64,000 bases of DNA from contig JAKPQA010000005.1 in NCBI GenBank assembly GCA_029547025.1, positions 3,880 to 67,879 of the forward strand. Direction: 5' to 3'. Positions 1 to 64,000 of the stretch are shown one piece after another. The position numbers and the translations under genes were made by a program. The notes below the pieces were generated by a model. The model worked only from the letters and a program-made list of their open reading frames with translations. It did no database searches and was not told where the DNA came from. The stretch is from Armatimonadota bacterium (GTDB taxonomy: Bacteria > Armatimonadota > Zipacnadia > UBA1398 > JAKPQA01). How positions within the stretch are numbered: the stretch's first letter is position 1; each line of letters opens with the position of its first letter.

Positions 1-385
1 GCGCGTAATCGGTGTCATCCCGGAAGCCTTGGCGCGTCGCGAGCTCGCCCACCCGGGGGCGTCGGAGATGCACGTGGTGCCCGACATCTGCTGCCGGCGG
101 GCCAAGATGACCGAGCTGGCTGACGCTTTCATTGCGCTGCCCGGTGGGTTCGGAACCTTTGAGGAGCTGACCGGAACCCTCACGGCCGTGCAGCTCGGGC
201 TGCTCGATAAGCCCGTGGGAGTGCTGAATGTCGACGGCTACTTCGACCATCTCCTGGCGCTGGTCGAGCATGCGGCGGCCCGAGGGTTCATCGCGGCAGA
301 AGACCGCGACGCGCTCATGGTTGCCGGATCGCCCGGGGAGTTGCTCAGACAGATGGGGGCGCTCGGCGATGGGCATACACTCTAG
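1..385 (+). CDS. LOG-family protein, C-terminal part; 5' end lies outside the window
   Basis: ORF 29..385 carries the PGGxGTxEE-type LOG motif (ALPGGFGTFEEL) and a LOG-like C-terminal tail. The frame stays open back to the window edge. Confidence 0.65.
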   Translation, partial: RVIGVIPEALARRELAHPGASEMHVVPDICCRRAKMTELADAFIALPGGFGTFEELTGTLTAVQLGLLDKPVGVLNVDGYFDHLLALVEHAAARGFIAAEDRDALMVAGSPGELLRQMGALGDGHTL

Positions 386-492
386 AGTCCTCGTGGGGAT
401 CTCCTCAAGGGCTGGCCCTCCGCTGGGCGGAAGCCATGGGGTGGGCCGGGACGCCGTGGTGGTGCTGACGCTCCCGGAGATGGGTCGCTGCG

Positions 493-1872
493 TTGAACGG
501 CGGGCATCGCGGAGGAGTTGAGCTGCGCTTCGTGGACGGGATCCGGTGCGGTCGAGCGTGGGAGTCGTCAGTCGCCGGACTGCTGGTGGCTCTGCTGTGC
601 GTGGCGGCGGGCGGATGCCGGCGGTCCACCCAGACGGATGATGCCTCGGTAGTGACCATTAGCGTATGGCACCCCTGGGGCGGGACGATGGGTGATCCGT
701 GGGAGCGGATCGTGAAGGCCTTCGAGGCGGCTCACCCGGGCATCAGGGTTAAGCCCGTGTTCACCCAGAATGACCTCTCGGCCAACCAGAAGTTCTACAC
801 GGCCGTGGCGGCGTCGAGGCCGCCCGAGGTGGTGTTCGTCGACGGGCCACAGGTGGCGCCATGGGCTGAGTGGGGCGCTCTGGAACCGCTCACGGATCGC
901 ATCAACCAGGCGGGCATCGCCGCCGACGACTACTACGGGCCCTGCTGGCGGCAGAACCACTATGGCACAGATGTGTGGGCGCTAACCTTCTGCGCCGACC
1001 CCAACTTCGCGTTTGTCTGGAACCGCGCGCTGTTTCGTGAGGTGGGGCTGGATCCGGATCGGCCGCCGCGCACGATGGACGAGCTGGACGAGTACGCGGC
1101 GAAACTCACGAAGACCGACGACCAGGGGCGCTTGACACGGATCGGGTTCATCCCATGGGGTGTGTACGGCTCGGCGAACTCGATGTTCACGTGGGGCTGG
1201 GCGTTCGGGGGCCAGTTCTACGATGATGTGAACCGCAGGATCACGTGCACCGACCCGAAGATCGTCCGCGCCCTGGAGTGGATGACCTCCTATGCCGATC
1301 GGTACGACGTGACCAAGATCGCCAGCCTGCAGGCGGGGTTCGGGACCGCGGAGCAGAACCCGTTCTACACGGGACGCCTCGCCATGACGTGTCTGCTGAT
1401 CGCGGGAATCGCGGACATCGAGCGGTTCGCGCCCGAACTGGACTACGGGGTGGCGCCGCAGCCCATGCCCGATGGCGGCGAGAAAGACAGCTCATGGGTC
1501 GGCGGCTGGTGTATCGCGCTCCCCAGGGGGGCGCGCCATCAGGACGAGGGCTTCGAGTTCATCCGTTGGCTCTGCCACGACCCGGGCGGCACACAGACCG
1601 TGGGCCGGGAGACGGGCCTCTTCCCCGGCATGAGGCACTCCCCGTACTTCGATGAGGTCCGCAACCGGAAGTACTACAGCACGTTTCTTCGGATCCTCGA
1701 GGCGTGCAAGCACCAGCGGCCAGTCATGCCCGTGCAGGCGTTCTACATGCGGCAGATGCAGCGGGCAGTCGACAGCGCCATCTACAAGCAGAAGACGGCC
1801 AAGCAGGCGCTCGAGGACGCGGAGAAGGCCACGCAAGCCGAACTCGACCTGGTACTGCGCGGGGGCGAGTAG
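493..1872 (+). CDS. ABC transporter substrate-binding lipoprotein (family-1 SBP, probably sugar)
   Basis: 459-aa ORF with a signal/lipobox-like LLVALLCVAAGGC segment and family-1 SBP-like sequence. The start may instead be an internal GTG near 532. Confidence 0.65.
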   Translation: MNGGHRGGVELRFVDGIRCGRAWESSVAGLLVALLCVAAGGCRRSTQTDDASVVTISVWHPWGGTMGDPWERIVKAFEAAHPGIRVKPVFTQNDLSANQKFYTAVAASRPPEVVFVDGPQVAPWAEWGALEPLTDRINQAGIAADDYYGPCWRQNHYGTDVWALTFCADPNFAFVWNRALFREVGLDPDRPPRTMDELDEYAAKLTKTDDQGRLTRIGFIPWGVYGSANSMFTWGWAFGGQFYDDVNRRITCTDPKIVRALEWMTSYADRYDVTKIASLQAGFGTAEQNPFYTGRLAMTCLLIAGIADIERFAPELDYGVAPQPMPDGGEKDSSWVGGWCIALPRGARHQDEGFEFIRWLCHDPGGTQTVGRETGLFPGMRHSPYFDEVRNRKYYSTFLRILEACKHQRPVMPVQAFYMRQMQRAVDSAIYKQKTAKQALEDAEKATQAELDLVLRGGE

Positions 1873-1938
1873 GGCACACATCTGCCCCGGCCGCGAGTCA
1901 GCCGCTCCGCCCGGCAAGTATGGGTCGCCCCAACATGC

Positions 1939-2475
1939 CTAGCCGCCGTCGAGCAGGCCGCGCTCGCCAATGAGGAACCAGTCCTCCGGGTGGTCGAGGT
2001 AGCCCATGGTCTCCTCGATGAGCGCCAGGTGCCGACGCTCCTCATCGGCGAGGAAGGACCAGAAGGCCCGGGCTTGGTCGTCGGTGGCGGCTGATGCCTG
2101 CTCGCCGTAGAACTCGATGCCCTTCTTCTCGAAGCCGGCTGCCTGGCGATAAGCTTCCGTGTCATCGGGCGCCGCGGCGGTGGCGGTCTCGCCCTCCATG
2201 GCCTCCCGGAACATGGTCATTACTTCGCCGGAGAGGTCGGAGACACGGGCGGTGAGACTGAAGTCCTTCCAGGAGCCCGCTTGCTTCAGTGTGGCAATGT
2301 AGTCGTTGATGGCGTGGATGTGGCCGATCTCGTCCTGCGCCAGAGCTCTGAACGTGGATGCCACCAGAGGGCTCTTGGTGTTCGCCGCGATGGTCTCATA
2401 GTACTTGCGGCCGTCCACTTCGGTCTTGAGCGCGTACTCCAGGGCGCTAATAGCCTTCTCCGTGTTCACGGACAT
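1939..2475 (-). CDS. rubrerythrin/ferritin-like diiron protein
   Basis: Two ExxH motifs (QDEIGHI, DEERRHL) in a helical ~178-aa protein. I trimmed the start to the ATG at 2475 (MSVNTEKAIS...), which has a GAGAGG Shine-Dalgarno upstream. The ORF portion upstream of that ATG is discounted as an Arg/Pro/Gly-rich frame artefact. Confidence 0.6.
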   Translation of the reverse strand: MSVNTEKAISALEYALKTEVDGRKYYETIAANTKSPLVASTFRALAQDEIGHIHAINDYIATLKQAGSWKDFSLTARVSDLSGEVMTMFREAMEGETATAAAPDDTEAYRQAAGFEKKGIEFYGEQASAATDDQARAFWSFLADEERRHLALIEETMGYLDHPEDWFLIGERGLLDGG

Positions 2476-2569
2476 GCTCGTTATCCTCTCTCGATGGCAT
2501 CTGCCCGGTGTCGCCCAGCTCGGAGACCAACGCCTGGCCACACCGCCAGGTTCCGGCCGGGGCCGCTCC

Positions 2570-3607
2570 CTAGTCCACGGTGTAGACTTCGTCGGGGCCC
2601 AGGATGTCCGGGAAGTGTGGCCGGAGGAACTTACGGACCTCCCAGCACAGCCCGCACTTCTGAGGGTAGCCGTCCCGCGGCACATAGCCCCGCTCGACGG
2701 CCATGCTCAACAGCCCGGTGGGCCCCTCGTGATAGGCGACGTTCACGAGCGGGTTCGCGAGCCAGCCTTCCCCGGACAGGAGACCGGCCAGGGGGGCCCG
2801 ACGTGCGTTGCCGATGATGATGCCACAGCAGGTGGTGACATTGCCGTACGGGTCGACGTGGATCTCCCAGATCGTCGCCGGATCGAACTGAGTACGGCAG
2901 GCCATGTGATCCTCGGGGCCTTTCCAGGTCGAGTCGTGCGCCAGCTCGCTGATGGGCCGGTCCGGGAGGTAGCGCGCGAGAGCTTCCCCGGCGCGGCCGA
3001 CCAGGCATGGCGGGTTGGCGCGGACGTAATCGGCCAGACGTTCTTCATCCCGGGCAATGGCCTCGAAGTCGCGGAGCTCATCCATGGTCAGACGCGCGGC
3101 GGCCACGTTCCGGTCGCCGAAGACCTCGACGGCCGCGCGGAAGCACCGGTCGTAGTTCTCGGCGGGGCACTCATGCTGGTGGTGGGGGCATGCACTGATG
3201 AGCAGGCCCAACACTCCGGCATCGCGGAGCTGTTCGAGACGCCGGTAAGCCAGCGCGTCGCTGATGCACCAGGTGGCATTCGTCTCGACGAAATGGGGTG
3301 CGACCCCTTCCCTGCCGGCCTCACGGCATAGGTCGATGAGGGCAGACCAGTACATCATGGCCTCACCGCCGGCGATGTGGACCACCCGGTCGGTCTGATG
3401 GAGCCGACGGAGGTACTCGAGGCCATCCTCGAGGCCGACATGCACATTGGGTTTGCGGGGACTGCAACTGAACAGGCAGTGACGGCAGGCGAGAGTGCAG
3501 CGGTACGTGTAGAGCACGCTGGCGACATGCTTCTTCTGGATCGCGGCCGCCACGCCGTCCTCGCGGATCGCCTGCGCCACCGGGACGGCGACATACTCAG
3601 TGCGCAC
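2570..3607 (-). CDS. radical SAM protein with extra C-terminal Cys clusters
   Basis: CX3CX2C (CTLACRHC) near the N-terminus and a GGE motif (HIAGGEAMMYW). Further Cys motifs follow: CPHHQHEC, TTCCG, CGLCW. It sits on the same strand, 95 bp upstream of the rubrerythrin-like gene. Confidence 0.7.
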   Translation of the reverse strand: MRTEYVAVPVAQAIREDGVAAAIQKKHVASVLYTYRCTLACRHCLFSCSPRKPNVHVGLEDGLEYLRRLHQTDRVVHIAGGEAMMYWSALIDLCREAGREGVAPHFVETNATWCISDALAYRRLEQLRDAGVLGLLISACPHHQHECPAENYDRCFRAAVEVFGDRNVAAARLTMDELRDFEAIARDEERLADYVRANPPCLVGRAGEALARYLPDRPISELAHDSTWKGPEDHMACRTQFDPATIWEIHVDPYGNVTTCCGIIIGNARRAPLAGLLSGEGWLANPLVNVAYHEGPTGLLSMAVERGYVPRDGYPQKCGLCWEVRKFLRPHFPDILGPDEVYTVD

Positions 3608-3621
3608 GCCCAGTCGCCCCC

Positions 3622-4914
3622 TCAGAGTTTCACGATGAACGCGTTGTCGGCGCCGCGCTCGAGGTGGGCATCGGCAGACACCTCAGCCCCCCCGGCATCG
3701 GTCACGTGGATGCGGTACTTGCCATAGAACCCGCGGAAGGCGTACTGGCCTGCGTCGTCAGTATTGCCGCCCGTCTGCGTCCACCACTTGCCCTTGATGA
3801 GTCCCACGAGCCGATCGTATGCCGGTTTGGGGGAGAGGTCGGCACGCAGCAGACCTGCGGGGGCGCCCATCCACGCGTTGCGGTCGGCGAAGTCCCACCA
3901 GGTGAGGGCACGAGTCGCGGGGTGGCTGAAGACGATGGTGTAGAACTCAGCGACAGCCTCCGCCTGGGCATCCTCACCCTCAGGCGTCGAGGTGCCCCAC
4001 TTCTCCTCGCCCTCCCGCGCCCCACTCACCAAGGTGGCCTCGGTGAAGTGCAGCGGCACGCCGAATTGGGCGAAGCGCTCGCAGACCTGCCAGGTGTGCT
4101 CGGCAGACCAAGGTCCCCCGTGCATGTGGCTCTGGATGCCGATGACGTCATAGAGCGCTCTGCCCTCAGCGTTGACCAGTTGACGGATAGTCTCCACATA
4201 GGCTTCGTCGGTCCGATAGTCATTGATAAGCAGTGTGGCCTCGGGGTCGGCCTCGCGGGCAACGACGAAGGGCTCGATGGCGAACGGGATACGTCCCGCC
4301 AGGCGCCATGCCTGGGTCATCCTGTTCTCGAAGCGGAAAGGGTCGGTGGTCTCGTTGACGACATCCCAGATACCGATGCGGCCCTTGTAGTGCGTGACGA
4401 GGTCTCGAACCCGGGCATTCGAGAGAGCCCGGACCGCCTCCAGGTCGTCACCCAGCCATCGCGGTACGACGACATTCCAAACCAGTGGATGCCCCTTGGT
4501 GGTGATCCCGTGGGCCTGGCACCAGTCCACCATGGGATCGATGCGATCGTAGCCGGGCTTGCCCTGCTCGCCCTCGAAGCTCCCCCAGTAGAACGGAAGG
4601 GTCGCGTAGTTGAACAAGGCCGCGAACTGGTCGCGGTACCGGGATGCGTCTTCCTCAGTGGGTTGGCTCCATCCGAACAGGTTGCAGCCAAAGAGGAAGT
4701 CGTGTCTGACCTGCTCGACTCGCACCGTGGCTCCGGTCACGGGGTCGCCGTTGGCGTCGACCACCTTGATGACGGCGTCGCCCATGCGGTGCTCGGCGAT
4801 GCGAGCATCGGCGCGGTCGAGTATCTCCGGGCGGGAGAGCGTCTGGCCGTAGGCGACGGAGGGCACGATCCAAGCGACGGCCAGTGCTCTGGTGAGCTGA
4901 TCCACGAGCCTCAC
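3622..4914 (-). CDS. secreted glycoside hydrolase family 10 endo-1,4-beta-xylanase
   Basis: Signal peptide, a WDVVNE catalytic acid/base motif and a TEA (ITEL-like) nucleophile region, within a 430-aa GH10-like TIM barrel. Confidence 0.75.
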   Translation of the reverse strand: MRLVDQLTRALAVAWIVPSVAYGQTLSRPEILDRADARIAEHRMGDAVIKVVDANGDPVTGATVRVEQVRHDFLFGCNLFGWSQPTEEDASRYRDQFAALFNYATLPFYWGSFEGEQGKPGYDRIDPMVDWCQAHGITTKGHPLVWNVVVPRWLGDDLEAVRALSNARVRDLVTHYKGRIGIWDVVNETTDPFRFENRMTQAWRLAGRIPFAIEPFVVAREADPEATLLINDYRTDEAYVETIRQLVNAEGRALYDVIGIQSHMHGGPWSAEHTWQVCERFAQFGVPLHFTEATLVSGAREGEEKWGTSTPEGEDAQAEAVAEFYTIVFSHPATRALTWWDFADRNAWMGAPAGLLRADLSPKPAYDRLVGLIKGKWWTQTGGNTDDAGQYAFRGFYGKYRIHVTDAGGAEVSADAHLERGADNAFIVKL

Positions 4915-4993
4915 CTGCCTCGATGGGTGCGGTGGGTGCGAAGTGCCACTTCGAAGCGGGGCGGGCCGACCCCTCTGCGGGCGTTCGGTCTCG

Positions 4994-6526
4994 CTACTTG
5001 ACGCGCTGCGGGCGTCGCCCGACGAAGCACACGAGGAATGTCTCGAGCATCAGCCAGAGGTCCAGCCAAATGCTGCGGTGCTTCACATAGTACAGATCGT
5101 ACTCGGTCTTCCAGAGTGACTCTCGGAGCGTATTCGCGTAGCCGTTGCGGACCGTGGCGAGGCCCGTGATGCCTGGCTTGACGAGATGGCGCAACGAGAA
5201 GTGAGGGATCTCCTTCTCGAGACGCGAGCAGAACTCGGGGCGCTCGGGGCGAGGGCCGACCATGCTCATATCGCCGCGGAGGACGTTCCAGCACTGGGGC
5301 AACTCGTCGAGATGGGTCTTCCGGAGGAACCGTCCGACCGGGGTAACTCGCTCATCGTTCTGCGAGGACCAGCGAGCACCGGCCTCCTCGGCATTGAGGA
5401 CCATGGTGCGGAACTTCACGAGGCGGAAGCACTGGCCATGCTGCCCCACACGCATCTGCCGGTAGAAGAGAGGACCGGGCGACGCGATGCGGTTGGCGAT
5501 CCAGACCAGTGGGGCCATGAGCGCCGTGATGACCACACCGGCGAAGCCGCACACCACGTCGACGCCGCGTTTGGTCAGCTCGTAGGCAGCGGAGCGCTCG
5601 GGCTGGAGACCATACAGTGTCGAGGCATCACTGATCTGCCCGACGGGCACCTTCTGGAAACAGCCCGTGTAGAAGTCGGCGATGCGAACGATGTCCATGC
5701 CCTCTTCGATGCATTGGGATAGCGCTTCGGTAATGGCGGGCCGAAGCGCGCCGGCGATCCCAACGACCACAACGTCCGCCTGGTACTCGCGGGCGATCCG
5801 CGATGCATCGGCAATCCGTCCCAGAACAGCACCCGTGCCCCGCGGGTAGCGGCGGGGATCGGTGCGGTCATCGATGAACCCGATGACGTGGTGGGTGGGC
5901 CCGACGACGCCGGGAAGCGTGCGGGCCATGGCAGCGCTGAGCTCCTCGATGCCCAGGATGATGACCCGGTCGGCGAGGGCGTGGGCGCCCAGAAGCCGAG
6001 CGCAGGCCTCCCGTACGAGAAGCGCGGCCAGGGAGAGAAAGAGGATCATGCCGATGGAGCTTCCCAAGCCCGCGCCGATCAGCCAGCCGCACAACCCCAG
6101 GCTGGCGGCGGCCGCGACGAGAACGCCTCTCAGCACACCGTACCCGCTGGCGATCAGCCTGGCCTCATAGGCCCTGCCGAGCCAGGCGAAGCCGACGAAC
6201 ACACCCGCTGCCAGCAGGTGGACCGGGATGCCTCCGTACCGGGGCACCGTACTGCCCTCCAGCAGGACGAGGGCGTACGCGATGGCGGCGGCGGCACCGA
6301 AGTCGCAACACAATGAGATGGCTTGTGCCAGGAACCGGGCGCGGCGCACCGCGCCTGGCCTCAGCGGCGCGACGGCGGCGGCTGGCGCGAGCTCTTCGTC
6401 GTGTGCATGGCCACCCACCCCAGGGACCGCGGGCATGGGTCTACCCGCCGGACGAGGTGCGTCCCTGGCCAATAACCTGAGAGTCCCTGATCCCACGGCC
6501 TGACTGCCCGGGCCGTGCCCCAGCAC
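4994..6526 (-). CDS. exopolysaccharide polyprenyl glycosylphosphotransferase (WcaJ/EpsB/sugar transferase family)
   Basis: N-terminal TM helices and a C-terminal bacterial sugar-transferase core (FRLVKFRTM...DELPQ...MSMVGPRPERPEF). The true start may be an internal Met around 6436. Confidence 0.75.
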   Translation of the reverse strand: MLGHGPGSQAVGSGTLRLLARDAPRPAGRPMPAVPGVGGHAHDEELAPAAAVAPLRPGAVRRARFLAQAISLCCDFGAAAAIAYALVLLEGSTVPRYGGIPVHLLAAGVFVGFAWLGRAYEARLIASGYGVLRGVLVAAAASLGLCGWLIGAGLGSSIGMILFLSLAALLVREACARLLGAHALADRVIILGIEELSAAMARTLPGVVGPTHHVIGFIDDRTDPRRYPRGTGAVLGRIADASRIAREYQADVVVVGIAGALRPAITEALSQCIEEGMDIVRIADFYTGCFQKVPVGQISDASTLYGLQPERSAAYELTKRGVDVVCGFAGVVITALMAPLVWIANRIASPGPLFYRQMRVGQHGQCFRLVKFRTMVLNAEEAGARWSSQNDERVTPVGRFLRKTHLDELPQCWNVLRGDMSMVGPRPERPEFCSRLEKEIPHFSLRHLVKPGITGLATVRNGYANTLRESLWKTEYDLYYVKHRSIWLDLWLMLETFLVCFVGRRPQRVK

Positions 6527-6676
6527 CGGGCTCTACCTCCCTGCGTGGCGGCGCCAAAGACCAATCGCACGTTAGCCCCCAAGGCTAACGCGCTACCAGC
6601 AAGGAGTATTCCACCGAGTGGCCAAACGCACACATGAAATCGCGGGGAAGGCAGCGCGCCAACCGGCCCCATCGCT

Positions 6677-7492
6677 TCAGAACCCGACCTTGACCGCCGC
6701 ACCATTCCGGCCGCCCCGACGGCCGCGCCGGCCCTCGCCGCCCGATGACTGCCACTTCATCATCATCTCCGGGCTGGGTCCCGACATCATCGAAGCGTCA
6801 AAGGACATGGTTGGCGGCAAACCACCCGCCGACGATGGCGCGCCAGTCTTGGAGGCGTCCGAAGTCTGGCTCGGTGCCGCAGGCGCCGGAGCCTCAGCAA
6901 CCTGCTTGCCTTCGCCCAGCTTGAGCACATAGTACCGATCGTTCTGCGAGAAGATGGCACCGGTCTGCGCCAGGTAAGAGAGCGTGTAGCCGAAGGCATC
7001 CTCGTTGAGGGCAACGTAGCGCGACTCCCTCTTCTCGTTCTCGACCAGCGCCCGCGGGCCGTTGGGCCCGTTGGTGATCCCCACCAAGGCGATCTTGATG
7101 GGCTCGCCTTTCGGTTCGCCGCCGCCCGTTCCGCCGTCGGGCCCCTTGCTGGTGCCGGAACGCCAGTTGCCGCGGCCGGGCGACTTGGTCGCGGTGCTCT
7201 GAGACTTGGCCCCCACGGCTGAGGAGGGACCTGGGGCGGAGAGTGCCCGATCGGAGGGCAGGCCGGCGATCAGTGGCCGGAAGACGTTGCGTGCCAGCTC
7301 GGCCGTCTGTCCCGACGCATCGGCTGCGCGCCGAGCGCCCTCGGGCGCGTGCGGGGCCGGCAGGGCTTTCGTGCCTGGTCCGGAGTCACCGCTCCCGCCG
7401 GAGGTTCTCACGGCGATGGCCACGGCGGCGCCCACCACAACCACCAGGGAGAACCCGAGCAGGATGTTGCGGTCGCGCGAGGTCATGTTCAT
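6677..7492 (-). CDS. hypothetical membrane-anchored protein with a low-complexity Gly/Ser/Pro-rich region
   Basis: One N-terminal TM helix (ILLGFSLVVVVGAAVAIAV) followed by low-complexity sequence. No family was recognised. Confidence 0.4.
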   Translation of the reverse strand: MNMTSRDRNILLGFSLVVVVGAAVAIAVRTSGGSGDSGPGTKALPAPHAPEGARRAADASGQTAELARNVFRPLIAGLPSDRALSAPGPSSAVGAKSQSTATKSPGRGNWRSGTSKGPDGGTGGGEPKGEPIKIALVGITNGPNGPRALVENEKRESRYVALNEDAFGYTLSYLAQTGAIFSQNDRYYVLKLGEGKQVAEAPAPAAPSQTSDASKTGAPSSAGGLPPTMSFDASMMSGPSPEMMMKWQSSGGEGRRGRRGGRNGAAVKVGF

Positions 7493-7704
7493 TCGCGAAC
7501 CTCACAGGGGGGACTGGGCAACCACACCATATCGACGAAGGACGACGGGTTCACACCCATGTTCACTACGCCGCCCGCCGACCGATTCCTTCGTGAGGCG
7601 CCGTCGTTGGAGACCCGGCAAGGCGAACACGGGTCGATTCGCGAAGAGGGTCAGGGCCGAGCGGATGCCGGCAGATGCCGTATGGACATTGAGGAGCGTG
7701 TCAG

Positions 7705-8763
7705 TTGGACGCCAACCCTTTCCTTGGAGTGTTCCTTCACGCCATCGGCGGCCTGGCCGCGGGCAGTTTCTACATCCCATTCCGCCGGGTCAAGGGGTGG
7801 GTCTGGGAGTGCTACTGGCTGGCAGGGGGAGTCTTCAGCTGGATCATCGCGCCCTGGGTCGCGGCATGGATCATCGTGCCCGACCCGATCGGTGTGCTCC
7901 GCGACGCGCCCGTTGGCGCTCTCGCCGCGAGCTTCGGCTTCGGCGTGCTGTGGGGCATCGGCGGCCTGACATTCGGCCTATCGATGCGCTACCTCGGCAT
8001 GTCGCTCGGCTATGCGCTGGCGCTGGGCATGTGTGCGGCCTTCGGGTTCATCATCCCGCCCCTGGCCAGTGGCGAGCTCACCCACATGGTGGCGACGCCG
8101 TCGGGGGTCGTGATCCTGGCCGGCGTGGCCGTGTGTCTGTTGGGGATCGCGGTGTGCGGCCAAGCCGGGGCTCGGAAGGAGAGGGAGCTGCCCGACGAGC
8201 AGAAGAAGGTGGCAATCCGTGAGTTCAATTTCGCCAAGGGCGTCTGGGTGGCCCTGTTCGCCGGCGTGATGAGCGCGTGCATGGCGCTCGGGATCGCGGC
8301 GGGGAAGCCGATCGGCGACCTGGCGGTCGAGCGGGGCACGCCCGACCTCTGGCGGAACATCCCCGTATGGATCGTGATCATGGCGGGCGGCTTCGTCACC
8401 AACTGCGTGTGGTGCGTGTTTCTCAGCGTCAAGAACAAGACGGCGGGTGACTACCTCAAGGGCGGGGCTTCCCTGCTCCCCAACTACCTGTTCTCCGCCT
8501 TGGCCGGCATCACGTGGTACTGCCAGTTCTTCTTCTACGGTATGGGCACCACCCAGATGGGAAAGTACGACTTCTCCAGTTGGACCATCCACATGGCGTT
8601 CATCATCGTCTTCAGCAACCTGTGGGGGATTCAGTTCCGCGAGTGGCGAGGGGCGGGGCGAAAGACGGTGACCCTCGTGTGGGCCGGGATTGGCATTCTC
8701 GTGCTCTCGACCATCGTGGTCGGGTACGGCAACTACTTGGGGTCATTGGCGAAGGGAGCGTAG
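7705..8763 (+). CDS. rhaT: L-rhamnose/proton symporter RhaT family
   Basis: 352-aa ten-TM protein whose N-terminus (FLGVFLHAIGGLAAGSFYIPFRRVKGW) and overall pattern match RhaT. Confidence 0.7.
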   Translation: MDANPFLGVFLHAIGGLAAGSFYIPFRRVKGWVWECYWLAGGVFSWIIAPWVAAWIIVPDPIGVLRDAPVGALAASFGFGVLWGIGGLTFGLSMRYLGMSLGYALALGMCAAFGFIIPPLASGELTHMVATPSGVVILAGVAVCLLGIAVCGQAGARKERELPDEQKKVAIREFNFAKGVWVALFAGVMSACMALGIAAGKPIGDLAVERGTPDLWRNIPVWIVIMAGGFVTNCVWCVFLSVKNKTAGDYLKGGASLLPNYLFSALAGITWYCQFFFYGMGTTQMGKYDFSSWTIHMAFIIVFSNLWGIQFREWRGAGRKTVTLVWAGIGILVLSTIVVGYGNYLGSLAKGA

Positions 8764-8770
8764 CCCGGGC

Positions 8771-11700
8771 ATGCTGAGACGAATGTCAACGTACGTCGTG
8801 CCGCTCGTGCTGCTCACGGGTGCCATGGGGGGCGCGGCCGTGGCTGAGGCGCCTGCTTCGGCCCTGGCTGATCTGCGAGCTCGGTTCTGCTCGCCGGAGC
8901 CTCCCCGGTCCATCGGGCCGCTCTACTGGTACCACGGCGAGGACGACGCCGACATCCTCGAGGGTATCGACAAGATGCACGAGGGCGGGATGGGCAACTT
9001 CACCATCGAGAGCCGGCCGCACTCGGACTACCTGGGCCCCAAGTGGTGGCACGACATCGAGATATCACTCGACCGGGCCAAGCAGCTGGGCATGCAGGTG
9101 TACATCTTCGACGAGAAGTGGTTCCCCAGTGGCATCGCCGGCGGGCTGGTGCAGGCGACGAGCCCCAGGTTCTGGCGGCACTGGCTCCAGGAGACCACGG
9201 TACCGGTTGATGGGCCCCAGGCCGACTTCCGTTGCGACGTCCCCGAGGGCGAGCAGGTGGCCGGTGCCGTCGCCGTGCGCCGAGGCGGGGAACCCTCCGA
9301 GATGCTGGACCTGCGCGAGCGCGTCTCGCGCGACGGTCGGTCGCTGGCGTGGCCGGCCCCGGCGGGGCAGTGGGATGTGTTCGTCTACACGATGCACTCC
9401 GATGCCGGGCACCACGACGTGCTGAATCCTGAGGCCACGGCTCGGTTCATCGAACTGACCCATGAGGAGACCTACCGGCGGTTCAAGGACTACTTCGGCA
9501 CGACGCTGGTCGGCTTCTTCATGGATGAGCCCGGGTTCTACAACGGAGGCGGTCAGTGGCCGTGGACGTACGATCTGGCCGCCGAGTTCCGCGCCACCAA
9601 GGGGTACGACCTCTGCGCCTTCCTCCCCGCGCTGACCCATCCCGAGTGGGCCTCGTACCGCTGGGTGCGCTACGACTACATGGATGTCCTGACACGGCGC
9701 TATGCCGCGGCGTTCTACAAGCCCATCCAGGACTGGTGCCGTGCGCACGGCGTCGTCTCGATGGGCCACCTCATCGAGCACGAGTCGACGCACCAGGGTT
9801 TGGGGGCGGGCCCCGGCCACGCGCTGCGCATGATGAAGCACCTCGACATGGGGGGGATCGACCTGGTCTTCCACCAGGTGATGCCCGGGTCGCGAAACAC
9901 CGACTACTGGGGCATGCCCAAGCTGGCCTCGTCGCCCTCGCATCTGTACGGGATGAGGAACGATCTGGCCATGAACGAGACCTATGGGGCCTCGGGCTGG
10001 ACGACGGGCCTTCCGACCATGAAGTGGTTGGCCGATTGGCAGATGGTGCGCGGGATCAACTTCCTCATACCCCATGCGTTCAACCCGACCTACCCCGATC
10101 CCGACTGCCCCCCGCACTTCTGGGCCAAGGGGAACGACCCCCAGTGGATGCTGTTCCGCCATTGGGCGGATTACACGAACCGTGTGTGCGCTCTGCTAAC
10201 AGGCGGCCGCCATGTGGCGCCGGCGGCGGTGCTGTACACGGCCGAGTCGAGTTGGGCCGGCCACGCGGATCTGATCGAGCTGGTCGAGGCCGAGCTCCTC
10301 AAGGCTCAGTATGACTTCGACCTGCTGGACTTCGACCTGTTCCTCGACACCGATGCCTGCCGGATTCGCGATGGCGCTCTCCGGATCGCGCAGGAGCAGT
10401 TCCCGCTGCTGGTGCTGCCCGGGGTGGACGCGATACCGGTGGCCGTGATGGAGCGGATCGCGCGCTTCGTCGGCAACGGTGGGACTCTGCTGTCCACTTG
10501 CCGCCTTCCGCAGCACTCGTGCGAGCGGGGGCAGGACGCTCGGGTGCAGGCGCTGGTGGAGCAGGTTTTCGGGCCGGCGACGAAGCCGGGCACGTTGCGC
10601 GAGCGCCGGCACGGCTCGGGAGGCCGGGCTGTGTTCGTGCCGGCGCTGGGCGGTGTGGCCCGGGCGCTCGAGGGTCTGGGGCGACCCAGTGACTGCACGG
10701 CCTACCCACGCTTCGAGGACCTGCGCTACATCCACCGCGTCAAGGACGGCGCGGACGTGTTCTTCCTGACCAACGAGTCGATCGATGAGACCTTCAGCGG
10801 TACCGTCAGCCTCGCGGCCCGCGGCATGCCCGAGATATGGGATGCCTTGGCTGGGACGATCGAGCCTGCGAAGGTCTACAGCGACCACGAGGGCCGTACC
10901 CGCATCCCCTTGACGCTGGCGCCATACGAGTCGGCGCTGATCGTGTTCGGGTCCGCCCAGCCCTCCGCTCATGTCATCGATACGAACCTGGTCGAGGTGC
11001 TCCATTTGGATGTGGCCAGCGGCGGGGCAACGGTGACGGGCATCGCCCGCGGCGCGAGTCGGCCGTACGCTACCGCGCTGGCCGGCGGCCACTACTGGCA
11101 CGCTCGGAACGACCGCGTGAACCCGTTACCGCCCATCGAGTTGCCAGCGGAGGGGTGGACCATCACGCGGGCGGGGAAGACGGTGACCGGGGCGTTGGGA
11201 GACTGGTCACGCGAGGATCCCCACTTCTCTGGATCGGCGAAGTACACGTGCACTTTCCTGCTGCCACACGACGCGGCCGGCCCCGAGGAGGTCGAGCTGG
11301 ATCTGGGCGCGGTGGGTGAGATCGCCCGGGTCTGGATCAACGACCAGCTGGCGGCGGAGCTGATCTGCCCGCCCTATCGGGCTCGCGTGACCCGCTGGGT
11401 GCGCGATGGCGAGAACCGCCTGACCGTCGAAGTGGCCAACACGCTCGCCAACTACCGGGTGAGCCAGGGCGAGCCGCCCGTGTATGCCCGGGTGCTTCCC
11501 AGCGGGCTCATGGGTCCGGTGCGCATCGCCCGGATGCCGGTGGTAACGCTTGAGCTGGCTCCGGTGCGGGGCCCCGTCATCGAGCCCAGGATTCCCGGCC
11601 GGCGGTTCGCGAGCCGAAGCTCGGCGGGCAACTACGCCCATGTGCTCAATGGCGGCACGGTGGAGGCATCTTCGACACTCAGCGGCAACTTCCCGGCCGA

Positions 11701-12112
11701 ATCAGTGATCGACGGCGACCGCACGGGGTCCGGATGGGAGCAGGGGACCGGCGGCTGGAACGACGCGACCAACGGCCAGTGGGGCGACTGGATCGTCGTG
11801 GCCTTCGATGGCGAGAAGTGGATCGATCGGGTCGAGGTGACCACCCTGCAGGACTCCTACCGGGGAGCCGATGAGCCCTCCGCGGAGGCACGGTTCACGC
11901 GGTATGGCATCGTGGACTTCGATGTCGAGGCGGAGGTGGGCAACGAGTGGCGAGTGGTGGGCTCGGTCCGCGGCAATGACCTGGTGCGACGTACGGTGCG
12001 CTTCGCGCCCTTGCGGACCCAACGCATCCGGGTGGTCGTGCATCGAGGTCTGGAGGGCTACAGCCGGATCGTCGAGATTGGGGCCTACGGGCCCCAGACA
12101 CGGGGCCGGTGA
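8771..12112 (+). CDS. large secreted glycoside hydrolase with a GH2-like sugar-binding jelly-roll and a C-terminal F5/8 type C (discoidin)-like domain; possibly alpha-L-rhamnosidase-like (GH106-like)
   Basis: Start reset to the ATG at 8771 (MLRRMSTYVVPLVLLTGAMGGAAVAEA, a signal peptide), 8 bp after the rhaT stop. A WINDQLAAEL...NRLTVEVAN segment resembles a GH2-type sugar-binding domain. The C-terminus is galactose-binding-like. Family assignment is uncertain. Confidence 0.55.
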   Translation: MLRRMSTYVVPLVLLTGAMGGAAVAEAPASALADLRARFCSPEPPRSIGPLYWYHGEDDADILEGIDKMHEGGMGNFTIESRPHSDYLGPKWWHDIEISLDRAKQLGMQVYIFDEKWFPSGIAGGLVQATSPRFWRHWLQETTVPVDGPQADFRCDVPEGEQVAGAVAVRRGGEPSEMLDLRERVSRDGRSLAWPAPAGQWDVFVYTMHSDAGHHDVLNPEATARFIELTHEETYRRFKDYFGTTLVGFFMDEPGFYNGGGQWPWTYDLAAEFRATKGYDLCAFLPALTHPEWASYRWVRYDYMDVLTRRYAAAFYKPIQDWCRAHGVVSMGHLIEHESTHQGLGAGPGHALRMMKHLDMGGIDLVFHQVMPGSRNTDYWGMPKLASSPSHLYGMRNDLAMNETYGASGWTTGLPTMKWLADWQMVRGINFLIPHAFNPTYPDPDCPPHFWAKGNDPQWMLFRHWADYTNRVCALLTGGRHVAPAAVLYTAESSWAGHADLIELVEAELLKAQYDFDLLDFDLFLDTDACRIRDGALRIAQEQFPLLVLPGVDAIPVAVMERIARFVGNGGTLLSTCRLPQHSCERGQDARVQALVEQVFGPATKPGTLRERRHGSGGRAVFVPALGGVARALEGLGRPSDCTAYPRFEDLRYIHRVKDGADVFFLTNESIDETFSGTVSLAARGMPEIWDALAGTIEPAKVYSDHEGRTRIPLTLAPYESALIVFGSAQPSAHVIDTNLVEVLHLDVASGGATVTGIARGASRPYATALAGGHYWHARNDRVNPLPPIELPAEGWTITRAGKTVTGALGDWSREDPHFSGSAKYTCTFLLPHDAAGPEEVELDLGAVGEIARVWINDQLAAELICPPYRARVTRWVRDGENRLTVEVANTLANYRVSQGEPPVYARVLPSGLMGPVRIARMPVVTLELAPVRGPVIEPRIPGRRFASRSSAGNYAHVLNGGTVEASSTLSGNFPAESVIDGDRTGSGWEQGTGGWNDATNGQWGDWIVVAFDGEKWIDRVEVTTLQDSYRGADEPSAEARFTRYGIVDFDVEAEVGNEWRVVGSVRGNDLVRRTVRFAPLRTQRIRVVVHRGLEGYSRIVEIGAYGPQTRGR

Positions 12113-12176
12113 CTCGGGCGTTCGGGCCACTGCCTCGGGCGCGAATCGGGCCCGCCCCCGGTGAGCGAGGTGTGTC

Positions 12177-13997
12177 GTGGCTCAGGGTGAGCCCTCGAGG
12201 GTGATCGAACTGACCCCAGCGCACGGTCCGGGGGATGCGGGCCGGCAGGAGTATGACCTCATCAACGACGGCCTGGTACCCCTGTGTGTCGTGGGAATGC
12301 TGTGGGCCTTCTCGCGGTTCGCACTGGACGTTCGCTCCGTCGTGGTGGCCGGCGATGCCGTCGTGGTGCGTTTCGTGCTGTTCTGGTTCCTCGTGGGCGT
12401 GGTGGGGATCGCGAAGATCGAGGCCCTGCGCGGCGGCTCGGCCTTGGCCCTGCCCTACAAGCTCGGGCTGGCCACGGCCACGGGGTTCTTCATCCTGAGG
12501 TACTCGGTGACCGATGTGCTGCTGGGCGATGCGGGCGGCGGCTTGGGCGCCTCGGTGCTGCTCAACTCGGCGGTCTTTGCGGCGGTGTGGTGGGGCGCGA
12601 CACGGATCACACGTGACTGTACGGTGTTCGCGGGCACCGAGGAGCAGTACTCGCAGGGCCTACTCGATGAGGCCATGGCTCGTGCCGAGCCGGGCGATGG
12701 CCTGTTGCCGCGCCGAGCGCGGCCCGGCAAGTCGGTGTTCGTGTTCTCCGCCGTGGCGCTGCCCGTCTTTGGGCTCGGTCAGCTGGTGTTGGCCCGGGGT
12801 GACCTGGGGCTGTACCGGAGCAGCTACTACTCGGTGGGCGCCTATGTGTTCTTCGCGCTGTTGTTGCTCGCGCTCACAAACCTGTCGGGCCTGAAGCTCT
12901 ACCTCGCGGGCAAGGGCCTGAGGGCTCCCCGGAAGCTCGTGAGCATGTGGGCCGCTTCGGCCCTGGTGCTGACGGTGCTGGTGATGTGTCTGGCGGTGCT
13001 CATGCCCCGGCGCGATCTGCGGTCGGAGGACACTTGGATCGCCCGCGGGCTGCGGGTGTCCGAGTTCAACGCGCCGCAGCCCCGGATGGCGCCGGTGTCG
13101 GGGACGGCTCAGCCCCGTGCAGCGCCCCGGGTGTGGCGTGCCGACGAGCACTCGCGGGCGCAGCGAAGCGCACACGGGTCGCCCCGCCGGGGCGAATCCG
13201 GCAGTGAGGGTCGGTCGGAGAGAGGCGAGTCTGCCGGCCCCGAGCCCGACGGTGCCGCCAACGGCGGAGGCCAAGGAGCGGAGCCGGGCGCGGGAGGGCA
13301 GGAGGGTGAGGGCGAAGGCGCGGGCGCGGGACGAGGCGAGGGGAACCAGCCGTCGCAGCCGTCAGCTCCGGAGCCCCCGCCGCTGCCCAACGAGCTCATG
13401 ACGGTCCTCGAGTGGCTGCTGATCGCCCTGGCCGCCGGGGCACTCGTCTGGGCCCTCATCCGCCGGCGCCAGTCGTTATGGGCGGCGGCGCAGGCGCTGG
13501 CTCGGCTTCCGGGCCGGGTGGCAGCGGCCCTGAGCGCGCTCCTGAGCCGATGGATGGGGGGACGAGGGAGGACGCCGCGGGGCCCGCGGGATCGAGGGGT
13601 CCGCACTCCGGTCTACACCAACCCTTTCACCCACTCGGCCGAGGCGGCATCCATGTCCGCCCACGAGCTCATCGCGTATACTTACGGGGCGCTGATGGCT
13701 CAGGCCGACCGGTTGGGCACACCCCGCAGAGCCGACCAGACGGCACTGGAGTTCGCGAGCGACTTGCCCCAGCCGCTCCGCCCGCTGCGAGGCGAGATCC
13801 GGGACCTGACCCGCATGTATGTCGAGGCCGAGTACGCCGAAGGCACGGACTTGTCGCGGCACCGTGAGCGCCTCGAGCAGATATGGTGCCGCCTGGACGA
13901 CCTCGCCGCCGGCGTCGCGGGAGTGCGGGACTCCCAGAGACACCGGCATCCGGTTGGCGGCGAGGACGGGCGCACTCCACACCCAGCCGAGCGTTGA
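12177..13997 (+). CDS. multi-pass membrane protein with a Gly/Glu/Ala low-complexity insert and a DUF4129-like C-terminal domain
   Basis: Several TM helices, a ~140-aa acidic Gly-rich tract, one more TM helix and then a DUF4129-like C-terminus. The stop TGA at 13995-13997 overlaps the next gene's TTG start at 13994 (TTGA). Confidence 0.5.
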   Translation: MAQGEPSRVIELTPAHGPGDAGRQEYDLINDGLVPLCVVGMLWAFSRFALDVRSVVVAGDAVVVRFVLFWFLVGVVGIAKIEALRGGSALALPYKLGLATATGFFILRYSVTDVLLGDAGGGLGASVLLNSAVFAAVWWGATRITRDCTVFAGTEEQYSQGLLDEAMARAEPGDGLLPRRARPGKSVFVFSAVALPVFGLGQLVLARGDLGLYRSSYYSVGAYVFFALLLLALTNLSGLKLYLAGKGLRAPRKLVSMWAASALVLTVLVMCLAVLMPRRDLRSEDTWIARGLRVSEFNAPQPRMAPVSGTAQPRAAPRVWRADEHSRAQRSAHGSPRRGESGSEGRSERGESAGPEPDGAANGGGQGAEPGAGGQEGEGEGAGAGRGEGNQPSQPSAPEPPPLPNELMTVLEWLLIALAAGALVWALIRRRQSLWAAAQALARLPGRVAAALSALLSRWMGGRGRTPRGPRDRGVRTPVYTNPFTHSAEAASMSAHELIAYTYGALMAQADRLGTPRRADQTALEFASDLPQPLRPLRGEIRDLTRMYVEAEYAEGTDLSRHRERLEQIWCRLDDLAAGVAGVRDSQRHRHPVGGEDGRTPHPAER

Positions 13998-15958
13998 CCA
14001 TTGGGGCTGCTGCGAGAAGGTGGATTACCCTGGGACTCAATCTGGTTCAGAAGATACTCGGTGAGCATCTCGTCGCCGGCGAGCTCAAGCCCGGGGCTGA
14101 GATCGCCATTCGCATCGATCAGACACTCACGCAGGATGCCACGGGAACCATGGCCTACCTGCAGTTTGAGGCCATGGGCATACCGCGCGTGCGGACCGAG
14201 TGCTCGGTCAGCTATGTCGACCACAACACGCTCCAGACCGGCTTCGAGAACGCCGACGATCACTTGTTCCTTCAGGACGCGGCGGCGCGCTTTGGCGTGT
14301 GGTTCTCTCGGCCGGGTAACGGCATCTGTCACCAGGTCCATTTGGAGCGATTCGCCGTGCCTGGCAGGACGCTGCTCGGGTCGGACAGCCATACCCCCAC
14401 CTGCGGTGGCCTGGGCATGATCGCCATGGGCGCCGGTGGCCTGGACGTGGCGTGTGCCATGGCGGGAGAGCCGTACGCGCTGACCATGCCGGCTGTGGTC
14501 CGCGTGCATCTGACCGGGGAACTCGGCCCGTGGGTATCGGCGAAGGATGTGATCCTCGAACTGCTCCGGCGCGAGACAGTGAGAGGTGGGGTCGGGCGGA
14601 TCTACGAGTATGACGGCCCCGGGGTGGCGACGCTGAGCGTGCCCGAGCGTGCCACGATCACCAACATGGGCGCCGAGCTTGGGGCCACGACATCGGTGTT
14701 CCCCTCAGATGACCGCACTCGCGAGTTCCTGGCCTTCCAGAAGCGCGCGGAGGCCTACCGCGCCATCGAGGCCGACCATGACGCCATGTACGACGACCGA
14801 ATCGACATCGACCTGTCGGCCCTCGAGCCGCTGGTGGCGTGCCCGCACAGCCCCGATGCCGTCCAGTCCATCCGCGAGCTGGAGGGGACCCGGGTGGTGC
14901 AGGCGCTCGTGGGAAGCTGCACCAACTCATCCTACCGCGACATGGCGACGGTCGCGCTGATGCTGCGGGGCAGGAAGGTGCACCCCAATCTGAGTGCCGG
15001 TGTGTCGCCCGGTTCGCGACAGGTCTTTGAGATGATGGCCCGAGACGGCTATCTGGCGGACTTGATCTCGGCCGGCGTCCGGATCCTGGAGTCCGCCTGC
15101 GGGCCGTGCATCGGCATGGGGCAGGCGCCACCGTCGGGTGGCGTGTCGGTCCGCTCATTCAACCGGAATTTCCCCGGCCGTTCGGGCACGCGCGACGCCC
15201 AAGTCTATCTGGCGAGCCCCGAGGTGTGTGCAGCGGCCATGGTCTGTGGGGAGCTGGTCCACCCTGAACGGCTCGGGGAGAGGCCATCCGTGGCGGTACC
15301 TGCGTCCGCCATCGTGGACGATGGACTGATCATTCCTCCCCCTGCCGACGGCACTTCGGTGGCCATCCGGCGGGGGCCGAACATCAAGCCCCTGCCGGCG
15401 TTCGAGCCGATTCCGGACTGCCTCACTCTGCGTGTGGCGCTGAAGGTGGCCGACAACATCACGACCGATCACATCTCGCCCGCGGGCAGCCGCTTCCTGC
15501 CGCTCCGATCGAACATCCCCGCCATTTCGGAGTACGTCTTCAGCCCGGTGGATCCCGAGTTTGCCTCCCGGTGCAAGGAGTGGGGGGGAGGTCTCATTCT
15601 GGGCGGCTCCAACTACGGTCAAGGTTCGAGCCGTGAACACGCGGCGCTCGGGCCGCGGTATTTGGGGATCCGGGTGGTAGTCGCGAAGAGTTTCGCCCGC
15701 ATTCACTGGTCCAATCTGGTCAACTTCGGGATTCTGCCACTGGTCGTTGAGGCGTCAACCTATGACGCGCTGGAACAGGGCGATGAGGTGGAGGTGTGCG
15801 GGGTACACTCGGCAGTACGATCGGGCGGCTCGGTGACGCTTCGGCTCGCCCGAACCGGTGCCGAGTTCGAGGCCCGGCATCACCTGACGCCGGCCCAGGC
15901 CCAGATTCTGCTGGCGGGCGGACGGCTCAATGCGGCTCGGGGTGCCAGTGGCGCGTGA
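13994..15958 (+). CDS. aconitase-family hydro-lyase (fused large/small-subunit-type, ~654 aa)
   Basis: Aconitase/IPM-dehydratase-like motifs (NGICHQVHLE, GSDSHT, GSCTNSS, CGPCIGMG) with a swivel domain at the C-terminus. There is no in-frame ATG, so the start is placed at the TTG overlapping the upstream stop. Confidence 0.65.
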   Translation: MTIGAAARRWITLGLNLVQKILGEHLVAGELKPGAEIAIRIDQTLTQDATGTMAYLQFEAMGIPRVRTECSVSYVDHNTLQTGFENADDHLFLQDAAARFGVWFSRPGNGICHQVHLERFAVPGRTLLGSDSHTPTCGGLGMIAMGAGGLDVACAMAGEPYALTMPAVVRVHLTGELGPWVSAKDVILELLRRETVRGGVGRIYEYDGPGVATLSVPERATITNMGAELGATTSVFPSDDRTREFLAFQKRAEAYRAIEADHDAMYDDRIDIDLSALEPLVACPHSPDAVQSIRELEGTRVVQALVGSCTNSSYRDMATVALMLRGRKVHPNLSAGVSPGSRQVFEMMARDGYLADLISAGVRILESACGPCIGMGQAPPSGGVSVRSFNRNFPGRSGTRDAQVYLASPEVCAAAMVCGELVHPERLGERPSVAVPASAIVDDGLIIPPPADGTSVAIRRGPNIKPLPAFEPIPDCLTLRVALKVADNITTDHISPAGSRFLPLRSNIPAISEYVFSPVDPEFASRCKEWGGGLILGGSNYGQGSSREHAALGPRYLGIRVVVAKSFARIHWSNLVNFGILPLVVEASTYDALEQGDEVEVCGVHSAVRSGGSVTLRLARTGAEFEARHHLTPAQAQILLAGGRLNAARGASGA

Positions 15959-16042
15959 ACCCCGTGGCGCCCCGGGGGTCTTAGTGTCGGGGGAGGTACG
16001 GGTGAGCCGCGGCAGCCGAGGCGACCACTCGGGATACACCAC

Positions 16043-17881
16043 ATGCGGATGAGTCAAGCCCTTCTATTGCTGGTGCTGGGTATGGTGGGCCCTGGCGGCC
16101 TTCCCGCACGCGCCCAGAGCGCCGGTGGCCCCGTCGGGGCGGTGGTGAACGGACTGGAACAGCGCCCCCGCTCGGCAGCCGTGCTGATTGGCGGGCAGCC
16201 CTACGCCGATGTCTACTTCCTGGCCGACGCGCTCGGCATCACCGCCGTCGCCGACACGGCAACGGCCTCCATGCAGCTGACCTACTACGGGACCAGCCTC
16301 AGCCTGGCCAACGGCGCCACGATCGGCGGCGAGACCCTCCAGCTCATGCAGTCCAATGGCGTGCTGTACGCCCCGCTCGGTCCGGTGGCCCGCGCGTTGG
16401 GGATGAGCGCCGCCCTCGGCGGTGACGGCATACTCCGGATCGAGTCGCCACGTCCATTCCCGAGACAGGTGCGTTACCGGGAGACGACGGACCAGCTCCT
16501 GGTGGTGCTGGAGCTCTCGGGGGCGGTGCCGTTCGCGGCACGGCAGGCTGGCCGGGAACTGACACTGACTCTGGCCACGAGCCAACCCTTCGCGCCGGCC
16601 GAGGTCACGACCCCCACACTGGACATGCGGGGGAACCCGAAGCCGGCGACACCGCCCCAGTCGGTGAAGTACGAGGTAGGCGGAGTCCTCGGAGACCAGG
16701 TAGTCGTGGCGAACCTGGCGGGGCCGGTGATCCGCCTCGCCGTCCAGAACCGCTACGAGGTGCCGACCCAGCGGATCTACACCCTGGCCGACCCGCCACG
16801 GATCGTGATTGAGTACTCGAAGATCTTCGAGGTGATCAACCCCCGAGTCGTCGCGCCCGGAGTGGATTACCGAGCCATCCGCCTCGGGCGGCAGTTCGGT
16901 CCGGTGGTCGCCCATTGCGTCTCGGCGGATCTGCGGAGCGGCCTCTACCGCGTCGCGGTCGTGCCGGCAGGCGGTGAGGCGGCCCATCGTCGCACGGTCT
17001 CACAGATCGCGGCCCAATCGGGTGCCATAGCGGCGTGCAACGGCGGATACTTCGCTCCGGACAACGGATGGCCGCTGGGCCTGATGATGTGTAACAAGGA
17101 ATGGTACCGCGCGCCCATGATGAACCGCACGGCGCTGCTGATTCTCGATGACGGGCAGATCGCCATCGGCAATGTGACTTTCACGGGGCAGGTGCAACTC
17201 GGGGCGGGCGCCACGCTTCGCGTCAACGGGCTGAATGAGTGGCTGCCCCAAGACGGCTCATCGGCCGTGGTGATCCACACGCGCCGTTGGGGGAGCGCAT
17301 TCACCACCAGGGGCTCGGCCACATTCGCGGTGGTGCGCCAAGGACGAGTGGCCAGTGTGATCGACGCCAAGTCCAGCACACAGGTCCCCATCCCCGATGA
17401 TGGGTTCGTGGTCAGTGCGGTGGGCGCCCAGCCGCGGGCGGCAGTCAAGGCGGCGCAAGTGGGGGCGCCCGTTGCCGTGAGCTTGCGGCTCGATCCTGAG
17501 GTCCCGCGGGTGCGCGATGCGCTGGGCGGGGGACCGCGGCTGGTGTACCGTGGTCAGCAGTGGGTGACCAAGCAGGTGGAGCGCTTTCGGCCGGACGTGG
17601 CCGACTCGCGTGCTCCGCGCACGGCGCTGGGCCTGACGGCCGACGGACGAGTGCTCCTGGTGGCCGTCGACGGGCGCCAGCCCGGCTACAGCGCGGGTCT
17701 GCTGCTCGAGGAACTCGCCCAGCTTATGATCTCGTTGGGTGCCGTTGAGGCTATGGCCTTCGACTCGGGTGGGTCCACGGCCCTCACGGTTGCCGGCCAG
17801 GTGGCGAACTCGCCGTCGGATGGCCGCGAGCGCCCTGTGCCGAACGCGGTGGCCATTCTGCCAGTACGCGGGGGCGCTTGA
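16043..17881 (+). CDS. secreted phosphodiester glycosidase family protein (NAGPA/DUF2233-like)
   Basis: Signal peptide plus a C-terminal segment typical of phosphodiester glycosidase domains (GLTADGRVLLVAVDGRQPGYSAGLLLEELAQLMISLGAVEAMAFDSGGSTAL). Confidence 0.6.
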   Translation: MRMSQALLLLVLGMVGPGGLPARAQSAGGPVGAVVNGLEQRPRSAAVLIGGQPYADVYFLADALGITAVADTATASMQLTYYGTSLSLANGATIGGETLQLMQSNGVLYAPLGPVARALGMSAALGGDGILRIESPRPFPRQVRYRETTDQLLVVLELSGAVPFAARQAGRELTLTLATSQPFAPAEVTTPTLDMRGNPKPATPPQSVKYEVGGVLGDQVVVANLAGPVIRLAVQNRYEVPTQRIYTLADPPRIVIEYSKIFEVINPRVVAPGVDYRAIRLGRQFGPVVAHCVSADLRSGLYRVAVVPAGGEAAHRRTVSQIAAQSGAIAACNGGYFAPDNGWPLGLMMCNKEWYRAPMMNRTALLILDDGQIAIGNVTFTGQVQLGAGATLRVNGLNEWLPQDGSSAVVIHTRRWGSAFTTRGSATFAVVRQGRVASVIDAKSSTQVPIPDDGFVVSAVGAQPRAAVKAAQVGAPVAVSLRLDPEVPRVRDALGGGPRLVYRGQQWVTKQVERFRPDVADSRAPRTALGLTADGRVLLVAVDGRQPGYSAGLLLEELAQLMISLGAVEAMAFDSGGSTALTVAGQVANSPSDGRERPVPNAVAILPVRGGA

Positions 17882-17958
17882 GCAACAAACGCCCCCGGTG
17901 CCGTTCGGGAGACGGCGGCCAGCGTCAGCTCTGGTCGCGGGAAGGATGGCCCGAAACC

Positions 17959-18534
17959 ATGGACTCCGACGCGGTTGACCTGCGCGAGGTGACTTTGTCG
18001 AGCGAGACCATCTTCAGCGGCCGAGTGGTGAGTCTTCGTGTCGACACGGTGCGGCTGCCCGGTGGACGGACATCGACCCGCGAGGTCGTCGCGCACCCTG
18101 GCGCCGTGGCGATCGTGCCGCTGACGGATGACGGTCAGATCGTCTTGATCCGGCAGTATCGCCAGGCCGCGGGTCAGGTGCTGCTTGAGATACCGGCCGG
18201 AACGCTGGACAAGGGCGAAGCCCCCGAGGCATGTGCTCGCCGCGAACTGGCGGAGGAGACCGGCCTCCTGGCGGGGCGTCTGGTGCGCCTCATCGGGTCC
18301 TACCTGGCTCCGGGGTACTCGAGTGAGCTCCTACATGTCTTCCTGGGTGTGGACCTGGGCCCGGCCGATGGGCCAGACGTGATGGATGCCGACGAGAACA
18401 TCGAGACTCTGACGGTTCCGGTTGCCGAGGCGGTCGAATGGGTGCTCGACGGCCGCGTGTGCGACGCCAAGACCATCTGTGGCATACTCCTCGCTGACCG
18501 GTGGCTCCGTCATCACGGCGGTGAGGAGCGATGA
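17959..18534 (+). CDS. NUDIX hydrolase, ADP-ribose pyrophosphatase-like
   Basis: Nudix box (GTLDKGEAPEACARRELAEETGL). Start trimmed to the ATG at 17959 (MDSDAVDL...), which has a GGAAGGA Shine-Dalgarno upstream. Its end overlaps the larB start by 4 nt. Confidence 0.7.
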   Translation: MDSDAVDLREVTLSSETIFSGRVVSLRVDTVRLPGGRTSTREVVAHPGAVAIVPLTDDGQIVLIRQYRQAAGQVLLEIPAGTLDKGEAPEACARRELAEETGLLAGRLVRLIGSYLAPGYSSELLHVFLGVDLGPADGPDVMDADENIETLTVPVAEAVEWVLDGRVCDAKTICGILLADRWLRHHGGEER

Positions 18535-19292
18535 CCCGGGAGCAGCTGCACGACCTACTCGAGTCGGTGGCGGCGCGCGAGACGGGAGTGGACGACGCCC
18601 TCGAGCGCCTGGCGGCGTTGCCGTACATCGATCTGGGTCACACCAAGCTCGACACGCACCGGGCCCTGCGCAAGGGCTTCCCCGAGGTCGTCTACGCGCA
18701 GGGCAAGACGCCCCAGCAGGTGGCCCAGATCATGCAGCGGCTATCGGAGACGTCCGAGAGCCCGGTGCTGGCGACCCGGGCGTCGCACGAGGCCCATGAG
18801 GCCGTCCGGGCGGTCTGCGCGGAGGTCGAGTACCACGAGCTGGCGCGCGCCATCGTGGTCGGCCGCAGTCGGCTGAGGCGGAAACCCAACTACGAGTCGG
18901 CATACATTAGCGTGCTGTGCGCGGGCACGTCGGACATCCCGGTGGCAGACGAAGCGGCTCTCACGGCGGAGTTGCTTGGGAACCGCGTCGAGCGGGTGTA
19001 CGACGTGGGCGTGGCGGGCCTTCACCGGCTGATGGACCAGGTCGACCTCCTGCGGGCGAGCGCGTGTCTGGTGGTGGTGGCGGGCATGGAGGGCGCGCTG
19101 GCCAGCGTCGTTGGCGGGCTGGTGAACCGGCCGGTGGTTGCCGTGCCGACGAGTGTGGGTTACGGCGCTTCGTTCGGCGGCGTGGCAGCCCTGCTCTCGA
19201 TGCTGAACACGTGCGCCACGGGTGTGGCCGTCGTCAACATCGACAACGGCTTCGGCGCCGGGTTCTTCGCGAGCATGGTCAACGCCGGATAG
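18531..19292 (+). CDS. larB: nickel-pincer cofactor biosynthesis protein LarB (PurE-like NaAD carboxylase/hydrolase)
   Basis: 253-aa PurE-like core with the LarB-type layout (…VLCAGTSDIPVA…VVVAGMEGALASVVGG…AVPTSVGYGASFGG…). The length matches LarB. Confidence 0.65.
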   Translation: MTREQLHDLLESVAARETGVDDALERLAALPYIDLGHTKLDTHRALRKGFPEVVYAQGKTPQQVAQIMQRLSETSESPVLATRASHEAHEAVRAVCAEVEYHELARAIVVGRSRLRRKPNYESAYISVLCAGTSDIPVADEAALTAELLGNRVERVYDVGVAGLHRLMDQVDLLRASACLVVVAGMEGALASVVGGLVNRPVVAVPTSVGYGASFGGVAALLSMLNTCATGVAVVNIDNGFGAGFFASMVNAG

Positions 19293-19302
19293 GTGACCCC
19301 CG

Positions 19303-20712
19303 CTACTCCTGCCAGCGCGTGTGGAAGACTCCCTCGGCATCGATGCGCTCATAAGTGTGAGCGCCGAAGTAGTCGCGCTGGGCCTGGAGGAGATTGGCGG
19401 GCAGTCGTGAGCTGGTGTAGCCGTCGAAGTACGCCATCGAGGCGGACATGGCGGGCACGGGAATGCCGCACGCGACGGCCTGGGCGATGACCCTCCGCCA
19501 GCGGGAAGCGCGGCTGGCGACCTCCTCGCGGAAGCTGGGGCTGATGAGCAGGTTCGGTAGCTGCGGCTGAGCCTGGTAGGCTTCGCGGACCCGATCCAGG
19601 AACTGGGCGCGGATGATGCAGCCCGCCTTCCAGATGCGCGCCAGCTCAGCGAGCGGCATGTGATAGCCGAACTCCGACGAGGCGGCGGAGAGCAGCGCGA
19701 AGCCCTGGGCGTACGAGCAGATCTTCGCCGCGTACAGCGCGGCGCGAACGTCCTCGACGAACCGGTCGCCGAGACTCGTGGCTGGCTGAGGCTTGCCATA
19801 CACCTCCTCGGCCGCCACGCGCTCCGCCTTGAGTGCAGACAGCTGGCGCGCATCGACCGCGGCGGTGATGGTGGGGATGGGCACACCCAGGTCCAGGGCC
19901 ACCTGGGTGGTCCATCGGCCCGTGCCCTTCTGCTGCGCGCGGTCGGCGATGTGGTCGATGAGGACACCGTCGCCGCCCCGGTCATCGGGGAAACTGACGA
20001 TGCGTGCCGTGATCTCGATGAGGTACGACGAGAGCTCGCCGCGGTTCCACTCGTCGAACACGGCAGCCAGCTCGGGCGGTGTCAGGCCCAACCCCCGCCG
20101 TAGGAGGTCATACGCCTCGCAGATGAGCTGCATGTCACCGTATTCGATGCCGTTGTGGACCATCTTGGCGAAGTGGCCAGAGCCTCGGGGTCCCACATGG
20201 GTGACACAAGGGCCCGAGTCCGTCTGGGCGGCGATCTGCGAGAGGAGGCCCTCCAGTTCGGCATAGGCATCGGCCGCACAGCCGGGCATGAGGCTGGGTC
20301 CGTGCAGTGCGCCGACCTCGCCGCCGCTGACACCCATGCCAACGAAACGTAGGCCCAACTGGCCCAACTCATCGGCGTGCCGATCGGTGTCGCGGAAGTG
20401 GGCATTCCCGCCGTCCACGAGCATGTCACCGGGCTCAAGCAGGGGCACGAGCTGCTGGATGACGGCATCGGTGGGCCGCCCCGCCGGGACCATGAGGATG
20501 ATCCTTCGGGGGCGCTGGAGGTGCCCGACCAACTCGCGCAGCGTGGGTGCAACCAGGAAGTCATGCCCCTCGCCGTAGTGCTCCATGAACTCGAGGGCCG
20601 TCTCGTAGGTGCGGTTGTAGAGGCACACCCGCGACCCGTGGGCCTCGATGTTCCGGGCCAGGTTCGCGCCCATGACACCCAGGCCCACCAGGCCCACCGT
20701 CTGGCGCCCCAT
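19303..20712 (-). CDS. gnd: 6-phosphogluconate dehydrogenase, decarboxylating
   Basis: N-terminal NADP-binding GLVGLGVMGANLARN motif and a full-length 469-aa 6PGDH pattern. Confidence 0.9.
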   Translation of the reverse strand: MGRQTVGLVGLGVMGANLARNIEAHGSRVCLYNRTYETALEFMEHYGEGHDFLVAPTLRELVGHLQRPRRIILMVPAGRPTDAVIQQLVPLLEPGDMLVDGGNAHFRDTDRHADELGQLGLRFVGMGVSGGEVGALHGPSLMPGCAADAYAELEGLLSQIAAQTDSGPCVTHVGPRGSGHFAKMVHNGIEYGDMQLICEAYDLLRRGLGLTPPELAAVFDEWNRGELSSYLIEITARIVSFPDDRGGDGVLIDHIADRAQQKGTGRWTTQVALDLGVPIPTITAAVDARQLSALKAERVAAEEVYGKPQPATSLGDRFVEDVRAALYAAKICSYAQGFALLSAASSEFGYHMPLAELARIWKAGCIIRAQFLDRVREAYQAQPQLPNLLISPSFREEVASRASRWRRVIAQAVACGIPVPAMSASMAYFDGYTSSRLPANLLQAQRDYFGAHTYERIDAEGVFHTRWQE

Positions 20713-20717
20713 GGTGG

Positions 20718-21497
20718 CTACCCCCTCTGCTTGGCGTGGGCCCCGGTTGTCGCGGAACCCAATCGCGTGTCCCGGGCAGCCGAAGGGTCGGCGTACCAGG
20801 TCACATGGTTCCAGGCCACGAGCCGGCCGATGGGCAGCGACTCGCCCCCGCCGCTCAGTACCCGGGCCAACTGCTTGGCCTTATGCTCACCCATCACCAG
20901 AACCCAGACCTGGCGCGCGGCTCGGAGCACCGGGAAGGTGACCGTGAGCCTCCAGACTCCCAGTGCCTCCACCCAGTTGGCGACATACCATCGGTCCTCG
21001 GTCTCGAGCGCGGTGCTCCCCGGGAACAGCGAGGCGGTGTGGCCATCCTCGCCCATGCCCAGCAGGACCAGATCGAGCACCGGTATGCCGTCGGGCGTGT
21101 GCGGCAGGCGCTCCGCAAGCAACCCGCTGTACTGGTCGGCGGCCGACCTGGGGTCCGGGTGCTCAGCCACGGGGCGGTGCCGGTTCCCGGGCGGGATGGG
21201 CACACGCGCGAGCAGCGCCTCACAGACCATGCGCCAGTTGCTCTCCAGGTGGTCGGGCGGAACGGCGCGCTCGTCTCCGAGGAATACCTCGATGTGCGAC
21301 CACGGCACCTGATCGCGAAAGGGGGCGGACGAGAGGCGACCGTACAAAGCCCGGGGCGTTCGGCCACCCGCTAACGCAACCGCGAAGCGCTGGCGATGGG
21401 CGACAGCCGCCTGGCATGCCGCGGCGAAATCGGTCGCCACCCGGTCCATGCAATCTGGAGCCACGATGAGACGAATCGGATCCTGACCTCCCGGCAC
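20718..21497 (-). CDS. pgl: 6-phosphogluconolactonase
   Basis: 6PGL motifs (ALAGGRTP, LLGMGEDGHTASLFPG). Start trimmed to the GTG at 21497, preceded by an AAGGGAGG Shine-Dalgarno. The 5' portion of the ORF is a frame artefact. Confidence 0.8.
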   Translation of the reverse strand: MPGGQDPIRLIVAPDCMDRVATDFAAACQAAVAHRQRFAVALAGGRTPRALYGRLSSAPFRDQVPWSHIEVFLGDERAVPPDHLESNWRMVCEALLARVPIPPGNRHRPVAEHPDPRSAADQYSGLLAERLPHTPDGIPVLDLVLLGMGEDGHTASLFPGSTALETEDRWYVANWVEALGVWRLTVTFPVLRAARQVWVLVMGEHKAKQLARVLSGGGESLPIGRLVAWNHVTWYADPSAARDTRLGSATTGAHAKQRG

Positions 21498-21591
21498 CCG
21501 GGCCTCCCTTCGCGTCAGATAGGGCGCACGGAGCGCAGACCGTCTTTCGACACGTGCCGCCGTGGACCCTCCGCGAGTGTCAGGTGTCGAC

Positions 21592-23187
21592 TCAGGGCTC
21601 GCGGGTGTTCCTCCAGTGGCCGCCGAGCCCGTCGAACAGACGGTCGGCAGCCGACGGGCCCCAGCTCCCGGCAGCATAGTTGGGGAAGTCCCGAGGGGGA
21701 ACGGCGCCCCAGTAGTCCAAGAGGGGTGTCAGGAAGGCCCAGGCCCGCTCGATCTCGGTCGAGTGCGTGAACAGAGTCTGATCCCCTCGGATCACATCCA
21801 CCAGCAGCCGCTCGTAAGCATCCGGCAGCGCCTGGGGGAAAGCATCGCGATAGTAGAAGCGCGACGTGACCCGGTGGAGATCCATGTTCATGCCAGGTCG
21901 CTTCACCATCAGGTCCATCAGCACACCCTCGTCGGGCTGTATGCGGAAGATGATCAAGTTCGGTTCCATGGCGGCAAGCCGGCACACGTCGCCCACGCAG
22001 CGAACCGTCCGGAACAGCTGGGTGGGTGGACGACGGAAGACGACGACGATCTCGGTGCGGCGTACGGGCATGCGCTTGCCCGTTCTCAGGAGGAATGGTA
22101 CCCCCGCCCACCGCCAGTTCTCGATGTACACGCGCATCGCCGCGTAGGTCTCCGTGTTGGAGTTGGCGGCGATGCGGTCCTCATCGCGGTACGCACGGCC
22201 CAGAGGGCCCTCGCCGTACTGGCCCCGGACCGCCCACCCGAAGCCCGCGTCCTCGGCGCATAGCGCCTGCAGGACCTTGACCTTCTCGGCCCGGATTTCC
22301 TCGGCACCGCAGACCGAAGGGGGTTCCATGGCCACCAGGCAGAGGAGCTGTAGCACATGGTTCTGGACGACGTCCCGAAGCGCGCCCGTCTGGTCATAGA
22401 AGGCGCCCCGGGCGCCCTCGATGCCCTGATCCTCGGCAACCGTGACTTGCACGTGGTCGACGTAGCGGCGGTTGAAGATGGGCTCGAACAGCCCATTGCC
22501 GAAGCGGAACGCCAGCAGGTTCTGGACCGTGTCCTTCCCGAGGTAATGATCGATGCGGCAGATCTGCGACTCGGCCAGGCACTGACTGAGTTGGCGGTTC
22601 AGAGCCTGGGCGCTCTGGAGGTCGTGCCCGAAGGGCTTCTCAAAGACCACCCGGGACCACGGCTCGCCTCCCGGCTCGTAGAGCAGCCCAGCCTCGCGCA
22701 GATTGTGGGTGACCATCGAGAAGAACGCCGGTGCCGTGGCCAGGTAGGCAACGCGATTGCGCGGGAAGGTGCGCCCTCGGCTCGGAGTCTCGAGGAACTC
22801 CCTGAGCGCGGTGTAGTCCGATGGAACCTCAAACTCGAGCGGCTGGTAGTGAACTCGCCGCAGGAAGAGCGCCAGGTCCGCTTCGGCGATCGGCTGCGTC
22901 CGCGCGTGGGCCCGGATGGCGGCGGCCATCTCAGCCCGAAAGCCCTCGGTGCTCTTCACACGACGCGCGGCACCCACGACGGCTGTCTCGGGCGCCAGGT
23001 ACCCGGCACGGGACAACTCGAACAGCGCGGGGACCACCTTCCGGCTCGTGAGATCCCCCGTCGCCCCGAAGATGATAACCGTCGCCGACGGCTCAGGTCC
23101 CAGAGGGCCGTCGCGGAACGGTGCGCTGGTGTCATCGACGTCCACCAATATGTCGCCCGGAACGGTCACGGCGTCTCCCCCTCCCAC
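21592..23187 (-). CDS. zwf: glucose-6-phosphate 1-dehydrogenase
   Basis: A GATGDL dinucleotide-binding motif and full-length G6PD-like sequence. It forms the operon zwf-pgl-gnd on the minus strand. The exact start is uncertain. Confidence 0.85.
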   Translation of the reverse strand: MGGGDAVTVPGDILVDVDDTSAPFRDGPLGPEPSATVIIFGATGDLTSRKVVPALFELSRAGYLAPETAVVGAARRVKSTEGFRAEMAAAIRAHARTQPIAEADLALFLRRVHYQPLEFEVPSDYTALREFLETPSRGRTFPRNRVAYLATAPAFFSMVTHNLREAGLLYEPGGEPWSRVVFEKPFGHDLQSAQALNRQLSQCLAESQICRIDHYLGKDTVQNLLAFRFGNGLFEPIFNRRYVDHVQVTVAEDQGIEGARGAFYDQTGALRDVVQNHVLQLLCLVAMEPPSVCGAEEIRAEKVKVLQALCAEDAGFGWAVRGQYGEGPLGRAYRDEDRIAANSNTETYAAMRVYIENWRWAGVPFLLRTGKRMPVRRTEIVVVFRRPPTQLFRTVRCVGDVCRLAAMEPNLIIFRIQPDEGVLMDLMVKRPGMNMDLHRVTSRFYYRDAFPQALPDAYERLLVDVIRGDQTLFTHSTEIERAWAFLTPLLDYWGAVPPRDFPNYAAGSWGPSAADRLFDGLGGHWRNTREP

Positions 23188-23264
23188 CCGCCACGATGCG
23201 ACGCTTGTTCGCCAGTCTGTCGACGGGAGCCCTGCGTGTCATTGGCGGTAACATAGGGCCCTTG

Positions 23265-23495
23265 GCCGGGCGGCTGGGTCTCGCGACGGTCGCGCGGAAC
23301 GCCCGCCTGGTCTTTCGGAGAGGCCGCACAGGGGTGCGCCCCGAGGGCGCGGGGCCCCTGACCGGCCCGAGGTTGAGGCGTGCGGATCGGGCGCGTTGGG
23401 GGCCCACCACGCTGGGAGAACGCGTGGTCCCCCCCCATGGCGCCCCTCCGCAACCAGGCTGATGGGCCACGGGAGCCCTCAGTTACCGCCAATGG
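23265..23495. repeat. ~230-bp GC-rich noncoding repeat element, copy 1 (second copy at 34826..35058, ~95% identical, same orientation)
   Basis: Direct alignment of the two stretches gives about six substitutions and one indel. Two substitutions fall in the loops of short perfect hairpins (CGCGA-NGG-TCGCG; GCGCCC-NGA-GGGCGC). The flanks are unrelated, and no reading frame is conserved through both copies. Confidence 0.6.
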
Positions 23496-23554
23496 CCCTG
23501 CTTGTCCCCGTAGCCGACCGGAGGTATGGCCGGGCCGCAAAGGAAAGGCTTAGT

Positions 23555-24805
23555 ATGCTCGAGTCATCCGCTCCCGCAGTTTCGCTGCGGGATCTGTTTC
23601 CCGCGAGGCAGGCTGCCACCGACCCGCTCGAGGTCCGCGTGGTGTCGGAACGGCTGCGGCGTCGGACGCGCAGACGGCTGCTCCTGAGGGAAGTGCGGTT
23701 CGACTCTCACGAATGGCAGCAGGGCACGGTCCGCATCGCGGCATTTGTGGCAGTGCCCCTCGGGTTGGGTCCCGTACCCGCCATGGTGGTCGGCGCCGGT
23801 GACCTGAAGCGTGCGGCCGACTTCGCCGCACGGCATCAGATCGGCTGTCTGTGCTTCGACCGGCCCGGGACCGGTGCCAGCACGGGACCGGCGGACGAGT
23901 ACGCCAACTGGATCCACTTCGACCACCCCCGCGAGGGGTGGATGTGGCACTACGTCTACGCCGCGCTGCGCGCTCTGACCTACCTGCAGTCGTTGCCCGA
24001 GGTCGACCCAACGCGGCTGGGCATCACCGGCTACTCGCGCGGGGGCACCATGGCCTACATCGCCAACGGTGTCGACCCCCGGATATGCGTCTCGGTGCCC
24101 CAGGCGTCCGCCGGCGGTATCCTGGGGGCCGTGGATGTCGGGGGCTGGGCGGCGAGCCTCCACCGCGATGCTGCAGGCCGGCCGTACGTCCCCGAAGCCT
24201 TCTACGAGTTCGCGAGATACTACGACCCGGCGCTGTATGCGGACATGCAAAACGGCCTCGTCATGCCCATCATCGGCGCGCAGGACGAGTTCTTCCCCCT
24301 GGAAACGGTGGCGGGCACGGTTCGAGCCATGTCGCCTCGCTGTCGGCTGGAGCTCATTGCGAACTGGGACCATGCTTACTTCGCGGGTGGGAATGCGGAT
24401 GTTGACGCCTTCGATAACCGGCGAGCGTTCCGGACGCGAACGCGCCGTTGGCTGGCGGCCGCTACCCGCTGTCTGCGTGAAGGCGGGAACACCATCCCAC
24501 CCATGCCGGTGCTGCAGGTGGACGAGCGGGGCCAGGAACTGCATTGGGAGATCACGGCCGCCCACCACGAAGACATGGTGCGGGGGAGGCTCTGGTACTC
24601 GACCGACGGCGCGTACACCTTCGCGGCGACGCGGGCAGTTCGTTGTGCGGCCGGCTTCGTGACGCGGCTGCGTCTCTCACGCGATGTCGCGGCTGGTCTG
24701 GCTGCCTTTGCCGAGGTCGAGTACCGCCAGGGCCCGCTGATCTCCTCGCTCCCGTACCTCGGGCCGGCTTTTTGCCAGCGGCTCCGACCGTTCCCTGAGC
24801 AGTGA
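23555..24805 (+). CDS. alpha/beta-hydrolase fold esterase/peptidase-like protein (dienelactone hydrolase / acetyl-esterase-like)
   Basis: A GYSRGG nucleophile elbow. Start trimmed to the ATG at 23555, which follows an in-frame TAG and an AGGAAAGG Shine-Dalgarno. Confidence 0.55.
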   Translation: MLESSAPAVSLRDLFPARQAATDPLEVRVVSERLRRRTRRRLLLREVRFDSHEWQQGTVRIAAFVAVPLGLGPVPAMVVGAGDLKRAADFAARHQIGCLCFDRPGTGASTGPADEYANWIHFDHPREGWMWHYVYAALRALTYLQSLPEVDPTRLGITGYSRGGTMAYIANGVDPRICVSVPQASAGGILGAVDVGGWAASLHRDAAGRPYVPEAFYEFARYYDPALYADMQNGLVMPIIGAQDEFFPLETVAGTVRAMSPRCRLELIANWDHAYFAGGNADVDAFDNRRAFRTRTRRWLAAATRCLREGGNTIPPMPVLQVDERGQELHWEITAAHHEDMVRGRLWYSTDGAYTFAATRAVRCAAGFVTRLRLSRDVAAGLAAFAEVEYRQGPLISSLPYLGPAFCQRLRPFPEQ

Positions 24806-24815
24806 CGCGCAGGGC

Positions 24816-25832
24816 CTAGCGGGAGGCCACGGGCCGGACACCCGTGTCCCCCTCCGGCGTGATGCGGGACACGACACCGGACGCCAGGTCCACCACATTC
24901 ACGGAGTAGCTGGCCGCATAGACGCCCTCGAAGGCGAGCCATCGTCCGTCCGAGGTGAACGCGGGCCACCCGATGATGTGGAAGCCGGTGACATCGAGCC
25001 GCGCCGCCCCGGAGCCATCCGCGCGCGCCAGACTGATCCACGTGTCGTGGTACGCCGTGCTCGTCGTGTAGGCGACGCGGCTGCCGTCCGGAGACACGCT
25101 CACGGCCGAGAAGGGGTAGCCCTTGTCCGCCACCAGGGCCGGGGCACCGCCGTCCAGCGGAAACCGGGCCAACCCGCGTGCGGTCCCGCCGATGTCGCAG
25201 CCATCGAAGCATGCATAGATCGCGTCGCCATCCGGGGAGTAGCACGGCGCCGAGTAGAGCGCCGACTCGGTGCTGAGAGTCCGCACCGGGCCGCCATCCA
25301 CCGGTACGAGCACGAGGTCGCCCGGGTCACCCAGGTGCTCCGAGGCGAACACGGCGACGGTGTCTGCCGTGGGGCTCACGGCCGGAGCGCCGTGGAAGCG
25401 CGTGGCCTCGGACAGCCGCCGCTGCTGCCGCGTGGCGACGTCCACGAGCACCAACACCGTGCGGTCGGGCCCGGACAGACAGACCAGGTGCCCCTCATCG
25501 ACGAACGCGGGCGCCGACTCCCATTCGTCGGGCGTGCGGGTGACATTGAGCCGTTCCGAACCGTCAGGCCGGCAGACGTAGATGTCAGATGACGACCCAT
25601 CGACGGCCTCGAAGGCAAGCCGACCGGCCGGCGACCAGGCTGGAGCTCGTGCCGCGTGCAGATCGGCACTCACATTGACCGGGTCGTTCGGCCGGCCGAG
25701 GTCGCGAACCATGATCCGCGACGCGGGCGATCCCGAGTGCACGGGCACGCCGCCGACATAGGCGACGTAGGGCTCTGCCGCAGCCGGCAATGCGCCGAGG
25801 AGTACCAGAAGCCAAGCGGTTCGCAACGCCAT
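24816..25832 (-). CDS. periplasmic TolB-like (PD40/WD40-like) beta-propeller protein
   Basis: Signal peptide MALRTAWLLVLLGALPAAA followed by repeated xSPDG propeller blades. Start trimmed to the ATG at 25832, which has a GGAGG Shine-Dalgarno. Confidence 0.6.
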   Translation of the reverse strand: MALRTAWLLVLLGALPAAAEPYVAYVGGVPVHSGSPASRIMVRDLGRPNDPVNVSADLHAARAPAWSPAGRLAFEAVDGSSSDIYVCRPDGSERLNVTRTPDEWESAPAFVDEGHLVCLSGPDRTVLVLVDVATRQQRRLSEATRFHGAPAVSPTADTVAVFASEHLGDPGDLVLVPVDGGPVRTLSTESALYSAPCYSPDGDAIYACFDGCDIGGTARGLARFPLDGGAPALVADKGYPFSAVSVSPDGSRVAYTTSTAYHDTWISLARADGSGAARLDVTGFHIIGWPAFTSDGRWLAFEGVYAASYSVNVVDLASGVVSRITPEGDTGVRPVASR

Positions 25833-25891
25833 GGGGGCCTCCGTTCCAGCGAGGAATGCCGTACGTGTCCACCACCGAGGCAGGCATACTC

Positions 25892-28201
25892 CTACAGCGG
25901 CAGGTTCCCATACTTGGGCTTGGGCGAGGCCTCCCACTGCTTGAGGGCATCATCGGCTCGGCCGGCGGCCAGGTAGGCCAGCCCGAGTGCGTCTTTCGTC
26001 GCCGGCGAGCCCGAGAGCTGGACTGAACGCTCGAGAGCCGCGACTGCTTCCGGCCAGCGCTTCTCCTTCAGCCGCACGAAACCCAGCAACGCGAGGCTGT
26101 CCGCCGTCTCCTGCCCGGGCGCCACGAGTGGCTCGATGGCCTGGTCTGCCGTAGCCCAGTCGCTGTTCCAGACGGCCACGGTGACGAGCAGCTCTACCAG
26201 GCTGGGCGGCAAGGGCTGGTGCGTTGCGCAGAACTCCCGCACCTCCTTGAGGATGGCCGCACGCGCCTCGTCCGGTGTCGGGGCACCCTCGCCGGTCAGG
26301 AACACATCTGGCCGCGTCGTGTCATAGATGACGCCGATCGCCTGCCGGGTCTTGCCGTCCGCCACCGACTGGTACAGCCACTGACGCCCCTCCGGTGCTT
26401 TGCCCTGTAGGATGAGGCACAGCCCGATGTCCTGGCGCACGGGCGCCATGGCCACCGGGTTCTCCTTGAGCAGTTGCTGGAAGATCTGGCCCGCCTCGGC
26501 GGCGGCCGCCTTGACGGCATCCGCGTCCGCAAAGCCCAGCGAGCTGGCGCCCTGGGAGCCCGACAGAGTCGCAGCGAACGCATGGATCATCAGAAGCCGG
26601 GCGAGCCCGTACCGTGCCGCCCGGTCTTCAGGGTTGGCGCTGCGAGTCCGCAAGCCGGCCATGACCCGCGGATCGGCCAGTGCCGTGGTGATCGGAGTCC
26701 GCGGCTCGGTATCGAAGCCCGCATACGAGTTGAGGGGGTTGAGGGCGTTGAGCAAGAAGGCCAACCGTCTGAACTCGTCGAGCTGGGCGCACACGCCGGC
26801 GGGGTCCAGGCCGCGAAGGTACCGCAGCGCTGCCGTGACTGCGCGGACGTAGTCGTGGCCGGGCTCGGTGGCCAAGAGCTTCGTTGGGTCAGGCGACGCG
26901 TTCAGGTACTCCACGGCCCACTCGAGCGGCGCCCCATCGGGCACCGGCTCAGCGCCCGGCGCACCGGCCGCCAGTGCAGCCGCGTGTTGGGCCAGGCGGC
27001 ACACACGGGCCTCCACGAGCACGGCCAGGCCCCGCACAGTTGGGTCGGGTGCGTCGAGCAGCGGCGCGGCCACCTCATAGGCCTGGTCCCAACGCTGGGC
27101 GAGGACAAGCAGTCGCGCATAGGCCGCACGATCGGCCGGCGGGCTCTCGGGCGTGATCGACGCCGCGCACGAGTCGGCCGCACGACCGGCCGCCGAGGCG
27201 GCCCGGGCCCCGGGGGAGGCTCGGAAGTAGGATACCGCCAAGTTCAGCGCCGCATTGAGATCGGTCGGCGCCCGGGTGAACGCCTCCTCCGCTCGCTCGA
27301 TGTCCTCCGCGGCCAATGGCAGCTCCAGCGCCCAGTTCTCGGCCGGAACCGGCTTGGCGGTGCATACGGCATCCACGGCCTTCTGGACGTCGACGAACCC
27401 GACGGTCTCCCGGTTGGGATGCGGCCAGGCCAGGCACGTGCCCTGGATCGCCAGGGTGATCTTCGAGATGTCCTCGCCCACCACGGGGGGAGGGATATCC
27501 ACCTGGGCGAACAACCCTGAGTCCCGCAGTCGCCGCGCCAGACTGGAGACCAGCGATCGGCTGAAGATGGTGCCAGGCTGGACCGCCAACCAGGCCTGGA
27601 GGGCCTCGGTGTTGACCGTCACGGGCGGAGCGACATGGAGTGCCAGTGACCCGATACGGGCCTCGACGATGGTCAGAACCAACCGGCCCTGCTCATCGAT
27701 GCGCCCGCTGGACACGATGGCCTCATATCCCGCGCTGGTGTAGGCTTCGATGATGCGATCGACCGCGCGGTTGGCGAGCACGGAGTTGTAGATCTCGCCC
27801 TCCACGAGAAGGTCGCCCACGGCTGCCTTCAGCTGGTCTGTCGTGATGATCTGGTTGCCTTCGAACATCACGGCCGTGAGGCGGGGGTTCTCGGTGAGCT
27901 GGAAGACGATCTTCACGCCGCCCTCGACCTCGGTCACATTCACGCGCGTCCGCTCCGGGTCGGGGTTGAACACGCCGAGGGCCAGGATGGCCGCCATGTC
28001 GGCCTCGAGCTGCTCGGGCTTCAGGACCGCTCCCTGGGTCGTGCGAACTGCGGGTCTGAGCGCCTCGAGCTTCACGGTCTGCAGCCCCTGGAACTCGACC
28101 GAGACCACACGCCGCTCAACCGGCTGCTGGCTCTGAGTGGGCACAGGGAGCAAGACCTGCAGGAGCACTACCACACCGGCCATGCGCCGGGCGTGTACCA
28201 T
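25892..28201 (-). CDS. POTRA-domain protein with a long TPR-like alpha-helical C-terminal region
   Basis: Signal peptide, then three POTRA-like repeats (VxVEFxGLQTV..., MFEGNQIITTDQL...). The rest is helical and TPR-like. No C-terminal beta-barrel signature or terminal aromatic residue is present. Confidence 0.5.
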   Translation of the reverse strand: MVHARRMAGVVVLLQVLLPVPTQSQQPVERRVVSVEFQGLQTVKLEALRPAVRTTQGAVLKPEQLEADMAAILALGVFNPDPERTRVNVTEVEGGVKIVFQLTENPRLTAVMFEGNQIITTDQLKAAVGDLLVEGEIYNSVLANRAVDRIIEAYTSAGYEAIVSSGRIDEQGRLVLTIVEARIGSLALHVAPPVTVNTEALQAWLAVQPGTIFSRSLVSSLARRLRDSGLFAQVDIPPPVVGEDISKITLAIQGTCLAWPHPNRETVGFVDVQKAVDAVCTAKPVPAENWALELPLAAEDIERAEEAFTRAPTDLNAALNLAVSYFRASPGARAASAAGRAADSCAASITPESPPADRAAYARLLVLAQRWDQAYEVAAPLLDAPDPTVRGLAVLVEARVCRLAQHAAALAAGAPGAEPVPDGAPLEWAVEYLNASPDPTKLLATEPGHDYVRAVTAALRYLRGLDPAGVCAQLDEFRRLAFLLNALNPLNSYAGFDTEPRTPITTALADPRVMAGLRTRSANPEDRAARYGLARLLMIHAFAATLSGSQGASSLGFADADAVKAAAAEAGQIFQQLLKENPVAMAPVRQDIGLCLILQGKAPEGRQWLYQSVADGKTRQAIGVIYDTTRPDVFLTGEGAPTPDEARAAILKEVREFCATHQPLPPSLVELLVTVAVWNSDWATADQAIEPLVAPGQETADSLALLGFVRLKEKRWPEAVAALERSVQLSGSPATKDALGLAYLAAGRADDALKQWEASPKPKYGNLPL

Positions 28202-28275
28202 AAGAGGACCTCACTTAGCCGTCAGCGGGGCCCACGCCGGGCCCCCAGGAGTCCACTACTCGCCTTTAGACACAC

Positions 28276-30330
28276 CTATGAGCCCGAAGGTCGCCCGGCG
28301 GGCGCATTCGCCGGGAGCAGGCGGCCGAGGATGCGCAGCGCCTCTCCGACGCTCCACGCCTGCGAGATGCATCCTCGTGGCTCGTGCGGTGCTGCGCCAT
28401 CGTAGATCTCCGACAGGCTACCCACTCCCGCGTCGTAGACCTGCCGGAGCAGCGGATCGAGAAGCCCGAGAGCCGCCCGCTCGGCGCCGGGCTCGCCCGC
28501 GTGCGCATACAGCCACGCGTCCACGTACGGGCCGATCAGCCACGCCCACGCGGTGCCCTGATGATAGGCGCCATCGCGTGCCCATCGGTCACCGAGGTAG
28601 ATACCGCGGTAGCCCGGCTCACTGGGGGCGAGCGTCCGCAGGCCATGGGGCGTCAACAACCCGCGATCGATCCGGTCCAGCATCTGGCGTGTCCGTTCGG
28701 CATCGATCAGCTTGTACGGCAGACTCGCGGCCAACAGCTGGTTCGGCCGAAGAGTCTGATCGCGCACGCCATCCACGACGCGATCGGCGAGGTACCCGGC
28801 GGCCGCGTCGTGGAATGCCGGCACGAAGGAAGCCGCAGCGCGCTCCGCGTGCTCGGCCGCCTCCCGCGCCTGGGCCGGCATGGCGAGTCGGCCAGCCAGG
28901 TCGGCCGTGATGCGAAGGGCGTTGTACCAGAGCGCGTTGATCTCGACCGGCTTTCCATTCCGTGGGGTGACCACCCAGTCATCGACCTTGGCGTCCATCC
29001 ACGTCAGCTGTGTCCGCTCGTCGCCAGCGGCGAGCAGCCCGTCTGAGTCCACGCCGATGCCGTACCGCGTACCCCGCACATGGGCGCGGATGATCTCCAT
29101 GAGCACCGGAAGCAGCCGCCTGGCGGTGTCGAGGTCGCCCGTAGCTGCGACATAGCAGTGGAGAGCCACAAAGTACCACAGAGTCGCGTCCACCGTGTTG
29201 TAGTCGGGCGCCTCACCCGAGTCGGGGAACCGGTTGGGCAGCATGCCCTGATCCACGAACTCGGCATACGTGAGCAGGATCTGCCGGGCGTCCTCGGCAC
29301 GGCCCGTGGTCAGGGTCAGGCCGGGTAGGGCGATCATCGTGTCCCGGCCCCAGTCACCGAACCAGTGGTAGCCAGCGAGAATGGACCCGAGCCCGCTGCC
29401 CCGCCGGACGAGGAAGCTGTCTGCCGCCAGGATCAGCTCATCCACCTCGGCACGATGCCCGGCCATGGGGCACCGGCGCAGCACAGCGTGGCGGCGCGCC
29501 ATCTCGGCGTCGAACAGGGCCGGGGCCTCCTCGGCCCGGCGCGGCTCGGTTGAGAGGACCAGATACGCGGGTTCGCCCGATGCCAGTGGCAGCGCCAGCT
29601 CGCCCGGCCGGTACAGGTCTTCCTCGAACTCCAGGCCGCGCTGTCGCTCCTGTTCATACTGGAAGTTGTAGTACCATACCGGATCGTGGCAGTACGTTCC
29701 CTCGGTGGCTGAAACATAGATGCGGGGCCCCAGCTCGTAGGGCTGGTACCACGCACCGCCCGCATGAGGAGCCCATTCGCGTGACAGCCACGGGTCAAAT
29801 CGCTTCAGCCAGTGGTAGTCGCGGCAGGTGATCAGTGGGTGCACGAGAAGCTCGGCCCCTGCTGGCCCATCCCACATGTAGCGCACCAGGGTGGTGTTCT
29901 GTCCCTGCACCATGGCCACGGTCTTGAGCAGCGTGCCGCCCAGGACCCGATAGCTGAACGAAGGGACGCCGAGTTCCAGCCGCACGTCCTGGAGATACTC
30001 GTACCCATCCGGGTAGACCACCTTGGGGTACGCATTGCACCCGAGCTCCGCAACGCCTGCGGATGTCCGCACGGTCTCCTCGCACTTGGCGACCAGCACG
30101 GTGCGGGCCACGGGCGGCTGCAGTGCGGCCACCAGCATGCCGTGATAGCGCCGTGTGTTCAGGAAACACAAGGTGGATGAGGCATACCCACCGATACCGT
30201 TGGCGACCAGCCATTCGCGCCGGGTCAACTCGTGTAGGTCGGCGCAGACCTCAGAGGCGAAGCGCAGCAAGGCCGTCCACTCCCTTGGGGGCGAGTTGGG
30301 CCCCGGCCTCCGAACCACGCGCCAGGGCAA
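28276..30330 (-). CDS. glycogen debranching enzyme family protein (amylo-alpha-1,6-glucosidase-type, GDE_C)
   Basis: N-terminal WLVANGIGGYAS motif and a six-hairpin glucosidase-like C-terminal half. Confidence 0.7.
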   Translation of the reverse strand: MPWRVVRRPGPNSPPREWTALLRFASEVCADLHELTRREWLVANGIGGYASSTLCFLNTRRYHGMLVAALQPPVARTVLVAKCEETVRTSAGVAELGCNAYPKVVYPDGYEYLQDVRLELGVPSFSYRVLGGTLLKTVAMVQGQNTTLVRYMWDGPAGAELLVHPLITCRDYHWLKRFDPWLSREWAPHAGGAWYQPYELGPRIYVSATEGTYCHDPVWYYNFQYEQERQRGLEFEEDLYRPGELALPLASGEPAYLVLSTEPRRAEEAPALFDAEMARRHAVLRRCPMAGHRAEVDELILAADSFLVRRGSGLGSILAGYHWFGDWGRDTMIALPGLTLTTGRAEDARQILLTYAEFVDQGMLPNRFPDSGEAPDYNTVDATLWYFVALHCYVAATGDLDTARRLLPVLMEIIRAHVRGTRYGIGVDSDGLLAAGDERTQLTWMDAKVDDWVVTPRNGKPVEINALWYNALRITADLAGRLAMPAQAREAAEHAERAAASFVPAFHDAAAGYLADRVVDGVRDQTLRPNQLLAASLPYKLIDAERTRQMLDRIDRGLLTPHGLRTLAPSEPGYRGIYLGDRWARDGAYHQGTAWAWLIGPYVDAWLYAHAGEPGAERAALGLLDPLLRQVYDAGVGSLSEIYDGAAPHEPRGCISQAWSVGEALRILGRLLPANAPAGRPSGS

Positions 30331-30401
30331 CCCTGTACCCTAACGGCCGCAGCGCCTCGAACGCTCACCTGTCGCGCAAGCCGGCTGGACTGAGGCCGAG
30401 C

Positions 30402-31865
30402 CTAATACTCTTCGGCCCGGGGCCGCATGTGGGGAAACAGAATCACATCGCGGATGGACTCGGTGCCCGTCAGCAGCATGAACAGGCGATCCATGCCGAT
30501 CCCGAGCCCTCCCGTGGGCGGCATTCCGTGCTCCAGGGCGCGCAGGAAGTCCTCATCCATCGGCTGGGCCTCCTCATCGCCAGCCGCGCGCTGCCGCGCC
30601 TGGTCCTCGAATCGCGCGCGCTGATCCAGGGGGTCATTGAGCTCGGAGAAGGCATTGGCCGTCTCCTGGCCGGCGATGAAGAGCTCGAAGCGCTCCGTCA
30701 ACTCCGGTTGGTCTGGCTTGCGCTTGGCGAAGGGGGACACAGCCACGGGGAACTCGGTGACATAGGTGGGCTCGACGAGGTTCGGCTGCACGTAGATGTC
30801 GAACACCTTATTCAGCACCGTGGCCACCGTGACGGGTCCGTCGGGGTCAACCTCCTTGGCCCGGGCGACGGCCTTGGCGGCCGAGTCGTCGCTCAGGTCG
30901 GCCAGTGAGACGCCCGCGAACTCCCGGAGCACCTCATCCATGGTACGGACATGCCAGTCCGCACCCAGGTCGATCTCGTGGCCGGCAAACCGGGCCTTCA
31001 TCGCGCCCGACACCGCCACCGCAGCCGTGCGGATGATCTCCGTCGTCAGCTCCATGATCTGGTGATAGTCGGCATATGACTGGTAGAGCTCGAGCATGGT
31101 GAACTCGGGGCTGTGATCGCGGTCCATGCCCTCGTTGCGGAAGTTGCGATTGATCTCATACACACGATCGAAACCGCCCACAATCAGGCGTTTGAGATAG
31201 AGCTCGGGCGCGATCCGCAGGTACAGGTCGATATCGAGAGCATTGTGATGAGTGACGAACGGTCGAGCGGCCGCCCCGCCATGGATGGCCTGCATCATGG
31301 GCGTCTCGACCTCGACGAAGCCCCGTTCGTCGAGCAGGTGCCGGATGGCTGTGATCATTCGGGAACGTGCCACAAAGAGGTCGCGGACCTCGGGTTCCGC
31401 GATGAGGTGAAGGTAACGCCGACGGTGCTTCGCCTCGGCGTCACGCAAGCCGTGGAACTTCTCGGGCAGCGGCCGGAGCGACTTGCTCAGGATCCGCAGC
31501 TCGGAAACCGCGATCGAGACCTCGCCCCGTCGTGTGCGGAACACCTCGCCACTTACACCGATGAAGTCACCCAGGTCGACGAGGTCGAGGCGTCCGTATG
31601 CCTCGGGACCCAGACGGTCCTCCGTAACATGGAGCTGGATGCGGCCGGTGTGGTCGGCCAGGTCCAGGAAGGCCGCGCGGCCGTGCCCGCGGCGTGCCAC
31701 CAGCCTTCCGGCCAGGGTTACCGCCTTGCCTTCAAGCTCGTCAAAGCGGCGATGAACCTCGCTGGCCGTGTGGGTCCGATCGAACCGAGTGATCTGGAAC
31801 GGATCCATGCCCATGCGACGCAGTTCCTCGAGCTTGCGAACGCGCTGCGCCATGAGTTCGTCCAC
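30402..31865 (-). CDS. lysS: lysine--tRNA ligase (class II)
   Basis: Full-length LysRS with an anticodon-binding OB domain and class II motifs. Confidence 0.9.
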   Translation of the reverse strand: MDELMAQRVRKLEELRRMGMDPFQITRFDRTHTASEVHRRFDELEGKAVTLAGRLVARRGHGRAAFLDLADHTGRIQLHVTEDRLGPEAYGRLDLVDLGDFIGVSGEVFRTRRGEVSIAVSELRILSKSLRPLPEKFHGLRDAEAKHRRRYLHLIAEPEVRDLFVARSRMITAIRHLLDERGFVEVETPMMQAIHGGAAARPFVTHHNALDIDLYLRIAPELYLKRLIVGGFDRVYEINRNFRNEGMDRDHSPEFTMLELYQSYADYHQIMELTTEIIRTAAVAVSGAMKARFAGHEIDLGADWHVRTMDEVLREFAGVSLADLSDDSAAKAVARAKEVDPDGPVTVATVLNKVFDIYVQPNLVEPTYVTEFPVAVSPFAKRKPDQPELTERFELFIAGQETANAFSELNDPLDQRARFEDQARQRAAGDEEAQPMDEDFLRALEHGMPPTGGLGIGMDRLFMLLTGTESIRDVILFPHMRPRAEEY

Positions 31866-31894
31866 GTCTGTCCCCTCCTCCCGCGGCTACCGAT

Positions 31895-31943
31895 GGGAGA
31901 CACAGAGAACCCGGCGTCCTCGCTGTCGGGTCGAGGCGCCGGG
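31895..31943 (-). terminator. candidate intrinsic terminator downstream of greA
   Basis: GC-rich inverted repeat CCCGGCG...CGCCGGG (stem of ~12 bp with a ~9-nt loop), followed on the transcribed minus strand by UUCUCUGUGUCU. Confidence 0.35.
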
Positions 31944-31975
31944 TCCCCAATCCTGGCCGGAAGGCCGACGGTCCC

Positions 31976-32458
31976 CTACTTGCTGATCTTCGTGATCTTG
32001 TACTTGATGGTCCCGTCGGGCACTTTGACCTCGATGGTGTCGCGGACCTTCTTGCCCATCAGGGCGCTCCCAACCGGCGACTCGTAGGAGATCCGGTCCT
32101 CGGACGGATCGGCCTCGATGGGCCCCACGATGCGCAGGTCCCACGACTCGTCCAGGTCCAGATCTTTCACCCGCACATGGCTCCCAATCCCAACCACATC
32201 GGTAGGGATATCCTCATCGCGCAGGACCACCGAACGCCGCAATATGCTGCGGATCTCCTCGATGCGCCCCTCAATGATGGCCTGATCCATCTTCGCATTC
32301 TCGTACTCGGAGGTGTCGAAGTCCTCGGCCGAGCGCTTCGCCTCGCGCACCCGGGCCGTGGCTTCGGGCCGGTCGATGGTCGTCAGGCGCCGGAGCTCCG
32401 CCTGCAAGCGCTCAGACCCTTCCTTGGTGATCACGATCTCGTCGTTGTCCATGGTCAC
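31976..32458 (-). CDS. greA: transcription elongation factor GreA
   Basis: 160 aa with a GreA coiled-coil N-domain and the FKBP-like C-domain motif (SPVGSALMGKKVGD-like). Confidence 0.9.
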   Translation of the reverse strand: MTMDNDEIVITKEGSERLQAELRRLTTIDRPEATARVREAKRSAEDFDTSEYENAKMDQAIIEGRIEEIRSILRRSVVLRDEDIPTDVVGIGSHVRVKDLDLDESWDLRIVGPIEADPSEDRISYESPVGSALMGKKVRDTIEVKVPDGTIKYKITKISK

Positions 32459-32890
32459 CGCCGCATCTCAGAGCAACCAATGGTGCGCCGCTGGCCCCGA
32501 GGGACTGGGCCTTACGCCGTTCGGGCCGCCGCTCGGAACGGCAGATTCTAACGGCCGGACCCACCCACGTCAACGCGGCCATGCCGCGCGGCGCGGGTTT
32601 CCGCCACACCCCAACGGCTTCCTGCACCCGTATGTTCCGCGATCGCCGCCCAAACTCATTCCCCGGGATGCGGAAGCCCAAACGTGGTGGCGGAACAGGA
32701 GGCCCGAGGCTCCCGGCCCAGGCTACGACACACACCGCACTTTGGGGGCTGCGCCCAGGCTGCCCGGAGCCCCCGAAGGGGGCGGCCACCCGCGCACCGG
32801 GCCAACCTTCCCCAAGGGACTCTCCCTCGCCTGGCGGAACACTTGCTCGACTCAGCCACGTGGTGAAAACCCCACTAGGAGGCGCGAGAC

Positions 32891-34240
32891 ATGGCGATCG
32901 GACCGATGAGCCGCAGGCAGTTCCTCAAGACCACCGGCGCCGCTCTCGGCGGGGCTGCGGTGCCTCTCATCCTGCCCACGAGCCGGGCATTCGGCGCCAA
33001 CGATCGCGTTGTGATCGGCCTGATGGGCTGCGGCGGCCGCGGCGACTTCCTGGCCGAGTTCCTCGCGTCCCGGACCGACTGCCGGATCGCCTATGTCAGC
33101 GATGCCGACTCGCGCCGCATGGGCCCGGTGGCGGACAAGGTCGCCCGGATCTCCGGCACCGCCCCGAGGCAACTCCAGGACTTCCGCCACATCCTCGATA
33201 TCGGCCACGTGGATGCCCTCATCAGCGCCACGCCCGACCACTGGCACGCCCTCGCGACCATTTGGGCCTGCCAGGCGGGCAAGGATGTCTACGTCGAGAA
33301 GCCGGCCAGCCACAACATCTGGGAGGGCCGCAAGATGGTCGAGGCGGCCCGGAAGTACCGCCGCGTCGTCCAGGTGGGCGCCCAGAACCGCAGCGCTCCG
33401 GAAGTCATGGCCGGTGTCGAGTACCTGCGCTCCGGCAAGCTCGGCAGCGTGCACTTCGTCCGCGTGCTCAACATGAAGCAGCGCGATCCCATCGGCAAGA
33501 AGGCCGATGAGCCGGTCCCCTCCGGTGTCAACTACGACCTGTGGTGCGGCCCGGCCCCCATGAAGCCCTTCAACCCGAACCGGTTCCACTACTCCTGGCA
33601 CTGGTTCTGGGACTTCTCCGGCGGCGACATCATCAACGATGGCGTGCACCAGATTGACATCGCCCGATGGCTCATCGACAAGCCCTACCCGCGCGCGGTC
33701 TCATGCACCGGTGGGAAGTACGCCTACGACGACGACCAGGAGACCCCCGACACCCAGGTGGCCCACTGGGAGTACGACGACATGACGCTGAGCTTCAACC
33801 TGACGCTCTGGACGCCGTACATGCAGAAGACGGCCTGGGAGGTCCGCGATCTCGACCAGTTCCCCGACTGGCGGTTCTGCGCGACCCGCATCGAGGTCTA
33901 CGGCACCAAGGGCATGATGATGATGGGCCGACACGGCGAAGGCTGGCAGGTCTACGGGATCGATGGCAAGGTCGTCGACTCCCACTTCGGCCGGCACCCG
34001 CACGGGCCGCACCTCGAGAACTTCTTCGCCTGCATCCGCGATCGGAAGACTCCCAGCGGCGATATCGAGGAGCTTCATCGGAGCACATTCCTGTGCCAGA
34101 CGGCGAACATCGCCTACCGCGTCGGCGGCCGCCGGCTCGAGATCGACCCCGAGGGTGAGTGCTTCATCGGTGCCGACGACGCCAACGTGCTGGTCAAGCG
34201 CCGGGGCCGCGCACCCTACCAGGTGCCGGAGCGGGTGTGA
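32891..34240 (+). CDS. Tat-secreted Gfo/Idh/MocA-family NAD(P)-dependent oxidoreductase (GH109-like)
   Basis: Twin-arginine signal (SRRQFLKTTGAALGGAAV), a Rossmann GLMGCGGRG motif, and a Gfo/Idh/MocA C-terminal domain. Confidence 0.75.
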   Translation: MAIGPMSRRQFLKTTGAALGGAAVPLILPTSRAFGANDRVVIGLMGCGGRGDFLAEFLASRTDCRIAYVSDADSRRMGPVADKVARISGTAPRQLQDFRHILDIGHVDALISATPDHWHALATIWACQAGKDVYVEKPASHNIWEGRKMVEAARKYRRVVQVGAQNRSAPEVMAGVEYLRSGKLGSVHFVRVLNMKQRDPIGKKADEPVPSGVNYDLWCGPAPMKPFNPNRFHYSWHWFWDFSGGDIINDGVHQIDIARWLIDKPYPRAVSCTGGKYAYDDDQETPDTQVAHWEYDDMTLSFNLTLWTPYMQKTAWEVRDLDQFPDWRFCATRIEVYGTKGMMMMGRHGEGWQVYGIDGKVVDSHFGRHPHGPHLENFFACIRDRKTPSGDIEELHRSTFLCQTANIAYRVGGRRLEIDPEGECFIGADDANVLVKRRGRAPYQVPERV

Positions 34241-34390
34241 GACACCCCGAATGCGAGCGGCCTGCTATACAGAAGTATTTCAATAGAAAGGACGATACTT
34301 TCCCCTGTCTGTCGAACAGGTACTCTAACATTCGCCACTCGGATAGGCTGCGGGCACTGCCGGGGCCAATGCGTCCGGGGGGAATGCGGT

Positions 34391-34921
34391 ATGCGGTTCC
34401 TCGCTGCGGGATCGTCGGTCCTGATACTCCTTGTGGCCTGCGCTGCCGTCGCTCAGGACATTACGCCGCCGGTCGTTACGGAGGTCGAAGCCAAGGTACT
34501 TGCCCCCACGACCGGGAACTACGAGCCAAGTCAGGCCATCACCGCGACCACGCAGCACGGAATGAAGTACAACTCCACGGCCCACGGCTTTCCGCCCTAC
34601 GCCTACGAGATCCACTGGCGTCAGTACCCCTCGTGGGCCTCGAAAAGTGCTCGCTACGGCACCGTGACTGCGAACGACTTCCACGGTAGCGATGGCACAG
34701 ACTGGAACCACATCACGCCCAATCCAACCTATCCGTGGCAGGTGCCCGGGAGAACGGGCATCACCCACGTCTTCACAGCAGAGACTTACGCCCGTGCGGC
34801 GTGCCGGACCAAGCCTCCGGGGGTACCGGGCGGCTGGGTCTCGCGAAGGTCGCGCGGAACGCCCGCCTGGTCTTTCGGAGGGGCCGCACAGGGGTGCGCC
34901 CAGAGGGCGCGGGGCCCCTGA
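34391..34921 (+). CDS. small secreted hypothetical protein with atypical (lower GC3) codon usage; its 3' end runs into repeat copy 2
   Basis: Signal peptide MRFLAAGSSVLILLVACAAVAQD. Codon third positions are visibly less GC-biased than in neighbouring genes. It is preceded by a ~150-bp AT-richer leader. The last ~30 codons lie inside the repeat, so the native C-terminus is unclear. Confidence 0.35.
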   Translation: MRFLAAGSSVLILLVACAAVAQDITPPVVTEVEAKVLAPTTGNYEPSQAITATTQHGMKYNSTAHGFPPYAYEIHWRQYPSWASKSARYGTVTANDFHGSDGTDWNHITPNPTYPWQVPGRTGITHVFTAETYARAACRTKPPGVPGGWVSRRSRGTPAWSFGGAAQGCAQRARGP

Positions 34922-35058
34922 CCGGCCCGAGGTTGAGGCGTGCGGATCGGGCGCGTTGGGGGCCCACCACACTGGGAGACGCGTGGTTCCCCCCATGGCG
35001 CCCCTCCGCAACCAGGCGGATGGGCCACGGGAGCCCCAAGTTACCGCCAATGCCCCGG
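34826..35058. repeat. ~230-bp GC-rich noncoding repeat element, copy 2
   Basis: See copy 1. This copy lies between the convergent 3' ends of the small secreted gene and a GH5-like gene, and is followed by a G10 homopolymer tract. Confidence 0.6.
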
Positions 35059-35143
35059 GGGGGGGGACGCGCAAGGCCCGCACACCGCACTGCCCCGTCT
35101 TGTGGACGGGCCGGCCCGGGTACCCTCGCGCCGGCCTTCCCCT

Positions 35144-36304
35144 CTACCCGCCCGTGATCTCCCGCACCTGGTCGAAGAACGCCCGGTTCCGGCCCGGGCT
35201 AATGCCCCACTTCACGGGTGGCGATTGGTATCCGCTGGTGTAGTCGGCCGCCCCCTGGTCATAGTAGCCCCACGAGGCGTACTCGCCGATGGCCGCCGTC
35301 ATGTGGTTCGCCGGCTGGCCGAAGTCGTAGTGGTCGTCCTCGTTGAACACGATCGGCATCGGCCGGTAACCGGGCACCCGGCGCGTGGCTCTCACCATCT
35401 CGGCGATGCCCGCCGGGTCCCCCACCCCGTTGCCATGCAGCAGAACGAAGTCGGCCGCGCGGACCACGTTCTCCCCCGGGATCGTCCCCCCGCCGTAGCT
35501 GGTGCTCACCAGCAGCCGCCGCCCGTCGCGCTCCCGCGACTTCACCCGCTCAATCAGCTCGTGCACGCGGGCTGGCTGCAGGATCGCGTGGTCATACCGC
35601 ACATTGCACTCGTTGTTGACTTCGATCAGCACATGGCGGTAGCCCCGGCCCAGCACCCAGTCGACCGCGCCATCGAGCCCGCGCACCACGGCCGCCTCGT
35701 CCGCCAGCCGCTGGTCCTGCCCGAAGTAGAAGATGCCCACGATAGCCACCATGCCCAGCTCATCGGCCCGGTCGAGAATGGCCTCGAGCCGCACCATGTA
35801 CTCGGGCCGCGGATCGCCGCTCTCCGTCAGCGCCGAGTTGTGCCACGGCTGGTCCCGCGCCCCCGCTCGGGGCAGCCCGCCCTGGAGGTTGATGGTGAAC
35901 GCCAGCAAGCCGTGCCGGCGCCACTCGGGCATGGCCGCGATGAACTCCCGCGTGTTGCGCTCCGCGTCGTAGACACCCGTATCCGGATATGCGAACAGGC
36001 CTCGCGTGTCGGGGTTCAGGTCATCGAAGATGCCCTGAACCATCCGCGAGTTCAGCAGAAGCCCCTCGATGCGGTGCCCTTGCCACGTGCGCCCCTCATA
36101 CGTGGGCCGGCCGTTGATATAGAAGGCGTCGCCGCGGATCGAGACCTCGGTGTGGCGTGAGGCGCCTGGCTCCCGATGGCGGCCCGTCTCGGCCGGCTGG
36201 GCCACCGCCAGGGCCACAAGAGCGATCGTCGCAACCAAGGCCAACACCCCCCTGGATCCATCACTCGGACATCCCGCCGCGCCTAGGGGCTGTAGTAGTT
36301 CCAC
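35144..36304 (-). CDS. secreted glycoside-hydrolase-like TIM-barrel protein (GH5-like/cellulase-fold)
   Basis: Signal peptide, an EVNNEC (NEP-like) motif and a later NEDD motif. It is a paralogue of the protein at 37663..38733. Confidence 0.45.
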   Translation of the reverse strand: MELLQPLGAAGCPSDGSRGVLALVATIALVALAVAQPAETGRHREPGASRHTEVSIRGDAFYINGRPTYEGRTWQGHRIEGLLLNSRMVQGIFDDLNPDTRGLFAYPDTGVYDAERNTREFIAAMPEWRRHGLLAFTINLQGGLPRAGARDQPWHNSALTESGDPRPEYMVRLEAILDRADELGMVAIVGIFYFGQDQRLADEAAVVRGLDGAVDWVLGRGYRHVLIEVNNECNVRYDHAILQPARVHELIERVKSRERDGRRLLVSTSYGGGTIPGENVVRAADFVLLHGNGVGDPAGIAEMVRATRRVPGYRPMPIVFNEDDHYDFGQPANHMTAAIGEYASWGYYDQGAADYTSGYQSPPVKWGISPGRNRAFFDQVREITGG

Positions 36305-37641
36305 GTCATCTTGCTGCGGCGGTACCGCGGCTCATCCCACAACCGCGAGTGCCCGGGCTCAGGGTCGGGCTCCGGGTTGGCGTAGATCCGCAGCTGCGAA
36401 CCACTCCAGACCACCATCTCCTCCCGCCAGTCACCCAGCACGTCGGCCACATAGAGCCGGTCCGCCCGCTCGCCCTCCGACCACCACAGGAACTGGCCCG
36501 AGATCGGGTCGAACAGGCAGATCTCACCAGACTCGTGACGCTCCTTGGCGCAGGCCAGCTGGCGCTCACCCGACCACGTGATGGTGTGAATGACCTCAAC
36601 GCCCTTCTCCGTCCAGCCCTCTGGCGCCACATCATCCATGGCATACTGCCGAATCAGAGTCCCGTCCGAGTCGAACACGAACGGTCGCTGGTGGGTGTCA
36701 TACCGACTCCGGCACCACACCTGGGCCCCCGGCCGCTCCCCATCGAAACGTCCGATCGCCGCATTCTGCGGCTCCTGGTGGTCGCAGTGCGCCTCCCAGA
36801 TAACACGGTCCCGCGAAAGCAGGAACACGCGATTGCCGTCCTCGCCGCCCTCCTCGAGCAGCACCACCTCCAGGCCAGGCAGATCCGGCCGAACGTCATC
36901 GACGAACACCGAGTCCACATGGCCGCGGATCGGCGGGTGGCACAGCATCGCCCCATCCGGCCCCACAATGGCCGCCGAGAGCACCTCGTCCCGGCCGTCA
37001 CCATCCAGGTCCGCCACACGGGCGCCATTGTGGGCGCAGGCGGGGAAGTCATCGAGGGTCCACAGAGGCGCCTCGCCCTCCCGGAGCCCCTCCGCCGAGT
37101 AGGCGGCCAGATACCGTCCCATGCGGTAACCGTCCTGGTTGGTGGCCTGCAGCAGGATATCCCGATCGCCCACGCCCCGTAGGCAGCACACGATGGCGTG
37201 CTCCCAGCGCTCAGCGCCATTGGGGACCGGCGGCCGCGCCGTCCACCGGTCCTCCCCCGTCGCTCCCGAGCACACGTGGAGCACGCCGTCACGCGTGAGA
37301 AACACCACTTCGGCCGACCCGTCGCCGTCGATATCGCCGGCCTGGACACCCGGACCATGGTGGCCGGGGAGTCCCTCCGCCTCGGAACTGCCCCCCACCA
37401 CGATGTCCGCCTCACGAACCCACAGCATCGTGCCGTCCACGCGGACCGCCGCCAGGGCGCCCGGCCGTGTCACGACCAGGTCCATCGCCCCGTCCGCATC
37501 CACATCCGCAGCCACAAGGCCACCCTGCGACTCCTCACTGGCCGAGAACGGCAGCGAGATGGTCGTCACCGCCGGCGCGGCGACGGTGAGCTCCCCCGCC
37601 GCCGAGGCCAGCGCCATGGCCATCGCAATGGTGCCTATCAT
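36283..37641 (-). CDS. secreted FG-GAP/beta-propeller repeat protein (possibly polysaccharide-lyase PL11-like)
   Basis: Repeated DxDGDG calcium-binding-like motifs (DVDADGAMD, DIDGDGSAE, DLDGDGRDE) typical of FG-GAP propellers. Confidence 0.45.
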   Translation of the reverse strand: MIGTIAMAMALASAAGELTVAAPAVTTISLPFSASEESQGGLVAADVDADGAMDLVVTRPGALAAVRVDGTMLWVREADIVVGGSSEAEGLPGHHGPGVQAGDIDGDGSAEVVFLTRDGVLHVCSGATGEDRWTARPPVPNGAERWEHAIVCCLRGVGDRDILLQATNQDGYRMGRYLAAYSAEGLREGEAPLWTLDDFPACAHNGARVADLDGDGRDEVLSAAIVGPDGAMLCHPPIRGHVDSVFVDDVRPDLPGLEVVLLEEGGEDGNRVFLLSRDRVIWEAHCDHQEPQNAAIGRFDGERPGAQVWCRSRYDTHQRPFVFDSDGTLIRQYAMDDVAPEGWTEKGVEVIHTITWSGERQLACAKERHESGEICLFDPISGQFLWWSEGERADRLYVADVLGDWREEMVVWSGSQLRIYANPEPDPEPGHSRLWDEPRYRRSKMTWNYYSP

Positions 37642-37662
37642 GTCGATCCTCCGTCTCCTGTC

Positions 37663-38733
37663 TCAGCGGCCGGCCCGGGCCTCGGCGGCCGTGTTCGCCA
37701 TCCGCCTGAGCACATCCAGCTCGACCTCGTCCAGCTGCTCCATGAGCCGAGGCTGACCGGGTCGCAGGTCGAAGGACCGCGCCGGCCCCGCGGCACCCCC
37801 GCGCGGCGAACCATTGTGCAGGCACCACCCCGCCGCCCCACCCCGGACGGCCCCGGCCAGGTCCGTAAGAAAGTCCTCCGCTTCGGGCTGCCAGGCACCA
37901 TAGGCTCGCCGGAACGGCTCCTGGTAATGCACCGGCGCCAGGTGACCCATCTCGGCCATCGTGGCCAGGTACTGCCGCGTCTGCTTCTCGGTCCGCCCGG
38001 GGCTCCCGGGATCCCTTCCCAGGTGCGGGCAGATGAAGTCCTCACCCGCGACCTCCAGGTGACCCTTCAGGTGCTTGGCGCCCCCATCATCGACTCCCGA
38101 TGCCGTGACCAGGCGCTCGGGATCCACATCCCGAATGGCGGCCCGGATCCGAGCCAGCTCCTCATAGGGCACGAAGCGCGCATCGCGGACATCGCGCTCG
38201 TTGGCCATGTCGATGTAGACATTCCGGAAGCCCCGAAGTGCCGCGGCCAGCACGCTCGCCGCGCGACAGTGATCCTCCACCTTGGTCAACGCCTCCTCGG
38301 TGGGACGCGGCCCCAGCGGGCCCCGCGTCAGAGTGACGTCAACCACGATGCCACGCTCATCGGCCAGCCGGACCAGCTCGACAAGCTGGTCGAAGTACGG
38401 CGGACGCGGCTCCCCCGAACCGGTGACCGCCGACGTGTTCTCATCGCCAGACACCCACGTGGCCCACACGCGGATCCAGTTGATGCCGCGCTCCGCGAGG
38501 TCGTCCAAATCGCGCCGGACGGTCTCAGCCGGCGCCGCGGCGCCGCCGTAGTAGCTGATGCCCAACAGGAAAGTGGGCTCGCCGTTGATCGTAAATCGGG
38601 TCCCCTCGACGCCCAGGACTGTCTGGCCTGCCCCGAAGGCAGGCATCAGTAGCGTGAGTGCCACGGCCCACGAGACCGCGGCGGAGTGGTGTCCTGGCAC
38701 CCGCACCAGCCCCCAGCCCAGCCTCGGTTGCAT
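37663..38733 (-). CDS. secreted glycoside-hydrolase-like TIM-barrel protein (GH5-like)
   Basis: Signal peptide, a DMANE (NEP-like acid/base) motif, and a paralogous layout to the protein at 35144..36304. Confidence 0.5.
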   Translation of the reverse strand: MQPRLGWGLVRVPGHHSAAVSWAVALTLLMPAFGAGQTVLGVEGTRFTINGEPTFLLGISYYGGAAAPAETVRRDLDDLAERGINWIRVWATWVSGDENTSAVTGSGEPRPPYFDQLVELVRLADERGIVVDVTLTRGPLGPRPTEEALTKVEDHCRAASVLAAALRGFRNVYIDMANERDVRDARFVPYEELARIRAAIRDVDPERLVTASGVDDGGAKHLKGHLEVAGEDFICPHLGRDPGSPGRTEKQTRQYLATMAEMGHLAPVHYQEPFRRAYGAWQPEAEDFLTDLAGAVRGGAAGWCLHNGSPRGGAAGPARSFDLRPGQPRLMEQLDEVELDVLRRMANTAAEARAGR

Positions 38734-38808
38734 CCGGCAGCGGCTTCGCTCGGCGTCGACGACCCACCTGCGCCGCGCATGCCCTGGGCCGCGGTACCGA
38801 CCCGCCTC

Positions 38809-40176
38809 TCAACGTCCTCCTCTGCCCTCTGCCATCTGCCCTGTGCCTAGCATCCGGCCCAGGGCGGGGTACCGTGTGTGTCCGAGTTCCACGACCTCGG
38901 CCGCGAACCGTCGATACAGCCCAATGGCCGCGGCGGGGGGCAGTCCGGCCTGGCCCAGCGCCGGATGCCTCGTCAGCAACCGATCGTCGGGCAGCCGGGA
39001 GAACTCCGCCACCATGCCCAGCAGGTCCGCGAGGTTGCGGAACCCGTCGGTGCCCCTGTGGCTCTCCGGGTTGCCAAGCAGCTCCATCTGCTGCGCCTCA
39101 GGCCCCACACCAGCCGTGGCGAGGGCCAACTGCCTCTGGAGGCACGGCACGCACCCGCCACATGGCCTCGGGTGCCGCCCGGCTTGCCAGCACGACTCGG
39201 TTCGGCGAATCTCCGCCTCGCTCACCCGCCATCGCAGTATGTCCCGCACGACCTCGGCCTTCGTATGGCCGAGGAGCGGGTTGCCGATCCCGAGGCGGTG
39301 ATCGAGGATCTCCGACGCCACCGACGCGAAGCAAGCCAGGACCTCGGGATGCGTGGTGCGGGTCGACAGCCCGCCCACGCGCGATGGCCCCATGGGCACG
39401 TGCAGCGCCATGATGCCATTCTCGGGCACCACGATCTCTTCGATCCCCGCCGACCACGCCACCCCAGCGGCCAGCGCCAGGTACCAGAGCGATCGGGCCC
39501 GGCGCGACGGCTCCCGGTCGCTTCGCGACGGGAGCACGAACTCGGGCTCCCGGACCCGCGAGACGCCCAGTGACACCCCAATGACCTCGAAGGCGGCACC
39601 GTAGTGGCTGCGCAGCGACCCGACAACACGCCGCTGGGCCTCCAGGGTCGTGGCGTTCGACGAGCGATGCATCACGAACAGCGGCCGCCGCCCTTCCTCC
39701 AACGACGCCACCGCCCCGGCGAACGAGTCGATCCCGCCCGAAAGCAGACTCACGCAGTCCGCCGCGCTCCGCAGCCCCGCCTGGCTCGTGCGGGTTACAC
39801 GGGCGCAGGCCCTTGGCCGGAACTCGAGACGGATGTTGTCCCCCGTCATCAGGTGGAACAGCGAGGTGAGCGCCGGCGCGGCGGCCTCCCAGGTGCCGGG
39901 CAGCCGAACAGGGATGGCGAAGGTGAGCGAGCGGACCCACTGCTCGTTCGCCCCCCGCGGCACCAGGTGATCGCCCATCACCAGCGCCGCGGTGACCTCG
40001 AGCAGGTCCTGCGCCGAGTCGCTGAGCGGTTGAGGGAGCCGGGTCGAGAGCCGATGGAGGTCCAGCTCAACGTTGCGCCGCCGCGACACCCAGTCGAGCA
40101 CCACCACGGGAGGGCCGTTGGCCGGCAGCAGCACGGTCTCATCCCCGTCGGCCCGCACGACTACTCGTGCGTTCAA
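38809..40176 (-). CDS. QueC-like PP-loop ATPase/amidoligase homologue with N- and C-terminal extensions (non-canonical; QatC/Cap9-like architecture)
   Basis: PP-loop SGGIDS lies at about residue 145, not at the N-terminus. QueC-like core segments (RSLWYLALAAG, VVPENGIMALHVP) and a QueC-type zinc motif (C-x9-CGGCVPC-LQR) are present. Start set at the TTG at 40176, overlapping the upstream gene's TGA (TTGA). A GTG alternative lies 15 nt downstream. The first ~260 codons of ORF 38809..40956 are a frame artefact. Confidence 0.6.
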   Translation of the reverse strand: MNARVVVRADGDETVLLPANGPPVVVLDWVSRRRNVELDLHRLSTRLPQPLSDSAQDLLEVTAALVMGDHLVPRGANEQWVRSLTFAIPVRLPGTWEAAAPALTSLFHLMTGDNIRLEFRPRACARVTRTSQAGLRSAADCVSLLSGGIDSFAGAVASLEEGRRPLFVMHRSSNATTLEAQRRVVGSLRSHYGAAFEVIGVSLGVSRVREPEFVLPSRSDREPSRRARSLWYLALAAGVAWSAGIEEIVVPENGIMALHVPMGPSRVGGLSTRTTHPEVLACFASVASEILDHRLGIGNPLLGHTKAEVVRDILRWRVSEAEIRRTESCWQAGRHPRPCGGCVPCLQRQLALATAGVGPEAQQMELLGNPESHRGTDGFRNLADLLGMVAEFSRLPDDRLLTRHPALGQAGLPPAAAIGLYRRFAAEVVELGHTRYPALGRMLGTGQMAEGRGGR

Positions 40177-40874
40177 CCGGGGCCCCCGGCCGCTCGCAGC
40201 CGTTCCAGCGCGCCGGTGATGAGCCCCCGGAGCAGCGGTGCTGGGTCGCCCTGGGGCGCGCCGGCCCACGGGCAGTCGCGGACGGCCTCCGCGCAGACCC
40301 GTTCCGCCGCCTCGACCAGCCGGCATCGGGCCTGAACGTCCGGCAGCCCCGGGGTGCCCACCACATCGGCCGTGTCGCGCGCCACCAGATGCCCGAACAG
40401 TCGCGACAGGTAGTGGGCCGCGAACCACCGGCTGGCATCCTGGTCGGCAGCGCCCGAAGGCTCGAAGCCCGCCGGCCGCGCGGCGTCGCTCCCGGCCAGC
40501 GCCATGGCCGTCAGGAAGGTGGCATCGAGGGCGATCTCGGCCTGACGGCTCGAGTCGCCTTGGGCGGCCAGACTGGCCCGGGCGACCTCGCGGGCTCGGA
40601 CGCCGGCCTCGACGGCCGACTCGATCGAGCCATCGCCTGGGGCCACCGACAGCGCGGCCTGCAGGCATCGGACCACCCCGGGGGCCGACATGGCCTCGAC
40701 GAACTCGGCATCCAGCGCCTGCGCCGCGGCCGAGACCACCCGGACGGCATCGATGGGCGCGCGGCGGTACTGGGCGCGGACCCGTTGCCAGGCCGGGTTC
40801 CGAGGTGATGGGTGAGCCGTCGAGGTGCCCACAGGGCTTCGCCCCCCGGAGCATTGATTGTTGAGGCTGATCAT
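40173..40874 (-). CDS. hypothetical alpha-helical protein translationally coupled to the QueC-like gene
   Basis: 233-aa ORF with high GC3 and no family I recognise. Its stop overlaps the QueC-like start. The start is uncertain: the ATG at 40874 sits directly after a TATACT hexamer, and a GTG alternative lies ~36 nt in. Confidence 0.4.
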   Translation of the reverse strand: MISLNNQCSGGRSPVGTSTAHPSPRNPAWQRVRAQYRRAPIDAVRVVSAAAQALDAEFVEAMSAPGVVRCLQAALSVAPGDGSIESAVEAGVRAREVARASLAAQGDSSRQAEIALDATFLTAMALAGSDAARPAGFEPSGAADQDASRWFAAHYLSRLFGHLVARDTADVVGTPGLPDVQARCRLVEAAERVCAEAVRDCPWAGAPQGDPAPLLRGLITGALERLRAAGGPG

Positions 40875-41131
40875 AGTATACGAACACCAGTACGGCTATG
40901 AAGTCACCTTTTGCAGCGATAGGTATATACCTTTGCCTGGAGGGCCTCCGTGGCACCTCTGCACCCGCGGAGAAGGCCCTTACCGGCCCTTACCATTTCG
41001 CGCCCGTCCGGCGGCCCGGAGGAGCCCGGGCTTGGCCAGTTGTGTAGGGCGATGGGGACGAAAAGGGGCCATTTGGGGGAGTGAAGTGGCCATATGAGCA
41101 TATAAGCTTACCTGTGACGCCGGTCGGGCCC

Positions 41132-42304
41132 CTACTCGGCGTTCAGCGCCGCGAAGGTCTGCAGCTTCCAGAACAGGTCCACCGAGTCGAGGAGCGCCGT
41201 TGAGAGATCGGCCTCGGCGATCCAGTCGCCCTGGTCTGCGGCGGCCTTCAGGGCATCCACCTTGGTCAGCAGCTCCATCACCCGCGGCTCCAGCGCCTGG
41301 CCGTCATCGGCGGCCAGGGCCAGCAGGTTCAGCGCATCGGTGCGGAGCTGGTTCGGCTGCAGACCGCGGACGGGCTCGGGGCGGAAGTCGGCCTTGCTGA
41401 GTGCAACCTGATCGGCCGCGCCGTGGTCCCTCAGATACGCCTCGGCGTCGGCGTTGGTCTTCCCCGTGAAGTCATACAGCGCCAGCCGCGCCTGGCCGGC
41501 TTCCGGCTTGAGGTTCAGCGTCGTCTGCACCGCGTAGTTGCCGATGGAGACACTCCCGCCCGCGATGCCCGCCGGGTCGAGCACCACCGCACACGGGCCG
41601 TCGCCCTCGCCCTTGGCCACGTCGAACACGGCGTCATAGTAGTACAGGAAGGTGTCCTCTCCCGGCTGGACCTCCACCGTCGAGGGCTCCTTCTGGTCGA
41701 TGCGCGGCGTCCTGCAGTGCCGCTCGCCCTGCCGGTGCCGGGCGGCGGTGAAGAAGCTTGGGTAGCACGTGAGCTGCAGGCTGATGGATTGCACCGTGGC
41801 ACCCTCGCGGGGCTTCCAGACGACGTCCGCATCGACGTGGTTCTCGCCGCCCAGCATCATCAGACGGAGGCCCACGTCGGCATCCGGGTGCGCCCAGATG
41901 ACCTGGAACGATCCCCGCGGGCCGCGCTCGAGCACGCGCACATCGCGCAGGTCGCAAACGGTGGCGTCGGAGCCGTTGACCATGACGCGCAGGAACCCGC
42001 CCCAGTACCAGTTGGCGCTGGAGGGGGAGGGCATGCCGAAGTTGCCCTCGGAACACGGGTGTTTTCCGTCGTGCGAGGGATCCTGGCAGCCGGCGATCAG
42101 GAACGCGTAGTTGGCGGCCCCGGACTGGAGCGAGATGGTCCGTTTGGCGATGGGGTGCCCGGCCGTGCACTCCCAGGTGGCCGGCGTGATGGCGGCGCCG
42201 GTGTCGGACACGTCCACCCGGGGCGGTTCATCGGCACCAGGCGCCGGGCCGGCGAGGAGGGGGAGTGCGAGGGCCACCAGTCGTACGCATCGGTCGGGAC
42301 TCAT
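41132..42304 (-). CDS. secreted hypothetical protein
   Basis: Start trimmed to the ATG at 42304 (MSPDRCVRLVALALPLLAGPAPGADE, a signal peptide), which has a GGGAGG Shine-Dalgarno and lies 3 nt after the upstream stop. The 5' 180 codons of the ORF are a frame artefact. Confidence 0.5.
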   Translation of the reverse strand: MSPDRCVRLVALALPLLAGPAPGADEPPRVDVSDTGAAITPATWECTAGHPIAKRTISLQSGAANYAFLIAGCQDPSHDGKHPCSEGNFGMPSPSSANWYWGGFLRVMVNGSDATVCDLRDVRVLERGPRGSFQVIWAHPDADVGLRLMMLGGENHVDADVVWKPREGATVQSISLQLTCYPSFFTAARHRQGERHCRTPRIDQKEPSTVEVQPGEDTFLYYYDAVFDVAKGEGDGPCAVVLDPAGIAGGSVSIGNYAVQTTLNLKPEAGQARLALYDFTGKTNADAEAYLRDHGAADQVALSKADFRPEPVRGLQPNQLRTDALNLLALAADDGQALEPRVMELLTKVDALKAAADQGDWIAEADLSTALLDSVDLFWKLQTFAALNAE

Positions 42305-42306
42305 CG

Positions 42307-45300
42307 TCACATCGCCTCCCGCAGCGTCCAGCTCGCCTCGCCTGACTTGCCGCTGAACAGCTCGGTCGCCTTGACTTTCCACCGGCCGACCACCGGGTTG
42401 TAGGGCGTGGGGAATTGCACCTGACCGCGGCCGCCATCGAGCAGGACCACTTTCTGCCCCCAGAAGGGGGTGCTGCCGTCGGGCGCCACGGCCTGGACGA
42501 ACACGGCGAGCTTCTCGCTGGCGCGGGGGGGCACGGCCAGTTCGATCTCGGCCGTAGCCGGCTCGCCCGGGACCGGCATCCGGGGCGAGACGGTGACGCT
42601 CGGCGCGGCGATCTCGTAAGGCAGGGCCATGAAGAAACTGGCCCGGCCCCAGCGCAGGGTGGTCTCGAACTGTTTCACATTGCCGAGGTGCTTGCCGGCG
42701 CGGAGGTCGTAGACGTGCATGGGCTCGGGCAGCGTGACCGATGCCGGCACCGGCGGTCCGGCGGTGGTGCCCGACTTGGGCCCGAACCACTCGTTCTCCA
42801 TGCGCCGCCAGAGGCCGAACACGAGCGCATCGCCGTCGCGCCACACGCGCGACTCGGTGTTCGGCAGCGGCCCGCCGCCGGGCGCGCTCACGCTGATGGG
42901 CGATCGCGCTCCGCTCAGGCTCAGAACCAGACGAGCCAGCTCGCGCGACGCCTTCACCTGCTCGGCATCGCCGGCGAGGAGCTGGAAGTTGAGCAGGGCC
43001 GCCGCACCGGCGCCGGCGCGGTGGACGAATGCCACGGGCGTCTCGCCGGCCCGTCCCAGCGCCTGAGCACCGGCCGCCTCGACCTCGGTGTCGATGCGAG
43101 CTTTCGGCAGGTCCAGCTTCACCCGGTGGCCGGCCATGGTGCCATCGATGGACACGGGCTGGTCGGCCGCCTTCCCGCGGCCCGTGCGGCGTATGCCGAA
43201 CAGGTCATCGAGCGCGCCCGGCTCGAGCGGCTTGCAGTGGCCATCGTAGATGCCCGGCCGCACATCGGCGATGACCGTTCCGCCGGCCTCGGCGAACTTG
43301 CGGATGGCCGCAGCCTCCTCAGCGCTCAGCGCCTGAGTCATCGGCAGCAGTAGCACGCGGAACTCGTCGGTCGTGAGCGCGCCGGACCTCAGCATGGCGG
43401 TGCTCACGTAGCGGGCATCGAGGCCAAGCTCATAGATGAACTGCAGCCAGCGTTCGTGGTCGGTCTGTGGCGAGACGAAATCAGAGCCGTTCTCGAGCTG
43501 GGCTGATAGCGTTGAGGGCACCGAGTAGTAGATGGCGATGCCGCTGTGCTCGACCTTCGACCTGATGAGCAGATCGCCGAGGCCCTGGCGGACGGGGCGC
43601 ATTTCCTCGGCCAGGTCGGCGGTGGCGGGCCACAGATCGAGCGTGGGTCGCAGATAGCCGCGCCAGTCGCCGATGCCGGACCACATCCAGAACCAGATGC
43701 TATCCATGCCCTTTATGACCATGCGCCAGGCGGCATCGGAGAGGGCGTCGCCGGTCTTGCTGTAGCCCATCCAGTTCGACCGCACCGTGCTGCGCGGGGC
43801 GATGGAGCGGACCAGGTCGTCGCCGATGCTGGGATAGGGGCCATAGAAGGTGTTGGTGGCGAGGATGGCGTCGTAGTCGTCGCCGAAGCCGCCGGTGCCC
43901 TCGAAGCCGGTCAGCGCCTCGGGGTCGAGTTCGCGGTAGCCCTCGACGAACCGGCGCACGAAGTGCATGAGGTTCCATCGGGCAAAGGCCTGCCGGTCGT
44001 ACCAGCGCGGGAAGCAGGAGGTTCGCGCGGCGGCCTCCATGTTGTCGGCGTGGTCGAGGAGATCGACCTGGTCGAAGGAGGCGTACGTGGTACCCCACGA
44101 GGCGTTCAGCGCCTCGATGGTTCCGTACTGCTCGGCCAGCCAACGGCGGTAGGTGGCGATGCAGGCGGGATGGACGCAGCACCCGAGGGTGACGCCCTCA
44201 TCGCCCAGCGAGTAGACGAATACGCCCTGCTCGCGCATGTGTATCTGGGCGTCGACGATGCCCTGCACGTAGTCGGCCGCCTTGGGGTCGTCGTTCCAGC
44301 ATACGGGCTGCATGTAGCCGTTTTCGTCCTTCGGATCGAGGATGCGAGTGCTGTAGGGGGCGATGGAGGCATCGCAGGCCAGGAGGGACGCTGGCGCCTC
44401 GCGTGCCGGCGGGCCGAAGGTGCCGAGCAGGCACACGTTGTACCCGACGGCCTGCATCTGCCGCCAGGCGAAGGGCCCGAGCACATCCATGGGCGCATCC
44501 CACATGACGAAGTTGTGCTGGTTGTGCCGGCGTTTGGGGACGAGGAACGAGGCGTCCTTCTGCTCGATCTCGCGGTCGCCGGCTCGCAGCAGTGCCTCGG
44601 CGCGCATCCAGTTGGTTGCGAACGTGGTGGCCTGGTAGCTCAGGGGCACCTCGGTCTGGCCCGGCGACAGGGCCACGTCCTGCTGGTCGAGGACGCGGTC
44701 GTAGCTGTCGCGATAGCGCAGTTGGAGCACGGCGCCATCGGGCACCGGCCCACGCAGCGTGGCCGTGCCGCGGATGGTCTCACCCACCTCGACGAAGGGG
44801 CGATCGAGCTTCACCTCGCCGACGCCGAAGGGACTCTCGAAGGCGAACGACCCGGCAGCGAAGGCCTCGGTCCCGCGCTTCGACTTGGCGACCGCATCCA
44901 CGTAGTAGCCCCCCGCCCGGAGGGTCGGCAGCTTCACGGGCACGCGGACCGACTCCCCGGGCGGCAGCGTGACCTCGGCCTTGCCCAGTGGCGTCCGCTG
45001 GCCATCCGAAGCGCGGCAGAGCTCGAGCTCGACCGTGGCGTCGACCTTCTCCGCCGCCGTGCTGCGGAGGGTTACCTCCGAAGCCATCGTGGTCCCGCCG
45101 GCGATCGAGGGGCTAAAGCCGGCGACGACGGACTCGAACGCCACATCGCCCTCGCGGGAGGCCGCCCACAGGGCCGCCCGGCCGACCAGGAGCATGCGGT
45201 AGTCGTACTCGGCCAGGGCGCGGGCGCTGTAGGCGGGGGCGGCGCTGAGCGATCCCGCGCCGTGGCGGAACCACACGCCACGGCCCTTGCCCAGGCGGTA

Positions 45301-45882
45301 GGCCGAGACCATGTCGGCCGCGGTCTTGCCATCGAAGCCGGGCACGCCGTTGATCAGGAACGCCGGGGTCGGGTCGATGCGACGTTTGGCGACCAAGTAC
45401 TCGTCGGCCCCGGCGCCACAGCAGAGCAGCCCGGCGCCCTTGGCGACCTGACTGAGGATCCGGTACTGGAACTCGGCGGGGAGCTTGGCCATGGGGAACC
45501 CGGCGATGACGTAGAGCTGGTAGGGTGTTTGCAGGAGCCTCCTCGCGCGCTGCTCGCCGAGCCCCTGGCCGTGGAAGTGCCACAGGCCGTCGCCCGAGCC
45601 GCAGTAGAAAATGGCATCCGACTGAAGGTCGAACCGCTGGCCGAGCTCGACCGCCTCGCGCACCCGCGTGCCGGTGTCCTCCCACGTGCCGTCATAGGGA
45701 CCGGTGTCGATGAAGAACAGCGTCCGAACCGGCCCGCCCACATATCCCTTGGCCCATGCTTTGTGCGGGGTGATGAGGGTCGAGGCGAGCGAGTGGTCCT
45801 CTTCGACCTCGACGGCGTTCGTCGCCGCCACCACCGGAGCGGCCAGGCCGGCGAGGAGCATCAGAGCAACGACGGTGCGCAT
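42307..45882 (-). CDS. large secreted glycoside-hydrolase-like protein (GH42-like beta-galactosidase features)
   Basis: Start at the ATG at 45882 (MRTVVALMLLAGLAAPVVAA), with a GAAGGAGG Shine-Dalgarno. A GH42-trimerisation-like segment (LLLPMTQALSAEEAAAIRKFAEAGGTVIAD) and a TIM-barrel-like N-terminal half are present. Confidence 0.5.
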   Translation of the reverse strand: MRTVVALMLLAGLAAPVVAATNAVEVEEDHSLASTLITPHKAWAKGYVGGPVRTLFFIDTGPYDGTWEDTGTRVREAVELGQRFDLQSDAIFYCGSGDGLWHFHGQGLGEQRARRLLQTPYQLYVIAGFPMAKLPAEFQYRILSQVAKGAGLLCCGAGADEYLVAKRRIDPTPAFLINGVPGFDGKTAADMVSAYRLGKGRGVWFRHGAGSLSAAPAYSARALAEYDYRMLLVGRAALWAASREGDVAFESVVAGFSPSIAGGTTMASEVTLRSTAAEKVDATVELELCRASDGQRTPLGKAEVTLPPGESVRVPVKLPTLRAGGYYVDAVAKSKRGTEAFAAGSFAFESPFGVGEVKLDRPFVEVGETIRGTATLRGPVPDGAVLQLRYRDSYDRVLDQQDVALSPGQTEVPLSYQATTFATNWMRAEALLRAGDREIEQKDASFLVPKRRHNQHNFVMWDAPMDVLGPFAWRQMQAVGYNVCLLGTFGPPAREAPASLLACDASIAPYSTRILDPKDENGYMQPVCWNDDPKAADYVQGIVDAQIHMREQGVFVYSLGDEGVTLGCCVHPACIATYRRWLAEQYGTIEALNASWGTTYASFDQVDLLDHADNMEAAARTSCFPRWYDRQAFARWNLMHFVRRFVEGYRELDPEALTGFEGTGGFGDDYDAILATNTFYGPYPSIGDDLVRSIAPRSTVRSNWMGYSKTGDALSDAAWRMVIKGMDSIWFWMWSGIGDWRGYLRPTLDLWPATADLAEEMRPVRQGLGDLLIRSKVEHSGIAIYYSVPSTLSAQLENGSDFVSPQTDHERWLQFIYELGLDARYVSTAMLRSGALTTDEFRVLLLPMTQALSAEEAAAIRKFAEAGGTVIADVRPGIYDGHCKPLEPGALDDLFGIRRTGRGKAADQPVSIDGTMAGHRVKLDLPKARIDTEVEAAGAQALGRAGETPVAFVHRAGAGAAALLNFQLLAGDAEQVKASRELARLVLSLSGARSPISVSAPGGGPLPNTESRVWRDGDALVFGLWRRMENEWFGPKSGTTAGPPVPASVTLPEPMHVYDLRAGKHLGNVKQFETTLRWGRASFFMALPYEIAAPSVTVSPRMPVPGEPATAEIELAVPPRASEKLAVFVQAVAPDGSTPFWGQKVVLLDGGRGQVQFPTPYNPVVGRWKVKATELFSGKSGEASWTLREAM

Positions 45883-45979
45883 GCGAAGTCCTCCTTCAGC
45901 CCATCTTGGGGGTCCGCGCCGGGCCGATATGGGCCACGCAGACCGTTCGTGCGGCCCCCGCACGATCAGGTGGCGCCTC

Positions 45980-46960
45980 TCACTCGGCCAGCGCCTGATC
46001 GATGAGGTACCGGTACTTCAGCTCACTGGACTGCTGGGCGAGCACCACGGCCTCGCGCAGTGACTGGCGCAGCGTCGCCAATGTGGCGCGCGCGGCGGCG
46101 TTGTCCGCACGCCGCAGCTTGCGCCAGCGGCGGGCGAGCTCCAATGCTTTCCCGGCGTATTGGGGGTCGCCGGCGGCTTCAGAGAACACGTGCAGATGCT
46201 CAGGGCCCAGCCCGGCGATGGCGTGCAACTGGCGAGTGAGGTGGGCGCGGTAGGCGGCGTTGATCGCCTCGGTGGCATTGCGCGCGGCCGCGAGGTCTGG
46301 CGCGGGCCCTTCCATGACGAGCGTGGCGAAGTGCTCGGGTTCGTTGAACTGAGCCTGCAGTGGCGCCCAGCACGTGAACTTGGTCCCGCCGGAGATGGTC
46401 GTCACGGTGTTGCGACAGAAGTTGCCACGCCATCGGTCTCCCGCCTCGGGGCGCGCGCCGAGAAGCGAGAAGGGGATCCGGATCTCGAGGCTGTAGCCGT
46501 TGGCGTCCGCATGGGCGACGGCCTGGTACTTGCGGAAGTCGGGAGCGCCGACGAAGCCGCCCTTGGCAGCCCCGGCGGTCACGACGAACTGGGTGACCTT
46601 CCCGCCCTCGATGGGCTGAAGGAAGACCTCAACGCCGTCGTCCTCCCACGTCGGTCCGCCATCGCGCACATGCCGAGCCATCTGGGCCACATCGGGCTCG
46701 TCGCATGTGATGCCGACGTAGAGGGCTTCGGCGTCCCGGCAGGCCTGCACGGAGGTCTGCTTGACTTCGGCGTAGCCGTCGCCGAGCTTGTGGAAGCCGG
46801 TGGCCATTGGGATCCGCGCCCATGCCACATCGCCGTCGATGATGCCGTCCATGGTGGGGGGCACGGGAACCTGGTAGCAGGGGTAGACGGGGGGATCGGC
46901 CGCTGATGCCACGCGATGGACGGCGAGGACCAGCAGTAGGCAGCGCGCGCTCTGGGCCAC
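45980..46960 (-). CDS. secreted CBM9/DOMON-like carbohydrate-binding domain protein
   Basis: PTMDGIIDGDVAWARIP and a downstream beta-sandwich pattern resemble CBM9-like modules. Start placed at the GTG at 46960 (signal peptide AQSARCLLLVLAVHRVASA). The upstream ORF part is a frame artefact. Confidence 0.4.
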   Translation of the reverse strand: MAQSARCLLLVLAVHRVASAADPPVYPCYQVPVPPTMDGIIDGDVAWARIPMATGFHKLGDGYAEVKQTSVQACRDAEALYVGITCDEPDVAQMARHVRDGGPTWEDDGVEVFLQPIEGGKVTQFVVTAGAAKGGFVGAPDFRKYQAVAHADANGYSLEIRIPFSLLGARPEAGDRWRGNFCRNTVTTISGGTKFTCWAPLQAQFNEPEHFATLVMEGPAPDLAAARNATEAINAAYRAHLTRQLHAIAGLGPEHLHVFSEAAGDPQYAGKALELARRWRKLRRADNAAARATLATLRQSLREAVVLAQQSSELKYRYLIDQALAE

Positions 46961-47191
46961 GGTTGCATCACCCCGGGGCGAGGAGGGTGGGTTGCGCCGT
47001 AGACGAGTTCGCCGTGCGGCCGGCGAGGCCTGCGAGGGATCTGGGGCCGCTTCATGGCGTGGCTCGCGGCGGGATTCCGCCCGATCCCGAGGCGTCCGGG
47101 CTGGTGCGGCGCCGGCAAGCTTGACGGCAGTGCTGGCGCGCCGCACAATCGCCTTGCGCACGATCTGGCGCGATGCCGCGGGAGTGAGCCC

Positions 47192-47854
47192 ATGGCCCCG
47201 AACCATCTCCGGGCGATCGCCTTCGACTTCGACGGTACGCTGGTGCGCCTCACCATCGACTTCGCGCGCATGCGTCGGGACGTGATGGGCGTCCTCGCGT
47301 CCTACGGGGTTCATGACCCGAGTGTGCTGAGTTTGTACGTGCTGGAGATGGTGGACGCCGCGGCGGCGCAGCTGGTCGCGCGGGGGCGCGATCCCGCACC
47401 GATGCGAGCGGAGGCCCACGCGGCCCTGGAGGCGGTCGAATGCGAGGCCGCCCGCCGCGCGCGCCCGATTCCGGGAGCTCGGGGGATGCTCGAGGCCCTT
47501 CGCCAGAAGGGCTACGGTCTGGCCGTCGTGACGCGGAATTCGGGCCGGTCGGCTCGCACCGCCTTCGAGGGTGTCGAGAGTCTGGTGGACGCCTTCCTGC
47601 CGCGCGAGGCGGTGTGCCACGTCAAGCCTCATCCGGAACACCTGGGGCGTTGTCTCGATTTGCTGGGTGTCCGGCCGGATGAGGCCCTGATGGTGGGCGA
47701 CCACCCCATGGATGTCCGTTCGGGTAAGGCCCAGGGCATGATGACGGCGGGTGTGCTGACCGGCAACTCATCGCGCGAGGACCTGGCATCGGCCGAGCCC
47801 GACTGGATCCTCGATGACGTCACTGGTCTGCTGCGGGTGTTGTTCGAGCCATGA
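47192..47854 (+). CDS. HAD-superfamily hydrolase (phosphatase)
   Basis: Motif I IAFDFDGTL and a C-terminal GDHPMD motif. Start at the ATG at 47192, with a GGGAG Shine-Dalgarno. Its stop overlaps the next start (ATGA). Confidence 0.65.
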   Translation: MAPNHLRAIAFDFDGTLVRLTIDFARMRRDVMGVLASYGVHDPSVLSLYVLEMVDAAAAQLVARGRDPAPMRAEAHAALEAVECEAARRARPIPGARGMLEALRQKGYGLAVVTRNSGRSARTAFEGVESLVDAFLPREAVCHVKPHPEHLGRCLDLLGVRPDEALMVGDHPMDVRSGKAQGMMTAGVLTGNSSREDLASAEPDWILDDVTGLLRVLFEP

Positions 47855-48867
47855 GCGGTCCCTTCGCTCCCGGCAAGCTGCCGCTGTCGCTGATGCGCGG
47901 CCTGCTTGAGTCGGTGCGGCGGGACGATCCGCGCGTCATGGTCGGGCCACGGATCGGGGAGGACGCGGCGGTGCTGGACTTCGGCGATCGCTACCTGGTC
48001 GCCAAGACCGACCCCATCACGTTTGCCACGGACGAGATCGGCTACTACGCCGTCACGGTCAATGCCAATGACATCGCCACACGCGGCGCCACGCCCCGCT
48101 GGTTCCTGGCGTGCGTCCTGCTTCCCGAGGGGCGCACCGATGCGGCGTTCGTGGAGCGCATCTTTGGTCAGGTCTCCTCTGCGTGCGACGCACTGGGCAT
48201 TGTTCCGGTGGGCGGGCATACGGAGGTGACGGCGGGGCTCGATCGTCCGGTCATTGCCGGGGCGATGCTTGGCGAGGTGGCGCGCGAGCGTCTGGTGTCC
48301 ACGTCGGGTCTGCGCGTGGGCGACCATGTGGTGCTCACCAAGTCGGTTCCGCTGGAGGGCGCGTCAGTCCTGGCGCGGGAGAAGCGCGTGGAGTTGCTGG
48401 CGGCCGGACTGGCGCCGGGCGATCTGGATGTCGCTGCTGGGTTCCTCCATGACCCGGGCATCAGCGTGGTCCGCGATGCCCAGGTGGCCGTGGAGGCGGG
48501 CGGAGTCACGGCGATGCATGATCCGACTGAGGGCGGCGTGGCTACGGCGTTGGTCGAGATGGCGCTGGCGGCGGGCGTGGGGCTGCGGGTGGCGCGGGGT
48601 CGCATCCCGGTGGATCCCCGGGCCGCATTGCTGTGCGCGCATTTGGGGATCGATCCGCTCGGCACCCTCTCCTCGGGGGCCCTGTTGATCGGAGTGGAGC
48701 CCGACCGCGTCGCGGACGTGATGCGGGCCCTGACTGCGAGCGGCATCCCGGCGGCCGACGTCGGCAGGGCCGTTGGTGCCTCGGAGGGAATGCTGTATGA
48801 GGCGGACGATGGCAGCACGGAGCCTGTTCTCGCGTTCGAGCAGGACGAGATTGCCCGTGTTCTGTGA
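47851..48867 (+). CDS. PurM-superfamily (AIR-synthase-related) protein, ThiL/HypE-like ATP-dependent enzyme
   Basis: A GEDAAVL motif, a (V)NANDIATRGATPRW segment, and a two-domain PurM-like length of 338 aa. It is translationally coupled on both sides. Confidence 0.6.
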   Translation: MSGPFAPGKLPLSLMRGLLESVRRDDPRVMVGPRIGEDAAVLDFGDRYLVAKTDPITFATDEIGYYAVTVNANDIATRGATPRWFLACVLLPEGRTDAAFVERIFGQVSSACDALGIVPVGGHTEVTAGLDRPVIAGAMLGEVARERLVSTSGLRVGDHVVLTKSVPLEGASVLAREKRVELLAAGLAPGDLDVAAGFLHDPGISVVRDAQVAVEAGGVTAMHDPTEGGVATALVEMALAAGVGLRVARGRIPVDPRAALLCAHLGIDPLGTLSSGALLIGVEPDRVADVMRALTASGIPAADVGRAVGASEGMLYEADDGSTEPVLAFEQDEIARVL

Positions 48868-49682
48868 GAGGTGGAGGTAGCTCGGTGGAGTTGGCTGAGG
48901 AGCGTCAGCGGCTCGCGGTGATTGGCGGGAGTGGGGTGACGGACTTCCTGCCCGAGGAGCCCGGAGAGGAGGAGATTGTCCCCACGCCCTATGGCGATGC
49001 CTTGCTGATCTGGAAGCTCTACATGGGCCGGCGCGTGGTGTTCGTGCCGCGTCATGGTCCGGGGCACCGTCTCCCGCCGCATCGGGTGAACTACCGCGCC
49101 AACATCTGGGCCCTGGACCTGGTGGGTGTTCATAGCGTTCTGGCCACGGGCGCCGTTGGGAGCCTGGTGGAGGACATTGACCCGGGCGCCGTGGTGTTCG
49201 TGGACCAGTTTCTGGACTTCACCAAGAACCGCCCGTCCACGTTTTTCGAGGGCGAGAACGGGCGGGTGCTGCACACGGACGTGTCGGTGCCCTATTGCCC
49301 GCGGATTCGCCAGATTGCGGCTCGGACGGCGGCCGAGATGCAGATGGACCACCGGCCGGCGGGCACGTACGTTTGCGTGGAGGGACCGCGCTATGAGTGT
49401 CCGGCGGAGATTCGCATGTTCACCATGCTCGGCGGCCACGTGGTGGGTATGACCAATCTGCCGGAGGCGGTGCTGGCCCGGGAACTGGGTCTGTGCTATG
49501 CCACGGTCGCCGTGGTCACCAACAAGGCAGCGGGGCTGATCGCGCAGCCCATCAGCCATGAGGAGGTCCTGGGCACGATGCGGCGGGTGACGCCAACCAT
49601 CGACCAGTTCATGGCGCGGATGATGGAGCAGATCGATGACGACCCCACGTGCGTGTGCCGGCGGGTGCGGGACGATGAGTGA
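48864..49682 (+). CDS. mtnP: S-methyl-5'-thioadenosine phosphorylase (PNP family 2)
   Basis: LAVIGGSG and HRLPPHRVNYRANIWAL motifs. GTG start overlapping the upstream stop (GTGA). Confidence 0.75.
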   Translation: MRGGGSSVELAEERQRLAVIGGSGVTDFLPEEPGEEEIVPTPYGDALLIWKLYMGRRVVFVPRHGPGHRLPPHRVNYRANIWALDLVGVHSVLATGAVGSLVEDIDPGAVVFVDQFLDFTKNRPSTFFEGENGRVLHTDVSVPYCPRIRQIAARTAAEMQMDHRPAGTYVCVEGPRYECPAEIRMFTMLGGHVVGMTNLPEAVLARELGLCYATVAVVTNKAAGLIAQPISHEEVLGTMRRVTPTIDQFMARMMEQIDDDPTCVCRRVRDDE

Positions 49683-50748
49683 CTCGGGGAGCGGTGGCGG
49701 GTTCGAGACCATCGCGTGGGGCGGGGACCATGTGCGTCTGATTGACCAGACGCTGCTGCCGGCCGAGTACCGCATCGTTGAGCTGCGCACGGTTCCCGAG
49801 ATCTGCGAGGCGATCCGGGTGCTGCGCGTTCGCGGTGCGCCGGCCATCGGCTGCGCCGCCGCTTACGGGCTGGCGCTGCGGGCGGTTCATGGCCCGGAAG
49901 CGACGCCTGAGGAGCTTCTGCCCGGTCTGGAGTCGGCCGCGCGCGAACTGGCCGCTACACGGCCCACGGCCGTGAATCTGTTTTGGGCGATTGACCGCAT
50001 CATGTCGCTCGCGGGCGGCCGTTCGTGGTCGTCGTTGGATGAGCTGCGGCAGGCCCTGGTGGATGACGCGCGGTCCATTCAGGCGGAGGACGACGCCGCG
50101 TGCCGGGCCATCGGCGCTTATGGTGCCGGGCTGCTGCCGGACCCGTGCCGAATCCTGACGCACTGCAATGCGGGGGGCCTGGCGACCAGTGGATATGGTA
50201 CGGCCGTGGGGGTGATTCGCGCGGCGCACGAGCAGGGGAAGCGTGTTCGCGTCTGGGTTGACGAGACCCGGCCGCTGCTTCAGGGCGCGCGGCTGACGGC
50301 GTGGGAGCTGTCGCAGCTGGAGATCCCGGCGACGCTCATCACCGATAGCATGGCGGCCCATGTGATGGCGAGGGGCCAGGTGGATGCGGTGGTCGTCGGC
50401 GCCGACCGCATCGCGGCCAATGGGGATGTGGCAAACAAGATTGGCACTCAGGGCGTTGCCATACTGGCGGAATATTTCGGCGTGCCCTTCTATGTGGCCG
50501 CGCCCCTGTCGACCGTGGATCTCTCGCTGCCCACGGGGGCGGGTATCCCGATCGAGGAGCGATCGGCGGACGAGGTGACGACGCCACGGGGGACGCGGTT
50601 CGCCCCCGAGCTGACGGCAACACTGACGGTGTACAACCCGGCTTTCGACGTGACCCCGGCTCATCTGATCCGGGCGATTGTCACCGAGAAGGGCGTGCTC
50701 CATCCGCCCTACGGACCGGCGTTGGCGCGGTGGGCGGGATCCAAGTAG
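49675..50748 (+). CDS. mtnA: S-methyl-5-thioribose-1-phosphate isomerase (eIF-2B-related family)
   Basis: eIF2B/MtnA family motifs (VRGAPAIG, HCNAGGLAT, GADRIAANGDVANKIGT). Start at the ATG at 49675, overlapping the mtnP stop by 8 nt. Confidence 0.8.
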   Translation: MSDSGSGGGFETIAWGGDHVRLIDQTLLPAEYRIVELRTVPEICEAIRVLRVRGAPAIGCAAAYGLALRAVHGPEATPEELLPGLESAARELAATRPTAVNLFWAIDRIMSLAGGRSWSSLDELRQALVDDARSIQAEDDAACRAIGAYGAGLLPDPCRILTHCNAGGLATSGYGTAVGVIRAAHEQGKRVRVWVDETRPLLQGARLTAWELSQLEIPATLITDSMAAHVMARGQVDAVVVGADRIAANGDVANKIGTQGVAILAEYFGVPFYVAAPLSTVDLSLPTGAGIPIEERSADEVTTPRGTRFAPELTATLTVYNPAFDVTPAHLIRAIVTEKGVLHPPYGPALARWAGSK

Positions 50749-50761
50749 AGGAGCGGCAGAC

Positions 50762-51565
50762 GTGGAGTTGCGTGCGGACATAGGGGTCTTTGGTGGTTCG
50801 GGGTTCTACGAGTTCGCCGAGGACCTTCGCGAGACCAAGATCGAGACACCTTACGGTGCCACGAGCGATCCGGTGGCCCTGGGCACTGTGGGGGGCCGGC
50901 GGGTGGCTTTCCTGCCGCGGCATGGCAAGGACCACCGGCTGCCTCCCCACATGATCAACTACCGTGCCAACGTGTGGGCCATGAAGTCGCTGGGTGTGCG
51001 GCGCATTATCAGTCCCACGGCCGCGGGCAGCCTGCAGGCCCATATCAAGCCCGGCGAGTTTGTCATCGTGGACCAGTTCGTCGATCGCACGTCGGGTCGG
51101 AAGGACACGTTCTACGACGGCCCGGTGACGACGCACATCGCCGGTGCCGAGCCGTACTGCCCCCAGCTTCGCGCCCAGGCGGTGCGGTGTGCGGCGGAGC
51201 TGGGGATTCCGTGTCACGATGGCGGCACGGTGGTGGTGGTCCAGGGCCCGCGTTTCTCGACCAAGGCCGAGAGCCGCTGGTTCACCAGCAATGGCTGGCA
51301 GGTCATTAACATGACTCAGTACCCCGAGGTTGTCTTGGCCCGGGAACTCGAGATGTGCTATCAGGCCATTGCGCTGATCACGGACTTCGACGCGGGCGTT
51401 GTGGCTGAGGGGGAGGCTCAGCCCGTGAGTGCCGATGCCTTCCTCGAGGTGTTCCGCGCGAACATTGACAATGCCAAGCGGCTCTGTGAGGCCGTGATCC
51501 GGGCGATCCCCAACGAGCGCACGTGTGCATGTGGGATGGCGCTGCAGGGCGCGCGGCTCGACTAG
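50762..51565 (+). CDS. second PNP/MTAP-family nucleoside phosphorylase paralogue
   Basis: GVFGGSG and HRLPPHMINYRANVWAM motifs. Start at the GTG at 50762, with a GAGGAG Shine-Dalgarno. Confidence 0.7.
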   Translation: MELRADIGVFGGSGFYEFAEDLRETKIETPYGATSDPVALGTVGGRRVAFLPRHGKDHRLPPHMINYRANVWAMKSLGVRRIISPTAAGSLQAHIKPGEFVIVDQFVDRTSGRKDTFYDGPVTTHIAGAEPYCPQLRAQAVRCAAELGIPCHDGGTVVVVQGPRFSTKAESRWFTSNGWQVINMTQYPEVVLARELEMCYQAIALITDFDAGVVAEGEAQPVSADAFLEVFRANIDNAKRLCEAVIRAIPNERTCACGMALQGARLD

Positions 51566-51580
51566 TCTGGGAGGGTGTCG

Positions 51581-52108
51581 TTGGTGGAGGAGCTCGTCGG
51601 CGTCAAGGACCGCATCCGTTCGGTACCGGATTTTCCGGCGCCCGGCATTCTGTTCCGGGATATTACGCCCGTCCTGGGCGCCCCTGAGCTGTTGCGTCAG
51701 TCCGTGGAGGCCCTCACGGGCTATGCGCGATCGCGCCGGGCCGAGGTCATCGCCGGCATCGAGTCGCGGGGGTTCGTGTTCGGTGTTCCGGTCGCCCTGG
51801 CGTTGGGGGTTCCGTTTGTGCCGATCCGCAAGGCGGGTAAGCTTCCGGCGGACACGGTCTCGGCCGAGTATGCGCTGGAGTATGGCACGGCGAAGATCGA
51901 GATGCACCGCGATGCCTTCGGGCCGGGGAGGCGGGTTGTCATCGTCGACGACCTGCTGGCCACCGGCGGGACTGCGGCAGCGGCCGCCCAACTTGTGAGT
52001 CAGCTTGAGGGCGAGGTTGCCGGCATGGCCTTCCTGATTGAGCTGGTGTCGCTGAACGGGCGGTCGCGACTGACGGCGTGGGACGTGGCTTCATTCGTTC
52101 GCTATTAG
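51581..52108 (+). CDS. apt: adenine phosphoribosyltransferase
   Basis: DFPAPGILFRDITP and VIVDDLLATGGT (PRPP-binding) motifs. The start is uncertain, either the TTG at 51581 or the GTG at 51575. Confidence 0.8.
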   Translation: MVEELVGVKDRIRSVPDFPAPGILFRDITPVLGAPELLRQSVEALTGYARSRRAEVIAGIESRGFVFGVPVALALGVPFVPIRKAGKLPADTVSAEYALEYGTAKIEMHRDAFGPGRRVVIVDDLLATGGTAAAAAQLVSQLEGEVAGMAFLIELVSLNGRSRLTAWDVASFVRY

Positions 52109-52147
52109 AGGTGATCACACCGCATCGCGGGGCGGGGAGGCGATCGA

Positions 52148-53077
52148 GTGACTCCGAGGCAAGGGGCCGCACTGCTGCGCGAGCTTCAACCCGAGGCGCT
52201 GCTCGACTCGATCGGTGAGGGCGCTTATCTGGTGGACGTGGATCGGACCATCGTTTTCTGGAACCAGTCCGCGGAGCGGATCACGGGCTTTGGGCGCGCC
52301 GAAGTGGTCGGGCGGCACTGTCAGGAGAACCTGCTCCGCCACGTGTCATTGGACGGGCGTCCTCTGTGCGAGACCGAGTGCCCCCTATCGGCCGCGCTCG
52401 CCGATGGGCAACCTCGCGAGAGCCGGGTGTTCCTGCACCACAAGACGGGCCACCGTGTGCCGGTTGATGTGCGGATTGGGGTCCTTCGCGATGGGGCCAG
52501 TCGCGTGGTGGGGGCACTCGAGGTATTCAGCGATGCGTCGAACCAGGCGGCCCTCGAGGACCAGGTGGAGCAGCTGTCGCAGCTGGCGTTTCTCGACGCG
52601 CTGACGCAGCTTCCGAACCGCCGGTTTGTCGAGGTGCGTCTGGAGTCGGCCTGCAACGAGCTGAACCGGTATGGCTGGACTTTCGGGCTGCTGTTCGTCG
52701 ATGTGGACCACTTCAAGCTGATCAATGACGTCTACGGCCACGAGGCGGGGGACGACATGCTATGCATGGTCGCGCGTACCCTGTCGGCGGGTCTGCGGCC
52801 GTCGGATGTGCTGGCTCGATGGGGCGGCGAGGAGTTTCTGGCAGTGATCCGCAATGCCGAGGGCGGGGCGCTTGAGGCGTGCGCCGAGCGATGCCGGTCA
52901 CTCGTGGAGCACTCGGGTCTTCGCCGTGGTCCCGGTGTTCCTCCCGTGGTCGTCACGGTGTCGGTGGGCGGCACAGTGGCGCGTCCTGGCGAGCTTCCCG
53001 CGGATATGGTCTCGCGCGCCGATGCGGCCATGTATCGCAGCAAGAACGAGGGTCGCAATCGCGTCACGATCCACTGA
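52148..53077 (+). CDS. PAS-sensor diguanylate cyclase (GGDEF)
   Basis: An N-terminal PAS domain, then a GGDEF domain carrying a GGEEF active-site motif and the conserved RYGGEEF-like context. Confidence 0.8.
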   Translation: MTPRQGAALLRELQPEALLDSIGEGAYLVDVDRTIVFWNQSAERITGFGRAEVVGRHCQENLLRHVSLDGRPLCETECPLSAALADGQPRESRVFLHHKTGHRVPVDVRIGVLRDGASRVVGALEVFSDASNQAALEDQVEQLSQLAFLDALTQLPNRRFVEVRLESACNELNRYGWTFGLLFVDVDHFKLINDVYGHEAGDDMLCMVARTLSAGLRPSDVLARWGGEEFLAVIRNAEGGALEACAERCRSLVEHSGLRRGPGVPPVVVTVSVGGTVARPGELPADMVSRADAAMYRSKNEGRNRVTIH

Positions 53078-54331
53078 GGGGTGCGGACGAGCGGGGGCCG
53101 GCCTGCGCTGCCTCGAACATGGCCACGATATTCGCGGGTGGGACGTCGGCCATGATGTTGTGCACCTGGGTGAACACGAATCCGCCGCGGGCCCCGAGGA
53201 CGCGGATGCGTTGGCGCACCTGGTCGCGCACCTGCTCGGGCGTCCCCGTGCGGAGCACGCCCTGGGTTTCGCACCCACCGCCCCAGAAGGCCATGTGGCG
53301 CCCGAACTCACGCTTCAGCCGCTCGGGTTCCATCCCGGCGCACGAGGTCTGCACGGGGTTGATGACCTGAACGCCTTCGTCGATGAGGTCGGGGATGAGC
53401 TCGGCGATGGCGCCGCAAGAGTGGAGGAAGATGAACCCGTCGAAGTGTTTCCGCACGGCTTCGTAGACGATGGTGTGGCGGGGTTTGATGAAGCGGCGGT
53501 ACATGGCCGGGGAGAGCTGTGCGGCGGTTTGCGTGCCGAGGTCATCGCCCATCTGCACGACGTCGATGCAGTCGCCGACGGCCGCGAAGAAGCGCGGGAT
53601 GGTTTCGAGGTAGCTCTCGACGAGCCGGTCCATCAGTGCCTCGGCCAGTGCGGGGCGGGCCACCAGATCCTCGAGGAAGGTGCCGAAGCCACGGAGGAAC
53701 TGGCCGCCCTCGAGGATGTTGCCGCCCAGCGCTGCCATGATGGCCCGGTCGGTGCTGGCGCGGAGGTGGAGGGCTCGCCGGCGCAGGTCGGTGAAGTGCT
53801 GCGGGTCGGTCAGTGGCTTGTGCCAGGGCGCGCAGGCCATCGCCGACCAGCTCACCTTGGCGTTGGCGGCGGCCAGATCGGCGAAGTCATCGGGCGCCGT
53901 CGCGAGCTCGAACGGATGACACGCCTGGTGGAAGTAGTGCACGCCGGCGGGCATGTGGGCGATGACCGTGCCATCGGCGGCGCGGACCAGCCAGCCGCCG
54001 CGGCCGTCGGGCTCGGGGTCAAACCACGCGGGGATGCGCGCCGGCGAGCCATCGGGAAGCGGCCAGGGCTTCCAGTCCTCGGGTTGGTCGAAGAAGGCTC
54101 GCGAGAGGTCGAGGACATCGACGCCGAACTGGTCGAGGAGGCATTCATCGGGCTCGGCGAGCTGCTGCACCACGTCGTAGACGCGGGTGTCGGAGGCGAT
54201 GCCGAGGTGGTTCTTGAGGGCGTTGTAGGGCATGGCCATGATGCCGGTCGAGCGCATGGCGCCCAGGTCGATGGGCACTCGGTCGGTCTCCTGGTGGCTG
54301 AGGGCGGCGATCACGCGTTGGCGCGACGTCA
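53064..54331 (-). CDS. uroporphyrinogen-decarboxylase (URO-D) family protein, MtaA/CmuA-like methyltransferase-type
   Basis: N-terminal RVIAALSHQETDRVPIDLG segment and a URO-D-like TIM barrel. Start at an ATG near 54331, with a GGAGGTGGGAG Shine-Dalgarno. The upstream ORF part is a frame artefact. Confidence 0.55.
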
Positions 54332-54517
54332 TGGCTCCCACCTCCGAAGCATTATAGCTCCGGACGCGGGCGGCCCAGCGGGGCCCCGCGGCCGAGCATC
54401 GGGGGCCCAGGTGGCACGCTTGGGCGATGATTGGTGAGGCGGAGTCCGTGGGCTCGTGGGTTGGGGGATCGCGACCATTGCGACGGGCACGGGGTGGCGC
54501 TGTTGGGCGGCGCGGCG

Positions 54518-55381
54518 CTAGCCTTTGGCTTTGCTGCGCCAGGTGTGTTTCGCCCGGTAGCCCAGCATGTGCTCCGCCTTGGCGGTCGAGAGCAGAGACG
54601 CGAAGCCATCGTTCATGAACCGGGCGGGTTGGCGCAGCTCGGGGAGCTGGGGGAACGCGCGGGCGATGAAGTCGCGGGTCGGGAACGGCAGGTACGTGTC
54701 CCGGGCGGAGATGAGGAAGGTCTCGTGCCCGCGCAGGGGCGTCTGGAGGGCGAGTCGCACGGCCTGGGCCGCGTCCCGCGCGTCCACATAGCCCACCAGT
54801 GTTCGGCGGCAGTTTTCGGCGTCGGCGGCCAGGGCGTTTGGGTCGGGGTAGTCCGGCGGGAACCAGACCCAACAGAACCGCAGCGCCACGGTTGTCATGC
54901 CGTAGCGGCGTGAGTGCTGGGCGCAGATGTGCTCGTCGAGCAGCTTGCTGAGCCCGTAGGGGTCTGCCGGGCAGGTGGGGTGCTCCTCATCGATGGGGAG
55001 GTACCGTGGCCGTTCGGCCCCGGTGCCGAAGACGAAGCCATAGGTCGAGTCGCTGCTCGCCACGACCGCACGCGACACACCGGCCTCGGCCGCCGCATCG
55101 AGCACGCGGTGGGTGCCCATGGTGTTGACCTCGAACACGACGTCAGCGGGGTGGTTTGCCGGGTTCGGGATGGCGGCGAGGTGCACGACGGCGTCGATGC
55201 CGGTCATGGCGGCTCGGAGGTCGTCGAGGGACAGGATGCTGCCTTCGGCGTAGTTGATGGCGCGGATGCGCGCCGGCGGTCGGCGATCGAAGACGGTGAC
55301 CTGATAGCCGTGCCGTATCAGGTCACGGCACACGAACCCGCCCACGTTGCCAGTGCCCCCCGTAACGAGCACGTGCGGCAT
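54518..55381 (-). CDS. NAD-dependent epimerase/dehydratase (extended SDR)
   Basis: VLVTGGTGNVGGFV Rossmann motif and the YxxxK motif (PYGLSK). Confidence 0.75.
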   Translation of the reverse strand: MPHVLVTGGTGNVGGFVCRDLIRHGYQVTVFDRRPPARIRAINYAEGSILSLDDLRAAMTGIDAVVHLAAIPNPANHPADVVFEVNTMGTHRVLDAAAEAGVSRAVVASSDSTYGFVFGTGAERPRYLPIDEEHPTCPADPYGLSKLLDEHICAQHSRRYGMTTVALRFCWVWFPPDYPDPNALAADAENCRRTLVGYVDARDAAQAVRLALQTPLRGHETFLISARDTYLPFPTRDFIARAFPQLPELRQPARFMNDGFASLLSTAKAEHMLGYRAKHTWRSKAKG

Positions 55382-55387
55382 GCGTTG

Positions 55388-55945
55388 TCAGTCCTCTCCT
55401 GAATTGAGTTGGGTCTCGGCCAGGCAATGGGCGGCCAAGATTCGCGGATCGGCCAGTTCGTTGTGGGCGACGCGTTCACGGACCCACGCTACGAGCTCGC
55501 GACGAGCCACGAGGGCCACGTGGATTGGGAACAGCTCGTCGCCCCCCGTGGGGCCCACGTACTCGAGGCCCGTGGCCAGCACGATGTCGCCGACGGTCGC
55601 GGACGATCCGGCGGCGACGGGCCCGCGGGTCAGGAACTCGATGCTCGAAGCGCGGTATCCGGTCTCCTCGACGAGCTCGCGCAGGGCGCACTCGCGGGCG
55701 GGCTCGCCCCCCCGGTCGCAGACGCCGGCGGGCAGCTCCCAGACCTCGGCCCCCAGCGGCGGCCGGAACTGACGGATGACCACCACTTTGTCGTCGGGCG
55801 TCACGGCGTAGACGAAGACGACGCCACACCGGCCGATGCGGCGGATGAACTCCCAGTGACCGCCGTGGAACGGCTGGCGGACGAACTCCAGGAACCTCCC
55901 GCGGAAGACGACCTCGGGCTCGCCCGGACCCGTGCGGTGCTCCAA
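55388..55945 (-). CDS. NUDIX hydrolase
   Basis: Nudix box (GVCDRGGEPARECALRELVEETG). Start placed at the TTG at 55945 (MEHRTGPGEPEVVFRGRF...), with an AGGGGG Shine-Dalgarno. The ORF's 5' 97 codons are a low-complexity frame artefact. Confidence 0.5.
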   Translation of the reverse strand: MEHRTGPGEPEVVFRGRFLEFVRQPFHGGHWEFIRRIGRCGVVFVYAVTPDDKVVVIRQFRPPLGAEVWELPAGVCDRGGEPARECALRELVEETGYRASSIEFLTRGPVAAGSSATVGDIVLATGLEYVGPTGGDELFPIHVALVARRELVAWVRERVAHNELADPRILAAHCLAETQLNSGED

Positions 55946-56069
55946 CTGCGCGCCCCCTGCCCTGTGTTGGCCTGCTGCCGGCCCGGGGATTCGCGGTGGA
56001 GGCTTCGGAGCCCTCTCGGGTGAGGGGGAGACTGGAGGGGAACTCTGGCGTTGCGTCGAAGGGTTCGTG

Positions 56070-57053
56070 ATGGCCGCGGGGGAGTCCAGACCCGGGTTCG
56101 GAGGGCGGTTGGCGGTGGATCGGATGACCAAGCGCGAGCGAGTTTTGGCGGCAATCCGCGGCGACGACGTGGATCGCGTGCCGTATAGCTTCTGGTACCA
56201 CTTCCCCATGGAGGACAAGGCGGGGCCGGAGTTCATCGAGGCCGAGGTGGCCTTCGCGGTCCATTATGATGTCGATATTCTCAAGGTGATGCACGACACG
56301 CCGTACGACCTGCCGGCGGGTCTCGAGTGGGTGACGAAGCCATCGGACTGGCGGGCGCTGGAGCCGCTGGACCCGAGGAAGGGCGGGTTTGGGCGTCACC
56401 TGGATGCCCTCCACGCGATCCGCAAAAGGCTTCCGGATGATCGCCCCATGGTCGACACGCTTTTCTCGCCCTTCTCATACGCGGAGAAGCTGAGCCGGAA
56501 GCAGACACTTCGCCACCTGAGCGAGGATCCCGATGCCCTGCGACATGGTCTGGCGGCCATTGCGGAGTCGGTGGGCGCTTTTGGGCGTACCGCCATTGAG
56601 GACGGGGCCATAGACGGCATGTATCTGGCATCCTCGGGCGGCCAGTATGACCTGATGCCCGAGCCGCAGTTTGCCGAAGTGTTCCTCCCGCACCACAGAC
56701 GCGTGGCGGAGATGTGCGCTCCGGTGGGCGTGTGCAATGTTCTGCACATCCACGGGACGGACGTGATGTGGGACCTGCAGGCGCAGATGCCCGCTCATGT
56801 GCTGCACTGGAGCGACCGCACCACGGCTCCGAGCCTGAGCGAGGCTCGGGCGAGAGACGCCCGGTGTTTCGCGGGCGGGGTCAATGAGGTGGATGCTCAC
56901 CAGAGGACACCGGAGGAGCTGGCCGAGCAGGTCCGTGCGGCCATCGGGGAGTTGGGGGGGCGCAAGCTCATCATTGCCACCGGGTGTGCCGTGGCCACCG
57001 ACATCGCCGAGGAGAACCTGTTGGCCATTGCGCGGGCCGCGCGGGGCCAGTGA
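56070..57053 (+). CDS. URO-D family protein (second paralogue)
   Basis: KRERVLAAIRGDDVDRVPYSFWYHF N-terminal motif. Start at the ATG at 56070 (GAAGGG Shine-Dalgarno) or the ATG at 56124. Confidence 0.55.
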   Translation: MAAGESRPGFGGRLAVDRMTKRERVLAAIRGDDVDRVPYSFWYHFPMEDKAGPEFIEAEVAFAVHYDVDILKVMHDTPYDLPAGLEWVTKPSDWRALEPLDPRKGGFGRHLDALHAIRKRLPDDRPMVDTLFSPFSYAEKLSRKQTLRHLSEDPDALRHGLAAIAESVGAFGRTAIEDGAIDGMYLASSGGQYDLMPEPQFAEVFLPHHRRVAEMCAPVGVCNVLHIHGTDVMWDLQAQMPAHVLHWSDRTTAPSLSEARARDARCFAGGVNEVDAHQRTPEELAEQVRAAIGELGGRKLIIATGCAVATDIAEENLLAIARAARGQ

Positions 57054-57137
57054 GGCAGAATGGCCGAACCCACCGGGCGGGTTGCAGCGTCTAAGCCCTA
57101 GTGCGGGCCGGTAGCGGCGCCGCGGCATCCTTGGGGA

Positions 57138-58148
57138 ATGAGTGTGATCATGGACGTGAGCCATCGCGTGATGGGCGTGACCGGGGTTGCTCTGGTCCTG
57201 GTCGCTATGGCACTGCTGCAGGGGTGTGGTACCGGCGAGTCGGCCGGGGGCATATTCGGTGCCGGTCTCTCGCTGAGCGCCGACGAGTTATCGGGCGTGG
57301 TGCTGTTCGCATCCACGCGGGACTTCAACTCGGAGTTGTACTACTATTCGCCGCTGGCCGAAGACCCGGTGCGTATCACGACGCTGTCATCCAACGAGTC
57401 GCAGCCGTGCTTCTCGCCGGACGGGACCCGGATCGCCTTCGTGTCGGACTACGACGGCGATGATGAGATCTACATCATGGATGCGATCGGCGGGGGGAAC
57501 GTGCTGCAGCTCACCGAGAACACGGCCCTGGATGGTCGTCCTCGGTGGTCACCCGACGGATCGACCATCGTGTACCACTCGACGGTGGATAACCAGTGGC
57601 TCGAGCTGTATACGATTCCGGCCACGGGCGGCGAGCCGACTCGCCTCACGACCAACGACTATCCGGATAGCAGCCCGGTGTTCAGCCCCGATGGTGCGTC
57701 GATTGCCTGGTCGGCCCGGCCGGTGAGCGGCCAGCCGGCCGAGATCTGGGTGATGGATCTGGCGACGCGGACGCCTCGGTCGCTCACGGCAGCGACCCAC
57801 TCGGCCAACAACGAGTCGGCCCTGTTCCCAGCCTATGCACCGGTCGACGGGAATCATCCGGAGGATCCGGTGCGGATTGCGTACTCGGTGCAGCCCCCGG
57901 ATACCAACACGGACCTGTGGGTTATGAATGCTGATGGCACGGGTGCCTACCGGGTAACGGACACCCACGGCGGGGCCACTCGGCCGGCGTGGTCGGCCGA
58001 CGGGCAGTTCATCGTGTTCGATATGTTCAGTTCGGGCATCACGACGCTGTACATCGTGAGCGCAGGCGGCGGGGCGCCGGCGGAGCTGCTCTCCAAGCGG
58101 CAGACGGAGGGGAGCGATACGAGCCCGTTCTTCTACCCGATCCCTTAG
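57138..58148 (+). CDS. TolB-like (PD40) beta-propeller lipoprotein
   Basis: Lipobox LLQGC, then repeated SPDG propeller-blade motifs. The start may be an internal Met (57150 or 57171). Confidence 0.6.
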   Translation: MSVIMDVSHRVMGVTGVALVLVAMALLQGCGTGESAGGIFGAGLSLSADELSGVVLFASTRDFNSELYYYSPLAEDPVRITTLSSNESQPCFSPDGTRIAFVSDYDGDDEIYIMDAIGGGNVLQLTENTALDGRPRWSPDGSTIVYHSTVDNQWLELYTIPATGGEPTRLTTNDYPDSSPVFSPDGASIAWSARPVSGQPAEIWVMDLATRTPRSLTAATHSANNESALFPAYAPVDGNHPEDPVRIAYSVQPPDTNTDLWVMNADGTGAYRVTDTHGGATRPAWSADGQFIVFDMFSSGITTLYIVSAGGGAPAELLSKRQTEGSDTSPFFYPIP

Positions 58149-58208
58149 CGCCGGGGCCGTTGCGCCGGCCTGGGTTCGGGCGACGCGGGCGAATCCGCCG
58201 CTCCTCGG

Positions 58209-60023
58209 GTGTTGAACAGCGTGGAGGCGGGGGCAGAGGGCCGTGCTCGTTCCGGGCGGCCGGCCCCGGGGATGACCATGGCACGAGGCAGGCGGCGCGA
58301 GTGGGGCGAGGCGGATGATGACACGCCTGAGCTCGTGATGGGCGAGGACGGGCCGGGCGATGAGTCTCTTGGCCTCGAGACCCAGGTTCAAGCCGCGGCG
58401 ATTGTCGATGAGCTGCTGAGGGCGACGGACGAGAAGGACCCGCGCTGGGGGGCATTGTTCCTCCTTCGGCACCAACTGCGTGTCGATGAGCGGCAGATGG
58501 ATGAGGCTCGGCAGGCCATTGCCGAGCTCCAACAGGCGTATGACAAGCTGACCAGTCCCGCCAATCGCCTGGGTACGTTTTTGGATGCACCCGAGGAAGG
58601 CATTGCGCGTGTGGCGGTTGGCGACACCGAGTATTACGCCAACGTGGATTCTCAGAAGGTGCCGGAGACGCCGGTTCCGGGCGCGTGTGTTCGCCTCAAC
58701 GATGCGTTTGCGGTGGTCGGCGACCTGGGTCCATGGACCAGTGGGCCGCTGACGAAGGTGGCCGAAGTCCTTGCCGACGGGCGGCTGCGGATTGGGACGG
58801 AGCCGGGCGGGCTGGGCAGCCGGATCGTGGTTCGGTCGTCGGCTCTGGACGGCATTGCTTTGCGGCAGGGCGATGAGGTTCGGCTCGACCCCAGCGGGCG
58901 GGTGGCCGTCGAGCATTTCCACCGGGCAGAGACGCGGGACTACTTTTTCGAAGAGGTGCCGGAGACGCCGTGGTCGGCCGTCGGGGGCCAGGAGGATGCC
59001 ATCCGGCTGATCCGGGACACCATCGAGCTGCCTCTCCTGCACCCGGAGCTGTATGAGCGGTTCCACAAGCGTCCGGTCAAGGGCATCCTGCTGTATGGGC
59101 CTCCCGGTTGTGGGAAGACGCTGATCGGACGGGCCACGGCGTACAACCTCACCCGGGAGTACCGGCAGCGTTTCGGGCGCGACGTCAAAGAGTGCTTCAT
59201 GTACATCAGTGGGCCCCGGATCCTCAACATGTGGCTTGGGGAGAGCGAGCGGATGGTCCGCGAGATCTTCGCTGCGGCGCGGGAGCGTGCGGCGGAGGGC
59301 CACCTGGTATTCGTCTTTGTCGACGAAGCCGAGTCGTTGCTCCGCACCCGGAGTGCGGGGCGCACTCTCAACATCGCGAACACCCTGGTGCCCCAGTTCT
59401 CAGCGGAGATGGACGGGATGGTGTCGCTGCAGAACGTTGTGGTGATCCTGACGTCCAATCGGCCCGACTACATCGATCCGGCGATTCTGAGGCCCGAGCG
59501 CATTGACCGGAAGATCAAGATCGGCCGGCCGGACCGGTCCGCGGCGCGTGAGATCTTTCGCATCTACCTCGATGATCGGGTGCCCCTGAGTGCCGAGCTC
59601 GTGGCCGAGCATGGCAGTGATCCGGCGGCGCGCGAGCATCTCCGCGACCAATGCGTGCACCGGATCTTCCGGTCGGTTCGCGAGACGGAGTTCCTCGAGG
59701 TTCACCTGCTGAACGGTCGTACGGACGTGTTGCACTGGCGCGATCTGGTGAGCGGGGCGCTCATCATGTCGGTTGTCGAGCGCGCGAAGGATCTGGCGAT
59801 TCGCCGCGCCATCGAGAAGGGCAACCCCGCCGAGGGGATGCAGTGGGCGGACCTGGAACAGGCCATCGACCTGGAGTTCCGCGAGAACGAGATCTTCCCG
59901 AAGTCTGATGTGGTGGAGGACTGGCTGAAGCTGATCGACTACGAGCCCGAGAACGTGGTCACGGTGAAGCCGATCCGGCCGGATCGGGGCCGCGGTCGGG
60001 CCGCCCGGCATACGGTGATCTAG
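58209..60023 (+). CDS. mpa: proteasome-associated AAA ATPase Mpa/ARC homologue
   Basis: Acidic coiled-coil N-region, an inter-domain OB region, and an AAA module with LLYGPPGCGKTLI Walker A and VFVDE Walker B. Long blocks align with mycobacterial Mpa (FLEV..NG, SGA.I..VVERAK). The C-terminus is ...RAARHTVI, not GQYL. The start is uncertain (GTG at 58209 or ATG at ~58272). Confidence 0.8.
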   Translation: MLNSVEAGAEGRARSGRPAPGMTMARGRRREWGEADDDTPELVMGEDGPGDESLGLETQVQAAAIVDELLRATDEKDPRWGALFLLRHQLRVDERQMDEARQAIAELQQAYDKLTSPANRLGTFLDAPEEGIARVAVGDTEYYANVDSQKVPETPVPGACVRLNDAFAVVGDLGPWTSGPLTKVAEVLADGRLRIGTEPGGLGSRIVVRSSALDGIALRQGDEVRLDPSGRVAVEHFHRAETRDYFFEEVPETPWSAVGGQEDAIRLIRDTIELPLLHPELYERFHKRPVKGILLYGPPGCGKTLIGRATAYNLTREYRQRFGRDVKECFMYISGPRILNMWLGESERMVREIFAAARERAAEGHLVFVFVDEAESLLRTRSAGRTLNIANTLVPQFSAEMDGMVSLQNVVVILTSNRPDYIDPAILRPERIDRKIKIGRPDRSAAREIFRIYLDDRVPLSAELVAEHGSDPAAREHLRDQCVHRIFRSVRETEFLEVHLLNGRTDVLHWRDLVSGALIMSVVERAKDLAIRRAIEKGNPAEGMQWADLEQAIDLEFRENEIFPKSDVVEDWLKLIDYEPENVVTVKPIRPDRGRGRAARHTVI

Positions 60024-60053
60024 CCCGGCGAGTTGGGAAGGGAGCATTCCCTG

Positions 60054-61640
60054 GTGCCTCGAGTGCATGTCAGGCCCCTGATCCCCCTGGGTCACTCACT
60101 GTCGGTGCGGCTCATGGGTACGGAGACCGAGTATGGCATCTACGTTGACGGCGTTGAGCCGGGGGGCCTCGACCAGGAGTCTGCCCGGCTGGTCGAGGCG
60201 GTTCCTCCTCCCTTCGCGGCACGGTGGGACTACTCGGCCGAGACACCCCGGCGGGATCTGCGCGGTTTCACGGTGAACGCGCTGGCGCGCGACGCTCGGG
60301 ATGCCGCCTATGATGCGGCGGTTGGGGAGGCGTCGCGTGCCGCCCCGGCCGACCGCGTTCTGGCCAACGGGTCCCGGCTCTACAACGACCACGCCCATCC
60401 CGAGTACTCGACACCGGAGTGTGCATCGCTTTGGGACCTGGTGGCGCACGAGAAGGCGGGCGAGCAGATCGTGGCCGCTTGCGCCTCCCGGCGGGCCGCG
60501 GACCTGGGCCGCAGGGTGGCGCTGTATAAGAACAATACCGACTTCCATGGCATGAGCTATGGGGCCCACGAGAACTATCTGTTGCCGCGGTCGGTGCCTG
60601 ACGAGGTGTTGCTCGGCGGGCTGTTGCCGTTCCTGGTTTCGCGGCAGGCGTTCGCGGGTGCCGGCAAGGTGGGGGTGGAACGGCACCGAGCTCCGAAGGT
60701 CCGGTATCAGCTCTCGCAGCGGGCCGACTTTTTCGACACCGATGTGGGGGTCGATACGCTGGCCCGGCGCCCCATCGTCAACACGCGCGATGAGCCACAC
60801 ACCGATGCCAGCCAGTACCGCCGGCTGCACGTGATCTGTGGCGATGCGAACTTGAGCGAGTACGCCATGGCGCTCAAGGTGGGGGTCACGGCCCTGGTTC
60901 TGGAGACGCTGGCCGCGGGGCGAGCACCGGCGATTCGGCTGGCCAAGCCGGTCGAGGCGGTGCGGCGGATCTCCTGGGACCCGGCGTTTGAGTACCGAGC
61001 CGAGACGGTTGACGGGGGCCGCCTGACGGCCCTCGAGATCCAGCGGGTCTACCTGGACGCTGCGTCGGCGCTGGAGTTGCCGAGTGGTTCGGAGGGAGAG
61101 TGGGTGCTCCGGCAGTGGGCGGCGATGCTGGACGCACTGGCGACCGATCCGTCGTCTCTGGCCGACCGGATCGACTGGGTGGCGAAGTACTCGATGTTGG
61201 AGTCCTATGCGGCTGGTGAGGCCTCGGGTTGGGAGCCTGAAGTCATGCAGAGCCTGGATCTGGCGTACCATGACCTGGACGCCGAGGCGGGCTTGTTCCG
61301 GGGCCTGGAGCAACAGGATGCCGTCCAGCGCCTGGTGACACTGGGCCAAGTGGCCCGGGCCGTGAGCGCTCCGCCCGGCGACACGAGGGCCGCACTTCGG
61401 GGCCTGTGTGTTCAGCGCTTTGCCTCGCAGATTGAGGCGATCCGTTGGGGCCGCGTGGTGCTGTCGCTGAACGGCAGCTTGTGGGCGTTCGACATGGAGG
61501 ACCTGGTGGAAGGGGTGCCACCGGGACTTCTGGAGGCGTTGTCGGGTGTTGGGACACTGGAGGAGCTTGCAGCCCTGGTGGCTCGACGGGATGGTGGACG
61601 CGATGGCGGAGATGAAGCGCTGGCCGGTGGCGGGGTGTGA
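60054..61640 (+). CDS. dop: Pup deamidase/depupylase Dop (Dop/PafA family)
   Basis: N-terminal GTETEYGI motif and DHAHPEYSTPEC motif. Its length of over 500 aa is longer than a PafA. Start options are the GTG at 60054 (GAAGGGAG Shine-Dalgarno), the TTG at 60033, or the ATG at 60114. Confidence 0.75.
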   Translation: MPRVHVRPLIPLGHSLSVRLMGTETEYGIYVDGVEPGGLDQESARLVEAVPPPFAARWDYSAETPRRDLRGFTVNALARDARDAAYDAAVGEASRAAPADRVLANGSRLYNDHAHPEYSTPECASLWDLVAHEKAGEQIVAACASRRAADLGRRVALYKNNTDFHGMSYGAHENYLLPRSVPDEVLLGGLLPFLVSRQAFAGAGKVGVERHRAPKVRYQLSQRADFFDTDVGVDTLARRPIVNTRDEPHTDASQYRRLHVICGDANLSEYAMALKVGVTALVLETLAAGRAPAIRLAKPVEAVRRISWDPAFEYRAETVDGGRLTALEIQRVYLDAASALELPSGSEGEWVLRQWAAMLDALATDPSSLADRIDWVAKYSMLESYAAGEASGWEPEVMQSLDLAYHDLDAEAGLFRGLEQQDAVQRLVTLGQVARAVSAPPGDTRAALRGLCVQRFASQIEAIRWGRVVLSLNGSLWAFDMEDLVEGVPPGLLEALSGVGTLEELAALVARRDGGRDGGDEALAGGGV

Positions 61641-61806
61641 GCGGCAGCAGAGACCGCCCGGACCGCGGGAGCCGTGGCAGCGTGGTGAGGACGACGGCCC
61701 GTCTCGGCCCGATGTTCAGCGGCCGGATACGCAGGAGTTGCTGCGGCGAATGCGCCGGGTGGACCCGCGCCAGGCGCGACGGTATCGGCAGCGGAGCGGG
61801 CAGTAG
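61591..61806 (+). CDS. candidate divergent pup (highly uncertain): basic ORF ending ...RRYRQRSGQ, overlapping the dop 3' end
   Basis: This is the only ORF in the dop-prcB gap frame that ends in Gly-Gln immediately (7 nt) before prcB. No start codon exists after the dop stop, so it would have to begin inside dop. Its composition is basic, unlike acidic canonical Pup. Confidence 0.15.
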   Translation: MVDAMAEMKRWPVAGCERQQRPPGPREPWQRGEDDGPSRPDVQRPDTQELLRRMRRVDPRQARRYRQRSGQ

Positions 61807-61810
61807 CCGC

Positions 61811-62623
61811 ATGGGGGAGGGGCGAAGGGTGGATGCGGGGATGCCGGCGGCTTCGGGTGACTTCATGCTGCTGTTGCAGCGCGGTGCTCCGCCGGGCGCG
61901 AGCATGCCGTGGTGCGGTGCCGACCCCCGTGTGGGGCGTCTCGAACCCGCGGGGGCGGCGCATGGTACCACGGTGCTGGCGCTCAAGTATCGAGATGGCG
62001 TGGTGAACGTGGGTGACCGCCGGGCGACGGCGGAGAACCTGGTGCTGTACGACCGGGCGGACAAGATCCTGCCGCTGGACGACCATACGCTGATCGCCAT
62101 CAGCGGGTCGTACGCGCGCGCCATGGATGCGGTTCGCTTCCTCCGGCACTCCTTCAACTACTACCGCCGGAGCCAGCTTCAGGAGATGAGTCTCGAGGGG
62201 AAGCTCAACGAAGTGACGCGATTCCTGGTCGGCACGGTACCCGACCTCCTCCAGGGTCAAGGTTATGTGGTGCCGCTGATCAGCGCTTTTGATGTGAGTG
62301 CGGACGCGGGACGGGTTTTCTTCTTCGATGTGGCCGGTGCGCGGTTCGAGACGGCGGAGTTTGGCGCCGCGGGGTCGGGGTCGCACCGCATTCGCGGCGC
62401 CTTCGATTACATCGTGAAGACCAAGGGCCCGTTTCACGAGATGGCGCTGCACGAGGTATTGCGTGAGGCGCTGGTGTTGTTGGACATCGCTGCCGAGCTT
62501 GATGCGGCCACCGGTGGTCTGCAGAAGGTGTTGCCGAGCGTGAAGACGGTGACCCGCGAGGGCATCCGGGAGATGGAGGAGGCCGAGCTGGCCGAGGTCG
62601 TTGGGCAGCTTGGGGCGAGCTGA
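61811..62623 (+). CDS. prcB: 20S proteasome beta subunit with propeptide
   Basis: HGTTVLALKYRDGVVNVGDRRAT places the Thr-1 active site after a ~57-aa propeptide. Start at the ATG at 61811, or possibly the upstream ATG at 61712 in the same frame. Confidence 0.8.
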   Translation: MGEGRRVDAGMPAASGDFMLLLQRGAPPGASMPWCGADPRVGRLEPAGAAHGTTVLALKYRDGVVNVGDRRATAENLVLYDRADKILPLDDHTLIAISGSYARAMDAVRFLRHSFNYYRRSQLQEMSLEGKLNEVTRFLVGTVPDLLQGQGYVVPLISAFDVSADAGRVFFFDVAGARFETAEFGAAGSGSHRIRGAFDYIVKTKGPFHEMALHEVLREALVLLDIAAELDAATGGLQKVLPSVKTVTREGIREMEEAELAEVVGQLGAS

Positions 62624-63408
62624 TGGCCTTCACACCGTATGACTGGAACCAGAGCATCCAGCACCGCGAGGACTATGTGGCCGACCGGCTGCGCGAGGGG
62701 AGCCCGGTGGTGGGTCTGCGCTACGCTGGAGGCGTGGCGCTTGTCACCCTCCGGCGAAGCCAGCGGAAGGTGTTCGAGATCTACGATCGGCTCATGTTCG
62801 CCGGCCTCGGCAGCCAGTCGGATATCGAGGCGGTGCGGGTTGCCGCCATCGATTTCGCTCACCAGGAGGGGTTTCGGCGAAGCCCCGATGACGTGACCAT
62901 CCAGCGGGTGGTTGGCTTCGCGTTGAGCCCGGCGCTCAAGCGTCAGTTTGCGGATCCCTTCCATGTTCCGGCGATCATCCGTGGCCTGTTCGCCGAGGTG
63001 GGTCAGACGCCGGAGGACGACCGTCTGTACCTGCTGGACCACGACGGCGAGTTCGAGGTCTACCGGCACTACGCGTGCGCCGCGGCCACCGTCGAGCAGC
63101 AGGAACGCATGGCGGCGTATGCTGGGCGGAGCTTCGATGCTTCGGCGGGCTGGGAGTCGGCGGTGGCGCTGGGGCTGCGGACCTGGGCGGTGGGCAGGCT
63201 TCCCGCGGTCGAGTCCGAGGACGACGGTTGCGCCGGCGGTGCCACTGGAGCGGCGGTGCCGGTGTTGCCCGACGAGGCACGGATCACTCAGGCGCTGGCC
63301 GAGGGGCTGCGGGACCTGCAGCCGGAGGTGGGCCTACTCGAGCGCGACGCGCCCCGGGAGAGCAAGTTCCGCCTGGTTCCCGCGGAGGAGATTCCACGTC
63401 CGGGATAG
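62623..63408 (+). CDS. prcA: 20S proteasome alpha subunit
   Basis: Proteasome alpha-type fold pattern. Its ATG overlaps the prcB stop by 1 nt. Confidence 0.75.
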   Translation: MAFTPYDWNQSIQHREDYVADRLREGSPVVGLRYAGGVALVTLRRSQRKVFEIYDRLMFAGLGSQSDIEAVRVAAIDFAHQEGFRRSPDDVTIQRVVGFALSPALKRQFADPFHVPAIIRGLFAEVGQTPEDDRLYLLDHDGEFEVYRHYACAAATVEQQERMAAYAGRSFDASAGWESAVALGLRTWAVGRLPAVESEDDGCAGGATGAAVPVLPDEARITQALAEGLRDLQPEVGLLERDAPRESKFRLVPAEEIPRPG

Positions 63409-63417
63409 GGGTGGGCC

Positions 63418-64000
63418 ATGCGCGAGCGGCTGATGGGGCTCGAGGTCGAGTATGGGTGCTTGGTCCGGGATGCGTCGCTCGGTCGTCCGGAGCAGGTCGT
63501 GGAGCTACTGAAGGACTACGCGTTCAACGATCTGCAGATCGGCCTGGTCGACCGGCACGCGCGGGACTTCGCCTTCGAGCCCGCCCAGGCCGGGGGGTTC
63601 CTCACCAATGGAGGCCGTCTCTACATCGACGCCGTGGGCGACCATCTGGAGTACGCCACACCCGAGGTCACACGGCTCGATGACCTGGTGGCGCACGACC
63701 GGGCGGGTCAGCGGACCCTGCTCCGCCTGGTTGACGGCGCGCTCTCGCGGGACGCGGTGAGCTTTCACAACAACAGCATTGACCATTTTGGTGGTCACAC
63801 CTTCGGGTGCCATGAGAACTACGCGGTGAGCATCCCGTCGGACAGCTTGCGCGTGGCGCTCACCAGCGTGGTCTCATTCCTGGTCAGCCGCCTGATCTAC
63901 GCCGGAGCCGGGCGGGTGGGAGGTCATCGTTTGACCCGCGGCTCGCCGCGCGATCTCGCTCGCCAGGGCCACAGGGTCCTGGACACCCTCTGGGTGGGAG
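63418..64000 (+). CDS. pafA: Pup--protein ligase PafA, N-terminal part; 3' end lies outside the window
   Basis: An MGLEVEYG start motif and NGGRLYIDAVGDHLEYATPE, paralogous to dop. The frame is open to the window end. Confidence 0.7.
   Translation, partial: MRERLMGLEVEYGCLVRDASLGRPEQVVELLKDYAFNDLQIGLVDRHARDFAFEPAQAGGFLTNGGRLYIDAVGDHLEYATPEVTRLDDLVAHDRAGQRTLLRLVDGALSRDAVSFHNNSIDHFGGHTFGCHENYAVSIPSDSLRVALTSVVSFLVSRLIYAGAGRVGGHRLTRGSPRDLARQGHRVLDTLWVG

Follow-up and report, generated by a model that had tools for sequence, protein, structure and literature searches.

The window, by which we mean the whole 64,000-nucleotide stretch of DNA that was analyzed, contains a repeat that lies once between the divergent genes zwf and esterase and a second time at the end of an orphan ORF. 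The two copies (23266–23498 and 34826–35056) are 95.3% identical over 233 nt and are arranged in direct orientation, 11,560 bp apart. Their shared part differs by eight substitutions and two one-base indels, and homology ends sharply at both sides, where the flanks are unrelated. An earlier sequence-only reading of the window had reported two ~95% identical copies in the same orientation, 11.5 kb apart and with unrelated flanks, all of which agrees with our alignment, whereas its count of ~6 substitutions was too low.

The extent of the repeat also had to be revised. The 13-mer GTTACCGCCAATG matched the window three times, against 0.01 matches expected: at 23482–23494, at 35040–35052, and, inverted, at 23240–23252. 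The inverted match starts 26 nt to the left of the point at which the copy-copy alignment begins and, as a third occurrence, identifies copy 1 as a 255-bp unit (23240–23494). The element is therefore bounded by inverted repeats (CATTGGCGGTAAC…GTTACCGCCAATG) of 13 perfect and ~22 imperfect nucleotides, both ends of which start with 5'-CAT. The boundaries first proposed for the copies had missed this leftward extension to 23240, as well as the inverted repeats, the target-site duplication, and the fact that copy 2 is truncated. The features of the two sites are as follows.

21592–23187, minus strand: zwf (glucose-6-phosphate dehydrogenase; Pfam G6PD_N and G6PD_C), start 52 nt from the left end of copy 1
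23229–23239, no strand assigned: left target-site duplication of copy 1, 11 bp, GCCCTGCGTGT, 10/11 match to 23495–23505
23240–23494, plus strand: copy 1 of the probable MITE, complete, 255 bp, with inverted repeats at its ends and an end-to-end alignment with ~20 full metagenome copies
23240–23261, plus strand: left terminal inverted repeat of copy 1, CATTGGCGGTAAC-ATA-GGGCCC, with a 13-nt core exactly reverse-complementary to 23482–23494
23399–23450, plus strand: REP-like hairpin module in copy 1, GGGGCCCACC-ACGC…GCGT-GG…CCCCATGGCGCCCCTCC, with the same architecture as the free-standing ~60-nt target hairpins
23471–23494, plus strand: right terminal inverted repeat of copy 1, GGGAGCCC-TCA-GTTACCGCCAATG, (near-)invariant in 21/21 aligned copies
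23495–23505, no strand assigned: right target-site duplication of copy 1, 11 bp, GCCCTGCTTGT, one mismatch to the left copy
23555–24805, plus strand: esterase gene (Pfam GCE_fung, AXE1, and DLH), ATG 60 nt from the right end of copy 1
34391–34921, plus strand: orphan ORF of 176 aa, called as a gene in public annotations, with its last 32 codons and stop codon within copy 2
34826–35052, plus strand: copy 2 of the probable MITE, 5'-truncated (element positions 27–255), with the first 26 nt absent and unrelated sequence to its left
34959–35008, plus strand: REP-like hairpin module in copy 2, with the architecture of the copy 1 module
35029–35052, plus strand: right terminal inverted repeat of copy 2, a match to the end motif

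Copy 1 is an intact insertion that has enlarged the 101-bp divergent intergenic region between zwf and the esterase gene to 367 bp. Its position in this region had been recognized before, and the Pfam domains confirm both genes; a public protein identical to the esterase is annotated as acetylxylan esterase [Armatimonadota bacterium]. Judging from the sequence, the promoters of zwf and of the esterase gene must lie inside copy 1 or very near it. The same-species assemblies L008, L010, L011, L012, and L091 have copy 1 at the same site, and their contigs often start within the element. Among the contigs that span the site we found 0 empty-site alleles, as all of them carry the element; the contig with a variant esterase gene (L091) starts within it.

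To define the family, JGI/ENA metagenome contigs were scanned for element ends with the pattern GRGCCCNNNGTTACCGCCAATG. The scan returned 61 loci, 50 of which are homologous to the element and 11 of which are chance single matches. Nearly all of the 50 homologous contigs come from anaerobic-digester and activated-sludge samples. Counted by their different flanks, they contain at least 33 distinct right-end junctions and 24 distinct left-end junctions, so that the two window copies are far from being the only ones, and dozens of copies are present in one uncultured Armatimonadota lineage. In about half of the 50 loci, the contig ends within the element, which is typical of an assembly-breaking repeat, and ~20 hold full copies. 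The copies occur in every orientation relative to the neighboring genes.

These data bear directly on the possibility that the window copies are the remnant of a local segmental duplication within a 12-kb region, with no mobility involved. Such an origin would be compatible with their direct orientation, their spacing of 11.5 kb, and their 95% identity, but it is practically excluded by the at least 33 junctions with unrelated flanks elsewhere in the lineage, by the inverted repeats accompanied by 11-bp target duplications, and by the homology stopping exactly at the element ends.

Full copies range from 222 to 298 bp, and within a size class they are 91–98% identical. The following size classes were distinguished.

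246–255 bp: common form
222 bp: 30-nt hairpin deleted
267 bp: 30-nt hairpin deleted, 62-nt module present
286 bp: left arm divergent
298 bp: 16-nt apical loop replaced by a 62-nt hairpin module

These variants show modular gain and loss of internal hairpins. Several open frames run through the element, none of which is preserved across the variants, in line with the earlier remark that the window copies share no ORF, and protein database searches with the element frames returned only spurious ORFs from the same lineage. Some loci hold tandem, nested, or internally rearranged partial copies (L195:2480–3120, L027:2009–2237, and L040:477–835); the partial copies in L195 are translated by gene callers as a spurious 241-aa “protein” (P0022).

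Outside these metagenomes, the element was not found. The end motif gave only seven chance matches among 185,579 species-representative genomes, a set that does not include the host genome, and 103 chance matches with no homology in viral contigs. A blastn search of a plasmid collection gave no match to the element, and phage collections contained no related sequence. The family thus looks very narrow in its distribution.

We then examined the insertion sites. Among the 17 full copies with both flanks available, 13 are bordered by an 11-bp duplication, which is perfect in eight of them, has one mismatch in four (including copy 1 of the window), and has two mismatches in one. The duplication is absent from the other four copies. 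In two of these (L057, 259–480, and L082, 10027–10279), the right flank of the former and the left flank of the latter each read CCCCAGATCCC, whereas their other flanks differ. Exchanged flanks account for the missing duplications of L057 and L082, an arrangement that indicates homologous recombination between copies, by inversion or deletion.

Taken together, the inverted repeats, the fixed 11-bp duplication, the many unrelated sites, and the lack of coding capacity identify the repeat as a MITE, a non-coding, non-autonomous DNA transposon of 222–298 bp, a reading to which we assign a probability of about 92%. A REP/MITE-like mobile element was among the identities originally suggested, next to a small RNA and a protein-binding DNA motif, and it is borne out by the inverted repeats, the 11-bp duplications, and the at least 33 junctions at which the element is inserted in same-lineage metagenomes.

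Copy 2 is, as far as can be predicted from its ends, a dead copy that is presumably immobile, since the left inverted repeat is missing. Between the two flanks of copy 2, CTCCGGGGGTA and CCCCGGGGGGG, 8/11 positions agree. Truncated copies are not confined to the window: the mid-contig copy in L059 (the same locus as L071) has lost its left part and starts near element position 66, and that in L074 is left-truncated with a rearranged left arm; both keep the right end. The earlier placement of copy 2 between convergent gene ends holds only approximately, because the called 176-aa ORF (34391–34921) does not stop short of the element and runs 32 codons into it. This ORF has a signal-peptide-like N terminus, and a search for homologues with a natural C terminus returned only its own 90% cluster. 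Directly abutting the right end of copy 2, the window reads CCCC and then ten consecutive G (35053–35066), which may account for the lack of a metagenome contig across the right junction of copy 2. The contig of L084 ends within copy 2.

The 11.3 kb between the copies contains housekeeping genes, including those for LysRS, GreA, a glycogen debranching enzyme, and a POTRA protein, and its G+C content is free of steps. In a sister species whose GFO gene is 88% identical at the nucleotide level, the POTRA-GDE-LysRS-GreA-GFO block is preserved between different flanks; no copy of the element was found in the sister-species DNA examined, and the gene order of this species differs at both insertion sites. 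Around this block, gene order is fluid in the lineage. Several of the sister-species contigs that correspond to window positions 25884–34241 (L013–L022) end just past the GFO gene, and on one of them, L013, a Cas3 gene is found 8 kb downstream.

This arrangement was also considered as a composite transposon or integrated island of 11.8 kb, bounded by the left repeat of copy 1 and the right repeat of copy 2. The outermost ends, at 23240 and 35052, are indeed correctly inverted to each other. However, the outer flanks, GCCCTGCGTGT and CCCCGGGGGGG, do not form a duplication, copy 1 has a duplication of its own, the G+C content is flat, and the interior consists of housekeeping genes that are syntenic in the sister species, in whose examined DNA the element was not seen. 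We rejected the composite transposon or genomic island on the basis of the mismatched outer flanks, the housekeeping interior, and the flat G+C content, and we give it next to no credence.

At its far end (58209–64000), the window carries a Pup-proteasome gene cluster, an actinobacterial-type system in an Armatimonadota MAG:

58209–60023: AAA ATPase with proteasomal OB domains
60033–61640: Pup-ligase family protein
61637–63408: two proteasome subunits

A second Pup-ligase paralogue begins at the window end and was seen as a repeat (D2) of 82 nt with 71% identity at 60392 and 63639.

Next, we considered whether the repeat acts as RNA. It folds very stably: for copy 1, the z-score was −5.4 for single-stranded DNA (23240–23494), and RNA of 23230–23505 gave −4.0 on the plus strand and −4.9 on the minus strand, whereas copy 2 gave −1.25 and −2.8. 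Two of the substitutions between the window copies fall exactly in hairpin loops, as had been noticed at the outset: one at 23287, in the 3-nt loop of CGCGA-CGG-TCGCG (23282–23294), and the other at 23342, in the 3-nt loop of GCGCCC-CGA-GGGCGC (23336–23350). The accompanying observation that substitutions avoid the stems extends to 20 copies, among which the hairpin loops change and the stems stay. In an alignment-derived structure, 45% of the unpaired and 16% of the paired columns are variable (Fisher p = 6e-7), a test that is partly circular; with structures derived from single copies, the proportions are ~50% and 20% (p from 2e-8 to 0.055). Variation is enriched in loops equally on the two strands.

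A multi-copy structured non-coding RNA gene, either an sRNA or a cis-regulatory element, whose hairpins are selected on the transcript and whose mobility is secondary, would explain the stable fold, the 2–2.5-fold higher frequency of variable columns at unpaired positions, and the constancy of the stems. Several results speak against it. No relevant Rfam match was obtained at the gathering threshold for the whole window, at E values up to 10 for copy 1, or at E values up to 1 for the 298-bp variant, and a tRNA/tmRNA scan found none. Neither copy contains a σ70-like promoter or an intrinsic terminator, as judged by E. coli-type rules that may not suit this phylum. For the consensus fold calculated from 21 copies, the covariation term is unfavorable (+1.9), although the copies are too alike for this to serve as a test, and double changes affect only 2/72 predicted pairs, both from one doubtfully aligned copy. 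Moreover, a DNA palindrome would be expected to show equal loop enrichment on both strands, the 222- and 267-bp variants do without entire hairpins, and the copies have every orientation to neighboring genes. The small RNA proposed in the sequence-only reading therefore finds no backing in Rfam, in promoter- or terminator-like sites, or in covariation, and we consider an RNA gene improbable. The loop-biased variation in itself fits an RNA structure or DNA hairpins, and selection or a repair or mutation bias in palindromes; the pattern cannot tell these apart.

The target sites of the MITE follow the consensus CCC(N5)GGG, with C at positions 1–3 in 64–79% and G at positions 9–11 in 55–79% of the sites and a middle that is more A+T-rich. 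Some 12 of the 33 right-end junctions (~40% of insertions) are located in a ~60-nt REP-like hairpin of the form GGGCCGRATAGGGTCCCACC-AGCC…GGCT-GGTTCCCCCTATTCGGCCCCTCCGAAG. The insertion point is in its 3' arm, and the duplication comprises the 11 bp just 5' of CCCCTCC. Free-standing ~60-nt hairpins of this kind (GGGCCGRATAGGGTCCCACC-stem-loop-stem-GGTTCCCCCTATTCGGCCCCTCC), whose inner stem shows compensatory changes, are present on the same contigs (L048:8071–8130, L048:3255–3315, L063:2613–2670, L075:11134–11190, and, on the minus strand, in L071 and L056); in the window, none was found outside the two MITE copies. It is into these free-standing hairpins that the MITE preferentially inserts. 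The right half of the element itself contains a REP-like module, and its left half carries an inverted copy of the 3'-arm motif of the module (…CCCCTCC). Because it carries such a hairpin, the element nests into itself, and self-insertions at the REP-like module of older copies were found in L040, L068, and L079.

This architecture is reminiscent of REP/REPIN-type elements, which raises the question of whether the repeat could be moved by a RAYT (an IS200/IS605-like tyrosine transposase) instead of a DDE transposase. The right REP-like module paired with the inverted 3'-arm motif on the left would agree with this, as would the presence of free-standing REP-like hairpins, with compensatory changes in their stems, around the element. 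However, REP, REPIN, and IS200/IS605 elements are not known to carry terminal inverted repeats or to duplicate their target sites, whereas the present element has inverted repeats and consistent 11-bp duplications. In addition, no Y1 transposase was noticed in passing in the DNA examined from the lineage and the sister species. We consider movement by a RAYT very improbable.

The element probably moves by cut and paste, with a DDE transposase supplied in trans that recognizes the inverted repeats and cleaves with an 11-bp stagger, which corresponds to one helical turn. Duplications of roughly this size are a hallmark of the IS4 family. The 5'-CAT ends and the 11-bp duplication suggest mobilization by an IS4-family enzyme, an assignment based solely on these end and duplication features, and an IS4-type partner transposase (IS231/ISH8-like) is plausible and marginally favored. 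No autonomous partner, sought as a repeat pair 0.7–7 kb apart with a duplication, was found in ~0.45 Mb of DNA from the lineage and the sister species or among the scan hits. A regular expression for the YREK motif, Y(2)R(3)E(6)K, applied to all ORFs ≥200 aa in the same ~0.45 Mb, returned two chance-level hits and no transposase.

The element might also be more than a passive MITE, seeding its own landing sites and having its stems selected, e.g. as an mRNA-end stabilizer, an attenuator, or a hotspot for recombination that rearranges gene order. We regard such an active role as rather unlikely; if true, it would account for the concentration of variation in loops and for the fixation of copy 1 at zwf/esterase in all samples seen.

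The MITE described here is a new family of a known kind of element, with no related sequence in plasmids, phages, viral contigs, or reference genomes, and it changes no general concept. A search of the literature for full texts containing both “Armatimonad” and “miniature inverted-repeat” returned only an unrelated preprint. The element explains the fragmentation of assemblies in metagenomes of this Armatimonadota lineage and gives rise to spurious or chimeric gene calls, one of them being the 176-aa ORF at 34391–34921. It points to an active or recently active transposon system, probably of the IS4 type, in a phylum whose mobile DNA is almost unstudied. Furthermore, its insertions constitute a natural data set on target selection, with an 11-bp duplication at CCC(N5)GGG in REP-like hairpins, and they document recombination between element copies as a contribution to genome dynamics.

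The element resembles the bacterial MITEs described previously, such as Correia/NEMIS in Neisseria, RUP in Streptococcus, and Nezha in cyanobacteria (PMC3184786), in being ~250 bp long and non-coding, with terminal inverted repeats and a duplication of fixed length. As in these families, its tens of copies are mostly intergenic, fold on themselves by self-complementarity, and occur as modular size variants. It differs from them in being unrelated in sequence, in its host, an uncultured Armatimonadota lineage, and in its 11-bp duplication, which is unusually long for a bacterial MITE. The long duplication, the targeting of REP-like hairpins, and the self-nesting are mildly unusual features.

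With REPINs and the REP doublets associated with RAYTs, the element shares short GC-rich palindromic modules, inverted pairs, and multiple extragenic copies; in contrast to the present element, REPINs have neither DDE-type terminal inverted repeats nor a target-site duplication (PMC3116915). Insertion of IS elements into REP sequences is already known, and the insertions of IS1397, ISKpn1, and ISPpu9/10 likewise concentrate in a short repeated extragenic palindrome (PMC1525189). These elements are autonomous, belong to the IS3 and IS110 families, and generate duplications of other lengths, whereas the present element is a MITE that carries a REP-like unit and is therefore a target for its own insertion.

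The closest parallels in end structure come from the IS4-family subgroups IS231 and ISH8, which have 5'-CAT ends and duplications of 10–12 bp or 10 bp (PMC2266710, Table 1). Like these elements and the non-autonomous MIC231 cassettes (PMC2266710), the MITE combines 5'-CAT termini with a duplication of about one helical turn, here 11 bp. Beyond CAT, its repeat departs from the IS231 consensus, CAT-------AA--TAA, and IS231 occurs almost exclusively in the Bacillus cereus group, whereas the present host belongs to the Armatimonadota. IS231A produces 11-bp duplications at GGGNNNNNCCC (PMC2577343, Table 1), and its target, GGG(N5)CCC, is the same 3+5+3 palindrome (PMC2577343) that the present element uses with reversed polarity, as CCC(N5)GGG.

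What the first reader, a model, noticed from the sequence alone, without database searches (positions are those of the whole stretch)
38809..40874. Orphan QueC-like enzyme with N- and C-terminal extensions, translationally coupled to an unknown helical protein
The 455-aa protein has the PP-loop (SGGIDS) and the C-terminal C-x9-CGxCxxC zinc motif of 7-cyano-7-deazaguanine synthase QueC, but the PP-loop sits ~140 residues in and a ~90-aa tail follows the zinc motif. No queD/queE/queF/folE/tgt genes are nearby. The neighbours are secreted CAZymes. QueC-like proteins outside queuosine biosynthesis (QatC of QatABCD, Cap9 of type IV CBASS) have been reported to conjugate 7-deazaguanine derivatives to a partner protein in anti-phage systems. 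Here the upstream 233-aa protein shares a TTGA stop/start overlap with the QueC-like gene and could be such a partner. No ATPase, TatD-like or TGT-like component is present, so this may be a minimal or new variant rather than a known Qat/CBASS layout.
Basis: partly seen in the sequence, partly recalled or inferred. Interest (0 to 1): 0.65.

Follow-up and report, generated by a model that had tools for sequence, protein, structure and literature searches.

The report
Natural two-gene QatB–QatC module
This is not an orphan queuosine enzyme: it is a stripped-down, two-gene relative of the QatABCD anti-phage system, in which a QueC-like ligase sits next to a small helical protein that carries the N-terminal "MGTS" tag site, and the pair is conserved across dozens of Armatimonadota genomes without the usual ATPase and nuclease partners.

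Summary
Window 38809-40176 (-) encodes a 455-aa PP-loop/zinc protein. It overlaps the upstream ORF by TTGA.

The enzyme is a QatC-family protein (PADLOC QatC 5e-58; NCBIfam QatC 1.5e-61, below the equivalog cut-off). Its AF2 model matches the solved P. aeruginosa QatC over its full length (TM 0.70-0.75). The N- and C-terminal extensions are normal for QatC.

The upstream protein most likely starts at GTG 40832 (219 aa). That start gives MGTSTAHPSPRNPAW, which is the QatB acceptor motif. Its helical body matches neither QatB HMMs nor the solved QatB fold.

In 56 Armatimonadota/Zipacnadia/WS1 genomes the same pair recurs. None has QatA or QatD within up to 10 kb, whereas 23 canonical loci found by the same scan have all four genes. 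The pair is under purifying selection and often sits at a fixed chromosomal site among housekeeping genes.

Most likely mechanism, by analogy and not shown here: QatC-like ATP-dependent conjugation of a 7-deazaguanine carboxylate to Gly2 of the partner.

Verdict: a new variant of a known kind. Interest is moderate.

The parts
38809..40176 (-). QatC-family QueC-like PP-loop ligase, 455 aa from TTG 40176 (449 aa if from GTG 40158); the stop codon is included
   Evidence: PADLOC QatC 5.2e-58. NCBIfam NF041925 QatC 1.5e-61, 208.5 bits, against a cut-off of 280. PDB QatC 9zee_B 1.6e-35. The AF2 model (pLDDT 87.5) matches 9y01_B at E 3.8e-21, TM 0.70/0.74, over 468 columns.
39724..39741 (-). PP-loop SGGIDS (residues 146-151), the ATP pyrophosphate-binding motif
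   Evidence: Read directly from the sequence. It is invariant in both the clade and canonical QatC. The S156A/S161A equivalents abolish defence in P. aeruginosa QatC (PMC13279940).
39346..39363 (-). Active-site loop T272-R-T274-T-H276-P277, equivalent to the QatC-specific T278/T280/HP motif that replaces the Tyr/Asp deazaguanine-binding residues of QueC
   Evidence: Alignment to 9zee_B and group-wise conservation. T272, H276 and P277 are conserved. The T280-equivalent is Thr here but Ser in 82% of the clade.
39142..39192 (-). Zinc motif C329-x9-C339GxC342xxC345, a four-Cys site whose first loop is 10 residues shorter than in canonical QatC
   Evidence: The canonical pattern is C(x)19CGxCxxRR (PMC13329287).
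40173..40832 (-). QatB-like partner protein, 219 aa from GTG 40832. It has a short N-terminal tail and a nine-helix body
   Evidence: Identical to public protein P0100, 219 aa. The AF2 model has pLDDT 93.4 and 9 helices. A homologous ORF lies immediately upstream of the QatC-like gene in 58 of the 63 clade loci held, including the window. Of the other five, four are cut at a contig end and L047 has the same ORF with a CTG start. dN/dS is 0.21 against the closest relative.
40788..40832 (-). N-terminal acceptor motif MGTSTAHPSPRNPAW (Gly2, Thr3, Ser4, Ser9, Pro10, Trp15)
   Evidence: G2, T3, S4, S9, P10 and W15 are invariant in alignment A2. Canonical QatB begins MGTS...P-x-W (PMC13279940, PMC13639016).
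40173..40176 (-). TTGA stop/start overlap between the two genes (possible translational coupling)
   Evidence: The closest relative, L091, has GTGA at the same position. A 4-nt overlap occurs in 15 clade loci, and most of the others lie within -11 to +8 nt.
40875..40902 (-). Promoter-like site (TTCATA, 16 nt, TATACT) in the lower-GC spacer upstream of the pair
   Evidence: 1 site found against 0.1 expected. This is a consensus match only, not evidence of function.

Best explanation
The two genes form a self-contained QatB-QatC-type module.

The 455-aa protein is a QatC-family PP-loop enzyme. By analogy with QueC, Cap9 and QatC, it uses ATP to adenylate a carboxylate, most likely 7-carboxy-7-deazaguanine. 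It then transfers the acyl group to the free alpha-amine of Gly2 of the co-translated 219-aa partner, after removal of the initiator Met. [quoted passage not shown] The partner probably docks on the QatC C-terminal helical extension and threads its MGTS...P..W tail into the active site.

The tagged or untagged partner is the functional output. In characterised systems a QatBC pair alone restricts some dsDNA phages, so anti-phage defence is the default reading for the biological role.

This lineage works without the KAP-family ATPase QatA and the TatD nuclease QatD. Its partner has a helical body that is not recognisably QatB.

Shown here:
- family membership of the enzyme;
- the acceptor motif, conservation and tight linkage of the partner;
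- absence of QatA and QatD;
- purifying selection on both genes.

Inferred:
- complex formation;
- the chemistry;
- the defence role.
For: Enzyme:
- QatC HMMs give 5e-58 and 1.5e-61, against 3.8e-8 for Pfam QueC and 22 bits (cut-off 150) for TIGR00364 QueC.
- The best PDB sequence hits are QatC chains.
- The full-length fold matches 9y01_B/9y02_B, including both extensions.
- QatC signature residues are conserved: D57, D69/R74/W80/R82, SGGxDS, R226/R228, E252-N-G, T272/T274, H276-P277, T305-K306 and four Cys (motif list from PMC13329287 and PMC13279940).

Partner:
- The N-terminus is MGTS with invariant G2/T3/S4/S9/P10/W15. This is the same extreme N-terminus as canonical QatB.
- It lies immediately upstream in 58 of the 63 clade loci held, including the window. 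Four of the other five are cut at a contig end; L047 has the same ORF with a CTG start.
- A natural fusion of an MGTS partner to a QatC-like enzyme exists (P0070).
- QatB-like and QatC-like divergence are tightly correlated (Spearman 0.82).
- dN/dS is 0.21 for the partner and 0.27 for the enzyme.

Layout:
- My QatA and QatD HMMs hit all canonical loci that are not cut short at a contig end, but none of the 56 clade loci and nothing in the 64-kb window.
- The clade and the canonical QatC sequences are reciprocally monophyletic.

Literature:
- QatBC alone defends against lambda-vir (PMC13279940).
- QatB G2D abolishes defence (PMC13279940, PMC13639016).
- An NDG-modified GTSKAY N-terminal peptide of E. 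coli QatB was seen by LC-MS/MS (PMC13639016).
Against: - No biochemical evidence exists for this pair.
- Its pre-helix tail is about 12 residues, against 30-90 in canonical QatB.
- The QatC score is below NCBI's equivalog cut-off.
- The zinc loop is 10 residues shorter than in canonical QatC, and the T280-equivalent is Ser in most of the clade. The acyl substrate could therefore differ; even for canonical QatC the reaction is not reconstituted in vitro (PMC13279940).
- The context argues against a typical defence island. Neighbours are housekeeping and CAZyme genes with no PADLOC hits. In 25 species the pair sits at one syntenic site.
- Whether the genome makes 7-carboxy-7-deazaguanine could not be checked.
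Confidence: 0.7

Rival explanations
1. Same chemistry, different biology. The pair is a resident regulatory protein-modification switch of Armatimonadota, in which N-terminal tagging of a helical signalling or regulatory protein controls a cellular response. It would not be a phage-defence system.
For: - The pair lies among housekeeping and CAZyme genes with no defence or mobile genes.
- In 25 species-level genomes it occupies the same site next to GNAT, rotamase and PGA_cap genes, and QatC divergence tracks GNAT divergence (Spearman 0.62). This suggests long vertical inheritance.
- The partner body occurs fused to a LexA-like S24 peptidase (L024, L032, P0194). One instance is fused to an ECF sigma factor (P0170).
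- No nuclease or ATPase effector is present.
Against: - The only experimental data for QatBC pairs are anti-phage (PMC13279940, PMC13434339).
- The pair evolves faster than its neighbours: median identity 47% and 41% against 61-68%. This is as expected for immune genes.
- Related modules with the same partner family sit in mobile islands (L088 with a recombinase and Prim-Pol; an integrase lies near L091).
- The sigma fusion rests on one short-read contig.
Confidence: 0.2
2. Same architecture, different acyl donor. The QatC-like enzyme attaches something other than a 7-deazaguanine carboxylate to Gly2 of the partner.
For: - QatC replaces the Tyr/Asp deazaguanine-recognition pair of QueC and Cap9 with Thr/Thr. 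CDG was not seen bound and activity was not reconstituted (PMC13279940). Another group writes of an 'unidentified molecule' as the first substrate (PMC13376578).
- In this clade the second Thr is mostly Ser, and the zinc loop is shortened.
- No que genes lie between window 12165 and 60023.
Against: - LC-MS/MS found NDG on the E. coli QatB N-terminal peptide (PMC13639016).
- The pocket residues shared with canonical QatC are otherwise conserved.
- que genes need not be linked to the pair.
Confidence: 0.25
3. A decaying remnant of a qatABCD operon that has lost qatA and qatD and is no longer functional.
For: QatA and QatD are absent. The QatC score is below the NCBIfam equivalog cut-off.
Against: - Both ORFs are intact in 56 genomes.
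- dN/dS is 0.21-0.27, similar to a neighbouring gene at 0.19.
- All catalytic motifs are retained.
- The clade is monophyletic and old, with within-clade identity down to 29%.
- Engineered QatBC-only operons are functional (PMC13279940).
Confidence: 0.03
4. A genuine 7-cyano-7-deazaguanine synthase (QueC) of queuosine/preQ0 biosynthesis, as public annotations of its homologues state.
For: Pfam QueC hit 3.8e-8. Several homologues are labelled '7-cyano-7-deazaguanine synthase' by their sources.
Against: - TIGR00364 QueC scores 22 bits against a cut-off of 150.
- The segments that carry VPxRN and YPDC in canonical QueC read VPENG and STRTTHP here (motif list from PMC13329287).
- No que neighbours occur here or in homologous loci.
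- Canonical QatC fails to complement an E. coli queC deletion (PMC13329287).
Confidence: 0.02

Closest known systems
QatABCD anti-phage system (Gao et al. 2020); QatB-QatC core complex of P. aeruginosa and E. coli (PDB 9Y01/9Y02, 9ZEE, 9VLK)
   Same: - The enzyme is a QatC-family QueC-like protein with the same N- and C-terminal extensions, PP-loop, Thr-x-Thr-x-His-Pro loop and four-Cys zinc site.
- The partner gene lies immediately upstream and overlaps.
- The partner starts MGTS followed by a Pro/Trp motif.
- An engineered QatBC-only operon is sufficient against some phages (PMC13279940).
   Different: - There is no QatA (KAP NTPase) and no QatD (TatD nuclease) within up to 10 kb in any of 56 related genomes, nor anywhere in the 64-kb window.
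- QatC identity to canonical sequences is only about 25%, in a separate monophyletic clade, and it scores below NCBI's QatC equivalog cut-off.
- The zinc loop is 10 residues shorter.
- The partner's helical body matches neither QatB HMMs nor the solved QatB fold, and its flexible tail is about 12 residues rather than 30-90.
- The context is chromosomal, housekeeping and often syntenic, rather than plasmid or defence island.
Type IV CBASS Cap9-CdnD (PDB 9NTO), N-terminal deazaguanylation of a CD-NTase
   Same: A QueC-fold PP-loop enzyme is paired with a protein substrate whose N-terminus is Met-Gly-small-Ser. The presumed ATP-dependent amide formation on Gly2 is the same (PMC13279940; bioRxiv 10.1101/2025.04.06.647259).
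   Different: - Cap9 is a minimal enzyme of about 185 aa that keeps QueC's Tyr/Asp pocket. Here the enzyme is 455 aa with the QatC pocket, and the match to Cap9 is weak (E 0.018; Foldseek TMq 0.31).
- No CD-NTase, Cap10 (TGT-like) or effector gene is present.
[quoted passage not shown]
   Same: The Rossmann-like PP-loop core and the C-terminal zinc-binding Cys cluster.
   Different: - The QueC catalytic signature is not recognisable: the VPxRN and YPDC segments read VPENG and STRTTHP.
- There are an extra 140-aa N-terminal and a 110-aa C-terminal domain.
- It is not in a que operon, and it scores far below the TIGR00364 cut-off.

Membership tests
QatC (Qat anti-phage QueC-like protein) | Significant match to curated QatC profiles, stronger than to QueC profiles | tested here: met
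   PADLOC QatC 5.2e-58 against QueC 5.2e-6. NCBIfam QatC 1.5e-61 against TIGR00364 7.9e-5. PDB QatC chains 1.6e-35.
QatC (Qat anti-phage QueC-like protein) | Score above NCBIfam NF041925 equivalog cut-off (280 bits) | tested here: not met
   208.5 bits. Clade members score 130-220 bits on my canonical QatC HMM, against 290-410 for canonical loci.
QatC (Qat anti-phage QueC-like protein) | QueC core plus the QatC-specific N-terminal beta/alpha domain and C-terminal three-helix extension | tested here: met
   The AF2 model (pLDDT 87.5) aligns to 9y01_B/9y02_B over 464-468 columns, TM 0.70-0.75, E 4e-21.
QatC (Qat anti-phage QueC-like protein) | Signature residues: D63, D(x)4R...WxR, SGGxDS, RxRxxxF/Y, ExG, T278/T280, HP, P(x)4TK and the four-Cys zinc site (PMC13329287, PMC13279940) | tested here: met
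   D57, D69/R74/W80/R82 (spacing x5, not x7), S146-S151, R226/R228/Y232, E252/G254, T272/T274, H276/P277, P300/T305/K306, C329/C339/C342/C345. Deviations: the zinc loop is x9 rather than x19; DxW is DxI; Q349 replaces the second Arg of the RR.
qatABCD system | Operon also encodes QatA (KAP-family NTPase, PF07693) and QatD (TatD nuclease, PF01026) | tested here: not met
   My QatA and QatD HMMs, built from three annotated operons, find both proteins in every canonical locus not cut short at a contig end. They find nothing in the window or in 56 clade loci. Pfam and PADLOC scans of the neighbours are negative. The rest of the genome could not be searched.
QatB (Qat system associated protein, QatC substrate) | Encoded immediately upstream of qatC on the same strand, with tight or overlapping junction | tested here: met
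   TTGA overlap at 40173-40176. The arrangement is conserved in the clade.
QatB (Qat system associated protein, QatC substrate) | Extreme N-terminus MGTS with essential Gly2, followed by conserved Pro/Trp about 10-18 residues in | tested here: met
   MGTSTAHPSPRNPAW from GTG 40832. G2/T3/S4/S9/P10/W15 are invariant in 25 sequences. Canonical loci show MGTS...P-x-W.
QatB (Qat system associated protein, QatC substrate) | Long disordered N-terminal tail (30-90 aa) before the helical domain | tested here: not met
   In the AF2 model the first helix starts at residue 13, and pLDDT exceeds 90 from about residue 10.
QatB (Qat system associated protein, QatC substrate) | Helical body homologous to QatB, by sequence profile or fold | tested here: not met
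QatB (Qat system associated protein, QatC substrate) | Forms a 1:1 complex with QatC and is modified at Gly2 | not testable with these tools
   This needs co-expression, pull-down and MS, or a multimer structure prediction. Indirect support comes from co-divergence (rho 0.82) and a natural fusion (P0070).
Canonical QueC (TIGR00364 / PF06508 cluster 1) | Catalytic signature YxQxHxxE, VPxRN, YPDC, and a score above the TIGR00364 cut-off | tested here: not met
   22.3 bits against a cut-off of 150.3. The segments that carry VPxRN and YPDC in canonical QueC read VPENG and STRTTHP here. YxQxHxxE was not checked separately.
Type IV CBASS (Cap9/Cap10/CD-NTase) | A minimal Cap9 of about 185 aa next to a CD-NTase (PF18144) and a TGT-like Cap10 | tested here: not met
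   The enzyme is 455 aa. Its Cap9 match is E 0.018. No CD-NTase or TGT lies among the neighbours.

The most novel reading that the evidence does not exclude
The MGTS-tailed helical protein belongs to a large partner family distinct from QatB at HMMER level: 473 clusters at 50% identity, including an MGH-tailed branch. It pairs with QatC-like ligases in many architectures: alone, fused to the ligase, fused to a LexA-like S24 peptidase or to an ECF sigma factor, or with unknown accessory genes.

On this reading, N-terminal nucleobase tagging by QueC-like enzymes is a general, modular protein-modification switch. In Armatimonadota it would be a vertically inherited chromosomal fixture that works with no nuclease or ATPase, and possibly has a regulatory rather than purely anti-phage output.
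Probability: 0.2. Interest if true: 0.85.

Novelty: new variant of a known kind. Interest (0 to 1): 0.55.

Why it matters
Three 2026 structural papers showed that an engineered QatBC pair is the minimal functional core of qatABCD. How the tagged QatB stops phage, and what QatA and QatD add, remain open questions.

This locus, with about 56 related genomes, shows that nature runs QatBC-only modules as stable, selected units. What is conserved between them and canonical systems is the enzyme and the MGTS...P..W acceptor tail. The partner's body is not recognisably conserved.

This has three consequences:
- It points to the N-terminal tag site as the defining feature of QatC substrates.
- It may account for part of the roughly two thirds of QatC-cluster genes that a recent survey found without qatA/qatD neighbours (PMC13329287).
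- It offers a simpler two-protein system for working out the chemistry and the output.

It also flags a systematic misannotation: several homologues are labelled '7-cyano-7-deazaguanine synthase' in public records.

Tried and rejected
- **Partner as annotated QatB.** No hit in NCBIfam, PADLOC or Pfam, nor in PDB sequences. I therefore relied on the N-terminal motif, synteny and modelling.
- **Profile-profile comparison of clade and canonical QatB.** Weak (42.6%), and the global mode was worse. Neither proves nor excludes homology.
- **A riboswitch (e.g. preQ1) upstream.** None found. The only Rfam hit near the region is a sub-threshold COG3860 RNA match at 41321-41366, E 0.45.
- **A third conserved gene in the clade.** All-against-all clustering of flanking ORFs found only QatB-like and QatC-like genes in all loci. 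A convergent GNAT, a rotamase and a PGA_cap gene recur in 25, 14 and 12 of 58 loci and look like lineage synteny.
- **Cultured hosts for the variant.** The unannotated plasmid hits I inspected in S. meliloti and Ralstonia turned out to be canonical qatABCD.
- **Phage copies.** There are only two distant Listeria phage hits, which I did not pursue.
- **Genome-wide presence of folE/queD/queE, or of QatA/QatD elsewhere.** Not testable; only the 64-kb window and flanks of up to 10 kb were available.
Full report
**1. The observation**

On the minus strand, window 38809-40176 translates to a 455-aa protein. It has the PP-loop SGGIDS at residues 146-151 and a C329-x9-C339-G-x-C342-x-x-C345 cluster, followed by 110 more residues.

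The upstream ORF 40173-40874 is 233 aa from its first ATG. Its TGA overlaps a TTG of the downstream frame, giving TTGA at 40173-40176.

Two details change.

First, the upstream gene almost certainly starts at the internal GTG at 40832, giving 219 aa:
- The public record for the identical protein uses that start (P0100, 'hypothetical protein, Armatimonadota bacterium').
- Every homologue begins there.
- The only promoter-like site in the region (TTCATA-16-TATACT, 40902-40875, minus strand; 1 found against 0.1 expected) would start transcription downstream of the ATG.

Second, the start of the enzyme is ambiguous. It is either the overlapping TTG or a GTG 18 nt downstream (449 aa, P0001). The closest relative has GTGA at the overlapping position. 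Across the family the junction is mostly -11 to +8 nt, with a 4-nt overlap the commonest single class.

**2. The enzyme is a QatC**

Pfam sees only a weak QueC match (3.8e-8). QatC profiles match strongly:
- PADLOC QatC 5.2e-58.
- NCBIfam NF041925 1.5e-61. At 208.5 bits this is below the 280-bit equivalog cut-off, whereas TIGR00364 QueC gets 22 bits against a cut-off of 150.
- The best PDB sequences are QatC chains 9ZEE_B and 9VLK_A (1.6e-35), with Cap9 far behind (0.018).

An AlphaFold2 model built on 28 homologues (pLDDT 87.5) matches the P. aeruginosa QatC of the QatB-QatC crystal structures 9Y01/9Y02. The match has E 4e-21 and TM 0.70-0.75 over about 465 columns, so it includes both extensions. 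Cap9 and QueC align only to the core (TMq 0.3).

They are required for defence and for QatB binding (PMC13279940).

A group-wise alignment covered 55 clade sequences and 23 canonical sequences. It shows the published QatC signature residues conserved in both groups (motifs from PMC13329287 and PMC13279940):
- D57;
- D69/R74/W80/R82;
- SGGxDS;
- R226/R228;
- E252-N-G;
- T272 and H276-P277;
- T305-K306;
- the four cysteines.

The differences are a zinc loop 10 residues shorter (x9, not x19), Ser instead of Thr at the T280-equivalent in 82% of the clade (Thr in this window), and a shorter spacer in the D...R...WxR motif.

**3. The partner**

The 219-aa protein hits nothing in Pfam, NCBIfam, PADLOC or PDB sequences. 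From the GTG start, however, its N-terminus reads MGTSTAHPSPRNPAW.

Canonical QatB proteins begin MGTS and carry a conserved Pro-x-Trp a few residues on. Gly2 and that segment are essential for defence, and the tail inserts into the QatC active site (PMC13279940, PMC13639016).

I recovered 22 canonical QatB sequences from annotated and unannotated qatABCD loci, and 21 of them show this motif.

The partner's AF2 model is confident (pLDDT 93.4) and shows nine helices after a tail of about 12 residues.

The helical body is not recognisably QatB:
- My canonical QatB HMM hits none of 206 members of the partner family, even at E<=10.
- hhalign between the two family alignments gives 42.6% probability (E 2.5e-4) over 83 columns. 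These columns centre on a shared hydrophobic-R-x-x-D-x-G segment.

I therefore call it QatB-like. It has the same position, the same acceptor tail and presumably the same role. Its body is either diverged beyond detection or different.

**4. Conservation and layout**

A scan of one genome per species (GTDB) with the enzyme alignment returned 78 loci. I built HMMs for QatA, QatB, QatC and QatD from three annotated plasmid operons and ran them over all ORFs of all loci. The result is a clean split.

- **Canonical group.** Twenty-three loci from Bacillota, Verrucomicrobiota, Chloroflexota, Pseudomonadota and others are canonical qatABCD. All four proteins are found wherever the contig end does not cut the operon short, and QatC scores 290-410 bits.
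- **Clade group.** Fifty-six loci, nearly all Armatimonadota, 'Candidatus Zipacnadia' or candidate division WS1, have QatC-like proteins scoring 130-220 bits. They show no QatA, no QatD and no canonical QatB within flanks of up to 10 kb. Median flanks are about 9-10 kb, and 26 loci have at least 5 kb on both sides. The whole 64-kb window gives the same result.

The two groups are reciprocally monophyletic in a midpoint-rooted NJ tree. Between-group identity is 26%.

Of the 63 clade loci held, including the window and duplicate contigs, 58 have an ORF starting MG[TS][ST] immediately upstream of the enzyme gene. Four others are cut at a contig end, and one (L047) has the same ORF with a CTG start.

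Clustering of all flanking ORFs finds no third gene common to the clade.

Against the closest relative (74% identical enzyme, same upstream GH42-like and 390-aa neighbours), dN/dS is 0.21 for the partner, 0.27 for the enzyme and 0.19 for a neighbouring gene. Both genes are therefore under purifying selection and are not remnants.

**5. Genomic context**

Pfam scans of the predicted genes between window 12165 and 60023 find CAZyme-like proteins (GH5-like, RGL11-like, GH42-like, CBM9, glycogen debranching enzyme) and housekeeping genes. The latter include LysRS, GreA, pentose-phosphate enzymes, aconitase, purine/MTA salvage genes and a GGDEF protein.

No que, folE or tgt gene, no mobile-element gene and no PADLOC defence hit was found.

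The pair is somewhat more GC-rich (72-76%) than its surroundings (66-70%). No Rfam element lies upstream.

In 25 species-level genomes the pair sits next to the same convergent GNAT acetyltransferase, often followed by a rotamase and a PGA_cap gene. Among these genomes, median identities are:

| Protein | Median pairwise identity |
|---|---|
| Enzyme (QatC-like) | 47% |
| Partner (QatB-like) | 41% |
| Neighbours (GNAT, rotamase, PGA_cap) | 61-68% |

Enzyme divergence correlates with partner divergence (rho 0.82) and with GNAT divergence (rho 0.62). This looks like long residence at a fixed chromosomal site with fast, coupled evolution of the two genes. It is unlike the plasmid and transposase-flanked settings of canonical operons.

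**6. Mechanism**

Established for relatives:
- QueC and Cap9 adenylate 7-carboxy-7-deazaguanine. Cap9 transfers it to Gly2 of a CD-NTase (bioRxiv 10.1101/2025.04.06.647259, as summarised in PMC13279940).
- QatB and QatC form a 1:1 complex with the QatB N-terminus in the QatC pocket.
- QatB G2D and QatC PP-loop mutants lose defence.
- QatBC alone protects against lambda-vir (PMC13279940).
- An NDG-modified GTSKAY peptide of E. coli QatB was detected, at low efficiency (PMC13639016).

By inference, the window's enzyme tags Gly2 of its partner in the same way.

Not known, here or anywhere, is how a tagged QatB acts. The acyl donor could differ, given the Thr/Ser pocket and the lack of in vitro reconstitution.

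The defence role is the default reading, but the housekeeping, syntenic context leaves real room for a regulatory role.

**7. Comparison with the literature**

- A QatD-anchored survey lists seven operon forms, 98% of them full qatABCD and none qatBC-only (PMC13434339).
- A PF06508 network study found only about 34% of QatC-cluster genes next to qatA or qatD. It states that qatB occurs at a similar frequency, and leaves the rest unexplained (PMC13329287).
- I found no paper describing natural QatBC-only loci or this partner family.

The present locus is therefore a new variant of a known kind rather than a new kind.

**8. Wider family (seen in passing)**

A profile of the partner family finds 473 clusters at 50% identity (E<=1e-3) in the 1.84-billion-protein library. 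They include a branch starting MGH-x-RLG-x-LPKT-x-x-W.

Three look-ups outside the clade all show a QatC-like gene beside or near the partner:
- a 706-aa enzyme in an island with a serine recombinase and a Prim-Pol gene (L088);
- a tight four-gene cluster with two unknown accessory proteins (L089);
- a more distant arrangement, with the enzyme three genes downstream (L094).

The partner body also occurs in fusions:
- to the enzyme itself (P0070, 715 aa, starting MGTS);
- to a LexA-like S24 peptidase (L024, L032, P0194);
- once, to an ECF sigma factor (P0170).

These fusions are the basis of the more novel reading, to which I give about 20% probability.

Noticed in passing
L024:4073-5383 and L032:4826-6115 (also protein P0194): In two Armatimonadota/Zipacnadia genomes the MGTS partner is extended at its C-terminus by a LexA/UmuD-like Peptidase_S24 domain (436 and 429 aa, E 6e-12 and 2e-13). 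The gene still lies directly upstream of the QatC-like gene.
   Followed up: partly
L094:1924-3252 (protein P0170, 442 aa): The partner-family body is fused to an ECF sigma factor (Sigma70_r2 + r4_2). A TPR/PDZ protein and a 534-aa QatC-like PP-loop protein lie downstream. The N-terminus reads MHMFGPHRSP rather than MGTS. This is a single short-read contig, so an assembly artefact is not excluded.
   Followed up: partly
protein P0070 (715 aa, ENA metagenome): A natural single-chain fusion. It has an MGTS...P..W partner-like N-terminal part of about 290 aa, followed by a QatC-like enzyme (PADLOC QatC 5.7e-64 on residues 299-661).
   Followed up: partly
L088:6001-8897: A partner-family protein starting MGHIYVSSLPRTAHW (the 'MGH' branch, about 259 aa) overlaps a 706-aa QatC-like gene with a long C-terminal extension. 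The pair is flanked by a large serine recombinase and a Prim-Pol/DUF3987 gene, so it is probably a mobile island.
   Followed up: partly
L089:4904-8606: A tight same-strand cluster: 365-aa unknown protein, 223-aa MGTS partner, 426-aa QatC-like enzyme, 209-aa unknown protein. The two flanking proteins have no Pfam or PADLOC hit and may be alternative accessory components replacing QatA and QatD.
   Followed up: partly
25 clade loci, e.g. L019:7735-8637 (-), L029:2791-3222 (-), L034:12882-14057 (-): A convergent GNAT acetyltransferase lies directly downstream of the pair in 25 of 58 loci. A PPIC-type rotamase follows in 14 loci and a PGA_cap gene in 12. This is probably lineage synteny. A functional link between an N-acetyltransferase and an N-terminal tagging system was not tested.
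   Followed up: partly
proteins P0005, P0031, P0033, P0040, P0053 and others: Public sources name clade QatC-like proteins '7-cyano-7-deazaguanine synthase'. This looks like a systematic misannotation, because they fall below NCBI's QatC equivalog cut-off yet still hit PF06508.
   Followed up: no
proteins P0060, P0065, P0072, P0074 (Ruegeria profundi), P0084, P0088: These are QatC-like enzymes of 570-700 aa with a long C-terminal extension. In several it ends in a conserved W-H-G-Y-R-L-N/A-P segment. The partner and context were not examined except for L088.
   Followed up: no
L047:9092-9919: The partner ORF in this genome has CTG (Leu) where all others have ATG or GTG before GTS. This is either a rare CTG start or a sequencing variant.
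   Followed up: no
window 58149-60023 (+): An AAA ATPase with proteasomal-ATPase OB domains (Mpa/ARC-like). The adjacent ORFs at 60024-63408 were not examined and could belong to a proteasome or Pup-like system.
   Followed up: no
window 47818-52108 (+): A run of genes: AIR-synthase-like, two PNP_UDP_1 phosphorylases, an IF-2B-family (MTR-1-P isomerase-like) protein and a phosphoribosyltransferase. It looks like a purine/methylthioadenosine salvage cluster and is unrelated to the finding.
   Followed up: no
window 41132-42301 (-) and L091:3873-5045: A 389-390-aa secreted-looking protein with no Pfam hit lies between the GH42-like gene and the pair, both in the window and in its closest relative (85% identity, dN/dS 0.19). 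The function is unknown. It is probably part of the glycan-utilisation genes and not of the module.
   Followed up: partly

What the first reader, a model, noticed from the sequence alone, without database searches (positions are those of the whole stretch)
61546..61810. Expected pup gene between dop and prcB is not recognisable; only a basic overlapping ORF ending -SGQ
In characterised pupylation loci a ~60-70-aa acidic Pup ending GGQ or GGE sits between dop and prcB. Here the 170-nt gap has no start codon after the dop stop in any frame that ends near prcB. The only candidate is a 71-aa ORF starting inside dop (ATG 61591) and ending RRYRQRSGQ 7 nt before prcB. Its tail loosely parallels the Pup C-terminal helix end (R-x-Y-x-Q-x-x-G-Q), but it is strongly basic. 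Either pup lies elsewhere, or this lineage uses a very divergent Pup, or the ORF is a GC-frame artefact.
Basis: partly seen in the sequence, partly recalled or inferred. Interest (0 to 1): 0.5.

Follow-up and report, generated by a model that had tools for sequence, protein, structure and literature searches.

The report
UBact gene, the Gram-negative Pup counterpart
The small basic ORF between dop and prcB is a real, well-conserved gene for UBact, the already described and database-annotated counterpart of the Pup degradation tag in non-actinobacterial bacteria, so the finding is genuine but ordinary.

Summary
An ORF in frame 1 (GTG 61546 / ATG 61591, stop TAG 61804-61806) ends RRYRQRSGQ, starts inside dop, lies just upstream of prcB, and is strongly basic. 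It is neither unrecognisable nor an artefact. It matches the curated UBact models far above their cut-offs (NCBIfam NF033388 73.7 bits against 35; Pfam PF20513 75 bits against 27.8). The same DNA (99.98% identical) in Armatimonadota MAG GCA_035418165.1 is already annotated "ubiquitin-like protein UBact" (67 aa, ATG = window 61603). More than 570 related loci exist in species-representative genomes of Armatimonadota, Latescibacterota, Verrucomicrobiota, Gemmatimonadota and others. In the 83 sequences examined, the conserved 54-residue cores are all basic (pI 9.8-11.7) and end R-[S/T]-G-[Q/E]. Their variation is concentrated at third codon positions. The gene order is Mpa > Dop > UBact > PrcB > PrcA > PafA. 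The basic charge is therefore a family trait. The overlap with dop (29-38 nt here) exceeds 4 nt in 7 of 57 scorable sequences (6 distinct loci). The inferred mechanism is Pup-like: Dop deamidates the terminal Gln, PafA ligates it to lysines, and Mpa with the 20S proteasome degrades the target. No conjugation experiment was found in the searchable literature. Verdict: already known, low interest.

The parts
58209..60023 (+). Mpa/ARC-like proteasomal AAA ATPase. The true start is probably downstream of GTG 58209.
   Evidence: TIGR03689 scores 443 bits, below its equivalog cut-off of 504.75. Pfam finds Prot_ATP_ID_OB_N, Prot_ATP_ID_OB_C and AAA. The best solved relatives are M. tuberculosis Mpa chains at 326 bits. 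The Walker A motif GPPGCGKT is visible in the translation.
60033..61640 (+). Dop-like deamidase/depupylase homologue. The conserved core begins at VRLMGTETEYG, so the likely start is GTG 60108 or ATG 60114. The stop is TGA 61638-61640.
   Evidence: TIGR03688 (Dop) scores 444.7 bits against 338.7 for TIGR03686 (PafA). Pfam Pup_ligase scores 515 bits. Solved Dop structures score 369 bits against 234 for PafA. About 25 extra residues lie between the EYG and NGxRLY motifs compared with the downstream paralogue (direct reading).
61603..61806 (+). UBact gene. The start is ATG 61603 (67 aa, as annotated in GCA_035418165.1) or ATG 61612 (64 aa, supported by homology). It overlaps the 3' end of dop by 38 or 29 nt. 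The conserved core is 61642-61803 and the C-terminus is RSGQ.
   Evidence: NF033388 scores 73.7 bits (cut-off 35) and covers profile positions 3-54 of 54. PF20513 scores 75 bits (gathering score 27.8). There are 117 homologues, all with PF20513, and P0001 is 100% identical and named UBact. The alignment has 16 invariant columns. The start of the nearest relative, L001, aligns within one codon of ATG 61612.
61811..62623 (+). PrcB, the 20S proteasome beta subunit with its propeptide. The start is ambiguous: ATG 61811, GTG 61829 (database annotation) or ATG 61841.
   Evidence: TIGR03690 scores 137 bits (cut-off 191.9) and Pfam Proteasome scores 86 bits. The translation shows HG|TTVLAL, with Thr1, Asp17 and Lys33 spaced as in active beta subunits (direct reading). 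One search gives the annotated start.
62623..63408 (+). PrcA, a divergent 20S proteasome alpha subunit. Its ATG overlaps the prcB stop (TGATG).
   Evidence: TIGR03691 scores 65 bits (cut-off 139) and Pfam Proteasome scores 24.8 bits (gathering score 22.4). The position after PrcB is conserved in related loci.
63418..64000 (+). Second Pup-ligase-family gene, PafA-like, cut off by the end of the window.
   Evidence: Pfam Pup_ligase scores 128.9 bits over the first 170 residues. TIGR03686 (PafA) scores 80.1 bits against 73.9 for Dop. A second Pup_ligase paralogue follows PrcA in L001 and in most full-length related loci.

Best explanation
The ORF is the gene for UBact, a short, intrinsically disordered, arginine-rich protein modifier. 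UBact takes the place of Pup in the pupylation/proteasome gene cluster of non-actinobacterial bacteria, here an Armatimonadota MAG.

**Translation (shown).** It starts at an ATG inside the 3' end of dop (61612 or 61603) and ends at TAG 61804-61806, just before prcB. It sits within an operon-like run of Mpa, Dop, UBact, PrcB, PrcA and PafA.

**Mechanism (inferred by analogy with Pup).**
1. The Dop homologue deamidates the C-terminal Gln of ...R-S-G-Q to Glu.
2. The PafA homologue uses ATP to link the gamma-carboxylate of that Glu to lysine side chains of target proteins.
3. The two short C-terminal helices of UBact are bound by the Mpa-like ATPase, which unfolds the tagged protein into the PrcAB 20S proteasome.
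4. Dop can also remove the tag.

The basic charge is a feature of the whole family, not an anomaly of this locus.
For: **Family membership**
- NF033388 scores 73.7 bits against a cut-off of 35, and PF20513 scores 75-76 bits against 27.8.
- The identical protein P0001 is named UBact by NCBI. The window is 99.98% identical to that contig over 4540 nt.
- All 117 homologues carry PF20513, and 16 columns are invariant in a 32-sequence alignment.
- At least 571 related loci occur in species-representative genomes of several phyla.

**Selection on the protein**
- Codon-position entropy is 0.59/0.48/1.40 bits over the last 45 codons of 73 sequences.

**Basic charge is universal**
- Core pI is 9.8-11.7 and net charge is +3 to +7 in 83 sequences.
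- In the 73 sequences matching the strict pattern, the C-termini are RSGQ 27, RSGE 24, RTGE 13 and RTGQ 9.

**Context**
- The order Mpa > Dop > UBact > PrcB > PrcA > second Pup-ligase paralogue holds in related loci.
- Dop is present, as a Q-terminal tag requires.
- The PrcB catalytic Thr is present.

**Shape**
- AlphaFold2 predicts no secondary structure except two C-terminal helices (residues 47-54 and 59-69 of the 71-aa form), at moderate confidence throughout (mean pLDDT 66). This matches the bihelical unit plus G[EQ] tail described for Pup-like proteins (PMC2588565).

**Literature**
- UBact was named by Lehmann et al. 2017 (BBRC 483:946; the citation was seen).
- Pup-like conjugation outside actinobacteria was noted in 2008 and again in 2020, including Armatimonadetes (PMC7947786).
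Against: - Conjugation, deamidation and proteasomal targeting by UBact are inferred only. In the searchable library UBact appears only as a citation or a passing mention in the papers checked, and no experimental paper was found.
- Sequence similarity to Pup is not significant. There is no Pfam Pup hit at E <= 10. hhalign against M. tuberculosis Pup gives probability 2.6%. A profile search of the PDB finds no Pup chain.
- The Dop, PafA, Mpa, PrcB and PrcA homologues all score below the NCBIfam equivalog cut-offs, so they are diverged from the characterised actinobacterial enzymes.
- The start codon is not settled: it could be 61603 or 61612.
Confidence: 0.9

Rival explanations
1. The ORF is a non-coding artefact of high G+C content, and the dop-prcB spacer encodes nothing.
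For: The window is 68% G+C. Long spurious ORFs are common on both strands, for example 61243-62157(-) and 61412-62452(-). There is no start codon after the dop stop, and no textbook Shine-Dalgarno spacing before any candidate ATG.
Against: HMM E-values are 1e-20 and 4e-21, more than twice the curated cut-offs. The amino-acid sequence is conserved across phyla, with variation concentrated at third codon positions. The position is conserved in more than 80 loci.
Confidence: 0.01
2. A canonical acidic Pup (GGQ/GGE) is encoded elsewhere in the genome and is the real substrate of Dop and PafA. This ORF would then have some other role.
For: Only 64 kb of the genome is visible, so the rest could not be searched.
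Against: No other short frame in the window ending G[QE] matches Pup or any Pfam family. The only GGE-ending frame is a 467-codon open frame (469-1872). UBact occupies exactly the Pup slot in every related locus examined. From my own recollection of Lehmann et al. 2017, which I could not read, UBact-bearing lineages are described as having UBact instead of Pup.
Confidence: 0.03
3. UBact is translated and works with the cluster, but it is not a lysine-conjugated degradation tag. It could instead be a non-covalent adaptor or regulator of the Mpa-like ATPase or proteasome, or a polyanion-binding peptide.
For: No experimental conjugation data were found. The charge is the inverse of Pup (+7 against -12). 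Sequence homology to Pup is not significant. The associated enzymes score below the equivalog cut-offs.
Against: Gly is invariant at the penultimate position in the 32-sequence alignment. All 73 sequences tallied end G-[Q/E], which is the chemical requirement for Dop/PafA chemistry. Both Q and E termini occur, as in Pup. UBact always occurs with a Dop-like and a PafA-like gene. The disordered shape with two C-terminal helices resembles Pup.
Confidence: 0.06

Closest known systems
UBact (ubiquitin bacterial; NCBIfam NF033388, Pfam PF20513; Lehmann, Udasin, Livneh & Ciechanover 2017, BBRC 483:946)
   Same: - It matches both curated models at more than twice their cut-offs.
- Its length is 64-67 aa.
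- It has the conserved core GPxRPDVxRPDTxxLLxRMRRVDPxQARRYRQR[ST]G[QE].
- It is basic.
- It sits between Dop and PrcB in an Mpa-Dop-UBact-PrcB-PrcA-PafA cluster.
- The host is a non-actinobacterial phylum (Armatimonadota).
   Different: - It lies at the basic extreme of the family, with core pI 11.7, net charge +7 and no lysine. The family median is pI 10.5 with 4 lysines.
- Its start lies 29-38 nt inside dop, whereas most relatives start at or after the dop stop. Six distinct loci, this one included, show an overlap of more than 4 nt.
- These are minor variations.
Pup (prokaryotic ubiquitin-like protein; Pfam PF05639; Pearce et al. 2008)
   Same: - It occupies the same slot between dop and prcB.
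- It is a similar size.
- It is predicted to be disordered with C-terminal helices.
- It has the same terminal G-[Q/E].
- The C-terminal pattern LLxx[IM]xxV...A..[FY].Q.xG[QE] runs loosely parallel.
- Its partner enzymes (Dop, PafA, Mpa, PrcAB) are homologous.
   Different: - There is no Pfam Pup hit even at E <= 10.
- hhalign probability is 2.6%.
- It is basic (+7) rather than acidic (-12 for M. tuberculosis Pup, using a sequence I recalled from memory that itself scored 79.7 bits on PF05639).
- The tail is R-S-G-Q rather than K-G-G-Q.
- The helix region is 4 residues shorter in the hhalign alignment.
Ubiquitin / SAMP / Urm1 beta-grasp modifiers
   Same: The presumed role is the same: a small protein attached to lysines that directs targets to a proteasome.
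   Different: There is no beta-grasp fold, since the prediction is disordered plus two helices. The ligation chemistry differs too: a glutamine-synthetase-like ligase acts on a terminal Glu side chain, rather than an E1/E2/E3 cascade acting on a terminal Gly carboxylate.

Membership tests
UBact (NF033388 / PF20513) | Scores above the curated cut-off of the family models | tested here: met
   NF033388 scores 73.7 bits against 35, covering profile positions 3-54 of 54. PF20513 scores 75-76 bits against 27.8, covering 2-43 of 43.
UBact (NF033388 / PF20513) | Short protein (about 45-75 aa) ending R-[S/T]-G-[Q/E] | tested here: met
   It is 64-67 aa and ends RSGQ. In 73 sequences the termini are RSGQ 27, RSGE 24, RTGE 13 and RTGQ 9. 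Homologue lengths are 44-77 aa.
UBact (NF033388 / PF20513) | Encoded between a Dop-like gene and prcB within an Mpa-Dop-UBact-PrcB-PrcA-PafA cluster | tested here: met
   The same order is seen in L001/L002 and across the 83 related loci.
UBact (NF033388 / PF20513) | Occurs in non-actinobacterial (Gram-negative) phyla | tested here: met
   The identical protein and a 99.98% identical contig come from an Armatimonadota MAG. Relatives occur in Armatimonadota, Latescibacterota, Verrucomicrobiota, Gemmatimonadota and Bipolaricaulota.
UBact (NF033388 / PF20513) | Covalent conjugation to substrate lysines through the C-terminal Glu | not testable with these tools
   This needs mass spectrometry or in vitro ligation. 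No experimental report was found in the paper library.
Pup (PF05639) | Matches the Pup family model | tested here: not met
   There is no PF05639 hit at E <= 10, whereas the control M. tuberculosis Pup scored 79.7 bits. hhalign probability is 2.6%.
Pup (PF05639) | Acidic protein ending G-G-[Q/E] | tested here: not met
   pI is 11.2-11.7 with net charge +7, and the tail is S-G-Q.
Pup (PF05639) | C-terminal G-[Q/E] suitable for Dop/PafA chemistry, in the neighbourhood of Dop, PafA, Mpa and PrcAB | tested here: met
   The tail ends G-Q, and all five partner genes are adjacent. PMC2588565 gives G[EQ] as the shared signature.

The most novel reading that the evidence does not exclude
UBact may be more than a sequence-diverged Pup. 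It could be a charge-inverted tag, lysine-free in this locus, that is read by correspondingly altered surfaces on the ATPase, ligase and deamidase. Its ATPase carries a conserved ...R-[RH]-x-[VI]-I tail instead of the actinobacterial GQYL, which might mean a different mode of docking to the 20S proteasome. Because no conjugation experiment was found in the papers I could search, the system might also have a partly different function from pupylation.
Probability: 0.12. Interest if true: 0.45.

Novelty: already known. Interest (0 to 1): 0.08.

Why it matters
For the scan, very little. The gene belongs to a family that was named in 2017, has curated Pfam and NCBIfam models, and is already annotated on the same DNA in GenBank. 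The useful results are negative or corrective:
- A missing acidic Pup next to dop/prcB outside Actinobacteria should prompt a check for UBact.
- The basic charge and the overlap with dop are normal for the family.

The broader point is that UBact conjugation appears never to have been shown experimentally in the papers I could search. Loci like this one remain candidates for testing whether a proteasome-tagging system operates in Gram-negative phyla.

Tried and rejected
- **Pfam Pup model at E <= 10:** no hit.
- **hhalign of the UBact alignment against M. tuberculosis Pup:** only a 27-column tail alignment, probability 2.6%. This is not evidence of homology on its own.
- **UBact profile against all PDB sequences:** only a chance match (3fok, E = 1.9). 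No Pup chain was found.
- **Six-frame search of the window for frames ending G[QE]:** 13 frames. The 8 short ones other than UBact have no Pfam match. The only GGE end belongs to a 467-codon open frame.
- **GTG 61627 as the start (59 aa):** rejected. The residues P-V-A-x-C-E upstream of it are conserved in L001, where that stretch lies downstream of its annotated ATG and does not overlap dop.
- **Frameshift or assembly error in dop as the cause of the overlap:** rejected. The dop tail is simply 11 codons longer than in L001. Both read through EEL/IAA in frame. The independent GenBank contig has the same sequence.
- **The original UBact paper (doi 10.1016/j.bbrc.2017.01.037):** not held. Its content is cited from its title, from citations in other papers and from memory.
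- **tRNA and Rfam scans of the window:** nothing found.

Full report
**Observation**

- A frame-1 ORF runs from GTG 61546 to the stop TAG 61804-61806. It is 86 aa from the GTG and 71 aa from ATG 61591, and it ends ...DPRQARRYRQRSGQ.
- The upstream Pup-ligase-family gene (dop) stops at TGA 61638-61640, and the first ATG of prcB is at 61811. The intergenic gap is therefore 170 nt.
- In the ORF's frame, the only start codons after the dop stop are TTG 61738, ATG 61750 and GTG 61759, plus the non-canonical CTG 61741. These would give peptides of 22 residues or fewer, so the gene has to begin inside dop.
- The candidate starts inside dop are ATG 61591, GTG 61594, ATG 61603, ATG 61612 and GTG 61627, plus the more distal GTG 61546, TTG 61549 and TTG 61567.
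- The product is strongly basic, with pI 11.2-11.5 for every candidate start tested.

**Identity**

The ORF is not unrecognisable.
- It matches NCBIfam NF033388, 'ubiquitin-like protein UBact' (an equivalog model), at 73.7 bits against a cut-off of 35. The match covers profile positions 3-54 of 54.
- It matches Pfam PF20513 'UBact' at 75 bits against a gathering score of 27.8. The 64-aa form scores 76.2 bits.
- A search of 5.8 billion proteins returned 117 homologues, every one carrying PF20513. The best, P0001, is 100% identical, 67 aa long, and named by NCBI 'MAG TPA: ubiquitin-like protein UBact [Armatimonadota bacterium]'.
- P0001's contig (GCA_035418165.1, DAOLQO010000369.1, 5552 nt) is 99.98% identical to window 58603-63142. 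The very gene is therefore already annotated in GenBank, starting at the ATG that corresponds to window 61603.

**Real gene or G+C artefact**

- A 32-sequence alignment has 16 invariant columns. The consensus core is ER.TRP...EP....GDD.GPSRPDV.RPDT.DLL.RMRRVDP.QARRYRQRSG[EQ].
- A scan of one genome per species found at least 571 relatives. The 80 fetched come from Armatimonadota, Latescibacterota, Verrucomicrobiota, Gemmatimonadota, Bipolaricaulota and others.
- Over the last 45 codons of 73 sequences, mean column entropy is 0.59, 0.48 and 1.40 bits at codon positions 1, 2 and 3. This is the signature of selection on the protein and not on the DNA.

**The basic charge is a family trait**

- In the 83 sequences examined (82 fetched loci plus the window; three pairs are duplicates of the same DNA), the 54-residue core has pI 9.8-11.7 (median 10.5) and net charge +3 to +7.
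- The window's copy is at the top of that range (pI 11.7, +7) and has no lysine, as do 9 of the 83.
- C-termini in the 73 sequences matching the strict pattern are RSGQ (27), RSGE (24), RTGE (13) and RTGQ (9).

**Context**

The neighbours are as follows.
- An Mpa/ARC-like AAA ATPase (58209-60023).
- A Dop-like gene (60033-61640). It scores 444.7 bits on the Dop model against 338.7 on the PafA model. Against solved structures it scores 369 bits on Dop and 234 on PafA.
- PrcB (61811-62623). The translation shows HG|TTVLAL with Asp17 and Lys33.
- A divergent PrcA (62623-63408).
- A second, PafA-like Pup-ligase gene cut off by the window end (63418 onwards).

The order Mpa > Dop > UBact > PrcB > PrcA > second paralogue recurs in the related loci. 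All of these enzymes score below the actinobacterial equivalog cut-offs, as expected for the diverged non-actinobacterial versions.

**Start codon and the overlap with dop**

- In the nearest relative (P0002, 75% identical; locus L001) UBact starts at an ATG that overlaps the dop stop as ATGA, preceded by GGAGG 8 nt upstream.
- That ATG aligns within one codon of window ATG 61612. The N-termini correspond: MKRWPVAGCE in the window and MINGLPVARCE in P0002.
- In the window the dop tail is 11 codons longer, which creates an overlap of 29 nt (from 61612) or 38 nt (from 61603).
- GTG 61627 is unlikely, because P-V-A-x-C-E upstream of it is conserved in L001, where that stretch lies downstream of its annotated ATG and does not overlap dop.
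- Of the 57 sequences where the junction could be scored, 7 lack any in-frame start at or after the upstream stop. The window and its GenBank duplicate count twice, so these are 6 distinct loci. The overlap is therefore a minority arrangement but not unique.

**Relation to Pup**

- The ORF does not hit Pfam Pup even at E <= 10. The control, M. tuberculosis Pup written from memory, scored 79.7 bits.
- hhalign aligns only the last 27 columns (PDTxxLLxRMRRVDP----QARRYRQRSGQ with EETDDLLDEIDDVLEENAEDFVRAYVQKGGQ), with probability 2.6%.
- A UBact profile finds no Pup chain in the PDB.
The link to Pup rests on the terminal G-[Q/E], the gene neighbourhood and the predicted shape.
- AlphaFold2 on the alignment predicts no secondary structure except two C-terminal helices, at residues 47-54 and 59-69 of the 71-aa form. 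Confidence is only moderate throughout (mean pLDDT 66).
- This resembles the 'bihelical unit' plus G[EQ] tail described for Pup-like proteins, including those outside actinobacteria (PMC2588565).

**Mechanism (inferred)**

Because the tag ends in Gln, the Dop homologue would first deamidate it to Glu. The PafA homologue would then ligate the Glu gamma-carboxylate to lysines. The Mpa-like ATPase would bind the helical region and feed the tagged protein to PrcAB.

What is shown:
- family membership;
- selection on the protein;
- gene context;
- presence of all the partner genes.

What is inferred by analogy with actinobacterial pupylation:
- every biochemical step.

In the papers I could search, UBact appears only in citations of Lehmann et al. 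2017 or as a passing mention, and that original paper is not held. PMC7947786 records Dop and PafA homologues sporadically in Armatimonadetes, Verrucomicrobia and other phyla.

**Pup elsewhere**

Within the window, 13 stop-to-stop frames of at least 30 codons end G[QE]. Apart from UBact, the 8 short ones have no Pfam match. The single GGE end belongs to a 467-codon open frame. The rest of the genome is not available here.

**Verdict**

The feature is a typical member of a named and curated family and is already annotated on this DNA. Novelty: already known. Interest: low.

Noticed in passing
window 59988-60023 (C-terminus of the ATPase); 45 related loci: The Mpa-like ATPases of UBact clusters end in a conserved basic tail...R-[RH]-[NST]-[VI]-I. 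The window has ...AARHTVI and the commonest form is ...TRRNVI. The actinobacterial Mpa GQYL-type proteasome-docking tail (recalled from memory) is absent, which may mean a different docking mode to the 20S.
   Followed up: partly
window 62623-63408: The PrcA alpha-subunit homologue is very diverged. Pfam Proteasome scores 24.8 bits against a gathering score of 22.4, and TIGR03691 scores 65 against 139. Its counterpart in L001 has no recorded Pfam hit at all.
   Followed up: no
window 61603-61640: The dop 3' tail (...ARRDGGRDGGDEALAGGGV*) is 11 codons longer than in the nearest relative, L001. This turns the ancestral-looking ATGA stop/start overlap into a 29-38 nt overlap with UBact. Six distinct loci (7 of 57 scorable sequences) have an overlap of more than 4 nt.
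   Followed up: yes
window 62621-62625: The prcB stop and the prcA start overlap (TGATG). Together with the 4-nt gap between the UBact stop and the first prcB ATG, this fits a translationally coupled operon.
   Followed up: no
window 61642-61803: This UBact core contains no lysine, as do 9 of the 83 related cores. The family median is 4 lysines. A lysine-free tag could not itself be tagged or form chains.
   Followed up: partly
window 469-1872 (+): This 467-codon open frame ends ...LVLRGGE, the only GG[QE] terminus in the window. It is far too long to be Pup, and the ending is presumably coincidental.
   Followed up: no
window 60096-61349 (-), 61243-62157 (-), 61412-62452 (-): Long antisense ORFs (304-417 aa) lie opposite dop, UBact and prcB. 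They are most likely shadow ORFs of 68% G+C coding DNA and not genes.
   Followed up: no
window 1-64000: No tRNA or tmRNA gene and no Rfam family at gathering threshold was found anywhere in the 64 kb.
   Followed up: yes
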